The position numbers and the translations under genes were made by a program. Below are positions 1 through 64,000 of a DNA stretch of 64,000 bases, piece by piece. The notes under the pieces are model-generated. The model worked only from the letters and a program-made list of their open reading frames with translations, searched no databases and had not been told where the DNA came from. Numbering within the stretch: the stretch's first letter is position 1; each line of letters starts with the position of its first letter. The DNA comes from a virus (Duplodnaviria > Caudoviricetes), in IMG/VR virus record IMGVR_UViG_3300050142_000050, positions 160,001 to 224,000 of that record. One strand, given 5' to 3'.

Positions 1-2032
1 ACGAATGGATGTCATCTGACACACTGGAGATGCTCGGTATCTCGAGAGACACCTCATCCACATCATCCTGAGTATCCTGATAGCGCAGGAGGAGATATCC
101 TGAATCGTCGATTTCATCGAAGATCTCATCCTTGGCTATATCGTTGGACAGCTTGTTCCCCGAGTTCGTATAGGGAGTATTCTTCGAACTGTCAGAGAAC
201 ACCACCATATAGCTGCACATCTGCACAAACAGATTACGAATACGATCATACCCGTATTGTGCCAGTGAGAAGTCACCGAATGTATCCATGAAGGTAGTAG
301 GGGGAACGAGTTCGATCATGAGAGCGTCGGCCAGACGAGTCCATGCCGTCACTGAATCTGCTTGGCCATCGTAGGTGTCGATAATCGCATTAGAGATATC
401 GATACCCTCACTACCGAGCCATGTTGACATGGAGTCAAACCCAGGGATGAGATCCATCTCGATCACACGCTTCTCATGACACAGTCCTGAGAGATAACGA
501 ATGACTTCACCGAACTCACCGAGTGATGTACTCATATCGGATAACTGGTGCATCACATAGGCACCCCATAGTCTATCGGCCATAACCGAGAAGTCAGCAG
601 GGTCTGTGATGTCAGTATCATAATAAACGTCCTGGAACCACTTCTGGACGTTGATATACTTAGCCACGTGGGTCTTACGCCCGAATGTGTCGATGAGCTT
701 CAGAGCAGGCTCCAGAGCCGTCCTGAAGGCTATCTGGATAAGAGCCTTCTTGGGGATGACATCATTCTTCTCACCAGCGATCCGTGAGGTCGCATAAGAG
801 TAGAGAGCCAATGCTTCGCCAGGGGTCAGATAGAGGGCATTGCCACCTAGAGGCTCGACCACTCGGATCTGATTGCGATAATACCCTTCCGCAATCGATA
901 CCACCAGAGTCTCCAACAGGAAGTTACTCATCAGTAGTACGAATGGGATGTTCTTGGGTAGAGGTCTGATCTCCAAGAACTTTGTGGGATATTCATTGAA
1001 AGGCGTGGATACCAGATGATCCTCAGCAGTTTCTACAGTCTGAGCATCTGTGGCATCGGCCAGACCCTGATCGAACAAATAGTTCTGGAGGATATCGACA
1101 TCGATAGTCGGAATCTCCGATGATAGTGTCGAATAATTAACAGGGATCGAGATAGGAGCCAAGAGAGGCTTGAGCTGATAGTCAGAAGCTTTGGTCTGAC
1201 GATCCATGATGACCTTACGACCGTAGAGACCGATACCGAAATCCTTGAGGAGGCGCTTGGCCAGGATCATCAGATTGGAGTGCTTACCTCGATTGTCATC
1301 GAAGTAGCCGATGTTCTGATAGAGCATCATGGCTTGCTCTCGGGGGAGGATATCAGAATAGTCCCCAATCCCATGTGACTTGAGCTCATTCCACAGATGG
1401 AAGGAGTGTACATAGGAAGTCTTGATATAGGAGATTCTCTTGGCGGCAATCAACATTGCGAGCTCACCATAGAGAGCACCTATCGCGGTCAGATCGAAAA
1501 GTTCCTCAGCTGCAATGAAGTCAAAGTGCCACCTCTCGCTGTACATCGACAGGAAATTCTGGATGTCCACAATCAAGGCTGGCTCTTCAGCTTCCTCAAG
1601 AAATCCACTCCCATATTGGACGAGAGTGAGGTCCTTTGCAGCGAGAGCTTTTTCCATACTAGACACCGGGAATAGTATGGATTTGATCAGATCTACCTGT
1701 TTGGGGTAGGTCGCACAGAGTCTTTGATAATAGGTACCGCCTGGGGCATAAGCCTCAGCAGTGCGAGGGTGAGAGTTGAGATTCTCCTTGGTGAAATTGA
1801 TAACCTGCTTGGTGTCGAGCGAAGTCACCTGCATCATCGTATCCGATGCATGGTACTCACCGATCATGTTCAGGTAATACTTCCACCGAGTCTTATCTGA
1901 GAAATCGGTCTGAAGACCCTGCTTCTGGAGTGAGAGATTGATCAACACCCCAAGCGGTTCGTATTTGATCGTGATCGATCTTAAGAAGTTATAAATCTGC
2001 TTCTGATAAAGCCGCATGTCGGACGAGATCAT
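1..2032 (-). CDS. phiKZ-like virion structural protein (gp128-like), truncated by window edge; absent from the ORF track
   Basis: Hand translation from ATG at 2032 (AAGGA upstream): MISSDMRLYQKQIYNFLRSITIK...RWKYYLNMIGEYHASD...INFTKENL...VHSFHLWNEL; frame checked open at several points to base 2; divergent from the portal candidate as in phiKZ-like phages. Confidence 0.75.
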   Translation of the reverse strand, partial: MISSDMRLYQKQIYNFLRSITIKYEPLGVLINLSLQKQGLQTDFSDKTRWKYYLNMIGEYHASDTMMQVTSLDTKQVINFTKENLNSHPRTAEAYAPGGTYYQRLCATYPKQVDLIKSILFPVSSMEKALAAKDLTLVQYGSGFLEEAEEPALIVDIQNFLSMYSERWHFDFIAAEELFDLTAIGALYGELAMLIAAKRISYIKTSYVHSFHLWNELKSHGIGDYSDILPREQAMMLYQNIGYFDDNRGKHSNLMILAKRLLKDFGIGLYGRKVIMDRQTKASDYQLKPLLAPISIPVNYSTLSSEIPTIDVDILQNYLFDQGLADATDAQTVETAEDHLVSTPFNEYPTKFLEIRPLPKNIPFVLLMSNFLLETLVVSIAEGYYRNQIRVVEPLGGNALYLTPGEALALYSYATSRIAGEKNDVIPKKALIQIAFRTALEPALKLIDTFGRKTHVAKYINVQKWFQDVYYDTDITDPADFSVMADRLWGAYVMHQLSDMSTSLGEFGEVIRYLSGLCHEKRVIEMDLIPGFDSMSTWLGSEGIDISNAIIDTYDGQADSVTAWTRLADALMIELVPPTTFMDTFGDFSLAQYGYDRIRNLFVQMCSYMVVFSDSSKNTPYTNSGNKLSNDIAKDEIFDEIDDSGYLLLRYQDTQDDVDEVSLEIPSISSVSDDIHS

Positions 2033-2098
2033 GATGCTATCCTTATCTCATTGATGACGCCTCGTCATCTACAGCCACAGCTTCAATGAAGGTGCTAT

Positions 2099-4486
2099 AT
2101 GGCAAAGAAACCTAAAATTGTCTCCAATATCATGGACATTCTGGGAGGTAGGATTAATATACCACAGAAGGAGTCCCCTAAAGCGGGTGATGCCAGCCTG
2201 ATGCCTACTGATCGTCGCAGTGAGGTCATCCTCCAGCTCGAGAAGAGCACCAATCATAATAAGACTCAGGCGACTGCGACGATCTCGCCGACAGCACTTA
2301 TCGGAGACTCGATCGAGCGAGTCCGTTCGCGTCGTATCGAAAATCGCAGAGCACTACTCCTCAATCCTGATGTCCAAAAAGCAGCGGATCTGATGGTAGC
2401 ATCGTGCTTTGCTCCTAACGACCTGAACTGTACCGAAGTCCCGGTAACAGTGACCCTCGAATCGATCGATACCGATACGAGGACTGCTATCTCCGACTTC
2501 CTGACCAAGGAGTTCGAACGTCGTCTCGACCTCTCTGTGGAGGCTATGCGCATGGCGCATGACTTCATGTACAAGGAAGGATCTGTCATCAGGATGGTCA
2601 TCCCATCCTCATCGGTGGATGACCTCCTGGGATCGGCTACTGGTCTTGAGGATCTCAAGACTAAGATCGACTCTGAGAGCAAACATGGGTCACTATTCGG
2701 CTTCGGTGATGAAGTACCGATGCAGGTGGGCAATCTTGCTTTGGAGTCCATCATCCCTACCTTCTTCACCAAGGACAAGGTGAAGGATACTGGTGAGGTT
2801 GCTCCATTCTCAGAATTTGCGACTGAGGCACTCAAGAAAGTGTCCTTTACAGACAACGTCTCTGTGGTGACAGGTTCGAAGAAAGCCAAGCAGATCACCA
2901 CTACGCATGTCAAGAATAGGCTCTATGCCCGCTTCGGTGACAACATCACTGCTTCGATGGATCCGCCAGATCCCAATGTTGAGCAGAAGGCTGAGCCTAT
3001 GATCCTGTCGATTCCTCCCGAATCGGTGACAGTGATACATACTCCTGGTGATGCGGCATCCCATATCGGCTATCTGATCCTCTTGGATAGTTTCGGTAAC
3101 CCCATCGACACATCGGCCAATGACTTTGACAACATCTCATTTGGTCAGATGTCATCAGGTACCACTGGGTCTTTGATCAATCAGACTTTCAATGCGTACG
3201 GGATGGGTACTACCAGTGGTGTGAGTGAACATCATCTGATGGCCATGAATGCGGTCTATAATCGCATCATGATCAACCACATCAACCAGCGTCTCAGTAA
3301 GTCCGGTTTCGGCAACAGCATCCTCGAAGAAAACGAGTCGATGCTGCGCTGTATGTTCTCGCGCTTCTTGGGATCTCACGACACTCGAGTCCTATTCGTA
3401 CCGGCTTCTCTGATCACCTATATGGCAATCGAGTTTGATGGTCGCGGATATGGGGTATCGATGCTCGAGGGTGTGAAGCACTCCCTCTCACTCTACACCG
3501 CCGTGAACATCGCACGCGTCACCGCTGCTATTAAGTCAGCGACTGATCGTCGTAAGATCTCAGCCCAGTTCACTGAGAACATGAACATCCATCCTGAGCA
3601 ATTCATTCAGAATGTTCAGAGCAAGTGGATCGAGAAGTCCTCATACTCGTTCGGACTGGATCCTCGAGACATTGTGCGACAGATTGCATCTAAGTCCATC
3701 ACATTCGATCTGAAGGGTATCCCCGGGATCGAGGACTTCAGCATCTCCAATGAACCAGACTCCAAGTCGGCATCATTCGATTTCGATGCGGATGTAGAAA
3801 AGCGCCTCATGGACAATGTCCTGAGTGGGATGAAGGTCCCTGCTGCTGCTATGAACAATCTGTCCGAAGAAGAATACTCGCGTTCAGTGGTGACTTCGAA
3901 CCTATTCTTCAACATGACCACGATCGGATTGCAGCGATATATCATCAAAGCTATCTCACCCTTCCTGGTCAACATCGCCCGTTGGTCTCCTAGCATCCGT
4001 AAGCGTCTCGAGGAGATCCTCTCTGGTGGCGGCGGGAAGAAGACTCCCAAGCAGACAGAAGTCGGCACAGTCGATGACTCTACTGATCACAAGTCGAAAC
4101 TCGATGAAGTCATCGATTCGATCGTCATTACTCTTCCTCGTCCCAACATTGCACCGACAGAAAGTCAGTTCAAGGTATTCGGGGCAATGAGCGAAGCAGT
4201 CACCGCTATGGTGAACGCTGTACTTCCCGATGATCTCATCGGATCGGATGATCGTTCGGCAGCTGCTCTCAAGATGTTGCGCTCGAGCATCATCCGTCGG
4301 AACATCATCAACTTCATGACCACGTCCGGTATGACGGGTATCGATATCCCCGCTACCGACTTCTCCGGTGAGCATGCTGATATGGTCGATACGCTCAACG
4401 CATTGACTAACATCAATGCGATGCTCGACACTCACGTCAAAGTGACGACTCTGAGTGATTCGCCAGATACCGCAGAAGGATATTGA
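2099..4486 (+). CDS. probable portal protein (phiKZ gp129-like)
   Basis: 795 aa; overall pattern (PPESVTVIHTPGD..HIGYLILLDSFGNP, MRVPAAAM-like ...EYSRSVVTSNLFF, ITLPRP) and divergent pairing with the gp128-like gene match my recollection of phiKZ-like portals; internal G/A-L-E sites. Confidence 0.65.
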   Translation: MAKKPKIVSNIMDILGGRINIPQKESPKAGDASLMPTDRRSEVILQLEKSTNHNKTQATATISPTALIGDSIERVRSRRIENRRALLLNPDVQKAADLMVASCFAPNDLNCTEVPVTVTLESIDTDTRTAISDFLTKEFERRLDLSVEAMRMAHDFMYKEGSVIRMVIPSSSVDDLLGSATGLEDLKTKIDSESKHGSLFGFGDEVPMQVGNLALESIIPTFFTKDKVKDTGEVAPFSEFATEALKKVSFTDNVSVVTGSKKAKQITTTHVKNRLYARFGDNITASMDPPDPNVEQKAEPMILSIPPESVTVIHTPGDAASHIGYLILLDSFGNPIDTSANDFDNISFGQMSSGTTGSLINQTFNAYGMGTTSGVSEHHLMAMNAVYNRIMINHINQRLSKSGFGNSILEENESMLRCMFSRFLGSHDTRVLFVPASLITYMAIEFDGRGYGVSMLEGVKHSLSLYTAVNIARVTAAIKSATDRRKISAQFTENMNIHPEQFIQNVQSKWIEKSSYSFGLDPRDIVRQIASKSITFDLKGIPGIEDFSISNEPDSKSASFDFDADVEKRLMDNVLSGMKVPAAAMNNLSEEEYSRSVVTSNLFFNMTTIGLQRYIIKAISPFLVNIARWSPSIRKRLEEILSGGGGKKTPKQTEVGTVDDSTDHKSKLDEVIDSIVITLPRPNIAPTESQFKVFGAMSEAVTAMVNAVLPDDLIGSDDRSAAALKMLRSSIIRRNIINFMTTSGMTGIDIPATDFSGEHADMVDTLNALTNINAMLDTHVKVTTLSDSPDTAEGY

Positions 4487-4492
4487 TAGGTA

Positions 4493-4522
4493 TAGGGTGA
4501 GGGGCATCTGCCCCTCACCCTA
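4493..4522. terminator. 14-bp inverted repeat between convergent portal and tail tube genes (bidirectional terminator candidate)
   Basis: TAGGGTGAGGGGCA-TC-TGCCCCTCACCCTA. Confidence 0.75.
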
Positions 4523-4528
4523 CTACCC

Positions 4529-5395
4529 TTATGCCACAGCGCCAGACAGCGTCGTGAATTGCGAAAGCACGTTCGCAGTCGTGGTGGCCAGACCACCGCT
4601 CAGAGCAGTCGATAGGTCGCTCACACCAGGCAGAGCCTTCTGGAAGTCGACTTCGTGTAGCTTGAGGGCCTGAGCGATCTGCTTACCACGGGCAGTCACG
4701 TTGGGACCATCCTGCATCAGTGTGGTGAAGGAGATCTGACGATCGGGACGAGTGACCTCGGTGAGGTTACCGTTCCAGCCAGGAGCACCGATGTCCGAAG
4801 GAACCATGTTGGTGCACAGCTGGGCACGAATCAGGTTTTCAGGACGATAGGTGCGGTCGTACATCAAGTACATGATGTCCGCTGCAAACCACGACATGGT
4901 CAGAGGAGGCAACGCGGTGCCCGAAGGTACCAGCGAGGCCATCGATGCGGCCTGAGTGTCAGGGTCGCTGACCATCTTGACCCACCACTCGAACAGATTG
5001 AAGATGGGATTGCCCAGACGTTCAGGGATCGTAGCCGAAGGCGTGATCTGCGAACGGTTTGAACGGGTAGGTGCCATCAGCTGCTGGCTGTCACGGCCCA
5101 CGTTCATACCGTCACTGTCGAGTGACAACGAAGAATCGAGACCGTCCCAGGTGGTGACGCATTCTTCGATGATGGCCTTGAAGATCTTCTCACCACCATC
5201 GACGAGCTTGAAGATCTTGGGAGTGCTCACCACGACAGCCTGACAGGGTAGTATGACGAGCGGAGTCGCCGCATCGATCGATGGGATGTTAGGACCAAAG
5301 CCATGTTGACCGGTCCCTACGACATTCGAAATCCAAGCGTCGGAGGAAGAACCAAACTTCCCACCGGCGACAAGCGCATTATCCATTGTAGGCAT
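4529..5395 (-). CDS. tail tube protein (phiKZ gp30-like)
   Basis: 288 aa from ATG 5395 (GGAG upstream); directly downstream of sheath; IPERLGNPIFNLFEWWVKMVSDPDT, ADIMYLMYD, LCTNMVP pattern typical of phiKZ-like tubes. Confidence 0.7.
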   Translation of the reverse strand: MPTMDNALVAGGKFGSSSDAWISNVVGTGQHGFGPNIPSIDAATPLVILPCQAVVVSTPKIFKLVDGGEKIFKAIIEECVTTWDGLDSSLSLDSDGMNVGRDSQQLMAPTRSNRSQITPSATIPERLGNPIFNLFEWWVKMVSDPDTQAASMASLVPSGTALPPLTMSWFAADIMYLMYDRTYRPENLIRAQLCTNMVPSDIGAPGWNGNLTEVTRPDRQISFTTLMQDGPNVTARGKQIAQALKLHEVDFQKALPGVSDLSTALSGGLATTTANVLSQFTTLSGAVA

Positions 5396-5479
5396 TGCCA
5401 AAACTCCAGAATAAGGATAAATACAAGAACCGATCCATGGTAAAGGGGACCATGCTTCCAATCACAGTCCCCTAACCAC

Positions 5480-7483
5480 TTACGCCTCGTAACGCTGCAA
5501 CTCGACGGTGAAGTTACCCTGACGGAAGGGCATCGCACTGCTGATAGCGATATTCGCCGAGATCACATAACCCTTGTTCTGATCACCGGCAGTCTGGAAC
5601 ACGGTGACCTTCACACTGACACCCCCGTTCTTGAGACGGTCGTTGATCTCATTGGTCATGTCTTCGCCGATCGACGAGAACATTTCCTCAGCAGGACGAC
5701 GGACACCAGCCTGACGTGCCCAGACCACACGCGAGAGCATGTAGGCATAGGAGACGTAGTCGCTCATTTCCTCGTTGGAGAGGAGCGAGGTGTCGTCTTC
5801 ATAGACGGTGCGCAGATCGGGATAGAAGATGACATTCATCGACGCATGCATGCAAGTGTTCAGGCCGATGGCCCACGCAGTCTTGCGATCGTCGTCATCG
5901 TCCGAGGACCAGTTGATCGAGCTCAGCACAAAGTCGTTGACGTTGCTGTTGGGCTGACCAGCAGTCGAACCTGCTACGCGCTGACCGCCATTGAGATCAC
6001 GCAGCTTCTTGGCACGGTCCACCAGTAGAGGCACAATACCGGTGTAGTCGGTACCATTGACCAGATTACCGCACTGACCATAGATAGCCACACGGTGACA
6101 ACCCACGCCGTTCAGGATCGAGTCTGGATAGTTGGCGGCCTGAGCAGCCAGTACCGAAGCGATCGCGAGATCTTCTGCCTTGGTGTTGGGATCACGCAAC
6201 ACGTCCTGCGTAGCGATACGTAGATTCAGGTTGTCACGCATCGTGAGCAGTTGGAAGAGCGCCAGCTTCGTCGGCTGGGTGAACCCAGGATCGAAGAAGT
6301 GAGTGATCGGCCACTTGGTCAGATACTTGAACTCCCCGTGGTCAGTACCTGCGATCCAGTCACGGATCAGGGTCTGGAGACCCAGGAAGCTCACATCACC
6401 ATCATCCCCACCTTCGAAGTAGTTCAGGACAGCACTGTTCACCACACCGCTGGAAGCACCATCGATCTGCAACACATCGATGTACTCGTTGTTACCATCC
6501 ACACCCTTGATCAGGTCCAGACGATAAGGATCGACACCCGTCAGGTCGCTCGACTTGCCGATGATCAGGTTACCGATCGTTTCGATGTGCTGACCGTAGG
6601 ACAGGATCTTGAAATCGAGCAGCGCATCACCAGTGTCGGCATCGGCATACTTGCGAGCGATCACACTGCGGAACGCATAATTCGTTGCAGTGGGATTGTA
6701 GATAGCCACGTTCTTGAATGAGAAGTCATTGTAGGAGGTACCATAACGGTCCACCACAGCCGACGCGGTCGTTGATGTCGAGGTGGGCAGCTCCATCGGA
6801 GCGAATCGATAGATAGCCGAGCCCACCGCATCAGCGATAGCGGCATTGCTCGAAGTAGCCGAGAAGAGCTTGAAGCCCAGACGATTGCCGTACTTACCGG
6901 GTGAGAGAGCCTCACCGGCCAGAATCGGGTAGGTAGTCTTCTGTGCGGCACCAGTACCGGTGACCACGGGTTCCAGAGTGCGGTAGGACTCGTTGTCAGC
7001 CAGCTTGCGATACACCCACTTGATCTTCACACCGGGAGCAGTCTCGTTGGTGACATTGTCTGCCAACTTCTTGGGAGTCGGGTTGCCGCTACCATCCAAG
7101 ATCAGAGCACCGCTGGCGGTCTTCTGGTACTGGATCACATTGACCAGCGACACTTCCAGGAAGAGACCGAATGTGGATGTCTTGGCATCCGCAGCTGCCA
7201 GACGCATGGCGCATACGCCACCACCATTCGAATGGATACCCAGCATGCGCGTAGCCGGTGTGTAGTAGGGAGATGTCTCGAGGAAAGACTCGGCACCAAA
7301 TGCCTTGGTCATTTCCTTACCACCACCGAAATAGATACGACCCGGTACACCGCGCTCTGCGAGAATGAACTGGATCGGTGTACTCAGACCGCTCTCGAGT
7401 TGAGAGGTGAGGACCGACGTGGATGCCTTGGAACTGTCCAAGATATCCAGTTTGACTGTAGGGTAACCCTGATTGTTAGCCAT
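5480..7483 (-). CDS. tail sheath protein (phiKZ gp29-like)
   Basis: 667 aa from ATG 7483 (AAGGA RBS); FILAERG..FGAESF...YYTPAT N-terminus, HFFDPGF, YPDSILNGVGCHRVAIYGQCG, sheath-like C-terminus. Confidence 0.8.
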   Translation of the reverse strand: MANNQGYPTVKLDILDSSKASTSVLTSQLESGLSTPIQFILAERGVPGRIYFGGGKEMTKAFGAESFLETSPYYTPATRMLGIHSNGGGVCAMRLAAADAKTSTFGLFLEVSLVNVIQYQKTASGALILDGSGNPTPKKLADNVTNETAPGVKIKWVYRKLADNESYRTLEPVVTGTGAAQKTTYPILAGEALSPGKYGNRLGFKLFSATSSNAAIADAVGSAIYRFAPMELPTSTSTTASAVVDRYGTSYNDFSFKNVAIYNPTATNYAFRSVIARKYADADTGDALLDFKILSYGQHIETIGNLIIGKSSDLTGVDPYRLDLIKGVDGNNEYIDVLQIDGASSGVVNSAVLNYFEGGDDGDVSFLGLQTLIRDWIAGTDHGEFKYLTKWPITHFFDPGFTQPTKLALFQLLTMRDNLNLRIATQDVLRDPNTKAEDLAIASVLAAQAANYPDSILNGVGCHRVAIYGQCGNLVNGTDYTGIVPLLVDRAKKLRDLNGGQRVAGSTAGQPNSNVNDFVLSSINWSSDDDDDRKTAWAIGLNTCMHASMNVIFYPDLRTVYEDDTSLLSNEEMSDYVSYAYMLSRVVWARQAGVRRPAEEMFSSIGEDMTNEINDRLKNGGVSVKVTVFQTAGDQNKGYVISANIAISSAMPFRQGNFTVELQRYEA

Positions 7484-7541
7484 GGTGATATTCCTTCTCA
7501 ACCGACTATAGTGTGACGAGACCTAGAGCGGAGTAGCCCTT

Positions 7542-8594
7542 ATGGGACGCGACAATTTATTCAAAACACTGAACGTGTCATCGATCCTGCACGAGGACTC
7601 GATCACCCGTTTGCTTACATTTTTGATGACCAATCGTGGAGCGATTCTCCCTACCCAGAAGAAAAGCGAGCTCTTTCGAACCCGCTTTTCAGGAAGTTCT
7701 CCGATCGCCGATCTGGTACAATCCATCGCTGCATCAGGGAAGGACAAAACCTACTCCCTCCTCAGACTGCCCACCAAGATGAACAGTCTTCCTGAGTGTA
7801 TCGACATGACGTTCATCACGATGGATGTGATGCAGATGAAGAGTGCACTCAAGAACCCTCCTTCGTCGTCATTGGTTGCGTTCCCAGAGATCAACGATCG
7901 GGTGATCGTCAACATCTCCGACCTCACCAAGGCAAACGGAGATTTCTCCGATGTGAGCCAGTTCCATGGTCGCATCGTGAAGGATTTTCTGTCTCGGAGC
8001 TACTACAATTCGAGCTCTCCGACGTGGATTTCTCCCACATTCGTGCGCCATGTCGCCAAGGTCTATAGTATGACCGTAGCCGCTGGCCTAGCAGGTCAGT
8101 TTAAGACTACGCCTGTGACTGAGAACCTGATCAAGATCATCTTGTCCTTGTTCTATGTCGGGAAGATGACATCTCCCGCGACCGCAGTGTCGTTTGTGAA
8201 AGCCAATGCACGAGATCTGGGTCTGTATGACATCTACGATCTCGATCAAATCGCGGCGCTTTCGAAGGAAGTTTTGGGTACTCCTATCCCCACAAATATT
8301 GTCGATGTGACACGGCTCATCGCGGCTCTGGATATATCCGAGATCGGTGGATCAGAGCATCCTCACATCGATGTACCCATCATGAACCGCAAGTTCATGA
8401 CCATCTTCAGTGACAGCAATGTGTCGCGCATTGCGCTTGAGTACCCTCCGTATTTTGCCTACATCCTTCTGTCGGTGGCTTCGGGTATCCGCTGCGGACT
8501 TAGCTTCTCTATGGCTAAGTTCAAGCTCGATTCTGAAAACCGAAAGGTGATGCAGGAATTGGTCCGTAACCCTGCGGTCTTGTCCGGATTGTAA
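7542..8594 (+). CDS. virion structural protein (position of phiKZ gp28-like)
   Basis: 350 aa, divergent from sheath, first of three coupled structural genes; ALEYPPYF C-terminal motif. Confidence 0.55.
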   Translation: MGRDNLFKTLNVSSILHEDSITRLLTFLMTNRGAILPTQKKSELFRTRFSGSSPIADLVQSIAASGKDKTYSLLRLPTKMNSLPECIDMTFITMDVMQMKSALKNPPSSSLVAFPEINDRVIVNISDLTKANGDFSDVSQFHGRIVKDFLSRSYYNSSSPTWISPTFVRHVAKVYSMTVAAGLAGQFKTTPVTENLIKIILSLFYVGKMTSPATAVSFVKANARDLGLYDIYDLDQIAALSKEVLGTPIPTNIVDVTRLIAALDISEIGGSEHPHIDVPIMNRKFMTIFSDSNVSRIALEYPPYFAYILLSVASGIRCGLSFSMAKFKLDSENRKVMQELVRNPAVLSGL

Positions 8595-8606
8595 AGGATC
8601 CTCCCC

Positions 8607-11252
8607 ATGAAATTACCGTCGACTCCCTCGGCTAGTCTGGCATCCTATCTGAACCAGCTTTACTTCGGTAAAACCTGGAACTCACCGGATGACCACGGAC
8701 GTGTCAATTTCGGGATCGACAAAGCCGCTAAGAGGGTCAAGATCGGTACGGTGACGATTGATCGGTCCGAGGTGGGTCTTCCCACCTCGGGCACGGTCTA
8801 TGCTGTCTATCGATCCCCCGCTACACGCTTTGGTCGATTCATCAAACTTCCGCACCGCACCTGGGTCAATGCCAATGACATCCTGAATGACACAGGTGTC
8901 AGGTTCGATATCTACAGTGCGAGTGGGCATCCTCTCCCGATGGGAGCCATTTGGCTCTTGTATAACAAGATCACAGACGTGGTCGTGATCGCAGTGGAGA
9001 CCACCTCTACACGTAAGTGTACAGGTGAGACTTATCCATCGCTTTATATCACTGTCAATTTTGACACGAGCAGAGCCTCTCCGGTGGAGAAGAGCTACCT
9101 GAAGGTGTCTACTACCCTGGGATCGGTGACTACACCTACAATCGTCTCTCAGGCGATTTTAGAGGCATTCGATCAGCACCCTCATGGTACTACAGTCCTG
9201 GTGAACGGTATCGTCTACCTGGCTCGTGTCCATGTGCCTATTCTGGTACATGGAGATGTGGTCGAGATCACCTCCGATCCCGATGTGGTGGGATATACTG
9301 ATATCGATGTGGACAGTGACGTCACGGGATACTACTCCGAGTTGTATGGAGAGTATCGTGAGATTCTCCATATCCCCAAGAGCCTCAATCCCAACAATGT
9401 GATCATCACCAATGACACAGTCGACTTTGTGGTCTATGACCCATCGACACATCGTGGGCTCTACGGGATCCGTATCGATGAACATGCGATCGAGTCGATC
9501 ACGCACAATGACTTCTCGATCCCTCGGACTCTATTGGCAGCATTGCGTCAGTCCCTAGGGTCACTATCTGTGAAGATCCGTGTATATGTGCGCTTCCCCA
9601 CGAAGCCTCTGACGCTCACCAGTGATGTGAATAACCTGAGTGACCTCTATGGTTTCTCGGATGAGAAGATCATGGGTCATCTGACAGCTTCTATCCCTGA
9701 GGGTATCTCGGAGTGGAAAGCTCAGAATCTGGAAGTCTCTCCCTTCCTTGACTTGCTCTATTCCGCCAATGTCGCTTCAGCTGAGACCGTGGTCAATAAG
9801 TTCGAGGCAGCAGTCGGCTTCTTCGATATCGCATCGACTATCGGTGATGCTCGCAGGTCTTACGTCTATGGAGGTGGTCCTACCACTGTCCGTAAACCAG
9901 CACGCCTCTATGGTTACCGTTGTGATGTGATCATGTATGCCGAAGGTATCAAGATCCGCGACGACTATGTGGCAGTAAGTGACATCGACTCTGAGCATTT
10001 CTCAGTCAGTGTCTTGGAGGGAGTCACACTACCCACCACTGCGAAGATCGACCTCTATGTCTTCGAGTATGGGCTGAGGACACCTACCACATTCGTCCCC
10101 TCTCCATCTAATCATACCCTGGTGATGGACAGTGATGATTACACTGTGGTTAAGAAGATCCAGTATTCGTCTCCTCGTAATGTCCTTAAGGGTACTGCGA
10201 CTGACGGATTTGTTGCGATCGCTGCATCGTCTTCAGACTACACAGTCACTGCGAATACTGATGGTACCTACACCTATCTGTGGAAGGGTATCCATTACGA
10301 CTCGACCTTCCATCTCATCCCCAAGTATGGTCTGCGTACGCAGATCCTCACGATCGATGATGAGTTGGCTGACAGTCAGTCCTTGGTGTTCGATCTCAAG
10401 AAAGTGACATCTGACTCCAATGTGCTCATCCCATCCATGTATTACAATACAGCTGAGGTCTACATCAATGGACACCGTCTCGTGGAGAATGTCGATTACT
10501 CCATCGTGCACGAATATGGTGCACAAAGTGACATCCTCTCCACACTCCTCATGATCTCCAATGCTGAGTACATCTCTCTGACTTCGTCGAATAATATCGT
10601 CGAGGTAGTGTTCCACGGAGATACAGTGGGATCATTCGACTCCGGCTACGTCATCGACAATAAGTTGACTCGTAAGTCTACCCCAGCATTCTGGGAGAAG
10701 CAGTGCAGTCGTATCTTCGTCGATGGTAAACTCACCGACGGTTTCACCGAAGTGGGTAATACGCTCGAGTCGGAGAGTGATCTTCGCGATGGGGGTCTTT
10801 TCATGATCGAGTGGAATATGCCCTATTCTGCTCTCAAACTCCTGAAGAGTACCTCCTCATCTGATGATCGGTCACTCAAGGCCAAGATCGACATCCTCTT
10901 AGGTCTCGTACAACAAGTCTACCCTGATACGACTGTCATCGATCACGTGTATAAGCTCTATAGTCCTTTCCTGGCACAGGTAGGCTATGACGTGATGAAG
11001 GGTAACCTCACTATCGTGAATGAACCCTCGACAGATGCATTCTTGCGTCAGTTTGCAAAGTACAAGATCCTAGTGGACAATGATCCTGTGTTAGGAGCAT
11101 CCAACACAGCAGTCGACCGTAGGTTCGTGGATATCAATGCCCACTATACCAACATCTCGACTGAGGATCCCACCGATATGCTCAGTATCCAACGACTCGA
11201 TAGTCTGGTACTGACTCCGTCCGCTATCTCGATCAGAGAGGTCCTGCTATGA
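8607..11252 (+). CDS. baseplate/virion structural protein (phiKZ gp27-like)
   Basis: 881 aa; VYINGHRLVENVDY, LYSPFLAQV and ITHNDFSIP motifs resemble the phiKZ-like family; synteny. Confidence 0.65.
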   Translation: MKLPSTPSASLASYLNQLYFGKTWNSPDDHGRVNFGIDKAAKRVKIGTVTIDRSEVGLPTSGTVYAVYRSPATRFGRFIKLPHRTWVNANDILNDTGVRFDIYSASGHPLPMGAIWLLYNKITDVVVIAVETTSTRKCTGETYPSLYITVNFDTSRASPVEKSYLKVSTTLGSVTTPTIVSQAILEAFDQHPHGTTVLVNGIVYLARVHVPILVHGDVVEITSDPDVVGYTDIDVDSDVTGYYSELYGEYREILHIPKSLNPNNVIITNDTVDFVVYDPSTHRGLYGIRIDEHAIESITHNDFSIPRTLLAALRQSLGSLSVKIRVYVRFPTKPLTLTSDVNNLSDLYGFSDEKIMGHLTASIPEGISEWKAQNLEVSPFLDLLYSANVASAETVVNKFEAAVGFFDIASTIGDARRSYVYGGGPTTVRKPARLYGYRCDVIMYAEGIKIRDDYVAVSDIDSEHFSVSVLEGVTLPTTAKIDLYVFEYGLRTPTTFVPSPSNHTLVMDSDDYTVVKKIQYSSPRNVLKGTATDGFVAIAASSSDYTVTANTDGTYTYLWKGIHYDSTFHLIPKYGLRTQILTIDDELADSQSLVFDLKKVTSDSNVLIPSMYYNTAEVYINGHRLVENVDYSIVHEYGAQSDILSTLLMISNAEYISLTSSNNIVEVVFHGDTVGSFDSGYVIDNKLTRKSTPAFWEKQCSRIFVDGKLTDGFTEVGNTLESESDLRDGGLFMIEWNMPYSALKLLKSTSSSDDRSLKAKIDILLGLVQQVYPDTTVIDHVYKLYSPFLAQVGYDVMKGNLTIVNEPSTDAFLRQFAKYKILVDNDPVLGASNTAVDRRFVDINAHYTNISTEDPTDMLSIQRLDSLVLTPSAISIREVLL

Positions 11253-12937
11253 CAAATCCTATCCTCGATGAGACCTTGCTGTACAAAGCGGCTCTCCCTG
11301 CGATTTACGAACGCAACCAGATCTATGATCCGACATGGGAAGATCCTTCCTATGCCAACTACTCTGGTAAGCGTATCGTACCTGCGGTCAACTCGATCGT
11401 GCGCGATACTGACAACTCCCAGCTCTGGGTGGTAGCAGTCAGTACTGCTAATATCCCCTCCTATATCGCAGTACCGAGCCTCTCTGACGATGTGTCGGTA
11501 GCTTCTCTACTCAATTACGGGAATGCCAAACTACGACTCTACATTGACCGTCGTGCAGCTCCCTATCCAGTCACTATCGACTCCAAGTGTCGTTTCCTGG
11601 GTAAATCACCCAGGTCGTATCGTCTGTCGCGATATCCTGGTCAGTCTAACCAGACCATCATCTCGCAGCGCTATGATGCGACAGACACTCTGGTGTCGAA
11701 CCTGGTGCCTCTGTCTCCCATCGATTCTTCGAACACTAGTTGGTATATGCCCTCATGCAAGGTGGGTGTCGCTCTGGAAGACAATGAGGAAATCCTCCTC
11801 GAAGTCTTCGATGAAGCAGGTCAGGAACTCTACTCGGCCAAGCTCTTCGTCAAAGAGTCGGCTGTCATCAATGAGAACCTGTTCTACACCAAGCCCATCG
11901 CTGCACTCAACGTGCGAGCCAACCAGACTCTGGCCGATGGTACCTTCTACGTCTATGAACGTCAGGATGTCTTGTCGTTGGGTGTATCGGCACAGCTCGT
12001 ATACACCGATGGTACGACAGCGGATATCGCGATCGACAATGAGAAGTGCTTCCTCTATGGGGCTGAGGATTTCATCTCATCAGCACCTGGACTCACTCAG
12101 ACCATGACAATCAAGTATTTCCGTTCTCCCCACGAATCCATCTCTGCGGCAGCTGCCTCTTCCAATGGTGAGATGATCACCAAGGAATTCACGGTCACTG
12201 TCGTACCTGCGGAGACAGGTGTCTCCTCGAAGATCGTACCCGTCCCCTACTACAACTCGGCTTCTGGTCAGTATGTGGTTCGGTACTTCATGTACTTTGG
12301 AGATGGTTCAACCAGTCGTGATGTGACTGCCTATGTATCCATCATCAGCGGTACCCTCAACTTAGGTTCGTCTGGTTTTGGTACGTGGCAGAATTACACG
12401 ATCCGGATCAACATGCGTAATGTGAATGGTGTGATCTACCCCACCAACACGTATCGTACTCAGAACATCCGTATTCGATTCGGGGCACCTACTGCTCTGG
12501 TGAGCTGGTCCTTCACGGACAGTGCCACCTCGCCGTATGTGTATGGTCTGGACACAGCGCTCTCACGTCGTCCTCGGATCAAGTACGATGCTACTCTCAA
12601 CAAGTACTTCGTACCGACAGATCCGTTCGGAAACAAGGCTGCTTTCATCAATTCCTTCTTCACCATGGTATCGCCCATGTATGATGCGAATCTGATGTCG
12701 GCACCTCAGCAACCGACTCACTTCCTGATCCGCGATATCTCGACAGGGGCGATGATCTCTCCAGCTATGATTCCGGTGGACAATTACAGCCTGGCTTTCA
12801 ATATCGCAGAATCGATCGCTGGTCAGCACAACAATGCTACAGTCTTGGTGGAGTTCATCAAGCAGGTGAATGCCAGCACGAACTTGATTCTCTATGGTGC
12901 TCCAGTCACCGTTTCGTCTGGATCCTACGCAGGATAA
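11249..12937 (+). CDS. baseplate/virion structural protein (phiKZ gp26-like)
   Basis: 562 aa, ATGA overlap with upstream gene, beta-rich, synteny with sheath/tube cluster. Confidence 0.6.
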   Translation: MTNPILDETLLYKAALPAIYERNQIYDPTWEDPSYANYSGKRIVPAVNSIVRDTDNSQLWVVAVSTANIPSYIAVPSLSDDVSVASLLNYGNAKLRLYIDRRAAPYPVTIDSKCRFLGKSPRSYRLSRYPGQSNQTIISQRYDATDTLVSNLVPLSPIDSSNTSWYMPSCKVGVALEDNEEILLEVFDEAGQELYSAKLFVKESAVINENLFYTKPIAALNVRANQTLADGTFYVYERQDVLSLGVSAQLVYTDGTTADIAIDNEKCFLYGAEDFISSAPGLTQTMTIKYFRSPHESISAAAASSNGEMITKEFTVTVVPAETGVSSKIVPVPYYNSASGQYVVRYFMYFGDGSTSRDVTAYVSIISGTLNLGSSGFGTWQNYTIRINMRNVNGVIYPTNTYRTQNIRIRFGAPTALVSWSFTDSATSPYVYGLDTALSRRPRIKYDATLNKYFVPTDPFGNKAAFINSFFTMVSPMYDANLMSAPQQPTHFLIRDISTGAMISPAMIPVDNYSLAFNIAESIAGQHNNATVLVEFIKQVNASTNLILYGAPVTVSSGSYAG

Positions 12938-12940
12938 GTG

Positions 12941-12968
12941 AGGTAGGAGGGCTCACGCCCTCCTACCT
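12941..12968 (+). terminator. 12-bp hairpin, TCAC loop
   Basis: AGGTAGGAGGGC-TCAC-GCCCTCCTACCT followed by TTC. Confidence 0.7.
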
Positions 12969-13004
12969 TTCACATGCTATGATCAATAACTCACGAGGGC
13001 TATC

Positions 13005-14276
13005 ATGACCTATGTCCCTGTCAAAATTGTCACACAGATCGGCTCGACCCTCAAGGAGTCGACTGACCTTACCGTGACGCTCGAGTCCGTGCGATATGGA
13101 ACTCACTTCCTTGTTGTGGAAAAGCTGGAGCGTTACTACACCCTCAACCTGGCACTCATCTTCCTGAGGGAGACGGGTATCGTCATGACGCATCCTGTTT
13201 CGACAGGACTGACCACTCTCCTGGATGACCAATTTGTCACCAAGTATTTGGTGGACTATATCCCATCTATCAATTCCAAGGGTGCTTACAACAAGCGACT
13301 GTCGGTCCTCAATCCCATCTCTGATAAGAGATATGAGGTGGACTATACTCTCTTGGAGACGCCCACTATCCGCAATGACAACCAGCTCAAAGGAAGTCTG
13401 GATGATCTGGTGATTTCGAGCACCAAGGATCTCTCCAACTCCCTAGTGGTTGTCAACGGGGTATTCCATCGCACTATCCTCCATCAGGACGAACTCTTCG
13501 TCGTGGACGGTTTCCGCACGATGCGCGTTTCTGCTCACAAAGATGTCACTCTGATCGATACGACGGAACTGGGGGGTCACACATGTATCCCGATTACAGA
13601 ATCGATGGTGACCATTGATCAGTATAATGGATTGGCTACGATCGATGCAGGAGTGAGTATCGATGGTAAGACAGTACTCATCGTCATCGATGGTTATCTC
13701 TATCACATGGAGTCTAATGTCCTGATTCCTCTGGGAGGTCGTTTCCTCTCCCTCCACACGAACCGATTGGACCTCGTCCGTCAGTTCCGCAATAACCCCA
13801 GGACACTCCTCCATAAAGACATCCTGAGGGACGTCCCTGCTCAAGATTCGCGTCGCTATGATGATGCTTTTGATGACATCTTCATTTCCAATCCTATAGG
13901 CGTCCCTTTGGGGACACTCGAGAATGTAGGGTTCGTGAAGTCGCGTATCGCTCATTATCACAGCTTCCTGATCGTCATCAATAATGACAGTGTCTTCTCT
14001 GTCGCTACTGATGTACATCCTGATGCTGTCAAAGGCGTATACAAGCATTTTGCATCTTCGTTCTTATCAGGGGTGGTGAATCTAGGATGCGGACTATGTC
14101 CTTCCTATCTCATCTACGAGGAGGATGGGGGTTTCCGTGAAGTCATGGTCGATGATACTCATCGAGACTACGACTCCTATCGGTCTATCCGCAATCCCAA
14201 TTACATCTCACCTCCCAAATTTGTAGAGGACAGTGTGTTCTCGAAAGTCCGCTTCATCGACTATGTGTCGGCATAG
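13005..14276 (+). CDS. phiKZ-like virion structural protein
   Basis: 423 aa; LVVVNGVFHRT..LFVVDG and LGGHTCIPIT segments resemble a conserved phiKZ-like structural family. Confidence 0.55.
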   Translation: MTYVPVKIVTQIGSTLKESTDLTVTLESVRYGTHFLVVEKLERYYTLNLALIFLRETGIVMTHPVSTGLTTLLDDQFVTKYLVDYIPSINSKGAYNKRLSVLNPISDKRYEVDYTLLETPTIRNDNQLKGSLDDLVISSTKDLSNSLVVVNGVFHRTILHQDELFVVDGFRTMRVSAHKDVTLIDTTELGGHTCIPITESMVTIDQYNGLATIDAGVSIDGKTVLIVIDGYLYHMESNVLIPLGGRFLSLHTNRLDLVRQFRNNPRTLLHKDILRDVPAQDSRRYDDAFDDIFISNPIGVPLGTLENVGFVKSRIAHYHSFLIVINNDSVFSVATDVHPDAVKGVYKHFASSFLSGVVNLGCGLCPSYLIYEEDGGFREVMVDDTHRDYDSYRSIRNPNYISPPKFVEDSVFSKVRFIDYVSA

Positions 14277-14295
14277 TTAGAGTAGGAGAAATCCA

Positions 14296-15186
14296 GTGAG
14301 TTATGAAGAACTTCGTCAGCAGCATCTGACTGCTCTGGCATACAAACACGCTGTGGATATGCATGGGGTGTCACCGACACTGATCAAGGTCATGGATACC
14401 GATGGTAACCTGGCTACCGAACTGGGTCTGCCTGACCTGTCGGATACGCAACAGGTCCATGAAACGATCACTGAGAACTTCAGTCCCGATGCGATGCGTG
14501 AGATGGCTCTGGAGAGCCTCCTGACTAAGCTCGCTGGTCTGCTGGCCAAAGCTCCCAAGTTCATCGCCAAGGGCATGGTCGATCAGCTCAAGGGCTTTGT
14601 GTTTGGTAAAGCATTCGGGATGTTGGCTGGTCTGGCCATCACATCGGCGATGAAGATCAAGCGCTCCATGAAGAAGAACTCTCCGGTCTATTCCTTCGAC
14701 ACATGTCGTAAGGCTCTGGCTATCTATACGGAGGTCTCCAAACTCCTCAAGGATATCGCCGGTGCTTATCCGACTGTGTCGCAGGATGCTCCCTGGGATA
14801 AGATCCAGGCGAAGATCGATTCGGACTTCGAAAAGAAGATCGACAAGCTCTCTGCCGATCTGGACCCTCTCCTGGAAGTACAGCCTGGTCCCTATGACCA
14901 TTCTGGTTGGGATGAGCTCCATTTCGTCAATAGTGCTCAGACTGCCAGTAAGGCTGCTGAGGTGTTCGGCAAGAGCTTGGAAGTGTGGACCAAGAATGGT
15001 CGTCTGACCCAGGCTCTCATCAATCGCTTCGGCGATGATCAGATGAAGACTGCCGATCAGATCAACAAGGTGACTCAGTTCTACAACAAGGCCTTTGAAC
15101 TGGGTCATAAGGCTGACACCCTGGTCGACAAGATCCTCGTCGGTGTTTCGCACCATTACGAGCCTGTCGAAGCTCCCAAGAAATAA
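14296..15186 (+). CDS. inner head/ejection protein paralog A
   Basis: ALE(73)|S cleavage-type site, hydrophobic segment, SGW motif shared with the next three ORFs. Confidence 0.65.
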   Translation: MSYEELRQQHLTALAYKHAVDMHGVSPTLIKVMDTDGNLATELGLPDLSDTQQVHETITENFSPDAMREMALESLLTKLAGLLAKAPKFIAKGMVDQLKGFVFGKAFGMLAGLAITSAMKIKRSMKKNSPVYSFDTCRKALAIYTEVSKLLKDIAGAYPTVSQDAPWDKIQAKIDSDFEKKIDKLSADLDPLLEVQPGPYDHSGWDELHFVNSAQTASKAAEVFGKSLEVWTKNGRLTQALINRFGDDQMKTADQINKVTQFYNKAFELGHKADTLVDKILVGVSHHYEPVEAPKK

Positions 15187-15197
15187 GGATCGCAACC

Positions 15198-16205
15198 ATG
15201 GCTACTCTCATCAACACATCACCTTCGGCAGTGATGCTCGCTATGCGAGCTCGTGAAGTCCTCACACAAGAAGGTCCTGATCCTGCGACGCAGTGCTTCC
15301 TCAACTTCGATGAAGATCGATATGAATTCGAGCGCATGGGCGCTTTTGAATCGATCGATATGTTCACAGGTCATGAGAAGCTCCTCCTGACGACTCTGTC
15401 GGATGATCACATCCATAACTTGGCTGTCGAAAGCATCGGTGATGTTTTCAAGAACATGGTCGACTGGGCATCGGAGCATCCGATCCTCACCACCATCGGC
15501 GGTGTGGCGCTCTTCGCTGGTAGCATATATGTGACCACATCTATCCGCGAGCGCTATGTACCAGCTCGTGGTACGATGGATGTGATCCTCGACACCTACA
15601 AGGAACTCGTCAAGGTCGAGACCGAAGCTTGCGCTATGATCCCCAAGGATCTGAACATGCACAAGTGGGAAGACTTCTACATGTACATGGGTCGTGAGGT
15701 CAATATACTCAAGACAGCGACAGGTCGTCTCAAGCAACAGGTCGCCAACATCAAGACTGTCAAGTTCGAAGAGTCTGGTTGGACTCCTGATAACTTCTCG
15801 GTTTATATCGATGAGTTCGTCAAGACTTACAATGGTCTTTCGGAGGCAACTCGTGAGGCTCGCAATACCGCCAAGACACTGATCGCCATCCGAGAACTGG
15901 CCAAGCGTGCGGATCGCCTCTCCACGGAGGTCGATGAACTCGAGCAGAAGAACTCCAATCTGCGCGACAAGAACGCTCGTCTGGAACGAGAGAACCAAGA
16001 ACTCCGTGACCGTCTCTACAAGCCTGTGACCGGCTTCCGTGGAGCAGTACGTCCCGGTAGCACTGAGCCTGAAGATGTGATCTTCTATATCACCGAGACC
16101 ATGGGTGAGATGTCGAAGATCATTTCTGCATCGGCTTCGGTTGCTCGTCAGATCGTCCACTGGAATGATCGCATGAGCAAGAACTTCAAGCGCGTGGCGA
16201 AGTAA
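15198..16205 (+). CDS. inner head/ejection protein paralog B with coiled-coil insertion
   Basis: AVE(78)|S site, ILTTIGGVALFAGSIYV hydrophobic segment, EESGWTPDNF, heptad-like LSTEVDELEQKNSNLRDKNARLERENQEL. Confidence 0.65.
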   Translation: MATLINTSPSAVMLAMRAREVLTQEGPDPATQCFLNFDEDRYEFERMGAFESIDMFTGHEKLLLTTLSDDHIHNLAVESIGDVFKNMVDWASEHPILTTIGGVALFAGSIYVTTSIRERYVPARGTMDVILDTYKELVKVETEACAMIPKDLNMHKWEDFYMYMGREVNILKTATGRLKQQVANIKTVKFEESGWTPDNFSVYIDEFVKTYNGLSEATREARNTAKTLIAIRELAKRADRLSTEVDELEQKNSNLRDKNARLERENQELRDRLYKPVTGFRGAVRPGSTEPEDVIFYITETMGEMSKIISASASVARQIVHWNDRMSKNFKRVAK

Positions 16206-16207
16206 TC

Positions 16208-17083
16208 ATGGACAGTCTTAGCACTCATCTCTTCGACGAAGCTCTCCAGCAGCTGACCTATATCGAATTGACCAAAAATGGTCACATCGATCCGATGTTG
16301 GTGAAGTTCGTCCTCCATGATCAGTCGGTGCGAGACAGACTGGGGATCGAGTCTTTGGAATCCGATGGGGATATCCAGAAGGCTCATCTCCAGATCATGT
16401 CATCCATCGATCCAGCTCATACAGCAGAGGCTGCCCTGGAAGGCATCCTCGACTTCATTGTCAATGTAGCAGAGACGGTAGCTGACTATTCCACCAATAT
16501 CCCAACTAAGGTAGGACAGGCTATTACTGGCAGTGCACTCTTAGTGCGATTCGGTGCAACGTGGGCCGGTGGATATGTGATCAAGCACGATGTCTTTATG
16601 GACATGATCAAGACCACTCGCACGCTACTCGAATATGACGAGTATGTGGTCAAGCATTTCCCTGATCCGTCAGATGCGGATGCAGTGGAAGAATTCATGT
16701 ATGAGATGGGTGAAGAGACCAACCGCGGTCGGTTCTCAGTAGCTGAGACCCACATCAAGTTTCTCTTCAACTACAAAGATGTAGTGTCAGCTCCCACCTC
16801 TGGTTGGACTGTCGCCAATATCGAACAAGCTCATCATGAGATCGATAAGCTATATAAGCAGCTGAGAGACTCTGCAAAGCGTTATGAATTTCGCTTGGAT
16901 ACACTGCGCACATTCATCCGCAAACATGAGAAGGATCGTACTTACAAGAAGACGATCTCGAACATCAAGCGTGTCATCGATAATGGTCTCAAAGGTTTCG
17001 TTCTCTCATCGCGGGCAATCAAATACCTCGATAAGAAATTCGCAGCTGTGCTCAAGAAGTCTCAGGTCGTACCACACGACTGA
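16208..17083 (+). CDS. inner head/ejection protein paralog C
   Basis: ALE(78)|G site, hydrophobic segment, TSGWTVANI. Confidence 0.65.
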   Translation: MDSLSTHLFDEALQQLTYIELTKNGHIDPMLVKFVLHDQSVRDRLGIESLESDGDIQKAHLQIMSSIDPAHTAEAALEGILDFIVNVAETVADYSTNIPTKVGQAITGSALLVRFGATWAGGYVIKHDVFMDMIKTTRTLLEYDEYVVKHFPDPSDADAVEEFMYEMGEETNRGRFSVAETHIKFLFNYKDVVSAPTSGWTVANIEQAHHEIDKLYKQLRDSAKRYEFRLDTLRTFIRKHEKDRTYKKTISNIKRVIDNGLKGFVLSSRAIKYLDKKFAAVLKKSQVVPHD

Positions 17084-17161
17084 TTTTTTGAAGAAATATC
17101 AACCTGGTAGATGGTAAGTTTACTTCCACTATCCATATGTGTACACTAGGAAGGACATGAC

Positions 17162-17980
17162 ATGTCACATGCAAAGTTGTTTGAAGAAGCCTCGCAGGCG
17201 CGTTGTTTGCATCAGCTGGCCGCCAAGGGCCCTCTGTCGAACGATCTGATCGCGTTCCTGAATCACGATGGTAAGCTACTGTCGGATATGGGCATCACGG
17301 GGGTGGCTGTCGAAGATCTCGGTACGGCCACGGTTCAGGTCAAGCTTTTGAGCGCGCTTGACCCCGACTACATGGAAAACATCGCAACTGAAGGTTTCCG
17401 CGACTTCATCAAGAAGTACCGCAAAGCGCTCATGATTGCCGGCATCTTCCTCCCCTTCGTTTTCTGGGCCGGTTTTGCTGGTTGGGTCATCAAGCGCAAG
17501 GATGACAAGGTACCCTGCGTCACTCGCAAGGAGTTTGACACCGCCCGCGCTGCCTACGAAAAGGCTGCTCGAGAGTTCGAGACCTTGTTCAACAGCATTC
17601 CTCACGACTTCCAGAAAGCATCGTGGGAAAAGTTCTCGGCGCAAGTCGGAGAAATGAGCAAGCAAGACCTCGAAGGCGAGCTCGATACTCAGCCGTTCGC
17701 ACAGTCCGGATGGAACGAATCGAATTTCAACTCGGCGGTCGACTATCTCGATGCGCAGGTCAAGCACTGCGAAGAGGCTCAGAAGAAGCTCGCTGCGAAA
17801 CTGGCAGGAGTGGAACGCTATTCGGCCGACCCGAGGGCCGACAAAGCAGTACTCGCTCTGATTTCGCGCGCAACCGGATCACAGTCCGGTCTGTTCGGTG
17901 AGGTATCGAAACAGCTGAAGCGCCTCCTGCGCATCGGTAAGGCTGTATCGCGTCACTTCAGTCCCAAGAAGGACAAGTGA
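17162..17980 (+). CDS. inner head/ejection protein paralog D
   Basis: ATE(77)|G site, ALMIAGIFLPFVFWAGFAGWVI segment, QSGWNESNF; own leader and AAGGA RBS. Confidence 0.65.
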   Translation: MSHAKLFEEASQARCLHQLAAKGPLSNDLIAFLNHDGKLLSDMGITGVAVEDLGTATVQVKLLSALDPDYMENIATEGFRDFIKKYRKALMIAGIFLPFVFWAGFAGWVIKRKDDKVPCVTRKEFDTARAAYEKAAREFETLFNSIPHDFQKASWEKFSAQVGEMSKQDLEGELDTQPFAQSGWNESNFNSAVDYLDAQVKHCEEAQKKLAAKLAGVERYSADPRADKAVLALISRATGSQSGLFGEVSKQLKRLLRIGKAVSRHFSPKKDK

Positions 17981-18029
17981 TTTCGGGTCGTACGGTTTAA
18001 GAGGTCCGAAGAGGGACATGGGAAAACTT

Positions 18030-18057
18030 AGGAGTAGGGGGTCACTCCCCTACTCCT
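18030..18057 (+). terminator. hairpin, TCAC loop
   Basis: AGGAGTAGGGGG-TCAC-TCCCCTACTCCT then CTTT. Confidence 0.7.
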
Positions 18058-18120
18058 CTTTCTCCTTATACCTATGAGGTCCTCCCTGGAGGCTACTGAA
18101 GGACAGTTCTAGGAGCTCTT

Positions 18121-18885
18121 ATGTCGAGTCCATATACCAACCCAGTGACGACCATCACTGACATCTCCAAGTATTTCGAAAAGGACGAGACTAAGTTCTC
18201 CATGAAGTTCATTGGTGAAACCCTAGAACTGAGAATACCTCGTCGTTTTGGTACGCATGGATTCCTGGAGATCGGTGACAGTGTCACCACCATCGGATCG
18301 ATGGACATGATCTTCGATGGTAAATATCGCGCAGGTCTTAACATCCTAGCAGCGATCACTATCGAACCTACCGATATCGGTTCCATGACCTACAATGGTG
18401 TCGAGTATGTAGTGCTCCACCTCAAGACTGGCGACACTTTCATGACGTCCTATCGCGTCATCCAGAATCAGCGTGTGGTCTACGCTCTGTGGAAGGAATA
18501 CATCGAGTCGGGTAATGTACCCTACCACTATACCTACAACGACCTCCTCAAGCTATTCGATACAGCTAAGGAGATCACCGGTGCAGGTATCGGTGTGTCT
18601 CGCTCTGTATGGAGCGGTATCATCGCTCACTTGGCTCGAGACTCCGACAGCGTGACTGTACCCTATCGGCGTACGCCCATGGATAAACCCATGATGTTTG
18701 TCCCTCTCAACTCTATCTCCCTGGCTCCCAGTGGTACTGTGGCACGTATCAACGGTTCCTATTTCAGGGATCGTGGTACCGTGTCTGCACTCCTCCATGA
18801 AGTGACAGAAAAGCAGCCATTCGAAGATGTGCTGCGTGGTCTCCCACCGAGAGATGTGGGGAAAGGTCATGAGCCGATACTTTGA
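18121..18885 (+). CDS. virion RNA polymerase beta-prime C-terminal subunit (phiKZ gp176/SPN3US gp244-like)
   Basis: VWSGIIAHLARD...VPLNSISLAPSGTVARINGSYF...EDVLR aligns by eye with beta-prime region H (HIEVIVRQMLR...GITKASLATESFISAASFQ); adjacent to prohead protease as in phiKZ-like phages. Confidence 0.65.
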   Translation: MSSPYTNPVTTITDISKYFEKDETKFSMKFIGETLELRIPRRFGTHGFLEIGDSVTTIGSMDMIFDGKYRAGLNILAAITIEPTDIGSMTYNGVEYVVLHLKTGDTFMTSYRVIQNQRVVYALWKEYIESGNVPYHYTYNDLLKLFDTAKEITGAGIGVSRSVWSGIIAHLARDSDSVTVPYRRTPMDKPMMFVPLNSISLAPSGTVARINGSYFRDRGTVSALLHEVTEKQPFEDVLRGLPPRDVGKGHEPIL

Positions 18886-19147
18886 CGTCATCAAAGCCTG
18901 GTACTCCTTGCGGAGGTTATCACGAGAAGATTCCTTATGGACCCCTGTCTACCAGGAATATACTTCACTCGTGATCAGTACGATCTGCCTCTTAGGAGAC
19001 AGGCTTATGATGGATATATTCGCCATCGCCTACTATTTGTCTGTCATGGTTATCTTAGCTAACCTAGTACAGATAGACCACAGTTCATTAGTGAGTCTTT
19101 GTAGGCGGTATCTTTTATTTTTGGTGGACAAGGATAGGTCGCCATGA
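18869..19147 (+). CDS. possible small hydrophobic protein (uncertain)
   Basis: 92 aa filling the gap, ATGA overlap with protease start; no recognisable motif. Confidence 0.25.
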   Translation: MSRYFDVIKAWYSLRRLSREDSLWTPVYQEYTSLVISTICLLGDRLMMDIFAIAYYLSVMVILANLVQIDHSSLVSLCRRYLLFLVDKDRSP

Positions 19148-19992
19148 CTTCTACCATGCCTAAAAATATCCAGTTTCGTATGGAAACCCTGTTCACGGGT
19201 AAGAATGGTCGTGTCGGTGTGATCAAGCCCGATTCGAATGGTATCTACAAGGGCTTGCCCATGATGGTACTCAACCAGACGACCCAACAGAAGACCTATT
19301 ACGAACCTGAGTCGATGATGAAAGCCATCACCAACCCTGAGGGTACCTTCTATAAGAACTATGTGGCCCACAAGGCCTATGGTGAGTTAGGTCACCCTCG
19401 CTTCACGGGTATGGATAAGGATGCCGCACTGGCTCGTCTCATGGACGTCCAGGAAGCACGTGCATCCCACCTGTTCACAGGGATCTATACCGATGCTCCT
19501 GCATCGGATGGTACTATCGTCCTACGAGCAGATATCAAGCCAGCTGGTGAGAAAGGTGCTACTCTCAAGGAAAGCCTGGATGATCCCATCCAGAATACAG
19601 CTTTCTCACTGCGAGCATTCGTGTCGGGTCAGATGCTCCCCGATGGTCGTACCTTCCGTACCGTCCATGCTTTCACCACATTCGATGCAGTCCTGGCTTC
19701 TGGCTATGCGACGACGGATAAGTTCCATGCCATCGGCCTGGAATCGATGGGTAATGGGGTTGACGATTTCCATGAATATGAGATCGACATCACCTCGGAT
19801 GGTAAGCTCCTGATCGATGCCGTGGCATTGGAGTCTTTGGCTGATAGTGAATTGGCTGAGATTTTGGGCACCAATACTGTCGGGCGAGTGGTGCGCACGC
19901 GCACTCTGATCGATCCCGACTCGGGCCTACTGGCTCGTCATGGTGATCGGTATGCTCGTTCGCTCTTCCACGATCACTTCAAAGGACTCTGA
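19144..19992 (+). CDS. prohead (head maturation) serine protease, phiKZ gp175/T4 gp21-like
   Basis: YGELGHP (His), NTAFSLRA (Ser), TFDAV (Asp); C-terminal GLE|S and ALE|S self-cleavage-type sites. Confidence 0.85.
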   Translation: MTSTMPKNIQFRMETLFTGKNGRVGVIKPDSNGIYKGLPMMVLNQTTQQKTYYEPESMMKAITNPEGTFYKNYVAHKAYGELGHPRFTGMDKDAALARLMDVQEARASHLFTGIYTDAPASDGTIVLRADIKPAGEKGATLKESLDDPIQNTAFSLRAFVSGQMLPDGRTFRTVHAFTTFDAVLASGYATTDKFHAIGLESMGNGVDDFHEYEIDITSDGKLLIDAVALESLADSELAEILGTNTVGRVVRTRTLIDPDSGLLARHGDRYARSLFHDHFKGL

Positions 19993-19994
19993 TC

Positions 19995-21128
19995 ATGGTA
20001 GCTATACCTCTACCCATCAGCGAATCGGAATTGGAGATCGAGACTCCTTATCTGATCGCTAACTCCTTTACCATCGTCTTGGAATATCTGAAGGGTCAAA
20101 CCCGAACGAAGACCAAGATGGGTGGACAGAAGGTATCCAACACCTTCGAATATCCTTACGGTCGTATCGAAGGTACCACCGATTCTCATGGTGAAGAACT
20201 CGACATCTTCCTGGTGTCGATCGATGCAGATCACCTCGATGTTTATGTCATCGATCAGATCTGTCCCGATACACGCCTCTTCGATGAGCACAAGATCATC
20301 CTGGGCGCTACGACGCAGGAAGAAGCAGTCGCCGCTTATCGCGCGTGCTACGGCGACGCCGTGCGTGTGAACCGCATCGGTGCGGTGACCACCTTCAGTC
20401 AGGAAGACTTCCGTATTTGGATCGATGCCAAATCGGTGACCTACTTCCCTGCCTCTCACTATACAGGTCCTAAGGGACCTTCTGTGGAAGTCACCAAGTT
20501 CTTCACCGATCGATCCAAGCTTCCTCAGATCACACCTTCGGGTGCATTTGAGATCAAGCTACCTGACATCTCCAAAGGTCCTCTGATCAAGACCTCTGCT
20601 ATCGAGGGTGGTATCAAATATACCGCTTACCTCTATTCGGAGTTCTCGATCCTGGAATGGACCAATGCGATCGATGATCTGGTCCTGGCCATGCATGATG
20701 CCACTGAGTTTGATGAGTTCCATATCCGACTCATCTCACGTGGTGGTGCTGTCCATCTCATGGGTCGTCTGATCTCGGCTATGGATACCACCAAGGCCCA
20801 CGTCGTCACCTATGCAGATGGGTGTGTGGCCTCAGCAGCCACAGGTACCTGGGTAGCAGGTCATGAACGTCACATCTGTGAGGGTGCATACTTCATGCAA
20901 CATATGTCCTCACAGGGTGCTTCTGGTAAGACCACGAGCATCTTGCGTCGTGCAGGCTTCACCAAGAAGTATGTCGACCGTATCCTCGACCGACTCGTGG
21001 AGCATGGACCCTTCAATGAGAAGGAAGTCGACGACATGCGCAATAGCGAGTGCGATAAGTTCCTGAGCGGTCGTACCGCCATCGAACGTATCGGTGCGGT
21101 TTCCTATACTCGCGAACGGAGGGTGTAA
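19995..21128 (+). CDS. InPase-like domain fused to ClpP-like serine protease
   Basis: N-term YGRIEGT..HGEELDIFL..VYVIDQICPDTRLFDEHKIILG..EEAVAAYRACY (InPase); C-term RLISRGG..ADGCVASAAT..AG..FMQH..DKFLS (ClpP Ser-His-Asp). Confidence 0.8.
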   Translation: MVAIPLPISESELEIETPYLIANSFTIVLEYLKGQTRTKTKMGGQKVSNTFEYPYGRIEGTTDSHGEELDIFLVSIDADHLDVYVIDQICPDTRLFDEHKIILGATTQEEAVAAYRACYGDAVRVNRIGAVTTFSQEDFRIWIDAKSVTYFPASHYTGPKGPSVEVTKFFTDRSKLPQITPSGAFEIKLPDISKGPLIKTSAIEGGIKYTAYLYSEFSILEWTNAIDDLVLAMHDATEFDEFHIRLISRGGAVHLMGRLISAMDTTKAHVVTYADGCVASAATGTWVAGHERHICEGAYFMQHMSSQGASGKTTSILRRAGFTKKYVDRILDRLVEHGPFNEKEVDDMRNSECDKFLSGRTAIERIGAVSYTRERRV

Positions 21129-21131
21129 CCC

Positions 21132-21800
21132 ATGGAGTTCCAAGAATATCGCAGGGATCTCCTCCCGGCCGAATCCTTCGCTATGGAGTCATTCAGTTTC
21201 ACTCCGAAGAATACCGATGGTCTGAAACAGACGCGCTCCATGGGCGATCTCCTACAGATGGTGGCTGAAGAAGAGAACCGGGTACCCAGTTACTTCAAGC
21301 CAGCCACTATCCTGGTCAAGGATGGCGTACATCACGTATCCATCTTCACTGGGTTCTCGATCGATGGGACATCTCTGTCTCAGCGTCTGTGTATCTTCTT
21401 CCAGGAGCTCACTGAGAAGGACGAAGTCCATCTCCGTCTCACCAGTCACCTGACCAATGTAGCCCCTGTGGCATACCTCTCGCTCATCGCAGCGATCGGT
21501 CGTTGTAAGGCGTCTGTCAAGATCTACCTCGACACTATCGTGGATGATGAACTCGCATACTTCTACCTGGCATGCCCTGAACTGGTCATCGGTAGCATGG
21601 GTGCGCTCATGATCCCCTCCTACTGTCAGCAGATACCCGAAGACATGAGTTCATCATGGCGTGAAGTATCTGACTTCTTCAAGTGGCTGGTCGAATTGGC
21701 GCAAGATCGTGGGCTCATCACCTCCGAACAAGCACAGACTCTCCACTCTGGTCAAGATGTCGAAGTCGACCTCGAAGCCTATATGGCTAAGACATTTTGA
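21132..21800 (+). CDS. degenerate (probably inactive) ClpP-like paralog
   Basis: VHLRLTS..LIAAIGRCKASVKIYLDTIVDDE..LMIP aligns with the upstream ClpP domain with Ser->Asp and His->Pro; N-terminal AME|S site. Confidence 0.6.
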   Translation: MEFQEYRRDLLPAESFAMESFSFTPKNTDGLKQTRSMGDLLQMVAEEENRVPSYFKPATILVKDGVHHVSIFTGFSIDGTSLSQRLCIFFQELTEKDEVHLRLTSHLTNVAPVAYLSLIAAIGRCKASVKIYLDTIVDDELAYFYLACPELVIGSMGALMIPSYCQQIPEDMSSSWREVSDFFKWLVELAQDRGLITSEQAQTLHSGQDVEVDLEAYMAKTF

Positions 21801-21812
21801 TAATGGTATGAT

Positions 21813-21838
21813 GGGATCAGGGGAATTCCCCTGATCCC
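21813..21838. terminator. 26-bp perfect palindrome
   Basis: GGGATCAGGGGAATTCCCCTGATCCC. Confidence 0.65.
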
Positions 21839-21861
21839 TCTCCCTATTTATCAGGTGAACT

Positions 21862-24477
21862 ATGGCTATCCTGTTTGAAAAAGATTGGCGTAATGCAGCT
21901 GGTAAGCTACGTGCTATACCCCATTACAACACCAAGAATGTCAGCTTCTTGCGTATGGCCCAACTTCTCAAGAAGATGGGTATCAAGAACTATGCGTTCC
22001 ATCTCTGTCTCTACGACAAGGATCTACTGAACGTCGATCCACATAGTCTGACAGAAGATACACCCGAAAATGAGATCCTGCGTCAGAAGGTCTGCAATGA
22101 AGCAGCGAGGAATCTTTGGTACTTCAAACGCGAAGTCCTCAAGATCTACTCACAGGGTGGCGATCCAGTACCCTACGAGTTGAACCGTGGTTCACTCTCC
22201 ATGACCTGGTGCTTCCTCAACGGCATCGACTACTGGTCCATGCAGCCGCGACAGGCACAGCCACTCGATGCTAAGATCCGTACACCGGACGGTCATATCA
22301 CCATGGGTGATGTGGCATACGGTACTCAGATCTTGGCTCCCGATGGTACGACAGTGCGAGTCGCTGGTGTCTACCCCCACGGCGCCAAACCGGTATACAA
22401 AGTAACCCTGTCGGACGGACGTTCCACTGAGTGTTGTAATGACCACCTATGGCGGGTGTACTGCTCATCGTGGAAAGAACCTTGGCGAGTATACTCACTC
22501 GAACAGATTCGCGCATCTCAGGATGAGATCCTTATCCCATTCTGGAATGGTACTGACTTCTCTAATCACTTGACAATAGATTCCATCGAATATGTCGGCG
22601 ATAAGGAAGTCCAATGCATCCATGTTGATCATCCCGATCATCTCTACATCACCGATGATGATATCGTCACTCACAATACAGGCAAGACCGTCGGAGCCTT
22701 GGCGATCACCACTTGGGTGATGTACATCGGTGCTAAGTCGTATACATTTGGTATGATGACTAAGGATGACACTCTGCGTACGGAAAACATTTCTCGTATC
22801 AAACGCATGCGAGAAACGCTTCCATCGTGGATGCTGGCACCCGATCGTTATGCCGATAAGAACAACTCCACCACTCTCTACTATGCTGCTCTGAAGAACA
22901 AGTATGAGACGATGGTGGGCCAGGCCGACGAAGCCAGCGCTGACAAGCAAGCACGTGGTTCGTCTCCTTCCGGTGTACATTTCGACGAAATTGCATTTAT
23001 CTCGCACATCAGAAAGTCCTACTCGGTGATTCTGTCATCGACCGACACTGCACGAGCAAATGCTAAAGCGAATGGTCAGCCTCACTCGAACATTATCACT
23101 ACCACTGCTGGCGATCCATCCAAGAGAGATGCTAAAGCAGCAGCTGAAATCCTCGATGGTGCAATGAACTTCACTGAGACATTGTACGATATCGAGGATA
23201 GTGAAAAGCTCCACATGGTGGTGAAGGCCAACTCTCCTAAGAAGATGATCAATGGTACCTTCTCCCACCTTCAGTTGGGGAGGACCAATGAGTGGCTCCG
23301 AGACATCATCACTCGCAACAACTTGTCAGCAGATGAAGTCTGTCGCGACTATCTCAATCGCTGGGTATCCGTCCAGGACAATCCCATCATCCCCAAAGAG
23401 ATCCTCAGCCGAATCACATCATCTCAGATCGACCCAGTGTGGACTGAGATCATCAGTGATAGATTCCTCATCAGGTGGTACGTACCGCAGAGTGTGGTGG
23501 AATCTCGTGATTTCAAGAACACACCTATCATCGTGGGATGTGACTCGTCAGAACTCATCAACAGGGACGCTACCACTCTCGTGGGGATCAATCCCAAGAC
23601 ACTGGAGGTGGTCTTCACCTATCGAGCAGTCGAGGGTAATATCAACACAGTAGCGACTTCGATCGCTAACTTCTTGATCCGCTATCCCAAGATGTTGTTC
23701 ATCCCAGAAAACAAAAGCTCTGGAACATCGATCATCGATATCGTGGGTGCTATGTTGACCCATGCAGGTCAGAATCCATTCAAGCGCATCTTCAACTGGG
23801 TCGTAGACCGCCGTAATGAGGCTGAGTTCGGAAGGATCAATATCAATGATCCATCGCTGTTGGAAACATCTGTCAAGCGATACTTCGGCATCAAGACGGA
23901 CAAGTCCAAGCGCGATGAGCTCTATAGCTCAGTCCTCATCAAAGCCACCTCTCGTGCAGGGCACCTCACTAAGGACGCAAGACTCGTCTCCGAACTCAGC
24001 TCCCTTGTGGAACGCAATGGACGAGTCGATCACGCAGCTGATGGTAAGGACGATACTGTCATCGCCTATTTGATGGCGATGTGGATCATCTTCTTCGGTA
24101 AGAACCTGGACGTATACGGGATCGAACCTGGTACGATCATGTCCTTTGCTTCTTATGGTAATTCTAACTCTGAAGAAGAGCAGAAGCGCCGTAAGCAAGA
24201 AGCCATCATCAAACATGCGACTGATCAAATCGAGAAGCTCTCTAATGCTCTCAAGAATCAATTCGATCTATCTGTGATCGAGATGATCAAGGGAGAGATC
24301 CGTAAGTATGAAGCCATGCTTCCTGAGTCTCGTTTTATCGAACCTGCTACCACTGATGAGATCATGCGCGATCCCTTCAAATTTGCCGATAGGAAGGCCG
24401 TGGAGGACAATCGTGGTATGTTCGGTACGATGGGGCAGAAGAGAGCAGAAAGCATCCTGACGGACTTACTAGGGTAA
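21862..24477 (+). CDS. terL: terminase large subunit (intein-containing)
   Basis: Walker A PRQ|intein|TGKT, Walker B VHFDEIAF, nuclease VGCDSSE and KDDTVIAYL; 730 aa after intein removal. Confidence 0.9.
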   Translation: MAILFEKDWRNAAGKLRAIPHYNTKNVSFLRMAQLLKKMGIKNYAFHLCLYDKDLLNVDPHSLTEDTPENEILRQKVCNEAARNLWYFKREVLKIYSQGGDPVPYELNRGSLSMTWCFLNGIDYWSMQPRQAQPLDAKIRTPDGHITMGDVAYGTQILAPDGTTVRVAGVYPHGAKPVYKVTLSDGRSTECCNDHLWRVYCSSWKEPWRVYSLEQIRASQDEILIPFWNGTDFSNHLTIDSIEYVGDKEVQCIHVDHPDHLYITDDDIVTHNTGKTVGALAITTWVMYIGAKSYTFGMMTKDDTLRTENISRIKRMRETLPSWMLAPDRYADKNNSTTLYYAALKNKYETMVGQADEASADKQARGSSPSGVHFDEIAFISHIRKSYSVILSSTDTARANAKANGQPHSNIITTTAGDPSKRDAKAAAEILDGAMNFTETLYDIEDSEKLHMVVKANSPKKMINGTFSHLQLGRTNEWLRDIITRNNLSADEVCRDYLNRWVSVQDNPIIPKEILSRITSSQIDPVWTEIISDRFLIRWYVPQSVVESRDFKNTPIIVGCDSSELINRDATTLVGINPKTLEVVFTYRAVEGNINTVATSIANFLIRYPKMLFIPENKSSGTSIIDIVGAMLTHAGQNPFKRIFNWVVDRRNEAEFGRININDPSLLETSVKRYFGIKTDKSKRDELYSSVLIKATSRAGHLTKDARLVSELSSLVERNGRVDHAADGKDDTVIAYLMAMWIIFFGKNLDVYGIEPGTIMSFASYGNSNSEEEQKRRKQEAIIKHATDQIEKLSNALKNQFDLSVIEMIKGEIRKYEAMLPESRFIEPATTDEIMRDPFKFADRKAVEDNRGMFGTMGQKRAESILTDLLG
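22255..22677 (+). mobile_element. class 3 mini-intein (141 aa, no homing endonuclease)
   Basis: Starts AQPLDAKI (Ala1), block B CNDHLW, block F VQCIHVD, ends IVTHN, +1 Thr; W-C-T class 3 signature. Confidence 0.9.
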
Positions 24478-24484
24478 ATTAGAG

Positions 24485-24513
24485 CATAGGGAGGGGATCA
24501 TCCCCTCCCTATG
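24485..24513 (+). terminator. 13-bp hairpin, TCA loop
   Basis: CATAGGGAGGGGA-TCA-TCCCCTCCCTATG. Confidence 0.7.
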
Positions 24514-24576
24514 TATCTAGAGTTCGCTATTACTCCCCAATAGTGTGAGACAACTATCAGAAAATGAGATGACACG

Positions 24577-25821
24577 ATGACCGCTATTACGGAAGGTTTC
24601 GGTGCTCTTGGTATTAGCATCAACAACAACCACATCCTCAAGATGAAAGAACTCGTGGTACGGTTCACGATTCGTGGCTCTAACCCACTCACCCTCCATG
24701 GGAACACCCTGGGTGTCCACCCTATCGTTTTCAAGGACAGTGATCGAGATGCTCTCTTCGATATTTTCGGAGTGGACTATGCTCACTTCAAGAATACGAT
24801 CAAGGGTATCCACACAATCGACAAGACCCGCAATGTGCAGAGTGATCCTTTCAACCTCCTGTGCTTCTGGCTGATCTATCTGGCTCCCATCTTCATCAAG
24901 AACGAACGTATCCGTCACGGATTCATGATGGACGTGTTGCGTTACTTCAATTTCAAGATCTTCACTTCTGTGGTGAACAACTCATTCCCCCATGGCGCGA
25001 ATGAAGGGGTGATGGAAGCCACGGTGATGAGCCTCAACAAGAAGTGGGATATCATCAAGTATAAAACATGGTCTGGTCTTATCGAATCTCACTGTGAGAA
25101 GTTCCTCGATCAACACGATCGTCGTCTCAGTACACCTGTGTTTGAACTCTCATCCGATGAGAAGTTCCTCAATGTGGTGGCTGAGATGCAAGGTATGCTT
25201 CGTCAGAAGATCGTGACCTTCGCTCAGAACTATTATGCTACCCATGCCGAGGGTACTTCTCTCAAATCCAAGTCATCTGTGGGTACCGGTGAAGACGGTG
25301 AGAAGATCGTAGCTCAACAAGCATCGGTCATCGAGTCGGCATCGGCTGCTATGATCAGTGAGCTCCTGAACCTCTCTATGTTCATCAACGATTCGAGGAT
25401 CGATGATGTTTCGAGGCAGGTATCATCGATATCCTCCAGGATGCTCAAATCAGCCCTCATGGAGCTCAATCGCATCGCGGTGATACAAGCCTCCTCCAAG
25501 AAGTTCGACCTCACTGAGAAGGCTCCTGTGGGCATCAATTACATCGGTGTCCGTGTACTGCTCCTAGTTATCATCAAAACCATGTTGAGACACTGTCAGC
25601 AGAAGAAGGTGAACCCTGCTAACCACGCAGCTGTATTCTCCACCATGCAGGCAGCATATACCTCATCGCGTATCATGGATCAGGATATCGCCGACATCAA
25701 ACGATCAGTGGGTCTCATCATCGACCACCTGGGTATTACCTCGAATGAGGCCTCCAAGGCGTCACTGCGCCTCGGTGTGATTTATTACATCATCTACCGT
25801 ACTCTGGAGAAGATGAAATAA
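24577..25821 (+). CDS. conserved phiKZ-like core protein, function unknown
   Basis: 414 aa; GNTLGVHPIVFKDSDRDALFD and VQSDPFNL resemble a family conserved across phiKZ-like phages. Confidence 0.6.
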   Translation: MTAITEGFGALGISINNNHILKMKELVVRFTIRGSNPLTLHGNTLGVHPIVFKDSDRDALFDIFGVDYAHFKNTIKGIHTIDKTRNVQSDPFNLLCFWLIYLAPIFIKNERIRHGFMMDVLRYFNFKIFTSVVNNSFPHGANEGVMEATVMSLNKKWDIIKYKTWSGLIESHCEKFLDQHDRRLSTPVFELSSDEKFLNVVAEMQGMLRQKIVTFAQNYYATHAEGTSLKSKSSVGTGEDGEKIVAQQASVIESASAAMISELLNLSMFINDSRIDDVSRQVSSISSRMLKSALMELNRIAVIQASSKKFDLTEKAPVGINYIGVRVLLLVIIKTMLRHCQQKKVNPANHAAVFSTMQAAYTSSRIMDQDIADIKRSVGLIIDHLGITSNEASKASLRLGVIYYIIYRTLEKMK

Positions 25822-25866
25822 TAAATCACCAGAACTCATGGTGTGGACCTAACAAGGAGAAGCATC

Positions 25867-26409
25867 ATGGATACCACAATGCAAGTTATGATCGATCGGG
25901 TGATAAGTAAAGGGAGCGGCATTCTCGACGATAACGCGAGACTATCTGAGACGTTGTTACAAGTCGCAGCTGCAATTGAGCTGAATACCGCAAGTGGGTC
26001 GCCGTACAACTCGGAACCGAAAATCTACAGCGATGAAGTAAGTGAGCTTCTTAACGAAAAAGCCAATCTTCTGACAGACCTTATCTCCACCAACTTAAGG
26101 CTGATAGTCGCATCAGCATCGCTCAGTGGAGCTGATCCGAACTTCTTTGACCGACAAACGACTGGGTCCGATACTCAGCCTCCGGAGACAGTCGATGAAC
26201 CTACTCCCGAGAAGACGTACGAGGGTTATCAACTCCGAGTCGTCGAGGAGCGTGATGCTCTGAAAACGAAAATGGATGCTCTCTCAAAATTCCTCAACTC
26301 CAACGCAGTAAACGACCTCACACCGGACGCCAGTGATCTTCTGAATCGGCAGTGGTATGCGATGAAAGGATATCTGGACATCCTCGATAAGCGCATCGCG
26401 CTGTTCTGA
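25867..26409 (+). CDS. protein with C-terminal crAss001_48-like helical domain
   Basis: YQLRVVEERDALKTKMDALSKFL..LLNRQWYAMKGYLDILDKRIALF; AAGGAG RBS before ATG 25867. Confidence 0.65.
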   Translation: MDTTMQVMIDRVISKGSGILDDNARLSETLLQVAAAIELNTASGSPYNSEPKIYSDEVSELLNEKANLLTDLISTNLRLIVASASLSGADPNFFDRQTTGSDTQPPETVDEPTPEKTYEGYQLRVVEERDALKTKMDALSKFLNSNAVNDLTPDASDLLNRQWYAMKGYLDILDKRIALF

Positions 26410-26434
26410 GTCGACGCTGTATCTGTGATATGGA

Positions 26435-26463
26435 TAGGGGGATGGCCTGAGGCCATCCCCCTA
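26435..26463 (+). terminator. 13-bp hairpin, TGA loop
   Basis: TAGGGGGATGGCC-TGA-GGCCATCCCCCTA. Confidence 0.7.
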
Positions 26464-26636
26464 CTCTACCTCTATTCCGTCTGTAAAAATAACACTCTTA
26501 TCGAGCTATATCCCATGTGAATTTTAGACATAATAGCTCCTAAAACTACACCTCAAAATAGGTGGGATGGTATACGGATTTACCGGCTAACGATCCCCCC
26601 CTAGACATCAATTTCAGACAATGGAATGGATAAATC

Positions 26637-28505
26637 ATGAACGATATGGCAGCTCGATTCCCAGGTCGACGCAAAGCAGTTACCCCTCCCAACGCCTTCA
26701 AGCGTGATCGTGAGATCCCTGATGTGTGGGTGGACGATTCACGTGACGAACTGTTCATGGACTTTGCCCGCGCTACATTGGACGACATCTATCTGTCCCC
26801 CACTGAGAAATACCAGGATCGTATCGCTAATGCTCATCGCGCGTACGCTGACGATCAAGCACATGCCCAGCGCATGTATGAGTACTCGTCCAAAGGTTGG
26901 TGCATTCCTGCTACGCCTATCCTGGCTAATGGTGGTACCACTCGAGGTCTTCCGATCTCGTGCTACCTGACTCATGTTCAGGACGATATGAAGGACATCA
27001 TCGGCCACTGGGCCGAGATCGCTCATCTGGGTCATAAGGGTGGTGGTATCGGATCTTACTGGGGCGATGTCCGATCGGCCGATGAGAAGATCGGTCTCAT
27101 TGGGAAGTCGTCTGGCGTGATGCCGTTCCTAAAGGTAGATGATGCCCAGACTGCCAGTATCAGCCAGGGTAACGCACGACGTGCATCTGCGGTCGTGTTC
27201 CTCGACATCGATCACCCAGAGATCGAACTCTTCGTCGAGATGCGTCAGAAGACTGGTGGCGATCCCAAGTACAAGTGCCTCAACCTACATCATGGGGTGG
27301 TCATCACCGATGCCTTCATGTGGGCAGTAGTCATTAATGGTCAATGGGACCTGAAAGCCCGCACGACAGGATTGGTCGTGAAGACCCTGAGCGCTCGAGC
27401 GCTATTCGAGAAGATCATCGAATATCGCATGGCCAATGGTGAGCCGTTCATCCTGTTCCTTGAGAATGCGAACAAGCATGTCCCCATTCACCACAAGAAA
27501 GCAGGACTCCTCGTACGAACATCCAACCTTTGTATGGAGATCCTTCTTCCCACCGGTAGAGATCAGTACGGTAATCATCGTACTGCGGTCTGTGCCCTTT
27601 ATCAGCTGAATGCTGAAAAGTTTGACGAGTGGAAAGATGATCCGAACATCATCGAAGATGTCGCTCGTTTTATGGATAACGTCTTGACCGACTATATCGA
27701 CCACGCCGGTCCTGACTTCGCACGAGCCACCTATTCGGCACAGCGTGAACGCTCGATTGGTGTGGGCCACTTCGGTATCCATTCCTACCTCCAGATGAAG
27801 AATGTCCCGGTATCTTCGCCGATCGGTATGGCTATGTCGACAAAGATCGCCAAGCATATCAATGACGGCATGAAGGCTGCTTCGTATAAGCTCGCAGTCG
27901 AACGTGGCCCGTGCCCTGATGCGGCCGACTATGGGATCATGGAGCGATTCTCCTGTAAAACCGCCATGGCTCCCACCGCTTCAGTATCTATCGTAGCAGG
28001 TGCTGGATGCTCAGCAGGTGGTGACTTCATCCCGGCGAATATCTACACACATAAGACCAGGGTCGGTTCTTGGTCTGTCAAGAATAAGTGGTTGACGAAG
28101 GTGCTGGACGCCTATGGTAGGAATACCAATGAAGTCTGGGATTCGATCGTGAAGCACACGGGGTCGGTGGCCCATCTTGACTTCTTGTCAGATCACGAGC
28201 GTGATGTGTTCAAGACTGCCTATGAGATCGATCCGAAGTTTGGTATCCTCTACAACGAGGCTCGTATCCCTCACATCGACCAATCACAATCGTACAACAT
28301 GTACATCCCACCGATGATCGATCGTGCCGAACTGATGCGTATCCACATCGACGGTTGGATGCGCGGGATCAAGTCCTATTACTACCTGCGTACTCTGGCT
28401 CCTAGCCGTGGTGATAGCAGTGATGGTGAAAAGATCCAGGTCGTGGGATGGACTCCGGAAGAGCCGGGTAAGGTGACCTACGAAGAATGCACTTGGTGTC
28501 AGTGA
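26637..28505 (+). CDS. nrdA: ribonucleotide reductase class Ia alpha subunit (no ATP cone)
   Basis: PATPILANGG..GLPISCYL, GGGIG, TSNLCMEI, AVCAL, APTAS, IDQSQS, KSYYY, C-terminal CTWCQ. Confidence 0.95.
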   Translation: MNDMAARFPGRRKAVTPPNAFKRDREIPDVWVDDSRDELFMDFARATLDDIYLSPTEKYQDRIANAHRAYADDQAHAQRMYEYSSKGWCIPATPILANGGTTRGLPISCYLTHVQDDMKDIIGHWAEIAHLGHKGGGIGSYWGDVRSADEKIGLIGKSSGVMPFLKVDDAQTASISQGNARRASAVVFLDIDHPEIELFVEMRQKTGGDPKYKCLNLHHGVVITDAFMWAVVINGQWDLKARTTGLVVKTLSARALFEKIIEYRMANGEPFILFLENANKHVPIHHKKAGLLVRTSNLCMEILLPTGRDQYGNHRTAVCALYQLNAEKFDEWKDDPNIIEDVARFMDNVLTDYIDHAGPDFARATYSAQRERSIGVGHFGIHSYLQMKNVPVSSPIGMAMSTKIAKHINDGMKAASYKLAVERGPCPDAADYGIMERFSCKTAMAPTASVSIVAGAGCSAGGDFIPANIYTHKTRVGSWSVKNKWLTKVLDAYGRNTNEVWDSIVKHTGSVAHLDFLSDHERDVFKTAYEIDPKFGILYNEARIPHIDQSQSYNMYIPPMIDRAELMRIHIDGWMRGIKSYYYLRTLAPSRGDSSDGEKIQVVGWTPEEPGKVTYEECTWCQ

Positions 28506-28566
28506 CCCAAGACTGACTTCTTTCATCGAACCGTCCGTAGTCAATTTTACAAAGAAAGCTTCAGAG

Positions 28567-29766
28567 ATGACTTCTTTTACTCTCTTCGACAATGAACCCA
28601 CCATCGAAGAAATCACTCTTCAGCGTCGTGATAAGGTGATGAATGGAATCCACAATGGATCTATTCCTCATGAGAAGATCGCCTATATTCCGATGGAATA
28701 TCTCGATGTCACCAGCATCCCTGGCGTGGCCAGTGAGAATATCCTGACTGAGTCCAGAGTCTACAAGCCGTTTCGATATGAGTTCGGCTATCGGATGTAT
28801 GAGATGCAGAACAATCTGCATTGGATGCAAGACAAGATCTCCATGGACGAAGATATCGTGCAATTCGGTCGGCTTCCTGATCAACAGCGAGAAGTCCTTG
28901 AGGACATCTTCCCGATGTTCGTGAAGAATGACATGGTGGCTGAAGACTTCTGGGCTGGTAAATACCAGCGCATCTTTAAGCCCCATGAGATCCAGATGGG
29001 CATCGGTGCTGCTGTCAACATGGAGGCTATCCATAAGAGTGCCTATGCCTACCTATTGGATTCTCTGGCATTCCCTGTGGGTCGCTACAGCGACTTCTTG
29101 ACCCATCAGGAAGCCACTGATAAGCTCGACTACACGACGGGCTTCCATATGACCTCGCTGTACGAGACCCTGGCATCGATCTTCATGTTCGGTGCGATGA
29201 CTGAGGGTGTACAGCTCTATGGGAACTTCGCAGTCATGATGAGCTTCCCTCACCGCAATCTGATGAAGGGTATGGGTCAGGTGGTGACCTGGTCGGTGCG
29301 TGATGAGAGTCTGCACTGTGGGTTCGCAGCACAACTGTGGAAGCACACTCTTCTGGAGTTCGGTCATCTCATTGACATCAAGGCTCTCTTCACATGGTGT
29401 CAGAAGATCGCCCATCGGGTATATCAGAATGAGGTCGGTTTTGCAACCCTGATCTTCCGCCGTGGTCCTCTTCCGGATATGACGTTCGAACAACATTGCC
29501 AATACATGCGTCACCTGATTGACTCGCGTCTGAAGTCTTATGGGATCGCACCCATCTTCGGTGAACCTGAGACGCCGTATGACTTCTTGACGTCTCTTCT
29601 GTCAGGCGTCGAATATGCCAACTTCTTCGAGCAGCGTGCTACTGAATACGGCATGGCGAACCTGACTGGTTCGTTCCAGCCTGCATACGGCGCAGCACTG
29701 AGCGAGATCGACTTCATCAAGGAAAAACGCAAGTCTCTTGGTTTTGCTGTACCCGAAGGGGTTTGA
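28567..29766 (+). CDS. nrdB: ribonucleotide reductase class Ia beta subunit
   Basis: YKPFRY, HW, iron ligands D..MEAIH..AY (radical Tyr), TEG, RDESLH, NFFEQRATEY. Confidence 0.95.
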   Translation: MTSFTLFDNEPTIEEITLQRRDKVMNGIHNGSIPHEKIAYIPMEYLDVTSIPGVASENILTESRVYKPFRYEFGYRMYEMQNNLHWMQDKISMDEDIVQFGRLPDQQREVLEDIFPMFVKNDMVAEDFWAGKYQRIFKPHEIQMGIGAAVNMEAIHKSAYAYLLDSLAFPVGRYSDFLTHQEATDKLDYTTGFHMTSLYETLASIFMFGAMTEGVQLYGNFAVMMSFPHRNLMKGMGQVVTWSVRDESLHCGFAAQLWKHTLLEFGHLIDIKALFTWCQKIAHRVYQNEVGFATLIFRRGPLPDMTFEQHCQYMRHLIDSRLKSYGIAPIFGEPETPYDFLTSLLSGVEYANFFEQRATEYGMANLTGSFQPAYGAALSEIDFIKEKRKSLGFAVPEGV

Positions 29767-29774
29767 ATGTAATA

Positions 29775-29804
29775 GAGAGAGGAGGGCTCACGCCCTCCTC
29801 TCTC
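29775..29804 (+). terminator. 13-bp hairpin, TCAC loop
   Basis: GAGAGAGGAGGGC-TCAC-GCCCTCCTCTCTC. Confidence 0.7.
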
Positions 29805-29837
29805 ACTACCTATACCTCAAGTCAATTTATTTGATAG

Positions 29838-29854
29838 TCATATTACCAGAGTGA
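29838..29854 (+). promoter_or_regulatory. candidate early (virion RNAP) promoter
   Basis: TCATATTACCAGAGTGA with AT-rich upstream; resembles phiKZ early TATATTAC; identical copy at 46203. Confidence 0.7.
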
Positions 29855-29897
29855 AGGAAGTGAATCTCCCTTCGTTCTAATTAAGGAGTGTCCTAAC

Positions 29898-29972
29898 ATG
29901 GCCAATTCTATCTCTTATGGTAGCCCTACTCGTAGTGCCCGTATCCGTGATCTGCGCGATACCCGCATCTGA
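29898..29972 (+). CDS. 24-aa basic micro-ORF MANSISYGSPTRSARIRDLRDTRI
   Basis: Strong AAGGAG RBS, first ORF after the candidate early promoter. Confidence 0.5.
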   Translation: MANSISYGSPTRSARIRDLRDTRI

Positions 29973-30014
29973 TCTTCCATCGCATCCGACTACTTCGAAA
30001 AAGGAGAGGTCTCC

Positions 30015-30761
30015 ATGAAAGCTATCGCACCAACCGTCACCTCAGTGAAGAGTCTCAGACTCTCGCTAGGTGATAACCAAGAGGTATTTGCAAAGAAGAC
30101 CGGGTATTCTCAATCACGAGTATCCCGCATGGAAGAGAAGGACCTGATATCTCTAGACAATCTAAAAAAGATGCTCGATGTGTTCGGTTATGATCTACAT
30201 GTCGATGCGATCAGTCGCGATACGGGTCATCGTCTCAGCCTGGTCGGCGAAGGAGCCACTGCGTTGACTTTGGATCGGGAGGGTCCTAAATTCTTCACCT
30301 CCGATAAAGAGATCATAGATCCAGAACTACTACGTAGCATCATGGGTATGGATCATGATGATGAGAGTGTTACGATTGGAGGTAAGAAATTCGATAGATT
30401 CAATAGATATTCTCGCAGCTTTATTCGGGTCACTATTGGGGGTTTCCGAGGTAGTGTCTGCCCGCTCTATCTGGCGAATTTATATTACAGAGGGGAGCAC
30501 CCCTCTAAGGGACATCGCGTGTTCCCGGTGGACGGAAATTACTCGAACTTCAGCAGCGATAACATCTTCATCGGGAATCCGAGAGACTATACGCCTACAC
30601 AAGTTCCCTACCGAGTGATTCATCAGGGTAAAGTCATCGACCAGAGTTTTAGCGGATATGAAATGCGGCGCCTTATAAACCGTATTCGGTGTCAAGATAA
30701 AAATTATGACCATACCCTCCAAAAGAAGATTAACGGTAGGTGGGTGACTGCTGATTTCTGA
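30015..30761 (+). CDS. XRE-type HTH fused to degenerate HNH-like domain
   Basis: LRLSLGDNQEVFAKKTGYSQSRVSRMEE (HTH); HRVFPVDGNYSNFSSDNI (HNH-like, catalytic His not conserved). Confidence 0.6.
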   Translation: MKAIAPTVTSVKSLRLSLGDNQEVFAKKTGYSQSRVSRMEEKDLISLDNLKKMLDVFGYDLHVDAISRDTGHRLSLVGEGATALTLDREGPKFFTSDKEIIDPELLRSIMGMDHDDESVTIGGKKFDRFNRYSRSFIRVTIGGFRGSVCPLYLANLYYRGEHPSKGHRVFPVDGNYSNFSSDNIFIGNPRDYTPTQVPYRVIHQGKVIDQSFSGYEMRRLINRIRCQDKNYDHTLQKKINGRWVTADF

Positions 30762-30839
30762 TATTTGAGTATTTAGTTGAAATTACCCAAAACCTTTTCG
30801 GTACTGTAAGAAGTGCTGATTTGAATTAAGGAATGTCCT

Positions 30840-31388
30840 ATGTCCAATATTCAAGAACCCTATGCCTCCATCAACCTCGAACTCCAGCTGTTCGAAGATG
30901 GGAGGATCAGCTCTAACCTCAGTACCAGTGCCCGGGATATGCGTCCTCAATTTGTCCTTGACGAGATTGACAAGTATTCCGCTGCGGAGCGTCAGGCTCT
31001 CGTCAAGTGTCCTTTCCATAAGGAAAAGGACAAAGATCAGACTACGGTAGCGAGGGAGCAACCGAAGATCCTGAACGAGTTCTGGACGAACTTCGAATCC
31101 GACCAGGTCGAGGTGGGTCGCGATTATCGGATTATCGCTTTCCACTATAAGTCAATGATCAGTACCGATATAACGATGATCGTTACGGACAATACGGGTC
31201 GTCAGCGTGCGAACATCGATGTCGAATTTTCGGATTGGCTCGACCTACGTAAGGTGACCAGATTCAAGATCACCGATCGATTCGGCAGTATGAGTTTCTT
31301 CTCCGTAGGCGTATTGGAATATCGCCCGGACGGTAGGGAAATTTATATCGATGAATCTCGTGACCGTAAGGATTCCGCAAATGTCTAA
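30840..31388 (+). CDS. hypothetical protein
   Basis: 182 aa, AAGGAA RBS, co-oriented. Confidence 0.6.
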   Translation: MSNIQEPYASINLELQLFEDGRISSNLSTSARDMRPQFVLDEIDKYSAAERQALVKCPFHKEKDKDQTTVAREQPKILNEFWTNFESDQVEVGRDYRIIAFHYKSMISTDITMIVTDNTGRQRANIDVEFSDWLDLRKVTRFKITDRFGSMSFFSVGVLEYRPDGREIYIDESRDRKDSANV

Positions 31389-31863
31389 GTTGTCTAGAAA
31401 TACACTACGCATCATTCAGGCTATCAGTCAGTACGGAGACCATATCGGTATTCGGACGGCACTTAAGAATCTATGCGATCTCTCGAACACTGACGACATT
31501 CTGAAGGTGACCAGCGCAGCCATTCGCGAACTCTCTCGTGAGCTGCTTTCCGTCGAAAATATCCTGACACCATCGCACGGTGTCTTGAAGTTCGAGATCG
31601 AGGATATATCCCCTGAACTCGGCTCTGTCATCATTGTGAGAAATGTGACGTACGATCACAGTGATCCCGTAGAGCAGGGTAGGATCATCTGTGCTCGGGA
31701 TAAGGCGCAGAAGATCGTCGATATCCTGAATGGTCTTCCTGAAGACGTACCGATCGACATCTCCCTCAAGAAGGCGGAAGTGTTGGAGGGTACCGGAGAC
31801 CAGGACGTCCAACTCGAGGATAGCTTCGAGCAGAAGCTCGTTGATCTCCTCAACAAAAAATAA
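31381..31863 (+). CDS. hypothetical protein
   Basis: ATG with AAGGA RBS overlapping upstream stop. Confidence 0.6.
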   Translation: MSKLSRNTLRIIQAISQYGDHIGIRTALKNLCDLSNTDDILKVTSAAIRELSRELLSVENILTPSHGVLKFEIEDISPELGSVIIVRNVTYDHSDPVEQGRIICARDKAQKIVDILNGLPEDVPIDISLKKAEVLEGTGDQDVQLEDSFEQKLVDLLNKK

Positions 31864-31876
31864 TACCATCCACAAA

Positions 31877-31905
31877 AGGAGGAGGGGTATTATGCCCCTC
31901 CTCCT
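31877..31905 (+). terminator. hairpin
   Basis: AGGAGGAGGGGTA-TTA-TGCCCCTCCTCCT. Confidence 0.65.
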
Positions 31906-31928
31906 ATCATTCAAGAGGTCTTGACAAT

Positions 31929-32150
31929 ATGACAATCGATCCCATTGAGGCTCTCATCCTCAATATCCGCATCTCTCTGGAGGCAAGCTTCCAGAGTGAA
32001 ATTGCCGCTCATGTGGCTAAGAAGCTCTGCGAGTATGATCCCGACATCGTCAGGATCCTGCGCGTCTATGAGAGCGGTAATCGCTTCATCATCCGGTATG
32101 TGGACTCGCGTTCGGAAATGCTCTCCTTCGTCATCAATCTCAGGGGATAA
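31929..32150 (+). CDS. small hypothetical protein
   Basis: 73 aa, GAGG RBS. Confidence 0.55.
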   Translation: MTIDPIEALILNIRISLEASFQSEIAAHVAKKLCEYDPDIVRILRVYESGNRFIIRYVDSRSEMLSFVINLRG

Positions 32151-32153
32151 TCC

Positions 32154-32342
32154 ATGGACTCTGGCAAGAAGCGGAATGGTCAGCATCTCGTCAGAGTGCT
32201 GATCGACTCCAATACCGATAGATCGATCATGATCGAGGCATCCATCGACAATCGAGTGAAAGATCACCGCATGTGGTTAGCTCACCAGATTAGCTGGGCT
32301 AAACGTAATGGGTGTATCGTCGAGGTGGCTCGTACGAATTGA
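32154..32342 (+). CDS. small hypothetical protein
   Basis: 62 aa, GGGGA RBS, tightly packed. Confidence 0.5.
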   Translation: MDSGKKRNGQHLVRVLIDSNTDRSIMIEASIDNRVKDHRMWLAHQISWAKRNGCIVEVARTN

Positions 32343-32350
32343 TCCGAGTG

Positions 32351-32374
32351 AGAGGAGGGAAATTTCCCTCCTCT
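32351..32374. terminator. 24-bp perfect palindrome
   Basis: AGAGGAGGGAAATTTCCCTCCTCT. Confidence 0.65.
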
Positions 32375-32434
32375 AATCTCTACTATTGGATAACCGATGG
32401 TAAAGATTAGAGATCACCTTTAGGAGATTGTTCA

Positions 32435-32797
32435 ATGAGTAAGAAACCCCTAGCGGTAGTTATCAAAGGTAACCCCAAATATTTGTACAATCGAAAGACT
32501 GCCTTACTGGCAGCCGCTTTCTACTCTGAGATCGAACATCTTCTCAAGACCCTCGGTTGGGAAGTAGAGTTCGATCAGGGCGCACCATTCACAACGCCTC
32601 GCGATGATGCGCAATGTTGGATCGCTCATAGTCGGGGTATCGATAGACTCAGGTTCGCACCTGACCATATCCAGACACTGGCACTCTCTACCAAGTGTAC
32701 CATCACGGGCCATATCGATACAGTCGGTATGGATCACAATCACTACCGTCTATCCGCAGAGGATATCAAAAACATCAGAGCTCTTCGTCGGAACTAG
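32435..32797 (+). CDS. minimal alpha/beta-hydrolase-like protein
   Basis: WIAHSRG nucleophile-elbow-like motif and C-terminal DHNHY; AGGAG RBS. Confidence 0.4.
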   Translation: MSKKPLAVVIKGNPKYLYNRKTALLAAAFYSEIEHLLKTLGWEVEFDQGAPFTTPRDDAQCWIAHSRGIDRLRFAPDHIQTLALSTKCTITGHIDTVGMDHNHYRLSAEDIKNIRALRRN

Positions 32798-32818
32798 CTC
32801 TAAAGAGGAGAACGTCCT

Positions 32819-33793
32819 ATGTATGAAGCACCCTACCGCCACTATACCAAGTACGCCGCATGGCTGAAAGCAACCAAAGGTATCGAGGTTGACATTACGG
32901 ATTTGGATCAACAACCCCAAGAATTGATCCACGAGTTCTACATGGAGGATGTGATCGAACCACATCCTCCTCTCGCCCGCCATCCCGATCGGGAACAGCT
33001 CAATCGGTTGGGGCCGGGGGCACTGGTCCTCATCCACTGTCCCGCAGGAACCGACGATATCACATTCCCACTCCTGGTGAGGCTGGCCAAGGTGAAGAGA
33101 CACGACTTCACCTACGATATCAAGTTAGGGACTGATGACGTTATGGAACAAATCCCACCGACTGTATATTGGGATTATACCAAACTCCCTGAAGGTCGTC
33201 TGCCTCCTGAGAGCGTGAGGCGTTCATCTCATCCAGGTCTCAGCATGTGCGATGGTCATTGGGTGTTGGCCATTTACGACTATGGGAAGTACGAACCTTC
33301 CCCTCGGAACATCTATGCCCACGAGCGCACAATCACCGGATACAACTCACGTGTCCGATATAGAGCCTTCAGGAGAGATCCCAGTGTATATGGCACAGGG
33401 TCCATATCTCGCGGGATATATGGTGGGAACCTAGTGGTACTCGCTAAGGAGATTCTCTCCACTCATCCATCCGTAGTGGTCCCTTATGAGATCTGGAACG
33501 ACCTGTTCATGGAAGCCTACAATAAGTCAGGTCGTCCTGGTTATGTGGGACCCATTCCCAAACAGCCTACCTGCATCGACGATTACCGCGTTTACAGAGT
33601 AACGTTCGGTACCGGGCAGTATTCGGCACGCGTCAACATCAAAGCATTCCGTAAGTGGGTGCTCAAGAATGCCCATCGCTTCTGTCCGACTCTCGCCAAA
33701 CATATCGCCCACCGGAAGGAACAATACCGTCTTGGTCGAGAGCGAGACGAAGTGGGATTTTTCGAAACCTCTTTCGCACCAATCGGTTATTAA
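32819..33793 (+). CDS. hypothetical protein
   Basis: 324 aa, GAGGAG RBS. Confidence 0.65.
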   Translation: MYEAPYRHYTKYAAWLKATKGIEVDITDLDQQPQELIHEFYMEDVIEPHPPLARHPDREQLNRLGPGALVLIHCPAGTDDITFPLLVRLAKVKRHDFTYDIKLGTDDVMEQIPPTVYWDYTKLPEGRLPPESVRRSSHPGLSMCDGHWVLAIYDYGKYEPSPRNIYAHERTITGYNSRVRYRAFRRDPSVYGTGSISRGIYGGNLVVLAKEILSTHPSVVVPYEIWNDLFMEAYNKSGRPGYVGPIPKQPTCIDDYRVYRVTFGTGQYSARVNIKAFRKWVLKNAHRFCPTLAKHIAHRKEQYRLGRERDEVGFFETSFAPIGY

Positions 33794-33859
33794 TCACAAG
33801 TCCTCAGTGGTGGGATTTAACCACTCTAGTTTTCTCTCTTTTCAACAAGGAACATCATC

Positions 33860-34276
33860 ATGAACAACTTCTATCAAGTTCTCCCGCTCATCACCTCGAT
33901 CGTGTGTGCACTGGTCGGTCTCAAGTGTGCGCTGTTTGATCACAAGGAACCAGGTACTTCTCGTACCTGCTTTGTGGTATTCTCGATTGCACTGATCAGC
34001 ATGCAGCTCCACATCGAACTCACCGATCCTTCGTTCTTCAGTAATGCGGTCATCCGTATCGTCACTGGAATGATCGATACAGTGATCATCCTGGGTTGTC
34101 TCGCCCTGATGTACCTGGCCACCAAGGTCGCAGTCGATCTCGATGATATCAGCACTGACTCCGTCCCCAACATCGCCAAGGATCTGATGATCAAGTTCGG
34201 GGCATTCGGTGCTGTGGTCGTGACCATGACGACCTATGTGTTCGGCACAACCATCGGTGTCTGGGCATTGGTTTGA
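33860..34276 (+). CDS. multi-pass membrane protein
   Basis: Four hydrophobic segments, AAGGA RBS. Confidence 0.65.
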   Translation: MNNFYQVLPLITSIVCALVGLKCALFDHKEPGTSRTCFVVFSIALISMQLHIELTDPSFFSNAVIRIVTGMIDTVIILGCLALMYLATKVAVDLDDISTDSVPNIAKDLMIKFGAFGAVVVTMTTYVFGTTIGVWALV

Positions 34277-34287
34277 AATATACCTCA

Positions 34288-34319
34288 TAGATGCAGTGGG
34301 GACATCCCCACTGCATCTA
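34288..34319. terminator. 15-bp inverted repeat
   Basis: TAGATGCAGTGGGGA-CA-TCCCCACTGCATCTA. Confidence 0.7.
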
Positions 34320-34342
34320 CTGTCTATAAGGAACTGTGATCC

Positions 34343-34768
34343 ATGTATCCCCATCTCACGACGCTCGAGTTCATCGGTACGATCCTCGCATTCGTGATTC
34401 CAGCGATCGCGTTTGGTGCGACACCTGATGTGCATAACTTTCTAACCGGAGTCCATTCCAGACTCGGTACTTTCACAAAAGGTATCGTACTCTTCGTGTG
34501 TGCGACACTGTTTGCTGGCGGTGTGGTCGTGACCTTCGTATACGGGGCCCTCAACTTCCAGACTGGTCGCGAAGTCGATCGTGTGCGTGGCACACAAGTA
34601 CTCGATATCTTCGGGTATGAAAATCCTCAGTTCTTCGATGTACCCACTGGTGGTTGTCATGGACCTGATGAAGCAGTGCTCCTTTTCAGAGCGACTGAGC
34701 GCTATACCAAGAAAATGCGTGCCGGTCGTATCTGTGATGGAAACAACAACACGTATATCGTCTGGTAG
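34343..34768 (+). CDS. membrane protein
   Basis: Two TM segments then soluble tail. Confidence 0.6.
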   Translation: MYPHLTTLEFIGTILAFVIPAIAFGATPDVHNFLTGVHSRLGTFTKGIVLFVCATLFAGGVVVTFVYGALNFQTGREVDRVRGTQVLDIFGYENPQFFDVPTGGCHGPDEAVLLFRATERYTKKMRAGRICDGNNNTYIVW

Positions 34769-34781
34769 ACTATAGTCTTAC

Positions 34782-34807
34782 ATGGGGTGGAGCATCCTCC
34801 ACCCCAT
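34782..34807 (+). terminator. 11-bp hairpin
   Basis: ATGGGGTGGAG-CATC-CTCCACCCCAT. Confidence 0.65.
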
Positions 34808-34836
34808 CATTGACCATAGAGGAAAGGTAAATACAA

Positions 34837-35079
34837 ATGGCTAAACACACTATCGGACTCCACAAGGGTGAAGAAATCATGCTCCGCATCACCGAGGATC
34901 GGTGGGCTGATCATTACAACGATGTCTTCATCACCAAGAAGAAGATGGGTAAATTCACCCACAACTTCGTGGTGAGCGAACGCTGTGCCGGCAACGAGAT
35001 CGTCGAGTATGCATCATTTGGTCGTCACAACTTCGCTAAGGCCCTCGCACTGGCCGAACGGCTCGTATTGGGTAAGTAA
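34837..35079 (+). CDS. small hypothetical protein
   Basis: 80 aa, co-oriented, RBS-like upstream. Confidence 0.6.
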   Translation: MAKHTIGLHKGEEIMLRITEDRWADHYNDVFITKKKMGKFTHNFVVSERCAGNEIVEYASFGRHNFAKALALAERLVLGK

Positions 35080-35108
35080 TTCACAAACTCCAAATAAGGA
35101 TACCACCA

Positions 35109-35489
35109 ATGCGCATCCGCAGTATCAACCGCGCTTGGAACTGGGTAGTTCTGGCACTCTTCATTGTGATTGGTGTTTTCACCATCGCAGAAGTACGCCA
35201 TGTGCGCGAATACACTTTCACAGTGTCGGCTACCGACAACAAATGCGATGTGGATGCAGGTGAACTCACCTGCTACTACGTCGTCTTCGGGACTGAAGGT
35301 GAAGTCTTCAAGAATGTCGACAGCGTTTGGTTCTGGAAGTGGGACAGTGCGTCTGTACAAGCCAAGATGCAGGTAGGTAAAACCTACACTGTTCGAGCTA
35401 GTGGATATCGCATCCCGTTCTTCTCCATGAAACCGAACATTATCGAGGTCGAACACCAGCTGCAACTGGGAGGTACTACCAGTGAGTAA
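35109..35489 (+). CDS. membrane-anchored phage protein
   Basis: N-terminal TM; EVFKNVDSVWFWKWDS..GKTYTVRASGYRIPFFSMKPNII pattern of a widespread phage family. Confidence 0.7.
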   Translation: MRIRSINRAWNWVVLALFIVIGVFTIAEVRHVREYTFTVSATDNKCDVDAGELTCYYVVFGTEGEVFKNVDSVWFWKWDSASVQAKMQVGKTYTVRASGYRIPFFSMKPNIIEVEHQLQLGGTTSE

Positions 35490-36750
35490 CAAGAAGAACG
35501 CCGTCGTATCGGCTGCCGTAGAAGGTAGCAAGCGACACCTCAAGCGATACGTATTCGGTACACTCGGACTGGGTGCAGCTGCTATCATCAGTGCGCAGCT
35601 TAAGCGTCGGGTTTCATCGACGGTGACATTTAACTCGGGATCTCATGAATTCTCTGACATCCTGAGGTTCGTGACGGACAAGGTCGTCGATCCGAGGTTC
35701 TCCACGGCCTTTCATTATAGTGAATTACGAGTCGGTCGCAATGGTAAACAATACCGTACTCGGGGTATCGACATCGGCGATGGTATCCACTATGGGATGT
35801 ACCGTGGATCACCCTGTGCGATCAAGATCTCCTCGGTGACGACCAATGTCGAGATTATCGTCACCATGGTCATGACTAGGATGGGATCGGATCAGTCATG
35901 GTGCGGTAAAATCTTCGACGATGCCATGGATTACCGTAGAGAACGAGAGGGTGAAACGGGATCCTTATTTGTCAGGATTAACAGCGGGTCTACATCCCGT
36001 TATGGCTCTTCGTCGTCGTGGTCTGAGAGGAAGAAGATGCCTCGGAGATACTCGGACTCCATCTTCTTCGACACTGACTATGTGAAGCAGATCGTCGATC
36101 ACATTGAGGAGTTCAGGAAGAAGCGTGAGTGGAATGTCTCAAGAGGACTTCCTCATCACACTGGTATCGTACTCTACGGTGCACCGGGGTGTGGTAAATC
36201 GAGCCTATTGGCCGTCGTGGCCGCCATGGTGAATCGCAACCTTGCTATCATGGACCTCTCGACAGTGGTCGGTCCACGAGATTTGGCGAGTCAGATCTCG
36301 GACATCACCTCGTGGGACGAAGACATTCTTGTAGTCGAGGATATCGATGCACGAGGTAAGTCTCTGAAACGATCTGCTCATCACCATGTGGGTGATGATC
36401 CTGACAACAGTGCACTATTGGGCACTCTCCTCAATATCCTCGATGGGGTAGGATCGCCTACTGATATGGTGACCATCATCACCACAAATGATCTCAGTGC
36501 CCTGGATCCGGCGCTCATCCGCCCCGGGCGATTCGATCTCGTTATCGAAGTGAAACCGATCGGTCTTGAAAGTGTCATCAGGATGGCGCAATATTTCGAG
36601 ATCGATACTGAGGGCTTCTACATCGAAGACTTCTCACCGATGCCGGGAGCTACCGTCCGTGGTATCCTCTTGGACACTGGGCTGGATGGTATCCGCGATT
36701 ACCAGACCAAGCAAAAAGAACAATCCGATGAACCGCATGACAGAGCGTAG
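35482..36750 (+). CDS. BCS1-like AAA+ ATPase with N-terminal membrane anchor
   Basis: GIVLYGAPGCGKS (Walker A), LVVEDID (Walker B), TTN, LDPALIRPGRFD (SRH). Confidence 0.85.
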   Translation: MSNKKNAVVSAAVEGSKRHLKRYVFGTLGLGAAAIISAQLKRRVSSTVTFNSGSHEFSDILRFVTDKVVDPRFSTAFHYSELRVGRNGKQYRTRGIDIGDGIHYGMYRGSPCAIKISSVTTNVEIIVTMVMTRMGSDQSWCGKIFDDAMDYRREREGETGSLFVRINSGSTSRYGSSSSWSERKKMPRRYSDSIFFDTDYVKQIVDHIEEFRKKREWNVSRGLPHHTGIVLYGAPGCGKSSLLAVVAAMVNRNLAIMDLSTVVGPRDLASQISDITSWDEDILVVEDIDARGKSLKRSAHHHVGDDPDNSALLGTLLNILDGVGSPTDMVTIITTNDLSALDPALIRPGRFDLVIEVKPIGLESVIRMAQYFEIDTEGFYIEDFSPMPGATVRGILLDTGLDGIRDYQTKQKEQSDEPHDRA

Positions 36751-36934
36751 TATCTACGCGTGTAAGAATGCCCCCGGCCAACGCTGGGGGCAGGCTATTT
36801 GCAATCAGTTCAAGTTCAAGGACAGTAAGAGTCTGTCGAGCTACCATGACAAACTTTTCAATGAACCCGACGACAATCGGGTCGAGAAGACTGTCAGGAA
36901 GATGATCTTGGATTTGAACATCCCCAAGAAATAA
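36728..36934 (+). CDS. small hypothetical protein
   Basis: Overlaps ATPase end; RWGQAICN..DKLFN pattern. Confidence 0.5.
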   Translation: MNRMTERSIYACKNAPGQRWGQAICNQFKFKDSKSLSSYHDKLFNEPDDNRVEKTVRKMILDLNIPKK

Positions 36935-36956
36935 CCCAATTAAGGAGTGCCCTAAC

Positions 36957-37187
36957 ATGACCACGATCGCAGCAAAAGCCGACGACTGTGTCGGCACTAT
37001 CCTCAAGCTCGCAGGTCTTATCCCTGACGAATCTATGTCCCACCAGTATGTCGATATTCACGATGTGAGGGTCGGTGGTCGCCATATCCTGTCACCCACC
37101 GAAATCCCCGGAGGGTGGGACCATCGCACGAAGTTTGAATTCTGGGTCAACGATCAACCGATCGGTATGATCATCATCGACCGCTGA
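36957..37187 (+). CDS. small hypothetical protein
   Basis: 76 aa with conserved AAGGAGTGCCCTAAC leader. Confidence 0.65.
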   Translation: MTTIAAKADDCVGTILKLAGLIPDESMSHQYVDIHDVRVGGRHILSPTEIPGGWDHRTKFEFWVNDQPIGMIIIDR

Positions 37188-37209
37188 TATTTCACAAGGA
37201 GAAACACCC

Positions 37210-37665
37210 ATGTCCATCGAATTCAATAAAGCCTATCTCGGCTTCGCCATCAACCTCTACCAGAAAATGACTGCTGGTGAGTTCTTGAGTGCGTACGGAG
37301 GTACCTCGCAGGCCAGTATGCACCCGCCCGAGACGGAAGGTCTGGCGATCAATTTCCGCGGACACAATGGAACCATCGAATGGTTCCCTCACGGTACTTT
37401 TCCCGAGGATATGACCACTCTCACGTGGGGTAAGATCTTCCTTATGTGCGAACAGGGATGGGCCTTCGACATCGTACCCGAAGAACCTCTGACCTCATTC
37501 CGATTCACCTCGATTCGGATCGACAACTCGAATGTTTTCGAGTGCATTGGCCTCCTTCGTAATCGCATTGACCTCACCGAGGTGAATGTCACTTTCATCG
37601 ACCCTGTGGAAAATCTGTTCGAGCCCTCGGCGGTATCGGCTGATGACAAGGAAAATCCTCAGTGA
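37210..37665 (+). CDS. hypothetical protein
   Basis: 151 aa, AAGGAG RBS. Confidence 0.65.
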   Translation: MSIEFNKAYLGFAINLYQKMTAGEFLSAYGGTSQASMHPPETEGLAINFRGHNGTIEWFPHGTFPEDMTTLTWGKIFLMCEQGWAFDIVPEEPLTSFRFTSIRIDNSNVFECIGLLRNRIDLTEVNVTFIDPVENLFEPSAVSADDKENPQ

Positions 37666-37808
37666 TCACCGCACTCGAACTCAAGGAGTGGCTCAACACG
37701 CTACCCGACGATGCCGACATCTTCATCGACGATGGCGGTCTGACTCTCCAAGCCAAAACACCTCAGGGTACCCCCTCCTTAGATGTGGGTGGGTATCCCG
37801 AGATATAG
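37662..37808 (+). CDS. 48-aa hypothetical protein (not in ORF track)
   Basis: GTG start overlapping upstream TGA, AAGGA RBS; (M)ITALELKEWLNTLPDDADIFIDDGG. Confidence 0.5.
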   Translation: MITALELKEWLNTLPDDADIFIDDGGLTLQAKTPQGTPSLDVGGYPEI

Positions 37809-37834
37809 TCCTCGCTCGAAATGGAGTGAATATC

Positions 37835-37981
37835 ATGAGTGATGACGATTCTGTCATCGAAAGTTGGTCTGGAGAACAACGAGCTGTGATCTATTCTGAG
37901 CAACAAGGGTGCGCTGGTATCATCTTCGGTATAGTCATACTGATCCTCACAGGTCTGGTATGGTACTTCACACACAAATAA
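37835..37981 (+). CDS. small membrane protein
   Basis: GGAG RBS; C-terminal TM. Confidence 0.55.
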   Translation: MSDDDSVIESWSGEQRAVIYSEQQGCAGIIFGIVILILTGLVWYFTHK

Positions 37982-37991
37982 GAGGTGGTAT

Positions 37992-38360
37992 ATGACTGAT
38001 TCGAATACCCCTATCCGCCTACTCTGGATCAAACTCGATCGGAAGTGCCCGTCGCTTGTTTACGGCTCTTCTTACGAGATTCAGAAATTCTCGCACAATA
38101 ACTCTCTGTCATCGACATTCACAATGAGTACCGTGGATGCCCTCGGTACGGAGGTCGACTTTGAAATCGACTATTTGACATGGCTCAACCTGACAGGGGT
38201 GAAAGAGTTCTGCTTTGTCAACTGCCTCAAGGAGGATTCACCATTCTTCCTCATCGGTATCATGGAAGATCGCGAGGAAGGCGAGTGTTTACCGATCGAA
38301 GCCTGTGAGCCTATTGTGATGGTACAAACGGGCTCGGGTCGTATCGATCAGATTAACTGA
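37992..38360 (+). CDS. hypothetical protein
   Basis: 122 aa, GAGGTG RBS. Confidence 0.6.
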   Translation: MTDSNTPIRLLWIKLDRKCPSLVYGSSYEIQKFSHNNSLSSTFTMSTVDALGTEVDFEIDYLTWLNLTGVKEFCFVNCLKEDSPFFLIGIMEDREEGECLPIEACEPIVMVQTGSGRIDQIN

Positions 38361-38368
38361 TTTCCTAC

Positions 38369-38394
38369 GTGGTGTGGGGCATGCCCCACACCAC
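38369..38394. terminator. 26-bp perfect palindrome
   Basis: GTGGTGTGGGGCATGCCCCACACCAC. Confidence 0.65.
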
Positions 38395-38428
38395 TATTGA
38401 ACTTAGTTTATTGATTAGGAGAAACTGT

Positions 38429-38740
38429 ATGCAGATTTCCAAAGAGGACGATACCTCCGAACACGAAGTACTACTGAAGAAGTGGTCGTCTCGTAAAGTG
38501 TCGACCAATGTGTACAAGGTCGAGAAGGGTATGTGGGTATCCTGCCCAACCGCCGGTGAAGGTCAGTTCGAGGTTATGGACATCACCGATGGTGTACTCC
38601 ACCTAGATCTTCGTAACGGAATGGGACCCACTCCTTTTTTCATGTTCCAATGTAAGGTCGAAGTGGGCGAGATTCTACGATTTAAGTCGGGTACGACCAA
38701 CGATCCCAACGATATCGATCTGCCTCCCAAACCGGCTTGA
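38429..38740 (+). CDS. hypothetical protein
   Basis: AGGAG RBS before ATG 38429. Confidence 0.6.
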   Translation: MQISKEDDTSEHEVLLKKWSSRKVSTNVYKVEKGMWVSCPTAGEGQFEVMDITDGVLHLDLRNGMGPTPFFMFQCKVEVGEILRFKSGTTNDPNDIDLPPKPA

Positions 38741-38967
38741 AATAGGAGTGGTGAACCATGACCGTGCATACCTTCAACGGTAGGGCTGAACTCGACAAGT
38801 GGTTGCAGAGTAAAGATAAGGAGCTCGATACCATTTGGCGCAGTGGTCTGACTACCACCCCCAAGTGGCAGGAGCGCTATCGGCAGATCAAAGAGTCGAT
38901 CTCTAAGACTTTGGAACGCAATCAGCACCTACTGTAAGAACACCTACATCACAGAAGGACATCGACA

Positions 38968-39360
38968 ATGACTGAACCGGTGATTAATCACGGCGTTCTG
39001 GTGATTGACAAATTGACAAGAGATGCACTATCCGCGTTGGAGAAATACAGCCGTCCACCTCATCCCGACGGTCTACCCCTCTTCGGTAAGGACCTTTTGA
39101 GCAAGTGGGGGTTTTCTGACGGGGATGCCCCCGAGGAGATCGAGTGCTACTCCGAGGTTTGGGATAAAGCGCTTGAAGCACTAGTGCGAGAGCGTCTTCT
39201 TCCCCTTCTACCCGGAGTGGAGATCAAACTATACTTCTCCCACCACAATCCAATCCGAGCCACTGCTGAAACTGCACATCTGATTAGTGAATCGGAAGAT
39301 GTGTCCGTAGTCGTCCCATGGGACGATGTGGTGGCGACAGTCAAGAGGTTCATGCCATGA
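38968..39360 (+). CDS. hypothetical phage protein
   Basis: LLSKWGFSDGD..HHNPIRA pattern; AAGGA RBS. Confidence 0.65.
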   Translation: MTEPVINHGVLVIDKLTRDALSALEKYSRPPHPDGLPLFGKDLLSKWGFSDGDAPEEIECYSEVWDKALEALVRERLLPLLPGVEIKLYFSHHNPIRATAETAHLISESEDVSVVVPWDDVVATVKRFMP

Positions 39361-39794
39361 AAGACAAATCTAACCTCATCGAGATGCTTCTTGCTCTCGA
39401 GAAAGAGCCTCATTCGGGGGTCCTCCTGTGTCAACCTGTGAAGGGTAACTGCGGACCTGAACCCTCAGAAGCTACCGCACTCATCCGGTTCATGAACACC
39501 GCAGGTGGATACCAGTGGTCAGTATCTGCGATTTACGTCATGGTAGGTTTCGTTACGACCAGCGTTACCGTATATGGTGATCTCGATACCGTATTCGAAT
39601 GGGCCGATCGACATTACGATACCGGTGCTAAGATGGGCATCATGACCTGGGTATTCTTCGGTTATGATGAACCTACCTTCCCTGTCAATCTCCTCCCCCA
39701 CAAAGGGCCTTTGGAGCTCAAGATCGAAGAGATGAAGAAGGGCGAATCCCTCGACGAATTCTTGAACATCCGTCCTACCCCCACATTCAAATAA
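39357..39794 (+). CDS. hypothetical protein
   Basis: ATGA overlap with upstream gene. Confidence 0.6.
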   Translation: MKDKSNLIEMLLALEKEPHSGVLLCQPVKGNCGPEPSEATALIRFMNTAGGYQWSVSAIYVMVGFVTTSVTVYGDLDTVFEWADRHYDTGAKMGIMTWVFFGYDEPTFPVNLLPHKGPLELKIEEMKKGESLDEFLNIRPTPTFK

Positions 39795-39810
39795 GGAAAG
39801 TCCCCCCCCC

Positions 39811-40329
39811 ATGACTGTCTCTATCAAAACCTCTGGTGCTTTCCAGAACATCGAATTGGTCGATGGTGAGCTGCGCTATCGTCCGATGGAAAACATCGGT
39901 ACCTTTCACATGTCGGCCACTCGTCGTGCCCGCGCATCGATTGCCGATCTTTTCGTGAATCGTCAGTTTGAATTGGCGGTACGCCCTGTCTCCTTCCGGG
40001 AATGGCAGAGTCCCAAGAACGTGGAGGCGATGATTATCACCACCACTGAATTTGCTGACAAGATCCCCTCGGATGAAACGTGGTTGATCCGTCCTACCTG
40101 TCCCATGCATACCGACAATCCCGGTGTGGTCGCATGGATGGTGGTCGACAATTCGACCAAGGATCTCATCGAACATCCCATCTTCCTCATCCGCAAGGAT
40201 GTGGATAACATTCAGGGTCTGGTGGATCACCTCTTCGAGGATCAGATCCGCGCAGCTCGTGCCGAGCGCGAAGCCGATGAGGCTAACCGCAAGGCTCCCA
40301 ACAAGAATCTCATGTTCGAGAAGGCTTGA
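39811..40329 (+). CDS. hypothetical protein
   Basis: 172 aa, AAGGA RBS. Confidence 0.65.
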   Translation: MTVSIKTSGAFQNIELVDGELRYRPMENIGTFHMSATRRARASIADLFVNRQFELAVRPVSFREWQSPKNVEAMIITTTEFADKIPSDETWLIRPTCPMHTDNPGVVAWMVVDNSTKDLIEHPIFLIRKDVDNIQGLVDHLFEDQIRAARAEREADEANRKAPNKNLMFEKA

Positions 40330-40359
40330 TTCCCCATCGGACAAATGCTTTTGACAAAA

Positions 40360-40387
40360 TAGGTGGGAGGGATATCCCTCCCACCTA
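40360..40387. terminator. 28-bp perfect palindrome
   Basis: TAGGTGGGAGGGATATCCCTCCCACCTA. Confidence 0.7.
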
Positions 40388-40407
40388 AATTCGAGGAGTG
40401 TCCTAAC

Positions 40408-40827
40408 ATGCTTTTCACAACACCCAAGATAGCGATCAGCTGTCATGAGTTCCTCAGTTATCCCGCTCTCGCAATGCTGACCTGTCAGTTGGCAAATACG
40501 TCTCAACTCGATATGAATATTGCTACCCATGGAGTCGGGGTCTGTGTCATAACAGTAGGCAAAGACTCACTGTTACCAGCAGGGCGTTCGTCAAAAATAC
40601 TTAGGGTATTCGATGTCGAACACGATCAGCCTCCTCCGACCTATAAGAGGTTACGTCGTTTCGTCGCTGAACAACAGACCCCAGGGGATGACTTCATCGA
40701 GAAGATGACCCGGAATGTGGGATCACTCGTGGCGATGGTCCCCAGTGATCTGGATTACCTCTATCTGGTAGTGCGGCGAGATAACGAGCTCTCCCCCTAT
40801 CAGTTCTATGCCCTATTCGGATTCTAA
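40408..40827 (+). CDS. hypothetical protein
   Basis: GAGGAGTGTCCTAAC leader before ATG 40408. Confidence 0.6.
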   Translation: MLFTTPKIAISCHEFLSYPALAMLTCQLANTSQLDMNIATHGVGVCVITVGKDSLLPAGRSSKILRVFDVEHDQPPPTYKRLRRFVAEQQTPGDDFIEKMTRNVGSLVAMVPSDLDYLYLVVRRDNELSPYQFYALFGF

Positions 40828-40843
40828 GAGGAGTCCAGAGGGT

Positions 40844-41476
40844 ATGACTGAAGTTAAAGACAAGATCACATCGTTCTTGATGCCGGATCCTGATGGTAAA
40901 ATCAGATGGGGTTGGGAACTCGATATGAGTGATCATTCCAGAGTTCGGATATACCGATACGATGCGGTCACTCAGTCGAGGAAGTCCGGTAGTCTACTCG
41001 CACCTCCCGATGTCGCCAGTGCTATCATCAAGATCCTCAATGAAAAGTCCCGAGGTGTCCTCAGGGATGATCAGAAGATCATAGAGCAGATCGAGTCCAG
41101 AATCAAAGAACTCGACCAGCAGTATATCGATGAGGCGATGCGCAGGTCCTGTGAGAGCTGTCGGTACTTCGTGGCTAATCCTTACTACCACGATAGGCGA
41201 TGTCCGGATGAAAAGCCATACTGCTCAAATTCCCTCGTAATGGGTCTTGAGGAGGTTACGCCGTCCACCGCACTCAAGACCCAGGACACCTCGCTATGTG
41301 GTCCTGAGAAGGCTCTGTGGGAGACTGCGCCTATCGGCACCCGCATCCGTCTCATAGCGAGGAAGGTCGTGGTGTGGATCAGCCTCCTATTCAAGCTGAA
41401 TGTGACGTTCAGGGATCCCATCTGTGGGAAACCTGTAGTCCCCCGCAAATATCGTGGTGGTGGGATGTTGATCTGA
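40844..41476 (+). CDS. hypothetical protein with Cys cluster
   Basis: CESCRYF..C..C..CGPE possible metal-binding module. Confidence 0.6.
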   Translation: MTEVKDKITSFLMPDPDGKIRWGWELDMSDHSRVRIYRYDAVTQSRKSGSLLAPPDVASAIIKILNEKSRGVLRDDQKIIEQIESRIKELDQQYIDEAMRRSCESCRYFVANPYYHDRRCPDEKPYCSNSLVMGLEEVTPSTALKTQDTSLCGPEKALWETAPIGTRIRLIARKVVVWISLLFKLNVTFRDPICGKPVVPRKYRGGGMLI

Positions 41477-41506
41477 GCCATTGTTGTCCAATCAAGGAGA
41501 ACGACC

Positions 41507-41662
41507 ATGTATATTCAACCCAAACTCGGTGATAAGTTCACTCACGAGAATAAGAGGCGACGTAAAGGTCGCCTCGTGCTCGAGGATCGCTCCCAGGAGT
41601 CGAGGTTCGCAAAGACCTCCATGATCGACGATTGCATCATGAGGATGAAATGCAAACGGTGA
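41507..41662 (+). CDS. 51-aa basic protein (not in ORF track)
   Basis: AAGGAG RBS; MYIQPKLGDKFTHENKRRRKGR. Confidence 0.5.
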   Translation: MYIQPKLGDKFTHENKRRRKGRLVLEDRSQESRFAKTSMIDDCIMRMKCKR

Positions 41663-42018
41663 TATCGACAGCGCGTACAGCTGTCCTCTCTCTTCTACCT
41701 ACGCTCCAAGACGAACTCGACGATCTGGTGGAGAAATTACGGGAGGATGGGGTGGACTTGAGTGTAGACTACAATGCCTCCAGGCATAGCGTCTATCTTG
41801 ACTACATCACTCGTAATAACAAAGATCCGGGATCTGGTGCAGAGGCTCTCCATAGTCTCTGTACCTTCTGTGATTATTACGACATGGATATCCGTTTACA
41901 AGTCCTCGATGGCGAGCCCAAGCTCATGAGTCTCTACAGGAGGTTCGGCTTCTATGCTGACCCTGATGAGGATCACGAAGTATTCCGCCTGAGGCCTCGC
42001 ATCTCTGAGCGCAATTGA
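41650..42018 (+). CDS. GNAT-like acetyltransferase
   Basis: PGSGAEALHSLCTFCD..IRLQV..KLMSLYRRFGF resembles GNAT motifs A and B. Confidence 0.6.
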   Translation: MQTVISTARTAVLSLLPTLQDELDDLVEKLREDGVDLSVDYNASRHSVYLDYITRNNKDPGSGAEALHSLCTFCDYYDMDIRLQVLDGEPKLMSLYRRFGFYADPDEDHEVFRLRPRISERN

Positions 42019-42031
42019 GGAATAACGAGTT

Positions 42032-42376
42032 ATGCACAATCACCTATTCCTGTTCGGACTGCTCATATTTGCGGTACTGTGGGTAGTGCTCTATGACATG
42101 GGTACTGTCGCTAGACGTACCTTCACATTCACGATCTCCAATTGTGAACCCTACTCTGAGAATAATCTCAGAATGGTAGATAGTAGCAAACCCATCACCA
42201 TCCGCGTTTACAAACGATCCGAGCTCTTCCCGGATGGGCGGATGAAACTCGTCGACTCTCAGATGTACAGTCGATCAGAGACAGCACTGCGCGCGATCTC
42301 AGATTTTGTAGAGTGTCTGAATCTGCCGGCATATATCGAGATCAAGTACCTCAAAGATCCCGAACTCGGATCCTAA
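42032..42376 (+). CDS. membrane-anchored hypothetical protein
   Basis: N-terminal TM, GAGGA RBS. Confidence 0.6.
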   Translation: MHNHLFLFGLLIFAVLWVVLYDMGTVARRTFTFTISNCEPYSENNLRMVDSSKPITIRVYKRSELFPDGRMKLVDSQMYSRSETALRAISDFVECLNLPAYIEIKYLKDPELGS

Positions 42377-42396
42377 ATCACAAGGAGTGAAATATC

Positions 42397-42831
42397 ATGT
42401 CCGAACCTACCCATATCGGTGTCAAGAAGATCATCGCGACACCGATGACGCTCGCTGAGTACACTTCCTACAGAGGTTGGAATCAGATCTCTGGCGATGA
42501 GCCCCAAGAGGGATATCTACTCGAATATCCCGACGGCGGTCCCTCCAATCATCCCAAGCATAAAAACTACATCAGTTGGTCTCCCAAGGATGTGTTCGAT
42601 GCTTCCTACAAGCCCGTCGATGCGATGGATTTCCCACAGGCAGTCTTCGTGATGGAATGCGGCTATGTGGTGTCACGCAATATTCCGGATTTCAAAGACG
42701 TCGAACTTTGGATTATGGAAGACACCAAGAAGATCGTCTCGTCGACCGCGGGTGTGGTGACGAGCTCTGTCGCCATCCGCGGCGATGTGTTCTTCACCTC
42801 CGATTGGTATATCGTAAGAAAGAGGGACTGA
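42397..42831 (+). CDS. DUF2829/Tad2-like domain protein with N-terminal partner domain
   Basis: HIGVKKIIATPMT..GYLLEYPDGG..YISWSPKDVF then MDFPQAV..G..V.R...DWYIV. Confidence 0.65.
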   Translation: MSEPTHIGVKKIIATPMTLAEYTSYRGWNQISGDEPQEGYLLEYPDGGPSNHPKHKNYISWSPKDVFDASYKPVDAMDFPQAVFVMECGYVVSRNIPDFKDVELWIMEDTKKIVSSTAGVVTSSVAIRGDVFFTSDWYIVRKRD

Positions 42832-42832
42832 C

Positions 42833-43255
42833 ATGATGGGCGTCGTTATTGCATTAGGAGTGGTTGTCGCGATCCTGATCGTGCTCTTCGGCTCGAGTGG
42901 AGGATCACACCGGGTGTCGCATCATCGGCCTCCTCCCCCTCCAAAGAAAACCGATCCTCATATTACGAAAGAGGAGCCAGTGAAATCTCCTCCTCGCACT
43001 GGGGTCGGTGTCGTTACGAAGACGACTTCGAATTATGACTATTCGAAACGTGATCGCTCTAAGCCGTCGGATGCGAGTCAAGCATATCACTTCCCAGATG
43101 GTCGCGTCATTACCGTGTCGAACGAACCGGGATCGTCCACCCCGACCATCAGCGAGTACAATTCGTCGTCAGACTCATCGTCGACTTCTTGCGATACGAG
43201 CGATAGTTCGTCTAGCTCAGGGTCGTGCGACTCAGGAAGTTCTTCCTGGGATTAA
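42833..43255 (+). CDS. membrane-anchored Ser/Pro-rich protein
   Basis: N-terminal TM, C-terminal SSSDSSSTSCDTSDSSSSSGSCDSGSSSWD. Confidence 0.6.
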   Translation: MMGVVIALGVVVAILIVLFGSSGGSHRVSHHRPPPPPKKTDPHITKEEPVKSPPRTGVGVVTKTTSNYDYSKRDRSKPSDASQAYHFPDGRVITVSNEPGSSTPTISEYNSSSDSSSTSCDTSDSSSSSGSCDSGSSSWD

Positions 43256-43270
43256 CAAAAGGAATGTCCC

Positions 43271-43708
43271 ATGTCCAATGAAACCCAACTCAAGTTCGAC
43301 ATCGCGAATATCATTCTGGATATCCACAATGAAGACGCAGTCAGGCGCGCTCAAAAGCTTGCTCAGGAGAAAGAAGATGCTCGAAACTTAGAACTCTTCA
43401 AGACCACCGCTATCTACAAGGCTGTCGAAGACATCCAGTCTCGGGTGACGAGTAGCGAAGAAAAGTCGATTACTATCTCGCTCTTATTTTGGTCCGGTAG
43501 CGTGAACCTTACGGTCACCGTGTACACTTATCACCGCAGCTCTTCAGAGTCCTTCACCGCCATCTGCTCCGCGGAGGGCGAGGTTCATGATTTTACCACC
43601 CCCCTCGGTACCCCCATATACAGCAGTGATGGTAAAGCTATGGACTTTATCAAGCTTCTGGTGAAAACTCTCATGGAAAAGGAGCTCATCGCCGCCCCAG
43701 AGGGGTGA
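43271..43708 (+). CDS. hypothetical protein
   Basis: 145 aa, AAGGAA RBS. Confidence 0.65.
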   Translation: MSNETQLKFDIANIILDIHNEDAVRRAQKLAQEKEDARNLELFKTTAIYKAVEDIQSRVTSSEEKSITISLLFWSGSVNLTVTVYTYHRSSSESFTAICSAEGEVHDFTTPLGTPIYSSDGKAMDFIKLLVKTLMEKELIAAPEG

Positions 43709-43776
43709 CCTTTCCCATGGGTCGGTGTATTCGCATCGACCCATATCTGCCCGCCGTTTTACAAAAAGGAATTCCC

Positions 43777-44169
43777 ATGCATTTCCTCGTATGGTCGATG
43801 ATCATCTTTTACATCGGCAGTATTCCAGTGTTGCGCAAATGGCAACGGTCCGATATCGTGGCGGTATTCCTCAACGAACTCATCATGATCGGCGTCATCA
43901 CGATGTTCCGCAGTTACATCCTGCATTACCCTCCACTCGTTACCGAGATGGGTCTCTATCACCTATCCATCCTGATCACAGCAGGTTCGCTGGTATGGTC
44001 TCTACTGAACCTGATGACGTACGGGGCCACACTCCTATTCGCACCCGAAAAATACGGTGACGACAAGTGGATCATGATGAGTACCAGCATATTGCTGACG
44101 ATACTGTATTTCTGTGTCTATGATACAATCGGCTTCTTCCTCAGTACCGCGAGTGCTATCTACCGCTGA
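43777..44169 (+). CDS. multi-pass membrane protein
   Basis: Four hydrophobic segments; AAGGA RBS before ATG 43777. Confidence 0.6.
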   Translation: MHFLVWSMIIFYIGSIPVLRKWQRSDIVAVFLNELIMIGVITMFRSYILHYPPLVTEMGLYHLSILITAGSLVWSLLNLMTYGATLLFAPEKYGDDKWIMMSTSILLTILYFCVYDTIGFFLSTASAIYR

Positions 44170-44186
44170 TCCACGGAGACTTCATC

Positions 44187-44462
44187 GTGAGGAAGAGAAA
44201 GACGCATCGCATTCGACGAGTACTCCCCGAACCAGTGGTGGGGGTGAATGCTTACGCACTGGATGATGGGAATCATACCTACACCGACTCGGACGATCCT
44301 AACGATCTCCCGGTGGTGGGTTGGAGTGTCTATATGAGATACTCGATATGTGGAGACCATCATGGGGCTTTTGCATTCAGAGACTTTGAGACTAAGGAAG
44401 AGGCTCTGGCCTATGCAAATGTACTGAGTAATCGGTACAATGCTGAAATCAGAATCTACTGA
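44187..44462 (+). CDS. small hypothetical protein
   Basis: GTG start, GGAG RBS; RDFETKEEALAYA. Confidence 0.55.
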   Translation: MRKRKTHRIRRVLPEPVVGVNAYALDDGNHTYTDSDDPNDLPVVGWSVYMRYSICGDHHGAFAFRDFETKEEALAYANVLSNRYNAEIRIY

Positions 44463-44474
44463 CTATCGTCTTAC

Positions 44475-44501
44475 ATGGGTAGGAGGGATACTCCTACCCA
44501 T
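44475..44501 (+). terminator. 11-bp hairpin
   Basis: ATGGGTAGGAG-GGATA-CTCCTACCCAT. Confidence 0.65.
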
Positions 44502-44532
44502 CATTGACAGTAGTGTCACTAAGGAGAAGGAT

Positions 44533-44808
44533 ATGACGAGTCTCGCACACATCGAAGATAAAGACATCATCGCGCTTCTTGAAGCAGGTGATGGCGACAT
44601 CGATACGGTGAAGGATATCTTCAGCCGCTCGAAGAATGCTTTGGATGAAGATCTGAAGAACACTTCGATCCCCTATCGTGTGATGGACAAGCGTACTGAG
44701 TTCATCAAGAACGCAGGTGAGGCTATCTCGTCCAATGATACCAAGACTGCTGTCACCAGCCTCTTCGGTTTCTGGACCGATGGCGGCACCAACGTCATGC
44801 GTAAATAA
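44533..44808 (+). CDS. small hypothetical protein
   Basis: AAGGAG RBS before ATG 44533. Confidence 0.65.
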   Translation: MTSLAHIEDKDIIALLEAGDGDIDTVKDIFSRSKNALDEDLKNTSIPYRVMDKRTEFIKNAGEAISSNDTKTAVTSLFGFWTDGGTNVMRK

Positions 44809-44829
44809 TCACAACTGAGGAGGTAGTAA

Positions 44830-45318
44830 ATGACTACCTCCTTTTCACATATAGAGGTCTATATGCTTTCACAATTCATGACCAGGCTGAACACCACCGC
44901 TCTCGCTCGTGAGGTTTCGGTAGCCGCATCCGATATGAGAATCGCTCATCTCGAGCGGATGCATCGTAGTAAGGGACGACCCATCGGGTCTTTCTTTAAC
45001 TTCGAAGAGATGTGTGAGTATATCGAGATGAACCGGGATGTGTCTCATCCCAATCTGGGTATCTGCTGTCGTCTCTGGTTCACAGCACCCAGTATCGGGA
45101 TCTCCAATTCGATCCCGGTCTATTTCACAAGTGTACCAGCACTCCTTCCTCTTGCGGAAGACGGCCCTGGATACATCTTCACCGCCGTGGTGAGCTACCA
45201 GACTCCCGATGGAGCATTCCTCAATTACAAGGAATTCGACATCAGGGAATGTAATCTGGTGGACTATTGCAAGATTGGTGATGGGGCTTTCTTCCCCATG
45301 GAAACCAGTCACGTCTGA
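44830..45318 (+). CDS. hypothetical protein
   Basis: GAGGAGG RBS. Confidence 0.6.
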   Translation: MTTSFSHIEVYMLSQFMTRLNTTALAREVSVAASDMRIAHLERMHRSKGRPIGSFFNFEEMCEYIEMNRDVSHPNLGICCRLWFTAPSIGISNSIPVYFTSVPALLPLAEDGPGYIFTAVVSYQTPDGAFLNYKEFDIRECNLVDYCKIGDGAFFPMETSHV

Positions 45319-45346
45319 TATTCAATATTCAAGGAGGAGCCTGAAT

Positions 45347-45589
45347 ATGGATCTGTACTTCATCCCAGCGATCATCTTCATCATCGGAGCATGTGTCTAC
45401 TATCTCGGCTCCAACGCGAGGAATATTCGCAATCATCTCATCAGCGATCCTCGTTTTACCGACCTCGATCTCAAGACCCAGGAAAAGATCATCAACAACA
45501 CCGATGGTCTCAAGGTCATGATGATCGGGAATTTTCTGATCTCGAGTGGGGCCGTCTTGGCTCTGGTCATTTATCTCATCACCTATTGA
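45347..45589 (+). CDS. two-TM membrane protein
   Basis: AAGGAGG RBS; N- and C-terminal hydrophobic segments. Confidence 0.6.
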   Translation: MDLYFIPAIIFIIGACVYYLGSNARNIRNHLISDPRFTDLDLKTQEKIINNTDGLKVMMIGNFLISSGAVLALVIYLITY

Positions 45590-45692
45590 TTCCAACTCGT
45601 CCTAGGAAGGAATACACCCTATCATGAAACCCATTGAGAAGCTCATCGCTCACATCGTCGAGTCCATCCCTACCTGTACGTTGTGATCCATC

Positions 45693-46103
45693 ATGTACGA
45701 CAGATCACTCATCGGTTTGATACCGATCATCATCTTCGCCATGGCTTCGTACGGGCACCTTAGACGTGCTCGTACTGACCATTCCATCAGTCTCCTCACT
45801 CTCACTCTGAGGTTGTTTGTCTGGGCTATCATCACAGTGGGAGAGGTATTCCTCATCCCGATTGGGGCTGAGCCTTATTTCACAATCATACTGGTGATTC
45901 TCACCATGTCGTTTATCGGGGAAATCAAAGCCGTATGGGGATCTGATGTGATCCTCGATTTCCTCCACAAGAAGCGCTACTTCGGTAGCAGGGTGGTCAA
46001 TGTCATCTTGATCACACTGGTATTCTACGACCGACTGCTGGTGGGGATCCTTTCTCTACCATTCTGTTGGTCATATCACAGAGTGCGCAAATATCTCCGA
46101 TAG
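45693..46103 (+). CDS. multi-pass membrane protein
   Basis: Four to five hydrophobic segments. Confidence 0.55.
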   Translation: MYDRSLIGLIPIIIFAMASYGHLRRARTDHSISLLTLTLRLFVWAIITVGEVFLIPIGAEPYFTIILVILTMSFIGEIKAVWGSDVILDFLHKKRYFGSRVVNVILITLVFYDRLLVGILSLPFCWSYHRVRKYLR

Positions 46104-46113
46104 ATTTCACGCA

Positions 46114-46139
46114 GGGTAGGGTCCGTGAGGACCCTACCT
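46114..46139 (+). terminator. hairpin, GTGA loop
   Basis: GGGTAGGGTCC-GTGA-GGACCCTACCT followed by an AT-rich tract. Confidence 0.7.
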
Positions 46140-46202
46140 TGGTGTAATTTATTTTCGATTCCCATCGCGATTTTTTGACAATTAATCAACTCGGTTAGAA
46201 TC

Positions 46203-46219
46203 TCATATTACCAGAGTGA
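46203..46219 (+). promoter_or_regulatory. candidate early promoter
   Basis: TCATATTACCAGAGTGA, identical to 29838 copy, 25 nt before ligase ATG. Confidence 0.7.
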
Positions 46220-46243
46220 AGCCGGACATCTAAGGAGGTTGTC

Positions 46244-48340
46244 ATGATTTCTTTCCCACCTCATGGTCTATCCGGAGATGATCTCACTCAGTGGTACTGC
46301 GATAATGCAGACGCCATCCTGAAGGATCACTCTACCGATGATCCCACTATCGAGAGTGTCACTCTTCTGACGGGTCTCGTTGCGGCGGCTAACACCCGCT
46401 ATCGCAATCACCAGGAGTCTCCACTCGCCGATTCGGTTTATGATGCTCTAGTGAAGAAACTGGGCGTTAGTGATGATCTCCAACTCACCAAGGTAGGAGA
46501 TGCTTCCATACGACACCTGGTGCAGATGCCCAGCCTCAGGAAGCTCTATAGCCTCGATAGGGGCTTATATCACAGAAGCCGGTCGTGGTACATAGATCCC
46601 AAGATCGATGGAGTGGCTATCTCGATACACTATCTAGAGGGCAAGCTCTTCATGGCGGCGCTGAGCGGGAATGGGGTCGTAGGAGATCTGATCACGGCAC
46701 GTATCCTCAACATCCCCTTTGTACCCAATGAGATCTCCACCAGTCATCCGATGAGTCATATCGAAATTCGTGGTGAAATCTACGTCACGCATGGTTCACT
46801 AACCGCAATCAACAAACTCATTGCGAATATCGATGGGGTCGATCCTTACAAGAATAACAGATCGGCAGCTGCCGGTATGATCAACACTATTGACAATGAT
46901 CATTTCAAACCGTACCTGTCCTTTGCGGCATGGGACATGATCATCCATCAGGGCTTTGATCCTTATCACACACGTGGTTCGAAAATGTCGGCTCTGGCTG
47001 AGATGGGATTCATCATCCCTCCATTGGCAGTGACCGCTACGATATCGGACGAAGTCGACGAGATCGTGAGCGAGCTGGTCACTACGCGTTCTAAGATTTG
47101 GGATTTGGGTATACCCATCGACGGTTTCGTGTTCAAACCCAATAGTTCCCGTGAATATGAATACTCGCCCATCACGAGCGAGACCGATGTACCCATGAAG
47201 TATCACCCAGTGGCCTTTGCTTATAAGCTCCCTAACGAATGGGAAGAGAGCAAGGTCTATGGAGTCGACTACCAATTGGGCAGGACAGGGGTAGTAACTC
47301 CTGTGTATCGCATCGCACCAGTGATTATCGATGGTACCACCATCTCGAGCGCCACTGGTCACAATGTCTATCACATGGAAGGATTGGGGATAGGCCCCAA
47401 CAGTGAGGTCACTGTCGCTAGGGCTGGTGGGGTAATCCCTGCTATCCGAACTGTGAGGACTTCACCAGATGGCCCGTTTCCTATTCCGACCGATTGTCCC
47501 AGCTGTGGAAAACCACTGGTACGACTGGAGCGGAAGCTCTTGTGCCGGGAGTTCGATTGCAAAGATAAGTTCTATTCCTATCTGACCTATATCGTCAGTA
47601 AGGAATGCCTCAACATACCCGGTTATGGGGAAGTATGGGCCAGGAGCGTAGTCGATGATTCGATCACCCTCAATCAACCTCTGACCGGCAGTCGTGTCGC
47701 AGATTTGATCTTGGGTAATAACTTCCGATCGAGTACGCCAGTTCTCTCACTGGACAAGATGCGAGGTCCGTCGTTCACATGTCGGGAGATCGTCCTAGCA
47801 CTCAACATACCCAATGTGGGTGTGGTGGCTGCCGACAAGATCACCAGTCTCGTCAATGGTGACACATATTCCATCGTGTCGTACTTGACGGAACAACCCG
47901 AGACACTCGAGCGTGCAGGTATTCCAATCCATGCTCGAGAGAGTATCGCTGAGTATTTCCAAGAGGGAAGCAAGACTCGGGTATGGGCCGAAGCCTTCAT
48001 CCTCAGGTTGAGTGAACTCGGTGCTATCGAGATCATGAAACCTATCCAAAGGACGATGGGTCCTGGTGTAGTCGTCACTGGTAAATTTAGTGATGGTACA
48101 AGGGATACCATCAAAGAACTCATACAGAGCATGGGATATTCCGTCACCAAGAACGTGAACCCTGCTACTAAATTCTTACTCGCTGGGGAAGACCCATCCC
48201 AAAAGAAGATCAAAGTCGCAAAAGATCTCGGGGTGACCATCATTAACGATGGTGGCGGGAGCTACAAGGATGCCTTGGCTAATTGGGTCAAGGACGTAGG
48301 TAACTGGAGGACATCGAGCCTCCTGAGCCTTATCGAGTAG
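46244..48340 (+). CDS. ligA: NAD-dependent DNA ligase
   Basis: Ia-like YRNHQESPLADSVYDAL, PKIDG (adenylated Lys), EIRGE, PIDGFVFK, GRTGVVTP, CPSC..C..C zinc finger, C-terminal BRCT (VVTG...KKIKVAKDLGVTII). Confidence 0.92.
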   Translation: MISFPPHGLSGDDLTQWYCDNADAILKDHSTDDPTIESVTLLTGLVAAANTRYRNHQESPLADSVYDALVKKLGVSDDLQLTKVGDASIRHLVQMPSLRKLYSLDRGLYHRSRSWYIDPKIDGVAISIHYLEGKLFMAALSGNGVVGDLITARILNIPFVPNEISTSHPMSHIEIRGEIYVTHGSLTAINKLIANIDGVDPYKNNRSAAAGMINTIDNDHFKPYLSFAAWDMIIHQGFDPYHTRGSKMSALAEMGFIIPPLAVTATISDEVDEIVSELVTTRSKIWDLGIPIDGFVFKPNSSREYEYSPITSETDVPMKYHPVAFAYKLPNEWEESKVYGVDYQLGRTGVVTPVYRIAPVIIDGTTISSATGHNVYHMEGLGIGPNSEVTVARAGGVIPAIRTVRTSPDGPFPIPTDCPSCGKPLVRLERKLLCREFDCKDKFYSYLTYIVSKECLNIPGYGEVWARSVVDDSITLNQPLTGSRVADLILGNNFRSSTPVLSLDKMRGPSFTCREIVLALNIPNVGVVAADKITSLVNGDTYSIVSYLTEQPETLERAGIPIHARESIAEYFQEGSKTRVWAEAFILRLSELGAIEIMKPIQRTMGPGVVVTGKFSDGTRDTIKELIQSMGYSVTKNVNPATKFLLAGEDPSQKKIKVAKDLGVTIINDGGGSYKDALANWVKDVGNWRTSSLLSLIE

Positions 48341-48367
48341 CAAAACAATATCGTTCGGGTCGCCTGG

Positions 48368-48399
48368 GGGATAGTGAGGAGAGCTTTTCTTACTATCCC
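48368..48399 (+). terminator. imperfect hairpin
   Basis: GGGATAGTGAGGAGAG/CTTTTCTTACTATCCC with wobble pairs. Confidence 0.5.
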
Positions 48400-48457
48400 T
48401 CAAGTAAACAACAGAGTAGAGCTATGCTGAAATCTATTTCGAGATCGGAATTCTATC

Positions 48458-48916
48458 ATGCCTACCCCCAACGAAGAAGGAAACCAGGACACCTTAACGG
48501 ACGTCCACAGGAGTGATGACAGACAAGCCCACTGTGAACAAATGCGAGATATATCGAGAAGGTATCCAGTAGGGGTAGTTATTCCACCGATCCAGAACGA
48601 TGTGGACCCTATTGTGAACATCTTCCTGCTCTGTGGGGCAGATGTATCGGTCGGTAAAGATCATGAATACAGGCTCGCATACCTGAAGAATAGGGAACAC
48701 TCTTTGAATGGGGAGTTCTTCTATAGTCCTGACAGGATCATTGCGGTACCTAAGATCATCGCCAGTCATCACAAATTAGCGCGTCAATCAAACCGCATGG
48801 GGAGCGGTTTGGTTCGCTGTCGGCATAAACGCCTCTATGAGGTATTGGCCTTCAATGCCATTTTGGGCAAGAAGAAGGGCAAATATAAAGACAAAAGAGC
48901 CACACGGGCTCGCTGA
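48458..48916 (+). CDS. hypothetical protein
   Basis: 152 aa between two hairpins. Confidence 0.5.
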   Translation: MPTPNEEGNQDTLTDVHRSDDRQAHCEQMRDISRRYPVGVVIPPIQNDVDPIVNIFLLCGADVSVGKDHEYRLAYLKNREHSLNGEFFYSPDRIIAVPKIIASHHKLARQSNRMGSGLVRCRHKRLYEVLAFNAILGKKKGKYKDKRATRAR

Positions 48917-48934
48917 ACTAAGTTCCACAGGGGG

Positions 48935-48960
48935 ACACAGGAGCCTCGCGGCTCCTGTGT
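48935..48960 (+). terminator. 11-bp hairpin, TCGC loop
   Basis: ACACAGGAGCC-TCGC-GGCTCCTGTGT. Confidence 0.65.
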
Positions 48961-48989
48961 ATGTGTGACTATTTGGAGGAGTATCGATT

Positions 48990-49661
48990 ATGACATCGAC
49001 ACCGTTTGATGAAGAAGGCGATCGCGCGGAACGCCTTGTCGATCCATTCGATATTAGGGTTAGGCGGGATCCAACCACTCGTATGGAAGAAGAATCACTT
49101 GTACGTCTTGGTATGGCGTCCATCGATGGGCATGCGTTTCTAATACTGGACCATGGAGGATCTGGTGTACGGAAACAGAGTTCCGCCGATTCGCTCGATG
49201 GGCTGAACATGCGTGGACGAATGATGCATATCAGTCATGTGTTCTTCGATGAGAATGGGGAGCTGAAAGAATCCCCGCCTCTCGAGCCACTGGTGCTTCC
49301 TACACCGATGGATATCGACGTCTGGGCGAAGGAGCTCGAATCCTGGAAAGAGAGGAATCTCGGACCGGTTATCGTGATCGATAGTTTTGCCGGAGATTAC
49401 TCTGACCCGACCAAAGAAATCCCTCCACTCACGACTGTGCTGCACACGACACCGAATGGGAAAACGACAACCGGGGCGTGTCGTTACGCTTTGGGAGAAG
49501 TTGGTATCCTGGATTTGGAATATATGACAGGCTATCCGGATCTTCATCCGATCACCAGCCTTAGAGTATTCGATAAGCCGGTGAAGTCTGATATACCCAA
49601 AAGGCACCATGATCACTTGATCAAACCGCATTCCAGTCGGCGTCATAGGAGATCAAAATGA
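48990..49661 (+). CDS. hypothetical protein
   Basis: 223 aa, GGAGGAG RBS. Confidence 0.65.
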   Translation: MTSTPFDEEGDRAERLVDPFDIRVRRDPTTRMEEESLVRLGMASIDGHAFLILDHGGSGVRKQSSADSLDGLNMRGRMMHISHVFFDENGELKESPPLEPLVLPTPMDIDVWAKELESWKERNLGPVIVIDSFAGDYSDPTKEIPPLTTVLHTTPNGKTTTGACRYALGEVGILDLEYMTGYPDLHPITSLRVFDKPVKSDIPKRHHDHLIKPHSSRRHRRSK

Positions 49662-50092
49662 ATATACCCAATCTCGATGAGCGATCCCATATTAGGGAAG
49701 ACCCTATATATCGAATGACTATACTGTTCAACAAGGAGCTTTGTAAGCGTATACCAGACAGAACCAAGAATGGTGGCTCCAAATTGATCATCAAGAAGAT
49801 CGAAGAGATGATCGAGTCTCGAGAGATCCTACCGCGTGCAAATTTCCAGACATTCCTGATGTCCGAGAAGTGGATGCTGGAGGTGACGAAGATCGGTAGT
49901 GAATATCCAGCGATCGCGTTGGCATTCATCGATATCGTTCCGGAGGACATTCACGAGACCCTCCCTAAGTCCACCAAGATCGAGACCTATGAGGATGAGA
50001 CTCACGGAGTCATACATCCGATCAGTCTGACTCGATATTGCGAACCACTACCCATCACAGATCAGAGTTCGGAAGCTTCCGAACAACTGTAA
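49658..50092 (+). CDS. hypothetical protein
   Basis: ATGA overlap, AGGAG RBS. Confidence 0.6.
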   Translation: MNIPNLDERSHIREDPIYRMTILFNKELCKRIPDRTKNGGSKLIIKKIEEMIESREILPRANFQTFLMSEKWMLEVTKIGSEYPAIALAFIDIVPEDIHETLPKSTKIETYEDETHGVIHPISLTRYCEPLPITDQSSEASEQL

Positions 50093-50143
50093 ATCATTTC
50101 CTATCTCAACCCAATGAGTATGGAACAACAAGGAGTAAATACC

Positions 50144-51280
50144 ATGTCCTCTTCTGTAATTAAGCCCACCTTCATCAACCCCTCGAAGATCCCTACCGTA
50201 TCTGACTGTATGATGCTTGTCATCGGGTCGTTCCATTACTCGGCGTCGGGCACACTGTCGGTCGTCAGCGGTATCCTCAAGAGCAATGATGCTCATCAAC
50301 CGATCGAGTTTGTCCTCGATCAGAGTGATGAAGCTCACCCCATGCACGTATGTTCCTTCCGGCGCGGTGATCGCTTCGTCGTCGATCTCGTCTGGAATGG
50401 TGACGAATTCACCGGTGAGTGGAAGTTGACCTACCACAGCGGATATGTCGCAGAAGGTATGCTCAGTGTGGGTGACATCGTGGAAACCGATGAAGGTTTC
50501 ACCTGTAATCCCAAGCGCGAGAGCGAAGTCTATGTCCATCCCGAGACAGGTGAACTGTGCATCGGGTGCGATGATGGTCATCACAATCTCACCGGTCAAC
50601 TCGAGGATGGTGTATATATCGGCGTATATCTCCGCAAGGAGAAAGTACCGCCCAAGTCGAAGGATGACTATTCCGATGCGGGTTTCCCCGAAGAAGAAAT
50701 CCTGAACCTGGGTATGTCTCAAGCGGAGATCGAGGACGCAGTGCCCCTGAAGACACCCGAGGAGATCCTCGCGGAGGATGATGCTCCCGAGCTCAGTAAG
50801 GAATGGTTCGCCAATGCAGAGCTCAAGCATGGTGACGAAGTGATCCGTCCTTCCAGCAGAGCCTCCAAAGGTGAGGTCATCGACCAGCCTGTCAGGGAAG
50901 ACGCATTGACCTTCCGTCCCGACCTGCGTTCTCCTGACTTGGATGAAGTGACAGATCTCCAACCTGCGCTTTACGACGAGAAGAACCAATATCCTCTGGA
51001 AGTCGAGATCGTGCGAACCACCATCGCCGGTGGCGTCGCGACGATGGCTATTGTCATCACACCGACGGATGTACAGGCCGATCCGGTCGTCGGCTTGATC
51101 AAACTCAGTACTGCCGAATTCGCTCACCTCAAGGACCTCAAGAAGTTCAACGCGTTTGTGGATGGCTTTACCGGCCTTTGGTATATCGCCACCCCCAAGC
51201 AGGAGGAAACGCACAAGCCGACAGCTGTTCCCGATCGGAATGGATGTATCGACACTCTCGGTATCCGCAGCGGCTTCTAA
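50144..51280 (+). CDS. modular acidic protein containing a BrnA-antitoxin-like segment
   Basis: AAGGAG RBS before ATG 50144; EGFTC..CIGCDDGHHNLTGQLEDG module; DDAPELSKEWFANAELKHGDEVIRP segment. Confidence 0.7.
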   Translation: MSSSVIKPTFINPSKIPTVSDCMMLVIGSFHYSASGTLSVVSGILKSNDAHQPIEFVLDQSDEAHPMHVCSFRRGDRFVVDLVWNGDEFTGEWKLTYHSGYVAEGMLSVGDIVETDEGFTCNPKRESEVYVHPETGELCIGCDDGHHNLTGQLEDGVYIGVYLRKEKVPPKSKDDYSDAGFPEEEILNLGMSQAEIEDAVPLKTPEEILAEDDAPELSKEWFANAELKHGDEVIRPSSRASKGEVIDQPVREDALTFRPDLRSPDLDEVTDLQPALYDEKNQYPLEVEIVRTTIAGGVATMAIVITPTDVQADPVVGLIKLSTAEFAHLKDLKKFNAFVDGFTGLWYIATPKQEETHKPTAVPDRNGCIDTLGIRSGF

Positions 51281-51299
51281 AGCCTACAATCACACAGGT

Positions 51300-51325
51300 A
51301 GTAGGGAGGCTCACGCCTCCCTACT
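51300..51325 (+). terminator. 11-bp hairpin, TCAC loop
   Basis: AGTAGGGAGGC-TCAC-GCCTCCCTACT then ATTCTCTTTT. Confidence 0.7.
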
Positions 51326-51353
51326 ATTCTCTTTTCACATAGGGGTCGAAACT

Positions 51354-51986
51354 ATGTCTGCTATCATCGTCTCGCCCACATGGGCAGCTTATGACCATTC
51401 CTCTATCGCAATAGTGGACTTCCAAGAGTTCCGTGTGGATCTCAATCACCACAAGCTCAATATGACACCTGGCGGTGACATACTCTTTGGACAATGTGGG
51501 ATTGATCGGATCACCGATACATCGAAAGAGTTCCAGACCGATCTCCATAATACCTTGGCTTATTTCGCCATACTGTCACTCATCAATCCGTCCTCGGTTC
51601 GATATACATCTGAGTCCGATTCCATCCTGGCCAAACATATCAAGCGGTTCAGACACTTCATCCGTATACCCCAGGACGAGATGGTCGTCATCACATCTGC
51701 GGTGCGATACGTGATAAGTGCGCAAAAAGAAACTGCGCCCGATGCGATCGACATTACGATGATGGGTCAGTACTGGGGAGGAGGATCGGGTGGAGAGACC
51801 GGTATGGGCATGGCTATGGCCGGTATGGATCCTGAGGATATATTCCACAAGCTCCATCATCTGCGCTATGGTGTCAGTAAGGAATTCTCCTTCTTCAATC
51901 TGACTCTCCGTCAATTCAGCTCGGCACACTACAAAGAGGCCAGAGAGGATCTTAAACATGTCATCCCATCCCTCCTCCCACAGTAG
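51354..51986 (+). CDS. possible Ntn-hydrolase (HslV/proteasome-subunit-like) protein
   Basis: MSAIIV..K..GDILFGQCG N-terminus and YWGGGSGGETGMGMAMAGMDPEDIF resembling the (A/G)IGSG..A.GAM.AG motif. Confidence 0.4.
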   Translation: MSAIIVSPTWAAYDHSSIAIVDFQEFRVDLNHHKLNMTPGGDILFGQCGIDRITDTSKEFQTDLHNTLAYFAILSLINPSSVRYTSESDSILAKHIKRFRHFIRIPQDEMVVITSAVRYVISAQKETAPDAIDITMMGQYWGGGSGGETGMGMAMAGMDPEDIFHKLHHLRYGVSKEFSFFNLTLRQFSSAHYKEAREDLKHVIPSLLPQ

Positions 51987-52527
51987 GTCCCTATTGGGCA
52001 AGGGTGATACCCTGTTAGTCACCCAGAAGATAGAGAAAGAAAACACATTCGGCCTGATCTATGCGAGTCATTTCGTGATCCGTGATGAGTGGTATAGTCA
52101 ATATGGCCTGGCTATCCCCGTCAGACTCGATGACGTCCCTATGGATGTCATACTGGAGGGTAAGTACCCTCTGGCGGAACTCAAGTTGGAACATACCGAT
52201 CCGGTACATCCCTATCTACTCCTCGATCATGACGGTAAGTTGTGGGGAGTCATCCTGACAGTCGACTCCGACGGTAGGGTCAGTAGGGATATGGTCAGTA
52301 TCGATACCACCACAGACAGATGGTGGGTGAAGTCCAACTCGATCACCGGTCCGGCTATGGGACTCTTGATCGCGAATGTGTCGCCTGATACATTCATCGA
52401 GAAGGCCTTGGTCCTCTATCCGACCACCCCGACTGAGGTTTTCTCTCTGACGAACCTCTTGGTGGAACTCCACGTCAAACATCCAACTACCCCGAAGGAG
52501 ACAGAAGGAGATGGCAGCAGCAGTTAG
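51958..52527 (+). CDS. hypothetical protein
   Basis: Co-oriented, overlaps neighbours; start uncertain. Confidence 0.55.
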   Translation: MSSHPSSHSRSLLGKGDTLLVTQKIEKENTFGLIYASHFVIRDEWYSQYGLAIPVRLDDVPMDVILEGKYPLAELKLEHTDPVHPYLLLDHDGKLWGVILTVDSDGRVSRDMVSIDTTTDRWWVKSNSITGPAMGLLIANVSPDTFIEKALVLYPTTPTEVFSLTNLLVELHVKHPTTPKETEGDGSSS

Positions 52528-53035
52528 ACATCCCACGTCTCAGGATATTATCGTCTCGACTCTGGTAGGCCTCCATAGTGGAGAACTCTCTTTCCCACTC
52601 TCCTTTCAATCCATAATGATGACAGGGGGTCGTAGGATACTCCAGATCCGACTCATTGACCAAATCATCAGCGATTTGGATGATGCGATAGGTCCTGATT
52701 TTTACAAGGATCCCCAGACCATATACCGAAAGGTGGTTTGGGATATCTTCTACAATGAGACAGAGGTAGACTTCGTGGTGGACATACCACTCGTCGAGCG
52801 ATATCTGTCGGCATATGGCATTAAGGAGTGTAGTCTTACCGATTACCTCTATGTCATTAAATTCTCCAAGTCCTATTTCAAACACGTTGTAAAACGTGGA
52901 CAGTCTGAGTATTTCTTCGATACCAGACTGCGTTATAAGAACATACCCGAGATCGGCGACATGATCTTGGAGCGAATCGAGTATGTTTACCAATCACAAA
53001 AAAGGAGTAAGTTCCGTGTCCGAAGATCAAGATAA
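52511..53035 (+). CDS. hypothetical protein
   Basis: AAGGAG RBS. Confidence 0.55.
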   Translation: MAAAVRHPTSQDIIVSTLVGLHSGELSFPLSFQSIMMTGGRRILQIRLIDQIISDLDDAIGPDFYKDPQTIYRKVVWDIFYNETEVDFVVDIPLVERYLSAYGIKECSLTDYLYVIKFSKSYFKHVVKRGQSEYFFDTRLRYKNIPEIGDMILERIEYVYQSQKRSKFRVRRSR

Positions 53036-53987
53036 CAAAGACGTCATCCGTCTCGAAGTCGGTGAAACCTATGTGGACGAGCTGGGGGCACTGGTACACG
53101 TTCATGAGAAGTCCGCCGGAGGAGGGCGCCGTGGCCTTTTTGCAGCTATCCGTCAGTTTGAAGGTAGTGCCGCGCCCGCCGATTACCTTTTCTACTACGA
53201 AGATGGTTCGAGCGCTAGTGCGTGGAACCATACTCCCATCGTGAGTGTATCCGAACGCAAGTGGACTGACGTATTCGCCGGTTCGAATGAAGTACCTACG
53301 TTCACTACGGCTGACGTTCCCTTCCGGACGACAGTACCGGCTTCAGATAACAATTTATACGGCTATCATCCTCAGCCGTTACCTACACACCGGTGGGGTA
53401 ATCATCCCTATCCGCAGCCTCCGGTGCCCGCGCCTTCTACCCACCACTATGAACATACGCTATCTCAGGCTGGTAAAGCTGCATATGAGGCCAAGCTCAC
53501 CGAAGACCCTGACTACTTCACAAATGCCCAGAAGGCCTTCAATGACAAGCGCGATCAGGAGTTTCTCGATCGCGTCAACTCGCTCCCTACCGATCCGTTC
53601 CGGAACGAGAAGGATGTCACCGCCATCGAAAGTCCTGTCGGTGTACTGAACATCCCGACACAGTCGATCTTCAGTGTGAGCATCTCCAAAGCAGGTCTGG
53701 ATTCTGAATCGACATTCGGTCCTACCTTCATGAGGATCGGTGATCCACAACCACATGGTGACAATGGTCCATGTGTCACAGTCTCGATCACTCCTGATGT
53801 GAATTACAACGCAGACGGGTCGTTCTCCGTGCGGGTGAAGCCTATGAGGGCGCTGGGCCTCATTGCCATCAACTACATCATCAATGGGTCGATGCTCCGT
53901 GAGGAGATCCGACATGGATACACCGAGATCGATCGTGATCTCAATATCAGTATCCTCGAGAAGATCGGCTTCATCTTCCCCACATAG
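53016..53987 (+). CDS. hypothetical modular protein
   Basis: GTG start with AAGGAG RBS; Pro/His-rich linker. Confidence 0.65.
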   Translation: MSEDQDNKDVIRLEVGETYVDELGALVHVHEKSAGGGRRGLFAAIRQFEGSAAPADYLFYYEDGSSASAWNHTPIVSVSERKWTDVFAGSNEVPTFTTADVPFRTTVPASDNNLYGYHPQPLPTHRWGNHPYPQPPVPAPSTHHYEHTLSQAGKAAYEAKLTEDPDYFTNAQKAFNDKRDQEFLDRVNSLPTDPFRNEKDVTAIESPVGVLNIPTQSIFSVSISKAGLDSESTFGPTFMRIGDPQPHGDNGPCVTVSITPDVNYNADGSFSVRVKPMRALGLIAINYIINGSMLREEIRHGYTEIDRDLNISILEKIGFIFPT

Positions 53988-54007
53988 GCTGACGATCAGT
54001 AAGTAGT

Positions 54008-54036
54008 GGGTAGAGGGGGTAATACCCCCTCTACCC
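54008..54036 (+). terminator. 14-bp hairpin with T-tract
   Basis: GGGTAGAGGGGGTA-A-TACCCCCTCTACCC then CTTATTTTTT. Confidence 0.75.
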
Positions 54037-54072
54037 TACTCTTATTTTTTAAGAATACAGCCTACCCATCCC

Positions 54073-54276
54073 ATGATAAAAGAAAGGGTCGCACCTATGG
54101 GATATCTCAGCATCAGAGAGCGATATCAAGTCGCCTCCACCAAGTCCACGCACGGTAGTGAGAAACTCACACTGCGTTATAAGACTTGGAAAGAACGCAA
54201 TCTCCATCTCTTCAGTCTATCCGATGGAAGTCTTTCCCACGCAGATTGGTTCAAGCTCAAATTCAGGAGGAAATAA
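54073..54276 (+). CDS. small basic hypothetical protein
   Basis: 67 aa, TAATG overlap with the next gene. Confidence 0.45.
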   Translation: MIKERVAPMGYLSIRERYQVASTKSTHGSEKLTLRYKTWKERNLHLFSLSDGSLSHADWFKLKFRRK

Positions 54277-54920
54277 TGTCCTTTTTCAAAAACAGTCATC
54301 GGGAGTCGGATATCAAAGTACCCAATCTCGATGAACTCTTCAAGGAGGTCATGGAAAAGTTCGGTGATGAGATCCGCACTATCCGAGAGAAAGCGCTCAA
54401 AGATTACATCGACAGTTTTAATGAGCTCTGCAACAGTGTCGATCAGAGTGAAACCGCGATGATCCGAGCCTTTACATCGGGTCACCCAATGCCGTGGGAC
54501 AAGTGTGGATCACTAGTCCCGAGTTGCGTGAAGTCATTCACCCTCAAGGACGAGGGCACACCTCTCTCGCCGGGCCGCGATATAGCCGTCGACAAACACA
54601 GCAAATTCTACGTCGCTGTGGATATAATCGACGGTGCATTGGTTTTGCGTGGTGAAGATGATCCCCATCCTCTCGAAGGACTCCTTGGTGAGGAGACATA
54701 CCGGGATAATGAGCTGGACATCACCCTCTATGGTAAAGACTCTACCCGACCAACCGTCTCTCTCGTGATCGAGATATGCCCGATGGCTCGGCTAGGTAAT
54801 GTTCGAATCACCGATACAGATGGTAGGGACTGGGTCGTCAAGTTCCGACCCGGTGAAGGTGATGCGGTACTCAAGATGATCGAGAACAAGATCATCGCTT
54901 TTCACAAGAGGGACATCTGA
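54276..54920 (+). CDS. hypothetical protein
   Basis: AGGAGG RBS before ATG 54276. Confidence 0.65.
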   Translation: MSFFKNSHRESDIKVPNLDELFKEVMEKFGDEIRTIREKALKDYIDSFNELCNSVDQSETAMIRAFTSGHPMPWDKCGSLVPSCVKSFTLKDEGTPLSPGRDIAVDKHSKFYVAVDIIDGALVLRGEDDPHPLEGLLGEETYRDNELDITLYGKDSTRPTVSLVIEICPMARLGNVRITDTDGRDWVVKFRPGEGDAVLKMIENKIIAFHKRDI

Positions 54921-54922
54921 CG

Positions 54923-55696
54923 ATGAACTACATTCTCTCAGCTATCGCTTTCGGCATAGTCCTAGTCTTGGCATATGCCGAATATTGTTCGACTAAGAAA
55001 ATCACCAAGCGGGTATACGAAAGGCCTCCACCTGCGGAGACACCTGTACCCGAAGAGAAACCTACCGAGGAGGTAGTGAGTATCTTACGATCTACACCTC
55101 GAGAGATTATCGCCAAGAATGCAGATCGGATCGAAGAGTTTCGTAAATCGACTGAGGAACTAGTCGAGAAGATCAATCGCGATCCTAACTACTTGACCAA
55201 CTTGGTGAATAACAAGGTTGAGAAACCCTCCCTTGCGAACCAACATGAAAAACTCGATCCGAAGGGCCACGTCGAGAATATCATCGAGAGTCATCGCGAG
55301 CTTTTGGAAGAAGCTCTGACTCACGCAATCGAAGAACTCCGAGACTCCCATCGCAAGATGTGGTATGATCAGTACGACGACATCAACTTCCTGAAGGTAT
55401 TGAGATGGTCGCCGGAAGGAAGTCTTATCGCAGCTGTCATCATTGACAAGATTATTTCTGTCAGTGAAGAAGAGACTGAAGAGTATGCTGTCCACGCGTG
55501 TAAGTGGGTGAGTCATAATTACCTACGATTCACCGATGGAGCCCTGCGGAAGAATACTTACAGTGAGTGGTATCGGACAGCCTCATCAGGACGCACTGTG
55601 ACCGACCTACCACTTTTCCGTATAGGCGACCATGAGGTAAGTGTCGAAGTCTTCATCGAACGAAGTGAGGATGGGAAAAATGTTCCGACATCCTGA
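54923..55696 (+). CDS. membrane-anchored hypothetical protein
   Basis: N-terminal TM, helical body. Confidence 0.65.
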   Translation: MNYILSAIAFGIVLVLAYAEYCSTKKITKRVYERPPPAETPVPEEKPTEEVVSILRSTPREIIAKNADRIEEFRKSTEELVEKINRDPNYLTNLVNNKVEKPSLANQHEKLDPKGHVENIIESHRELLEEALTHAIEELRDSHRKMWYDQYDDINFLKVLRWSPEGSLIAAVIIDKIISVSEEETEEYAVHACKWVSHNYLRFTDGALRKNTYSEWYRTASSGRTVTDLPLFRIGDHEVSVEVFIERSEDGKNVPTS

Positions 55697-55860
55697 TCGG
55701 CTTTAACAACACTGGTTTCACCCAGTACGTCGGTATCCATTGTGAGGGTGGTGAAACCTACCACGTAGCAGCGGATGGTCATATACCGCGAGCTGAGGCG
55801 ATTGCCGCTATCAAAGCACGTATCATCCGAGCAAAAACACACAGCAAGGAGTCGTAACCC

Positions 55861-56238
55861 ATGCATTATGAAAAACTCATGGAGATCAATGCCGTCACGG
55901 TCAAGTCCGCCGATGAAATCCGGAATTCCGCCAACACCCGATTCGTGATCGATATCAAGGGTATCACTCAGCGCCCTCGTATGGATACCATCCAGATCGG
56001 TGGTCCTGAACACATCATCCGGATGATCCGTGATGAGCTTTCTGACATCACCGAACGAGGGACCCAGATCGATCCCTACTTCACGAAACTCATTTCTGAG
56101 AATCGTGAATCGTGCCAGACGTTCATCAATACCACATGTTCTGAACCCAATCACAGCAATCCTTTCGATTGCACTATCACACCCGTAGGAGGTGGTAGCT
56201 ATATCGCCACCTACAACCTCTTCATCATCCCGAAATAA
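55861..56238 (+). CDS. hypothetical protein
   Basis: AAGGAG RBS. Confidence 0.65.
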   Translation: MHYEKLMEINAVTVKSADEIRNSANTRFVIDIKGITQRPRMDTIQIGGPEHIIRMIRDELSDITERGTQIDPYFTKLISENRESCQTFINTTCSEPNHSNPFDCTITPVGGGSYIATYNLFIIPK

Positions 56239-56255
56239 GAAAGGAACTCCCGCCC

Positions 56256-56738
56256 ATGAAACCCTCTGTTCTCAAGTCCATCCTCTTGGGTGGACTCATC
56301 CTCGTTACCACAGCCTGCTCTGATGAAGCACCTGACGAGTGCCTGCGTTCCAAGAACCCTCAGGAGTGCAACCAATGGCGCGATGCTGGGGGTGATGTCA
56401 GCGACTACCTCATCGGAGGTATCGCAGGCTTCGCTCTGGCTAAGGTCATGGACGGTGGTCGCCAACAGACCATCATCGTACATGACGCACACTACCAGGG
56501 TCCTCCACGTCACCTGCGCAACCGCATCCTGTCGCAGGACATGCAGATCGCCCAGATGCGAAACAAGATCGCTTCGCAGAAGCTGGAACTCCAGCGTCAG
56601 CAATTGGCTAATGCCAAGAAGAAAGCAGAGATCTCTTCTCTGAAATCCACAACGTCCTACGCACCCACCAAGATGAACTACAGTTCTCGTACATCCTACT
56701 CGGTGTCGAGACCTTCTTCTTCGTCGAGGCGCAAATAA
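56256..56738 (+). CDS. predicted lipoprotein
   Basis: Signal peptide with TTA|C lipobox-like site, Gly/Ala hydrophobic patch, coiled-coil, Ser/Arg tail. Confidence 0.65.
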   Translation: MKPSVLKSILLGGLILVTTACSDEAPDECLRSKNPQECNQWRDAGGDVSDYLIGGIAGFALAKVMDGGRQQTIIVHDAHYQGPPRHLRNRILSQDMQIAQMRNKIASQKLELQRQQLANAKKKAEISSLKSTTSYAPTKMNYSSRTSYSVSRPSSSSRRK

Positions 56739-56749
56739 GGAGAGGTATC

Positions 56750-56986
56750 ATGTACCAACAAATATCTGATCTAGCCCAGGCGTTCGCTATCGTGGGTATG
56801 ATCTTCTTCGTCATGGTGATCAGTATGACAGTCGTCGCACTCCTGCTGGCGATCAGGAAGATCGTTTCGTGGCGCAAGCTGGACTCTCGCTCCAATGAAG
56901 TGGATGACTCCACAGTGGATGACACTGAGGCGAATGAGCGTGATCTCAAAGCCATCTTGAAGAGCATCGACAAGTACAGTCGATAA
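56750..56986 (+). CDS. single-TM protein
   Basis: AAGGAG RBS; N-terminal TM. Confidence 0.65.
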   Translation: MYQQISDLAQAFAIVGMIFFVMVISMTVVALLLAIRKIVSWRKLDSRSNEVDDSTVDDTEANERDLKAILKSIDKYSR

Positions 56987-56998
56987 GAGGAGGATCTC

Positions 56999-57517
56999 GT
57001 GGTCTTAGATACGACGAAAGAGTATTGCGTCAAACACCTCCGACGCGAGGACTTGATGATAAACAATCTACGACGCCATCATCCGGAAGGAGAAGTCGTC
57101 GTCGAATATCTCGACGATAATAAAGCTCATCTAGCGTCGAGGTCGTGGCCGATCGATGGCTATTCGATGTCGATCGAGCCCGATGAAGGAATAGTCCCAT
57201 CCTACATCAGGGTATGTCCTCCTGACAACAGCACGGTCGTCCACAATCGATTCGGAGATCAGTATCCGATCCTGCATGATATCGTCATGCGGATGTACTC
57301 CTGCATAGCCAACAATGCATTTCGCGATGACGGGAGTGAGGAGGTATCCCGGGAGATACTCTCGAACAGGGCCCATGACATCCTCACCAATATGGAAGGA
57401 TGGGATGGAGAGCTCGATCGGCAGATCTATTTCCCTGGAGGAGATTCGTTCTACGATATCTACTTCGATGTGGATAAGCTCATCGCCCAATTCGGCGGTA
57501 CAGTGACTTCGTCCTAA
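56999..57517 (+). CDS. hypothetical protein
   Basis: GTG start, GAGGAGG RBS. Confidence 0.6.
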   Translation: MVLDTTKEYCVKHLRREDLMINNLRRHHPEGEVVVEYLDDNKAHLASRSWPIDGYSMSIEPDEGIVPSYIRVCPPDNSTVVHNRFGDQYPILHDIVMRMYSCIANNAFRDDGSEEVSREILSNRAHDILTNMEGWDGELDRQIYFPGGDSFYDIYFDVDKLIAQFGGTVTSS

Positions 57518-57527
57518 TTCACAAATA

Positions 57528-57554
57528 GGAGGAGTGGGTAGTACCCACTCCTCC
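57528..57554 (+). terminator. 13-bp hairpin with T-tract
   Basis: GGAGGAGTGGGTA-G-TACCCACTCCTCC then CTCTTTATTTTTT. Confidence 0.75.
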
Positions 57555-57616
57555 CTACCTCTTTATTTTTTGTCTCTACTATGCAATTGTGTGACATATC
57601 ACTAAAGAGGCAATGT

Positions 57617-58327
57617 ATGAACAAGGTCATAAACTGCCATCACTTTGGTGGTCCCACCAAAATACCTAAAGGTGTGAGATATGTGGGTAGACCTTCTACA
57701 TTCGGTAATCCGTTTGCGAGTAGGACACTTAACATCACACGAGATGAGGCAGTAGCGCTCCATCTCCATTGGTTGTATGGGAAGATCAAAGAGGGCCCTT
57801 ATGCCCTAGAGACCATCAAGAAAGATCTCAGTGGGCATGATCTAGCATGCTTCTGTAAGAGCGATCATCATCACGAAACATGTCATGCTGATAATCTCCT
57901 AGAGGTAGCCCTCCCTAAAGGTCTGGAGAGAGATTACAGTCCATCTGTGATGAAGCTCCTCATAGACGATTTAAGGCACTCTACAGCAGCGATAGATAAA
58001 AGAGTGAGAGATACACCATCCCTACTCGAAGGACACGTCAATGGGCTCTTATTGCTAAATGAAGCTAGGTGTAGCCTCAACTATGTCCTGATCATGATGC
58101 GAGAGAAACAATTCCCCCTCGTAGAGCGTGAAAAGATCATCGCGTTAGCACATGTCCTCCTAAGGGCTGCTTATCATGAGCTCGATGATGACGGTGTCAA
58201 GTATAGACTGACCCTCCTCAATTGGTTTTGTGATAAGACCATCAAGCCTTATTTGCCCATTGAGGATATGCCTGTCAGGAAGAAAATAGCCAAGAAAGAT
58301 AATACCAGAATAAAACCAACCAGTTAG
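57617..58327 (+). CDS. DUF4326 domain protein with C-terminal extension
   Basis: YVGRPSTFGNPF..LSGHDLACFC..CHADNLLEVA. Confidence 0.8.
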   Translation: MNKVINCHHFGGPTKIPKGVRYVGRPSTFGNPFASRTLNITRDEAVALHLHWLYGKIKEGPYALETIKKDLSGHDLACFCKSDHHHETCHADNLLEVALPKGLERDYSPSVMKLLIDDLRHSTAAIDKRVRDTPSLLEGHVNGLLLLNEARCSLNYVLIMMREKQFPLVEREKIIALAHVLLRAAYHELDDDGVKYRLTLLNWFCDKTIKPYLPIEDMPVRKKIAKKDNTRIKPTS

Positions 58328-58380
58328 GATGTCCATTATTTGAAAATGGTTCTAACTTCTATCACAAGGACTCTTAGCTC

Positions 58381-58704
58381 ATGACTGGTCATCTTGAAAT
58401 GTTCAGATCGATCTCGAAGGTGATGGAGGATCTCTCTATCGGCGAGGACACTAAGGACATCCTGAGCAGAGCTCGATCCATGATCATCAATCAGAACTCT
58501 CTGATTGCTAGTTTGCAGTACAAGATGAGTATCATGGAGATGGGTCAGACCCTCAATATCCAGAGGGCACTGGAAATCACCTGTGCAAAGCCAGTCCTCA
58601 ATCCCGATGTGGCTACCAAACTCTATCACATCCCGACCACTGATCAGTATCTCACACTACCCGAGGTCTATCAGCTCGCTCGCGATCTGACCACCAAGAT
58701 CTGA
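58381..58704 (+). CDS. hypothetical coiled-coil protein
   Basis: AAGGA RBS. Confidence 0.6.
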   Translation: MTGHLEMFRSISKVMEDLSIGEDTKDILSRARSMIINQNSLIASLQYKMSIMEMGQTLNIQRALEITCAKPVLNPDVATKLYHIPTTDQYLTLPEVYQLARDLTTKI

Positions 58705-58720
58705 CCAAAAGAAATAGATG

Positions 58721-58750
58721 ATGAGAGAGGGGCAGCTGCCCCTCTCTCAT
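58721..58750. terminator. 30-bp perfect palindrome
   Basis: ATGAGAGAGGGGCAGCTGCCCCTCTCTCAT. Confidence 0.7.
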
Positions 58751-58767
58751 GTCATTATATTTCAACC

Positions 58768-58784
58768 TCATATTACTCTAGTGA
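58768..58784 (+). promoter_or_regulatory. candidate early promoter
   Basis: TCATATTACTCTAGTGA, 14/17 match to the other two copies, directly after a hairpin. Confidence 0.65.
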
Positions 58785-58827
58785 GGTGAACGAGTCACCG
58801 AAGATTTATTTCACTAAGGAGGTCCTT

Positions 58828-59232
58828 ATGAATCTTTTTGTAATCACCCGTCGGCCCGAGTACAAAGACACTCTGGAATCTTTGTATATCGAAGCCGGCG
58901 ATAAACGACTACACCTGCTCGATCACCACTTCATTATTGACCCGATTACACCGGATGGCTGTCCGCAGTTTATCGTCAACTTCCGCGAGATGTCGGCTCA
59001 AGAAATCGAGCAGCATATCACGAGTGTCATCGATCGTGAATGTCGGGGTATGATTCTTTTCACAAATGATCCGAAAGCTATCATACCTCTGCGCGTGATG
59101 CACATCGATTTCGTGGAAGGTATCTCTCACAAGTGTAAATCGTTGTATATCGATAACATCCGAGAGGAACTTCTTGACGCATATCAGCGCAATCGCGAAC
59201 ACAATCTTTACGATAAGTTCATCAAGAACTGA
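58828..59232 (+). CDS. early hypothetical protein
   Basis: AAGGAGG RBS before ATG 58828, first gene after the promoter motif. Confidence 0.7.
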   Translation: MNLFVITRRPEYKDTLESLYIEAGDKRLHLLDHHFIIDPITPDGCPQFIVNFREMSAQEIEQHITSVIDRECRGMILFTNDPKAIIPLRVMHIDFVEGISHKCKSLYIDNIREELLDAYQRNREHNLYDKFIKN

Positions 59233-59279
59233 ACTCGTCTGTCGTATAATTCTACATTTTTCTGAGGTCAGAAAAGATC

Positions 59280-60479
59280 ATGAACAGCTACAATCAAGAA
59301 ACGCGCCTGTACTACACTCGTGGTAAGGCTGCTCCCTCCAAGACTAAGGTCATCGCGAAGCCCTCTCCTATCCAGGACAAGAAGAAGCTCGCTTCCTTGA
59401 TTATTACCCTGTCCATGATTGCAGGTATCCTTTCCATGAACACCAAAAGTGAGGGTGCAAACTCGCTTCCTCATCGTGAATATCCTATCACTTCTCAGGG
59501 CTATGACGTAGAGATATCGGCCAAACCCAAACTGGTGGACTTCAAGTCCATCCGTACTCAAACCTCCAAAGGTAAGATGGGTGCTGAGTATGGTCGTCTC
59601 CTGGGTCTACCTGTCGAGAGTGCTGAAGCTATCGATGTCCCCAAAGTCGCCAATGTGAATTGGGAGAAGTCGATCTCTCACCTCTGGGATCTCAAACTGG
59701 GTCGTCGTAATGTGAGCGACTCGGCACGAGCCAATGCCAGTAAGGTGGTATCTGATTATGCTAACAAACCCAAGGATCTTAAGACGATCTCTCAGTTTGT
59801 GAAGCAGGTGGACCGCAGTGCTGTCGAGATGCATGCTCAGATCGATTTTAAGGCACTGTGCAGCGCCGTCAATGTCGAGCACTGCTCGTCACTCGTCCGT
59901 CTGACGAAACGCATCAGAGGGCGTAATCTGGTCAGCTACGGCATGACCGAACTCTTCCCCAGCGACAATGGGGAATTCAACTACATCGCTTTGGACACAA
60001 TCCTGCGTAATGCAGGTGAGACCTATCTCGATGCAGTACCTGCTGGTTATGATCGCCTCCTCTCGAAGGGCTTCTATCAGTTCACGTCCTTTGCCATCCG
60101 TCGTGATGACTCTGGTCGTATGGGTGGTGTGACGATCGTCGACACCTATGCTGGTAAGAAGTTGGGTGATTCGGTTATCGGTCTCGACTATAAGGATGCC
60201 CATAAGGCAGCCTATGCGATGGCTGTGTATAACCTGGCTCAGGTCATGCGCACGATGAGTGCCCGTGATGCTGACACACTGGCCACCAAGTGCGATATCG
60301 CACAAGTGACTGAAGCGATCGCTATCGCTCATCACCTCCCGGCTGATGCCTGGGTCGCTACCCGTACTTGGGTGTCCCATGGCTGCTCGAAGCCTATCCA
60401 GTCCTATTTGACAAAAGCTTTGGTTATCTATGCCGATAAGACGGCTAGTAACTACAAAGCGCTTTCTGCCCACATTTAA
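59280..60479 (+). CDS. membrane-anchored possible lysozyme-fold/lytic transglycosylase
   Basis: TM near N-terminus; GMTE (candidate catalytic Glu), SKGFYQFT (GxxQ motif), AIAIAHH (A..YN-like position). Confidence 0.45.
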   Translation: MNSYNQETRLYYTRGKAAPSKTKVIAKPSPIQDKKKLASLIITLSMIAGILSMNTKSEGANSLPHREYPITSQGYDVEISAKPKLVDFKSIRTQTSKGKMGAEYGRLLGLPVESAEAIDVPKVANVNWEKSISHLWDLKLGRRNVSDSARANASKVVSDYANKPKDLKTISQFVKQVDRSAVEMHAQIDFKALCSAVNVEHCSSLVRLTKRIRGRNLVSYGMTELFPSDNGEFNYIALDTILRNAGETYLDAVPAGYDRLLSKGFYQFTSFAIRRDDSGRMGGVTIVDTYAGKKLGDSVIGLDYKDAHKAAYAMAVYNLAQVMRTMSARDADTLATKCDIAQVTEAIAIAHHLPADAWVATRTWVSHGCSKPIQSYLTKALVIYADKTASNYKALSAHI

Positions 60480-60497
60480 CAAGGAAGGATTTCTCCT

Positions 60498-60833
60498 ATG
60501 CTTTTACTCGCTGTATTGATCGGTGTATCCTCGCACGTGTCATCGCCTTCGCATGGTTCATCTATTGCTACGCATGCGGCTGTGCGAGCAGCTACTGCCG
60601 GACATAGTTCGTCGACGACTCACTCGACTCACTACGATGACCATCAGGATACCAAGGGTCCCGGTCAGGTACCGACCCAGTCGGGCGAGCGCCCTATGCC
60701 TCCTCGGGGTTGGTATTTCATCGACGATGAACTCGGTGTGTTCCGCATGATCGATCGGGCGAATTGTCGTGTGATGCAGGCCAACTTTGGCACTCACACG
60801 CGTTGCGTCTTCACTTCCATGGTTCGCGAATAA
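60498..60833 (+). CDS. small secreted/membrane protein
   Basis: Signal-like N-terminus, Ser/His-rich linker. Confidence 0.55.
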   Translation: MLLLAVLIGVSSHVSSPSHGSSIATHAAVRAATAGHSSSTTHSTHYDDHQDTKGPGQVPTQSGERPMPPRGWYFIDDELGVFRMIDRANCRVMQANFGTHTRCVFTSMVRE

Positions 60834-60882
60834 CTGAGGACTGAGACAAGTACCGTCTCCTATTACAAAAAGGATCATTCCC

Positions 60883-61539
60883 ATGGTGAATCCCATTTTC
60901 GAATCGATGATCAAGGACTACCCGCTGATCGTGGCCAAGAAGAGCCCGGTGCTCTACTATCTGACTGTGGAAGATGGCTACTACATCGGTCTGTCCTACT
61001 GTCGTCGTACGACTGACGGACAGTTCGGTCGTATCACCCGAGTGGCTCTGGATCGTCATTGGTACCCGGTCCGTGAATTGCGTCCTCATCGTCACAATGA
61101 CGATCTCAAGATCGATTATCATCTGATCACACCCAAGCTACTGGAAGAAGCCACTGCTGTGATCCATGCACTGGCTCCGCATTCTGGTGTATTACCGGCA
61201 TTCCCCCCGGCGGTGCCTCTGTATCATGGTGCGCAGGCGATCATCGACATCATCACTCGACAGATCGTGGGCTACGCAGTATCGTCTCCGAGCGAAGGTC
61301 TTGTCATCCAGACCATGGATAGTCCGGATACCGGCAAACCAATCGGGTCGAAGACCATCCGTGAGGCCGAGTATCAGATCTACGCACCGCGTTTGCGTAA
61401 TGTGATGCTCGCAGACTTCCGGGCGGGAACTCTCGATCCTTACTATTCGGACATCCCCGAATACGGAGTCGAGGTGAAAGCCCCCAAGGCTCCCAAGAAG
61501 TTTGTCGGCCATGTCAAGGACCTCCAGCCGACTGGGTGA
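60883..61539 (+). CDS. hypothetical protein
   Basis: 218 aa, AAGGA RBS. Confidence 0.7.
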   Translation: MVNPIFESMIKDYPLIVAKKSPVLYYLTVEDGYYIGLSYCRRTTDGQFGRITRVALDRHWYPVRELRPHRHNDDLKIDYHLITPKLLEEATAVIHALAPHSGVLPAFPPAVPLYHGAQAIIDIITRQIVGYAVSSPSEGLVIQTMDSPDTGKPIGSKTIREAEYQIYAPRLRNVMLADFRAGTLDPYYSDIPEYGVEVKAPKAPKKFVGHVKDLQPTG

Positions 61540-61543
61540 TCCC

Positions 61544-61864
61544 ATGACTCCACACCTAATCACAAATCCGATCATCGAACAGTACTGTTCCTTCGGTAGT
61601 CACGAAAACATATATCAGACGATGATCAGTTATGGAATGACCCCTGGTCAAAGATCGACCGCAGACCTATGGGGTCGAACGGTACCTACCATCGAGAATG
61701 AAGACGATGGTAGTGTCAGGTTCATTCTCAGGATCACCCTCAAACGAGGTACCCTCGAAGGTATCATGAGTGTCGGTCATGTCAGCGAGCACAAGCAGTC
61801 GATAATCGATACCGCTGAGCAAATCCTGGTATTCTTCACCACCAGTCCTACAGGAGTCGCATAA
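61544..61864 (+). CDS. hypothetical protein
   Basis: Co-oriented, tightly packed. Confidence 0.5.
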   Translation: MTPHLITNPIIEQYCSFGSHENIYQTMISYGMTPGQRSTADLWGRTVPTIENEDDGSVRFILRITLKRGTLEGIMSVGHVSEHKQSIIDTAEQILVFFTTSPTGVA

Positions 61865-62101
61865 ATGCGCCGCTATCGAGTAACAGAAGGACAGTTACTG
61901 AGGTGCAAAATCACGGGCGTGGTCTCTAAGGTACTCGATGTGCGCAGGCACATCGTGTATCTGGAGTGCAACGATCAGTCCCGAGTCGAGTTACCGCTCG
62001 ACACCGTGATCGAGAACCTCACTCCCATCAGTCGCAATGAAAAGGGGAACCGTTATGGTCGAGGAGACCGACGAGTACGTCGCCAGCAAAAAGCGGCGTA
62101 A
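61865..62101 (+). CDS. small basic hypothetical protein
   Basis: AGGAG RBS; abuts upstream stop. Confidence 0.5.
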   Translation: MRRYRVTEGQLLRCKITGVVSKVLDVRRHIVYLECNDQSRVELPLDTVIENLTPISRNEKGNRYGRGDRRVRRQQKAA

Positions 62102-62216
62102 GAACAAAGATACCCGCAGACCCACTCCTAATGTGGGCGGCACTGTGGCTCTGAGTGTGGCGCTCTTTGCCTTATCGGTATACATCATCGTCACGCATGG
62201 ATCCTAGGAGATCATC

Positions 62217-63074
62217 ATGGATATAGAGCTAAACAACCCAATCCTCGCGGTGTGCTCCAAGAAGTACGCCGAGATCGAAACCATCATCCCTGAAACAAAG
62301 ACGCCTACTCTGGCGATCGATGTGGATCTGGAGACATGGTCTCTTCGGAAGGACGCTGACATCCGTTCCATCGGTGCGACTGTCAGTTGGACTTCGCACT
62401 GCACTACATTCGACGCATCCTCAGTGAAACTGAAGAAGCCATTCTTCTACCGGGCGTGTTATAACCCGGTCGTTTCGGCGAACAAGGACGGCGTGGCTCG
62501 CCGTATGTTCGATCTCCATATCGATCCCAAAACGAGCAAGTGGTGGGAAGATCTCTTGAATGGTCCCAAGGGCGAATTCTACAAGCGCTCGTTTGATAAT
62601 CCCGAGCGACTCGATCGCGTCCTCATCGAGTTCTTTGCATGGATCGATGATCTCAAGAAGGAGACCGAAGCTCAGGAGGTCATCATCTATGCAAATGGAT
62701 CTCACTTCGATCTACCCATTCTGATGAATGCTATCCATGAGACTGGGGTAACACCATCTATCCACTATCGTGCACCGCGTGATACACGCACGATGTTACA
62801 GGACGTCTCGAATCGTCACGGTACCACGCCGGCTCAGCTGGCGAAGCTTCTGTCATTCGAATGCGAGCATCATGCGCTATTCGATGCCTTAGTGGGAAGC
62901 CTTCTTCACCATGTAGGTAAATACGGCCTGGAGCCTGAACGTACTTTCCGATCCGATCTCTGCGAGCTAGTCGACTCCTCGGGACGGGCCCACAAGGGGA
63001 TCTTCGACAAGTTGTATGGTGAAGGGAAGTTCGAGGAGTTTCTCAGTGGCTTACGTGGAGGTTTGGCTGGGTAG
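62217..63074 (+). CDS. DEDDh 3'-5' exonuclease (Rv2179c/DUF5051-like)
   Basis: DVDLETW (ExoI), YANGSHFDLPIL (ExoII), HHALFDA (ExoIII). Confidence 0.85.
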   Translation: MDIELNNPILAVCSKKYAEIETIIPETKTPTLAIDVDLETWSLRKDADIRSIGATVSWTSHCTTFDASSVKLKKPFFYRACYNPVVSANKDGVARRMFDLHIDPKTSKWWEDLLNGPKGEFYKRSFDNPERLDRVLIEFFAWIDDLKKETEAQEVIIYANGSHFDLPILMNAIHETGVTPSIHYRAPRDTRTMLQDVSNRHGTTPAQLAKLLSFECEHHALFDALVGSLLHHVGKYGLEPERTFRSDLCELVDSSGRAHKGIFDKLYGEGKFEEFLSGLRGGLAG

Positions 63075-63371
63075 TGTCGATGCAGGTATAGCCGATCAGC
63101 GAGAGTTCGCTAACGAGGAAATCGGTATAGACATCGATCTCCTCTATGCTCTACGCAAGTATCAGTACGAAGCTTCTCTGAGAAAGCGTGATCTCGATGT
63201 GCTGACACCATCTACACCTTTCCTTCTGGATAGGGTCACTATCGGCGAACCCGTGTGTAAGAACTCCCGCAGACGTATCCTCATTGCAATCAAGGGATAC
63301 GACGGTCCCAAAAGACCCGGGTGGTAAGCGCTACCCAATTTTTATCACAATAGAAGTGAGGTCACTTTGAC

Positions 63372-64000
63372 ATGAGCAGTCCTAAGAAGAAAGAAAACCC
63401 CGAGGTGCGGGCTATGTCCAATCGAATTTACAACGAATTCGAATTGGCTACCTTTCAGGGTAGGAGCAAAGATGCAGAACAATTACATCGTGAATATCTG
63501 GAAATCATGGACAAGTTGGGTGTGGCACAAGCTTCCGATCTCATCGCTTATGCGACATCGGAGACGATCGATGAGCTCCGTGAACTGGTGACAGCGATCA
63601 CGGATCGCACTCCACACTCTAAAGCGTGGTTGTCGAAGAGGATCGGGATGGCATCGACCTTCCTGATCGATGTGATGGAAGATCGTCGCAAGTTGCGTGA
63701 AGACCAGGCTAATGCAGCCTTAGGTGGTCTGCGACAATTCATCGCAGAACAAGGTATCGACATCGATGCTCCCACTCGTGCGGAGATGGTCAAGAAGGTC
63801 TTCACCGAAATAGCTCTCGAGATCGATGTGACCTACAGCAGACTCTCGAACATCTTCACGGGTACGTCGACCAGCGACATCCACAAAGCTGCTGAGCAAG
63901 GTCGATCGATTTCGGCTGAGTACTATGAGGCCGGTATGAGCCGGCTCTATGATTGGATGAATAGGAATCCAATCTCAAAGCAATACATCCACATATTACC
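63372..64000 (+). CDS. possible tandem XRE-like HTH protein, truncated by window edge (not in ORF track)
   Basis: Hand translation MSSPKKKENPEVRAMSNR..; HSKAWLSKRIGMASTFLIDVMEDRRKL and ALEIDVTYSRLSNIFTG HTH-like segments; frame open to 64000. Confidence 0.55.
   Translation, partial: MSSPKKKENPEVRAMSNRIYNEFELATFQGRSKDAEQLHREYLEIMDKLGVAQASDLIAYATSETIDELRELVTAITDRTPHSKAWLSKRIGMASTFLIDVMEDRRKLREDQANAALGGLRQFIAEQGIDIDAPTRAEMVKKVFTEIALEIDVTYSRLSNIFTGTSTSDIHKAAEQGRSISAEYYEAGMSRLYDWMNRNPISKQYIHIL

Follow-up and report, generated by a model that had tools for sequence, protein, structure and literature searches.

An uncultivated giant phage (Caudoviricetes) encodes, immediately downstream of its S80-type prohead protease, a ClpP with a complete catalytic triad fused behind an InPase domain (ORF1) and a ClpP-fold paralogue that has lost both the nucleophile and the histidine (ORF2). 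The combination of S80 protease, ClpP and pseudo-ClpP is new, in that no description of it was found in the literature searched. The preliminary description of this locus had held the entire arrangement to be undescribed; that stands for the pair but not for the InPase-ClpP fusion, which already exists, unremarked, in the cultured phage phiST (gp026). We propose, at about an even chance, that ORF1 and ORF2 form a ClpP/ClpR-like mixed complex that would be targeted into the prohead and trimmed by the S80 protease, and that may serve there in the clean-up of fragments. All coordinates refer to a 64,000-nt window, the whole stretch of DNA analysed, which corresponds to positions 160,001-224,000 of record IMGVR_UViG_3300050142_000050.

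Gene order and transcription unit

The placement of the two genes between a prohead protease and a terminase, as originally described, is borne out by the Peptidase_S80 and large terminase genes that flank them (Table 1). The S80 stop codon lies 2 nt from the ATG of ORF1, ORF1 lies 3 nt from ORF2, and no terminator-like site occurs within 18057-21800; on the strength of these gaps and this absence the genes were counted as an operon. The ATG of ORF2 has a GGAGG 8 nt upstream, within the 3' end of ORF1. Beyond the hairpin that ends the upstream paralogue block, the scan, which ran to 22100, found no other plus-strand terminator-like site, and the virion structural protein gene that follows the hairpin is probably the first gene of the unit holding the S80 protease, ORF1 and ORF2. 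A sigma-70 promoter scan gave no hits, in keeping with what is expected of these phages. Pfam did not detect RNA polymerase beta (PF00562) in the genome, but this carries no information, since polymerases of the phiKZ type diverge strongly. A megablast search of GenBank phages with the region returned zero matches. The four paralogous proteins encoded upstream are presumed to be S80 substrates, and their A-x-E sites likely show the motif used by the phage's own S80 protease.

Table 1. Features of the locus, in coordinates of the 64,000-nt window.
Feature	Coordinates	Strand	Size or residues	Remarks
Four paralogous proteins	14296..17980	+		A-x-E then S or G, ~73-78 residues from the N-terminus (translations)
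Terminator-like hairpin	18030..18057	+	12-bp stem	End of upstream paralogue block
Virion structural protein	18121..18885	+		phrog_2926 (E 3.6e-46)
Prohead protease, Peptidase_S80	19144..19992	+		phiKZ gp175 / SPN3US gp245 type; Pfam E 1.8e-32; phrog_3014
ORF1, InPase-ClpP fusion	19995..21128	+	377 aa	
ORF1 InPase domain	20040..20438	+	residues 16-148	
ORF1 altered acidic motif	20187-20204	+	H65-G-E67-E-L-D70	
ORF1 linker	20439..20585	+	residues 149-197	Lowest model confidence at ~170-200
ORF1 ClpP domain	20586..21113	+	residues 198-373	
ORF1 triad codon, Ser280	20832-20834	+		
ORF1 triad codon, His303	20901-20903	+		
ORF1 triad codon, Asp354	21054-21056	+		
ORF2, ClpP-fold pseudoprotease	21132..21800	+	222 aa	
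ORF2 predicted propeptide	21132..21188	+	19 residues	Ends A17-M18-E19, cut before S20; disordered in model
ORF2 ClpP-like core	21282..21794	+	residues 51-221	
Large terminase subunit	21862..24477	+	871 aa	Insertion at ~residues 130-290; downstream module boundary
Bcs1-like AAA+ ATPase	35482-36750			

A triad-complete ClpP and its dead paralogue

The C-terminal domain of ORF1 is a ClpP by profile, triad and fold. Pfam CLP_protease (PF00574, MEROPS S14) matches residues 231-364 and scores 37.5 bits, above the cut-off of 20.2 (E 2.9e-9), and Ser280 (VAS), His303 (MQH) and Asp354 (DKF), which align with the active-site stretches of solved ClpPs in profile comparison, are invariant across 37 homologues. 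The ORF1 family profile matches solved ClpPs in the PDB at 2e-10, and the ORF1 model resembles many solved ClpP chains (Foldseek E 1e-10, TM 0.62-0.72 depending on the target). The profile match covers ClpP only from about residue 40 onwards, which leaves the N-terminal gating region unrecognisable by sequence. Among PHROGs the best match to the domain is phrog_1827, 'ATP-dependent protease' (E 1.5e-25), the prohead-protease family phrog_1684 being weaker (1.1e-11). The stand-alone phrog_1827 ClpPs of Vibrio phage ICP1 and Cronobacter phage CR8 adjoin PhoH among early or metabolic genes, and neither locus, on inspection, has an S80 neighbour, an InPase or an annotated dead partner. That the nearest kin of the ORF1 ClpP lie beside PhoH, outside head modules, was counted against a head role.

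The N-terminal part of ORF1 is an InPase family member by descent (Pfam PF18823, residues 23-143, 85.6 bits where the cut-off is 26.8, E 3.7e-24), and the two Pfam matches together confirm the fusion of an InPase to a triad-complete ClpP that had been read from the letters. The acidic motif is altered, as had also been noticed: ORF1 has HGEELD in place of the D-G-D-H-x-D of 73 other phage InPase domains, in which the three aspartates are present in 71/73, 68/73 and 70/73. His stands for D65 and Glu for D67, D70, D87 and D97 are retained, and the family-consensus K17 and H19 are replaced too; within the fused clade His65 is found in most members and Glu67 in nearly all. The InPase family is characterized by four conserved acidic residues that bind metal (Iyer et al. 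2017), and the ORF1 domain does not retain the full set. Pyrophosphatase activity appears doubtful from this sequence, and a metal site that is altered yet conserved argues against plain pyrophosphate hydrolysis. Release of the InPase from the ClpP by an S80 cut was considered and dropped: no conserved S/A/G-x-E site lies outside the folded cores, and S80 motifs in the linker, present in 18/37 homologues against 23 expected, are not enriched. The lack of a conserved S80 site in ORF1 itself was likewise counted against a head role.

The same InPase family also occurs on another head-located carrier, in the portal-InPase fusions of Pseudomonas phage Pa193 (gp19, PDB 9b41) and Burkholderia phage BcepF1, although the carrier is the portal there and a protease in ORF1; portal fusions of the domain are described in Iyer et al. 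2017. The ORF1 domain matches the C-terminus of the Pa193 portal in the PDB (E 9e-21), where the InPase occupies residues 639-761, outside the built map (residues 94-528 only). Tblastn with ORF1 returned 211 records, none with at least 80% coverage and all of them InPase-only or ClpP-only. Cellulophaga phage phiST gp026 (AGO47165.1) and phrog_20705, annotated as virion structural, likewise join an N-terminal InPase to ClpP in a structural module. The phiST protein differs in its length of 690 aa, with an extra C-terminal region of ~340 aa that is not ORF2-like, and in its InPase, a canonical-scoring match (E 5e-55), whereas that of ORF1 is altered. Its C-terminal part was also tried as a dead ClpP and rejected, the only match being to the protein's own ClpP domain, and weak (12%). 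Within the 8.4-kb phiST locus neither an S80 protease nor a dead ClpP partner was seen, and the phiST genome, at 78 kb, is not that of a jumbo phage.

ORF2 is a ClpP-fold paralogue without nucleophile or histidine. It has zero Pfam hits. BLASTP aligns it with the ORF1 ClpP domain at 27% identity (E 2e-5) and hhalign at 95.9% (E 5e-9), the ORF2-family HMM finds a match in each ORF1-like protein, at its ClpP domain (1e-8 to 1e-16; reciprocal), and phrog_1827, matched by ORF2 at 4.7e-5 and by 21/61 ORF2-family members, is the closest profile family for the ORF1 ClpP and ORF2 alike. In the fold search with VIA the ORF2 model (pLDDT 87.3) finds human ClpP first (Z 10.6, rmsd 3.9, 155/180 residues aligned) with crotonases within 1 Z unit, and in Foldseek crotonases rank above ClpP; fold alone therefore cannot separate the two, and the ClpP assignment comes from sequence. 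The recognition of ORF2 as a dead ClpP-like copy is upheld by BLASTP and hhalign, with a fold of the ClpP/crotonase type, the catalytic Ser and His being gone. Of the two substitutions first proposed, Ser to Asp is correct (Asp139 aligns with Ser280) but His to Pro is not: His303 pairs with Ser163, which Pro162 immediately precedes, and there is no His either way. ORF2 Asp209 aligns with ORF1 Asp354 and is kept in this copy, not family-wide, and the serine and histidine columns are non-catalytic in nearly all 61 family members.

The ORF2 family is highly divergent. A word-based homologue search with ORF2 finds itself only, tblastn against GenBank phages gives no match at E <=0.01, and the family was retrieved by exhaustive profile search; it comprises >100 clusters at 50% identity, with a confidently folded and conserved core and identities that drop to 15-20%. 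Its profile, run against PDB sequences, yielded only a chance farnesyltransferase match (E 0.085). ORF2 and 58/61 family members lack a CLP_protease hit, and their closest relatives are phage proteins. ORF2 thus appears to lie outside ClpR orthology and would be ClpR-like in function only, not a ClpR proper.

Conservation of the pair and predicted contact between its members

Uncultivated jumbo phages keep the order S80 protease, (InPase-)ClpP, ORF2-like protein in 13/13 distinct loci, among which ORF1 identity falls as low as 32%; conservation of the gene pair in related jumbo phages had been one of the checks first proposed. The related contigs are drawn from environmental and assembly data and include one of 297 kb in GCA_030012865.1. 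In one locus (L091) the terminase is not adjacent and the S80 linkage is still present. That locus and a second one (L093) carry the module without the InPase, which makes the InPase optional and the ClpP/pseudo-ClpP pair the conserved core. Scans of IMG/VR and of metagenomes with the ORF1 alignment gave mostly InPase-only proteins, with one further fused locus from the former and three from the latter. The genes downstream of S80 in three cultured phiKZ-like phages have no ClpP annotation and the pair is absent there; with the lack of GenBank phage matches to ORF2, this speaks against the possibility, raised at the outset, that the pair had already been characterised in phiKZ-like phages. The gene after S80 in pVa-21 and BONAISHI, similar in size to ORF2 and tried as a hidden homologue of it by profile comparison, is unrelated (hhalign probability <1%).

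In three protein clusters (P0083, P0106 and P0119) a single chain has an ORF2-like domain behind a CLP_protease domain, in gene order. The two halves of P0083 are matched by hhalign at 99.3% and 96.9%, and this protein has Asn at the catalytic Asp position, as does ClpP1 of Listeria. A two-chain model of ORF1 with ORF2 scored an ipSAE of 0.64 (runs 0.64, 0.58 and 0.67), part of which may be memory because solved ClpP rings resemble the pair; the best control scored 0.00, and the 0.64 mark is reached by 58/80 solved complexes and 2/110 mismatched pairs. The runs have at least 91% of contacts in common, with a partner pLDDT of at least 85, and the predicted interface sets ORF1 residues 253-265 and 315-329 against ORF2 residues 134-138 and 154-160. 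The proposed binding of ORF2 to ORF1, and with it the initial idea of a ClpP/ClpR-like hetero-complex, is supported by this modelling together with the single-chain fusions and the conserved adjacency of the genes.

That ORF2 is a non-binding, decayed tandem duplicate, reused as a small head or scaffold protein while the ORF1 protease mainly cuts itself and frees the InPase, is very improbable. ORF2 does evolve fast, as the word search and the low identities within its family attest, and polyvalent proteins often include a peptidase through which their own domains are freed. Such decay is nevertheless at odds with active-plus-dead fusions in three clusters, with a complex model that passes its controls, with a core well folded and conserved across so many clusters, and with the persistence of the pair in the two loci whose ClpP has no InPase to set free.

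Plastids and cyanobacteria have Clp rings in which active and dead ClpP subunits are mixed, and the reason for keeping the dead ones is debated. The Chlamydomonas Clp core (PDB 7eko/7ekq), whose chains are among the best structural matches to ORF2 (Z 10.3 and 10.2), shares with the phage pair an active ClpP and a paralogue without catalytic residues. In contrast to ClpP/ClpR, the phage pair is of independent origin, the sequence kin of ORF2 being the phage's own ClpP domain and phrog_1827, and it lies in a virion morphogenesis operon, with a predicted propeptide on ORF2 and an InPase on the active subunit. ClpP1/ClpP2 of Mycobacterium, Listeria and Streptomyces are likewise encoded by neighbouring paralogous ClpP genes and have to co-assemble; there, however, both subunits have a nucleophile and form two homo-heptameric rings, whereas one phage partner is fully dead.

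A head-targeted complex and its alternatives

The A17-M-E19 segment of ORF2, followed by S20, has a pLDDT of about 50. The motif [SAG]xE[SAGT] is present in 35/41 ORF2-family members with an N-terminal extension of at least 25 aa, against 11.9 expected, and in the near clade in 10/10 against 0.24 expected, at residues 17-26; N-termini are shorter than 25 residues in 20/61 members, so propeptide targeting cannot operate in this manner in all of them. S80 proteases cut after A-x-E with Ser preferred at P1', and the SPN3US head proteins gp225 and gp45 have propeptides of 24 and 20 residues removed; a ClpP-like substrate was not found among those reported from SPN3US proteomics (PMC10052503). The substrates of S80 proteases (phiKZ gp175, SPN3US gp245) and the capsid-targeting sequences of T4 share with ORF2 a short N-terminal peptide that ends in A-x-E and is followed by Ser. 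The exposed site and the family-wide enrichment make ORF2 a candidate S80 substrate and lend weight to the early reading of AME-S as a mark of head maturation.

We therefore propose a scheme in which ORF1 and ORF2 would be the active and inactive subunits of a phage-specific ClpP-like complex, co-produced with the S80 protease and joined side by side in the style of a ClpP/ClpR ring. The disordered N-terminal peptide of ORF2 may act as a capsid-targeting propeptide, and ORF2 would bring the active subunit, together with the attached InPase, into the head; inside the prohead the S80 protease would remove the peptide at A-M-E/S. The InPase, its metal or ligand site altered, would be cargo inside the head, comparable to portal-InPase and prohead-protease-InPase fusions elsewhere. 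A head location of the pair is suggested by motif, synteny and analogy. Least certain is the final step, in which the ClpP chamber may degrade the propeptide and scaffold fragments left by S80 cleavage, with exit from the capsid before DNA packaging.

The N-terminal motif and the synteny would fit equally well a complex that is packaged but acts after ejection, like polyvalent proteins, on host proteins, pyrophosphate or nucleotide-like molecules, which we regard as a distinct but lesser possibility. Polyvalent proteins are multidomain and packaged, with several conflict-related domains and usually a processing peptidase (Iyer et al. 2017); ORF1 is limited to two domains, of which the InPase is a listed one, and ClpP is unmentioned in that work. 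The ORF1 InPase matches domains within PHROG families of giant polyvalent proteins, DarB-like ones among them, and phiKZ-like heads contain many ejected proteins (PMC10052503). Ejection fits less well with a conserved core that is the protease pair, as the two InPase-free loci indicate, or with the replacement of two acidic InPase residues; moreover, a ClpP-type barrel would need unfolding for passage through the tail, and no host target is indicated. An injected proteolytic machine, in which a propeptide-loaded active/dead ClpP and a re-tooled pyrophosphatase-like domain degrade host proteins or hydrolyse or bind a nucleotide-derived signal, is rather unlikely. Neither nucleotide sensing nor action against host defence proteins, both suggested at first, finds any support here.

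It is improbable that the pair is a cytoplasmic, host-directed protease that works with a host unfoldase (ClpX, ClpA) or a phage unfoldase, its head-gene neighbourhood being incidental. The top PHROG of the ORF1 ClpP would suit such a role, jumbo-phage ClpP has been read as likely host-directed by Iyer and colleagues (PMC7824862), and the phage encodes a Bcs1-like AAA+ ATPase. Yet all 13 loci, including the one with a non-adjacent terminase, retain the S80 linkage, ORF2-family N-termini are enriched in the S80-type cut motif, the ClpP gating region is the very part not recognised in ORF1, and the genome shows no ClpX/ClpA-type AAA_2 domain. As a dedicated unfoldase the Bcs1-like ATPase was rejected: it lies 14 kb away, is not linked to the pair, and also occurs in cultured phages such as RSL2 and LucasX, where neither an ORF1-type ClpP nor ORF2 was detected.

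The head-targeted mixed complex is the reading that we carry forward. The pairing of an active with a dead ClpP appears to have arisen independently in a virus, as a compact three-gene module, which provides a small, expression-tractable system for the contribution of a dead ClpP, here possibly a targeting peptide. For the poorly understood InPase domain, the fusion would add to portals and polyvalent proteins a third type of carrier inside the head. Judging by the module, head assembly in some giant phages may involve two proteases with unrelated folds, one site-specific and one a degradative chamber, a scheme that could bear on the exit of propeptide fragments from the protein-rich heads of phiKZ-like phages.

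Two ORFs between the prohead protease and the terminase

The source record spans 249,638 bp, with the window covering its bases 160001-224000, and CheckV estimates it to be 89% complete. The region has no DNA-level match among GenBank phages; relatives of its S80 prohead protease in GenBank share only 27-33% identity and all come from jumbo phages. ORF1 and ORF2 were found where and as the preliminary description had placed them, surrounded by head and tail genes (PHROG matches annotated as tail sheath or virion structural protein, along with a weak match to PhiKZ_VTX). Two nucleotides separate the S80 stop codon from ORF1 and three separate ORF1 from ORF2, and a GGAGG stands ahead of the ORF2 start codon (ATG). 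On the plus strand, a scan to position 22100 gave a single strong terminator-like hairpin, upstream of all three genes.

Features of the head-gene region and neighboring genes (window positions)
Feature	Positions	Strand	Length	Matches
Four tandem paralogues	14296-17980		296, 335, 291, 272 aa	common N-terminal module
Terminator-like hairpin	18030-18057	+
S80 prohead protease	19144-19992	+		phiKZ gp175 / SPN3US gp245 type
ORF1, InPase-ClpP fusion	19995-21128	+	377 aa	Pfam InPase, residues 23-143 (E 3.7e-24); CLP_protease, 231-364 (E 2.9e-9)
ORF2, predicted pseudo-ClpP	21132-21800	+	222 aa	no Pfam match; weak phrog_1827 match
Large terminase	21862-24477		871 aa	profiles match residues 3-132, then resume further on
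Terminase inserted segment	~22255-22677		residues ~130-290	DnaC-like loader, primase, recombinase
Protein downstream of terminase	25843-26409			crAss001_48-related C-terminal domain
Ribonucleotide reductase, large then small subunit	26637-29766			large by sequence resemblance; small confirmed (PF00268)
Bcs1-like classical AAA+ ATPase	35482-36750			best PDB matches mitochondrial Bcs1 (E 5e-25); phrog_7485
NAD-dependent DNA ligase, downstream of terminase	46244-48340			BRCT

The ClpP triad of ORF1 is complete, as had been proposed: Ser280, His303 and Asp354 do not vary in an alignment of 37 homologues, and the profile places them on the active-site stretches of solved ClpPs. The AlphaFold model (pLDDT 86.8) comprises two well-folded domains and a linker, with a confidence minimum near residues 170-200, and Foldseek matches its C-terminal domain to ClpP structures (E 1e-10). 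Alignment with 73 InPase domains of other viral contigs likewise bears out the altered acidic motif, the consensus D-G-D-H-x-D (Asp in 71, 68 and 70 of the 73) being H65-G-E67-E-L-D70 in ORF1. The near-invariant Lys17 and His19 are also replaced, while E30, R37, Y55, D87, Q88, D97-E-H-K100 and Y115 are retained. Across the fused family Asp70 never varies, Glu67 is almost always kept and His65 is found in most members, and six distant ones (P0035-P0040) carry Asp at position 65. The site is altered yet under selection rather than decayed.

ORF2 aligns with the ClpP domain of ORF1 by BLASTP (27% identity, E 2e-5) and by profile-profile comparison (95.9%, E 5e-9), pairing Ser280 with Asp139, His303 with Ser163 and Asp354 with Asp209. 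The description of ORF2 as a dead paralogue thus holds for the Ser-to-Asp replacement, with neither nucleophile nor base left, but its His-to-Pro change is off by one residue, because His303 faces Ser163 and Pro162 precedes it. Of the 61 aligned family members, nearly all have non-catalytic residues in both the Ser and the His column; only 3 match Pfam CLP_protease and 21 match phrog_1827. In the ORF2 model (pLDDT 87.3) the N-terminus is disordered and residues 51-221 form a confidently predicted core. Exhaustive structural comparison ranks human ClpP first (Z 10.6, rmsd 3.9 over 155 aligned residues) and Chlamydomonas ClpP/R core chains next, with crotonases within one Z unit of ClpP; Foldseek places crotonases ahead. 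The modeled fold is ClpP/crotonase, and assignment to ClpP as opposed to crotonase depends on sequence.

Farther downstream, the inserted terminase segment matches unrelated profile families, which we take as an intein signature, and ends in T-H-N before TGKT; it looks like a mini-intein in the ATPase motif. Some terminases of relatives measure 1071-1074 aa (one, in locus L093, with a weak LAGLIDADG match) and others 719-724 aa. The crAss001_48-related, reductase and ligase genes are ordinary replication and nucleotide genes adjoining the head module; in loci L003 and L091, the Pfam domains are present in the equivalents of the large-subunit ORF.

Distribution and conserved gene order

HMMs built for four domains were run on every fetched locus. 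The order S80, (InPase-)ClpP, ORF2-like is kept in 13 of 13 distinct loci, the genes sharing a strand and being separated by tiny gaps; the ORF2 HMM was built partly from these loci, L086, L088 and L096-L098 having contributed none as far as tracked. Two of the 13 lack InPase. L093 encodes a 332-aa ClpP that retains the triad (hhalign 99.8% against the ClpP domain of ORF1) and then a 249-aa ORF2 homologue, and L091 (5001-6518) joins both in one 505-aa protein, P0083. The N-terminal half of P0083 matches the ORF1 ClpP domain (99.3%, E 3.6e-20), with Ser and His kept and Asn at the Asp position, and the C-terminal half aligns with the ORF2 family (96.9%, E 1.6e-10). A Ser-His-Asn triad is also known from Listeria ClpP1, which needs ClpP2 for its activity. 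P0106 and P0119 share the single-chain layout. Because L091 and L093 keep the pair while lacking InPase, the conserved unit is S80, ClpP and pseudo-ClpP, with InPase added at the N-terminus in one large clade. L088, a metagenome contig of 6.7 kb, has its ORF2 homologue in two pieces: a 97-aa N-terminal piece after ORF1 (5479-5772, plus strand) and, at the end of the contig on the opposite strand (6311-6712), a piece of 133 aa (E 2e-39). The split is probably not biological but the product of an assembly inversion.

Full-length InPase-ClpP proteins form about 40 clusters in a word-based search, all metagenomic and several on 250-308 kb contigs; exhaustive profile search yields 102 ORF2-family clusters at 50% identity. 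The fusion as such is not new, because gp026 of the cultured Cellulophaga phage phiST (690 aa; phrog_20705), annotated "putative tail protein" and located in a structural module, has the same architecture (InPase 21-155, ClpP 209-347). Papers retrieved by full-text searches nevertheless contain no description of the fusion, nor of the arrangement as a whole. Iyer et al. 2017 reported InPase from polyvalent proteins of phages and from fusions to portals, proposing packaging and injection, and make no mention of ClpP. The InPase profile also matches residues 639-761, at the C-terminal end of the portal protein gp19 of Pa193 (E 9e-21); in the structure of that portal (PDB 9b41) residues 94-528 only were built. 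Among cultured S80 phages, pVa-21, BONAISHI and JM-2012 have no ClpP-annotated gene after S80, and profile comparison finds no relationship between ORF2 and the comparable-size gene downstream of S80 in pVa-21 and BONAISHI; by these measures the pair is absent after S80 there. Known phage ClpPs of phrog_1827 adjoin PhoH.

Predicted pairing, head targeting and role

Three computational lines agree with a ClpP/ClpR-like pair, and the hetero-complex suggested in the preliminary description is well supported by them: ORF1-ORF2 adjacency is unchanged across deep divergence, single-chain fusions keep the gene order (active ClpP, then dead), and the two-chain model pairing ORF1 195-377 and ORF2 50-222 scores 0.64 by ipSAE (runs 0.64, 0.58 and 0.67; best of three controls 0.00). 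At least 91% of contacts are common to the runs and partner pLDDT is at least 85; the mark applied is reached by 58 of 80 solved complexes and 2 of 110 mismatched pairs. Modeled contacts involve ORF1 helices 219-235, 253-265 and 315-329 and ORF2 strands around 51-72, 102-106, 132-138 and 154-160, which we tentatively read as side-by-side packing of ClpP subunits. Since solved ClpP rings are many, resemblance to complexes already solved may account for part of the score; the model supports binding, short of demonstrating it.

Cleavage by S80 proteases follows A-x-E (SPN3US gp245), with Ser favored at P1', and removes N-terminal propeptides, two of them as short as 20 and 24 residues (PMC10052503). 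In ORF2, A17-M-E19|S20 falls in the disordered N-terminus. Among the 41 family members with an N-terminal extension of at least 25 residues, 35 contain [SAG]xE[SAGT] (11.9 expected from shuffles) and 20 the stricter [AG][LIMTV]E[SAG] (1.9 expected); in the near clade all 10 of 10 carry the motif, in each case within residues 17-26 (0.24 expected). This enrichment sustains the earlier view of AME|S as a head-maturation mark. Twenty members have N-termini under 25 residues. ORF1 has no conserved S80 site outside its folded cores, and its linker shows no enrichment. Upstream of the G-L-E|S site, most near-clade homologues carry Trp at about residue 6-12 and, after it, acidic residues (W-x-D/E), with Phe/Tyr instead of Trp in the window copy; this element may be part of a targeting signal. 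Just upstream in the same genome, the shared module of the four tandem paralogues ends at about residue 75 in A-L-E|S, A-V-E|S, A-L-E|G and A-T-E|G, and these are likely S80-processed internal head proteins. ORF2 would thus bear a targeting propeptide and ORF1 would be brought into the head as its partner; we consider incorporation by this route a good inference.

The genome lacks a ClpX/ClpA-type domain. It encodes a Bcs1-like ATPase, and solved Bcs1 proteins are heptamers, like ClpP. Homologues also occur in cultured phages (RSL2, LucasX and Erythrobacter phages), and in these neither ORF1's ClpP nor ORF2 was detected. About 700 bp separate the Bcs1-like gene of LucasX from its S80 gene.

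The pair could act within the head or after ejection. As the weakest step of the whole reading, we favor a role in clearing the fragments released by the S80 protease, because the conserved linkage is to the protease gene, not to InPase.
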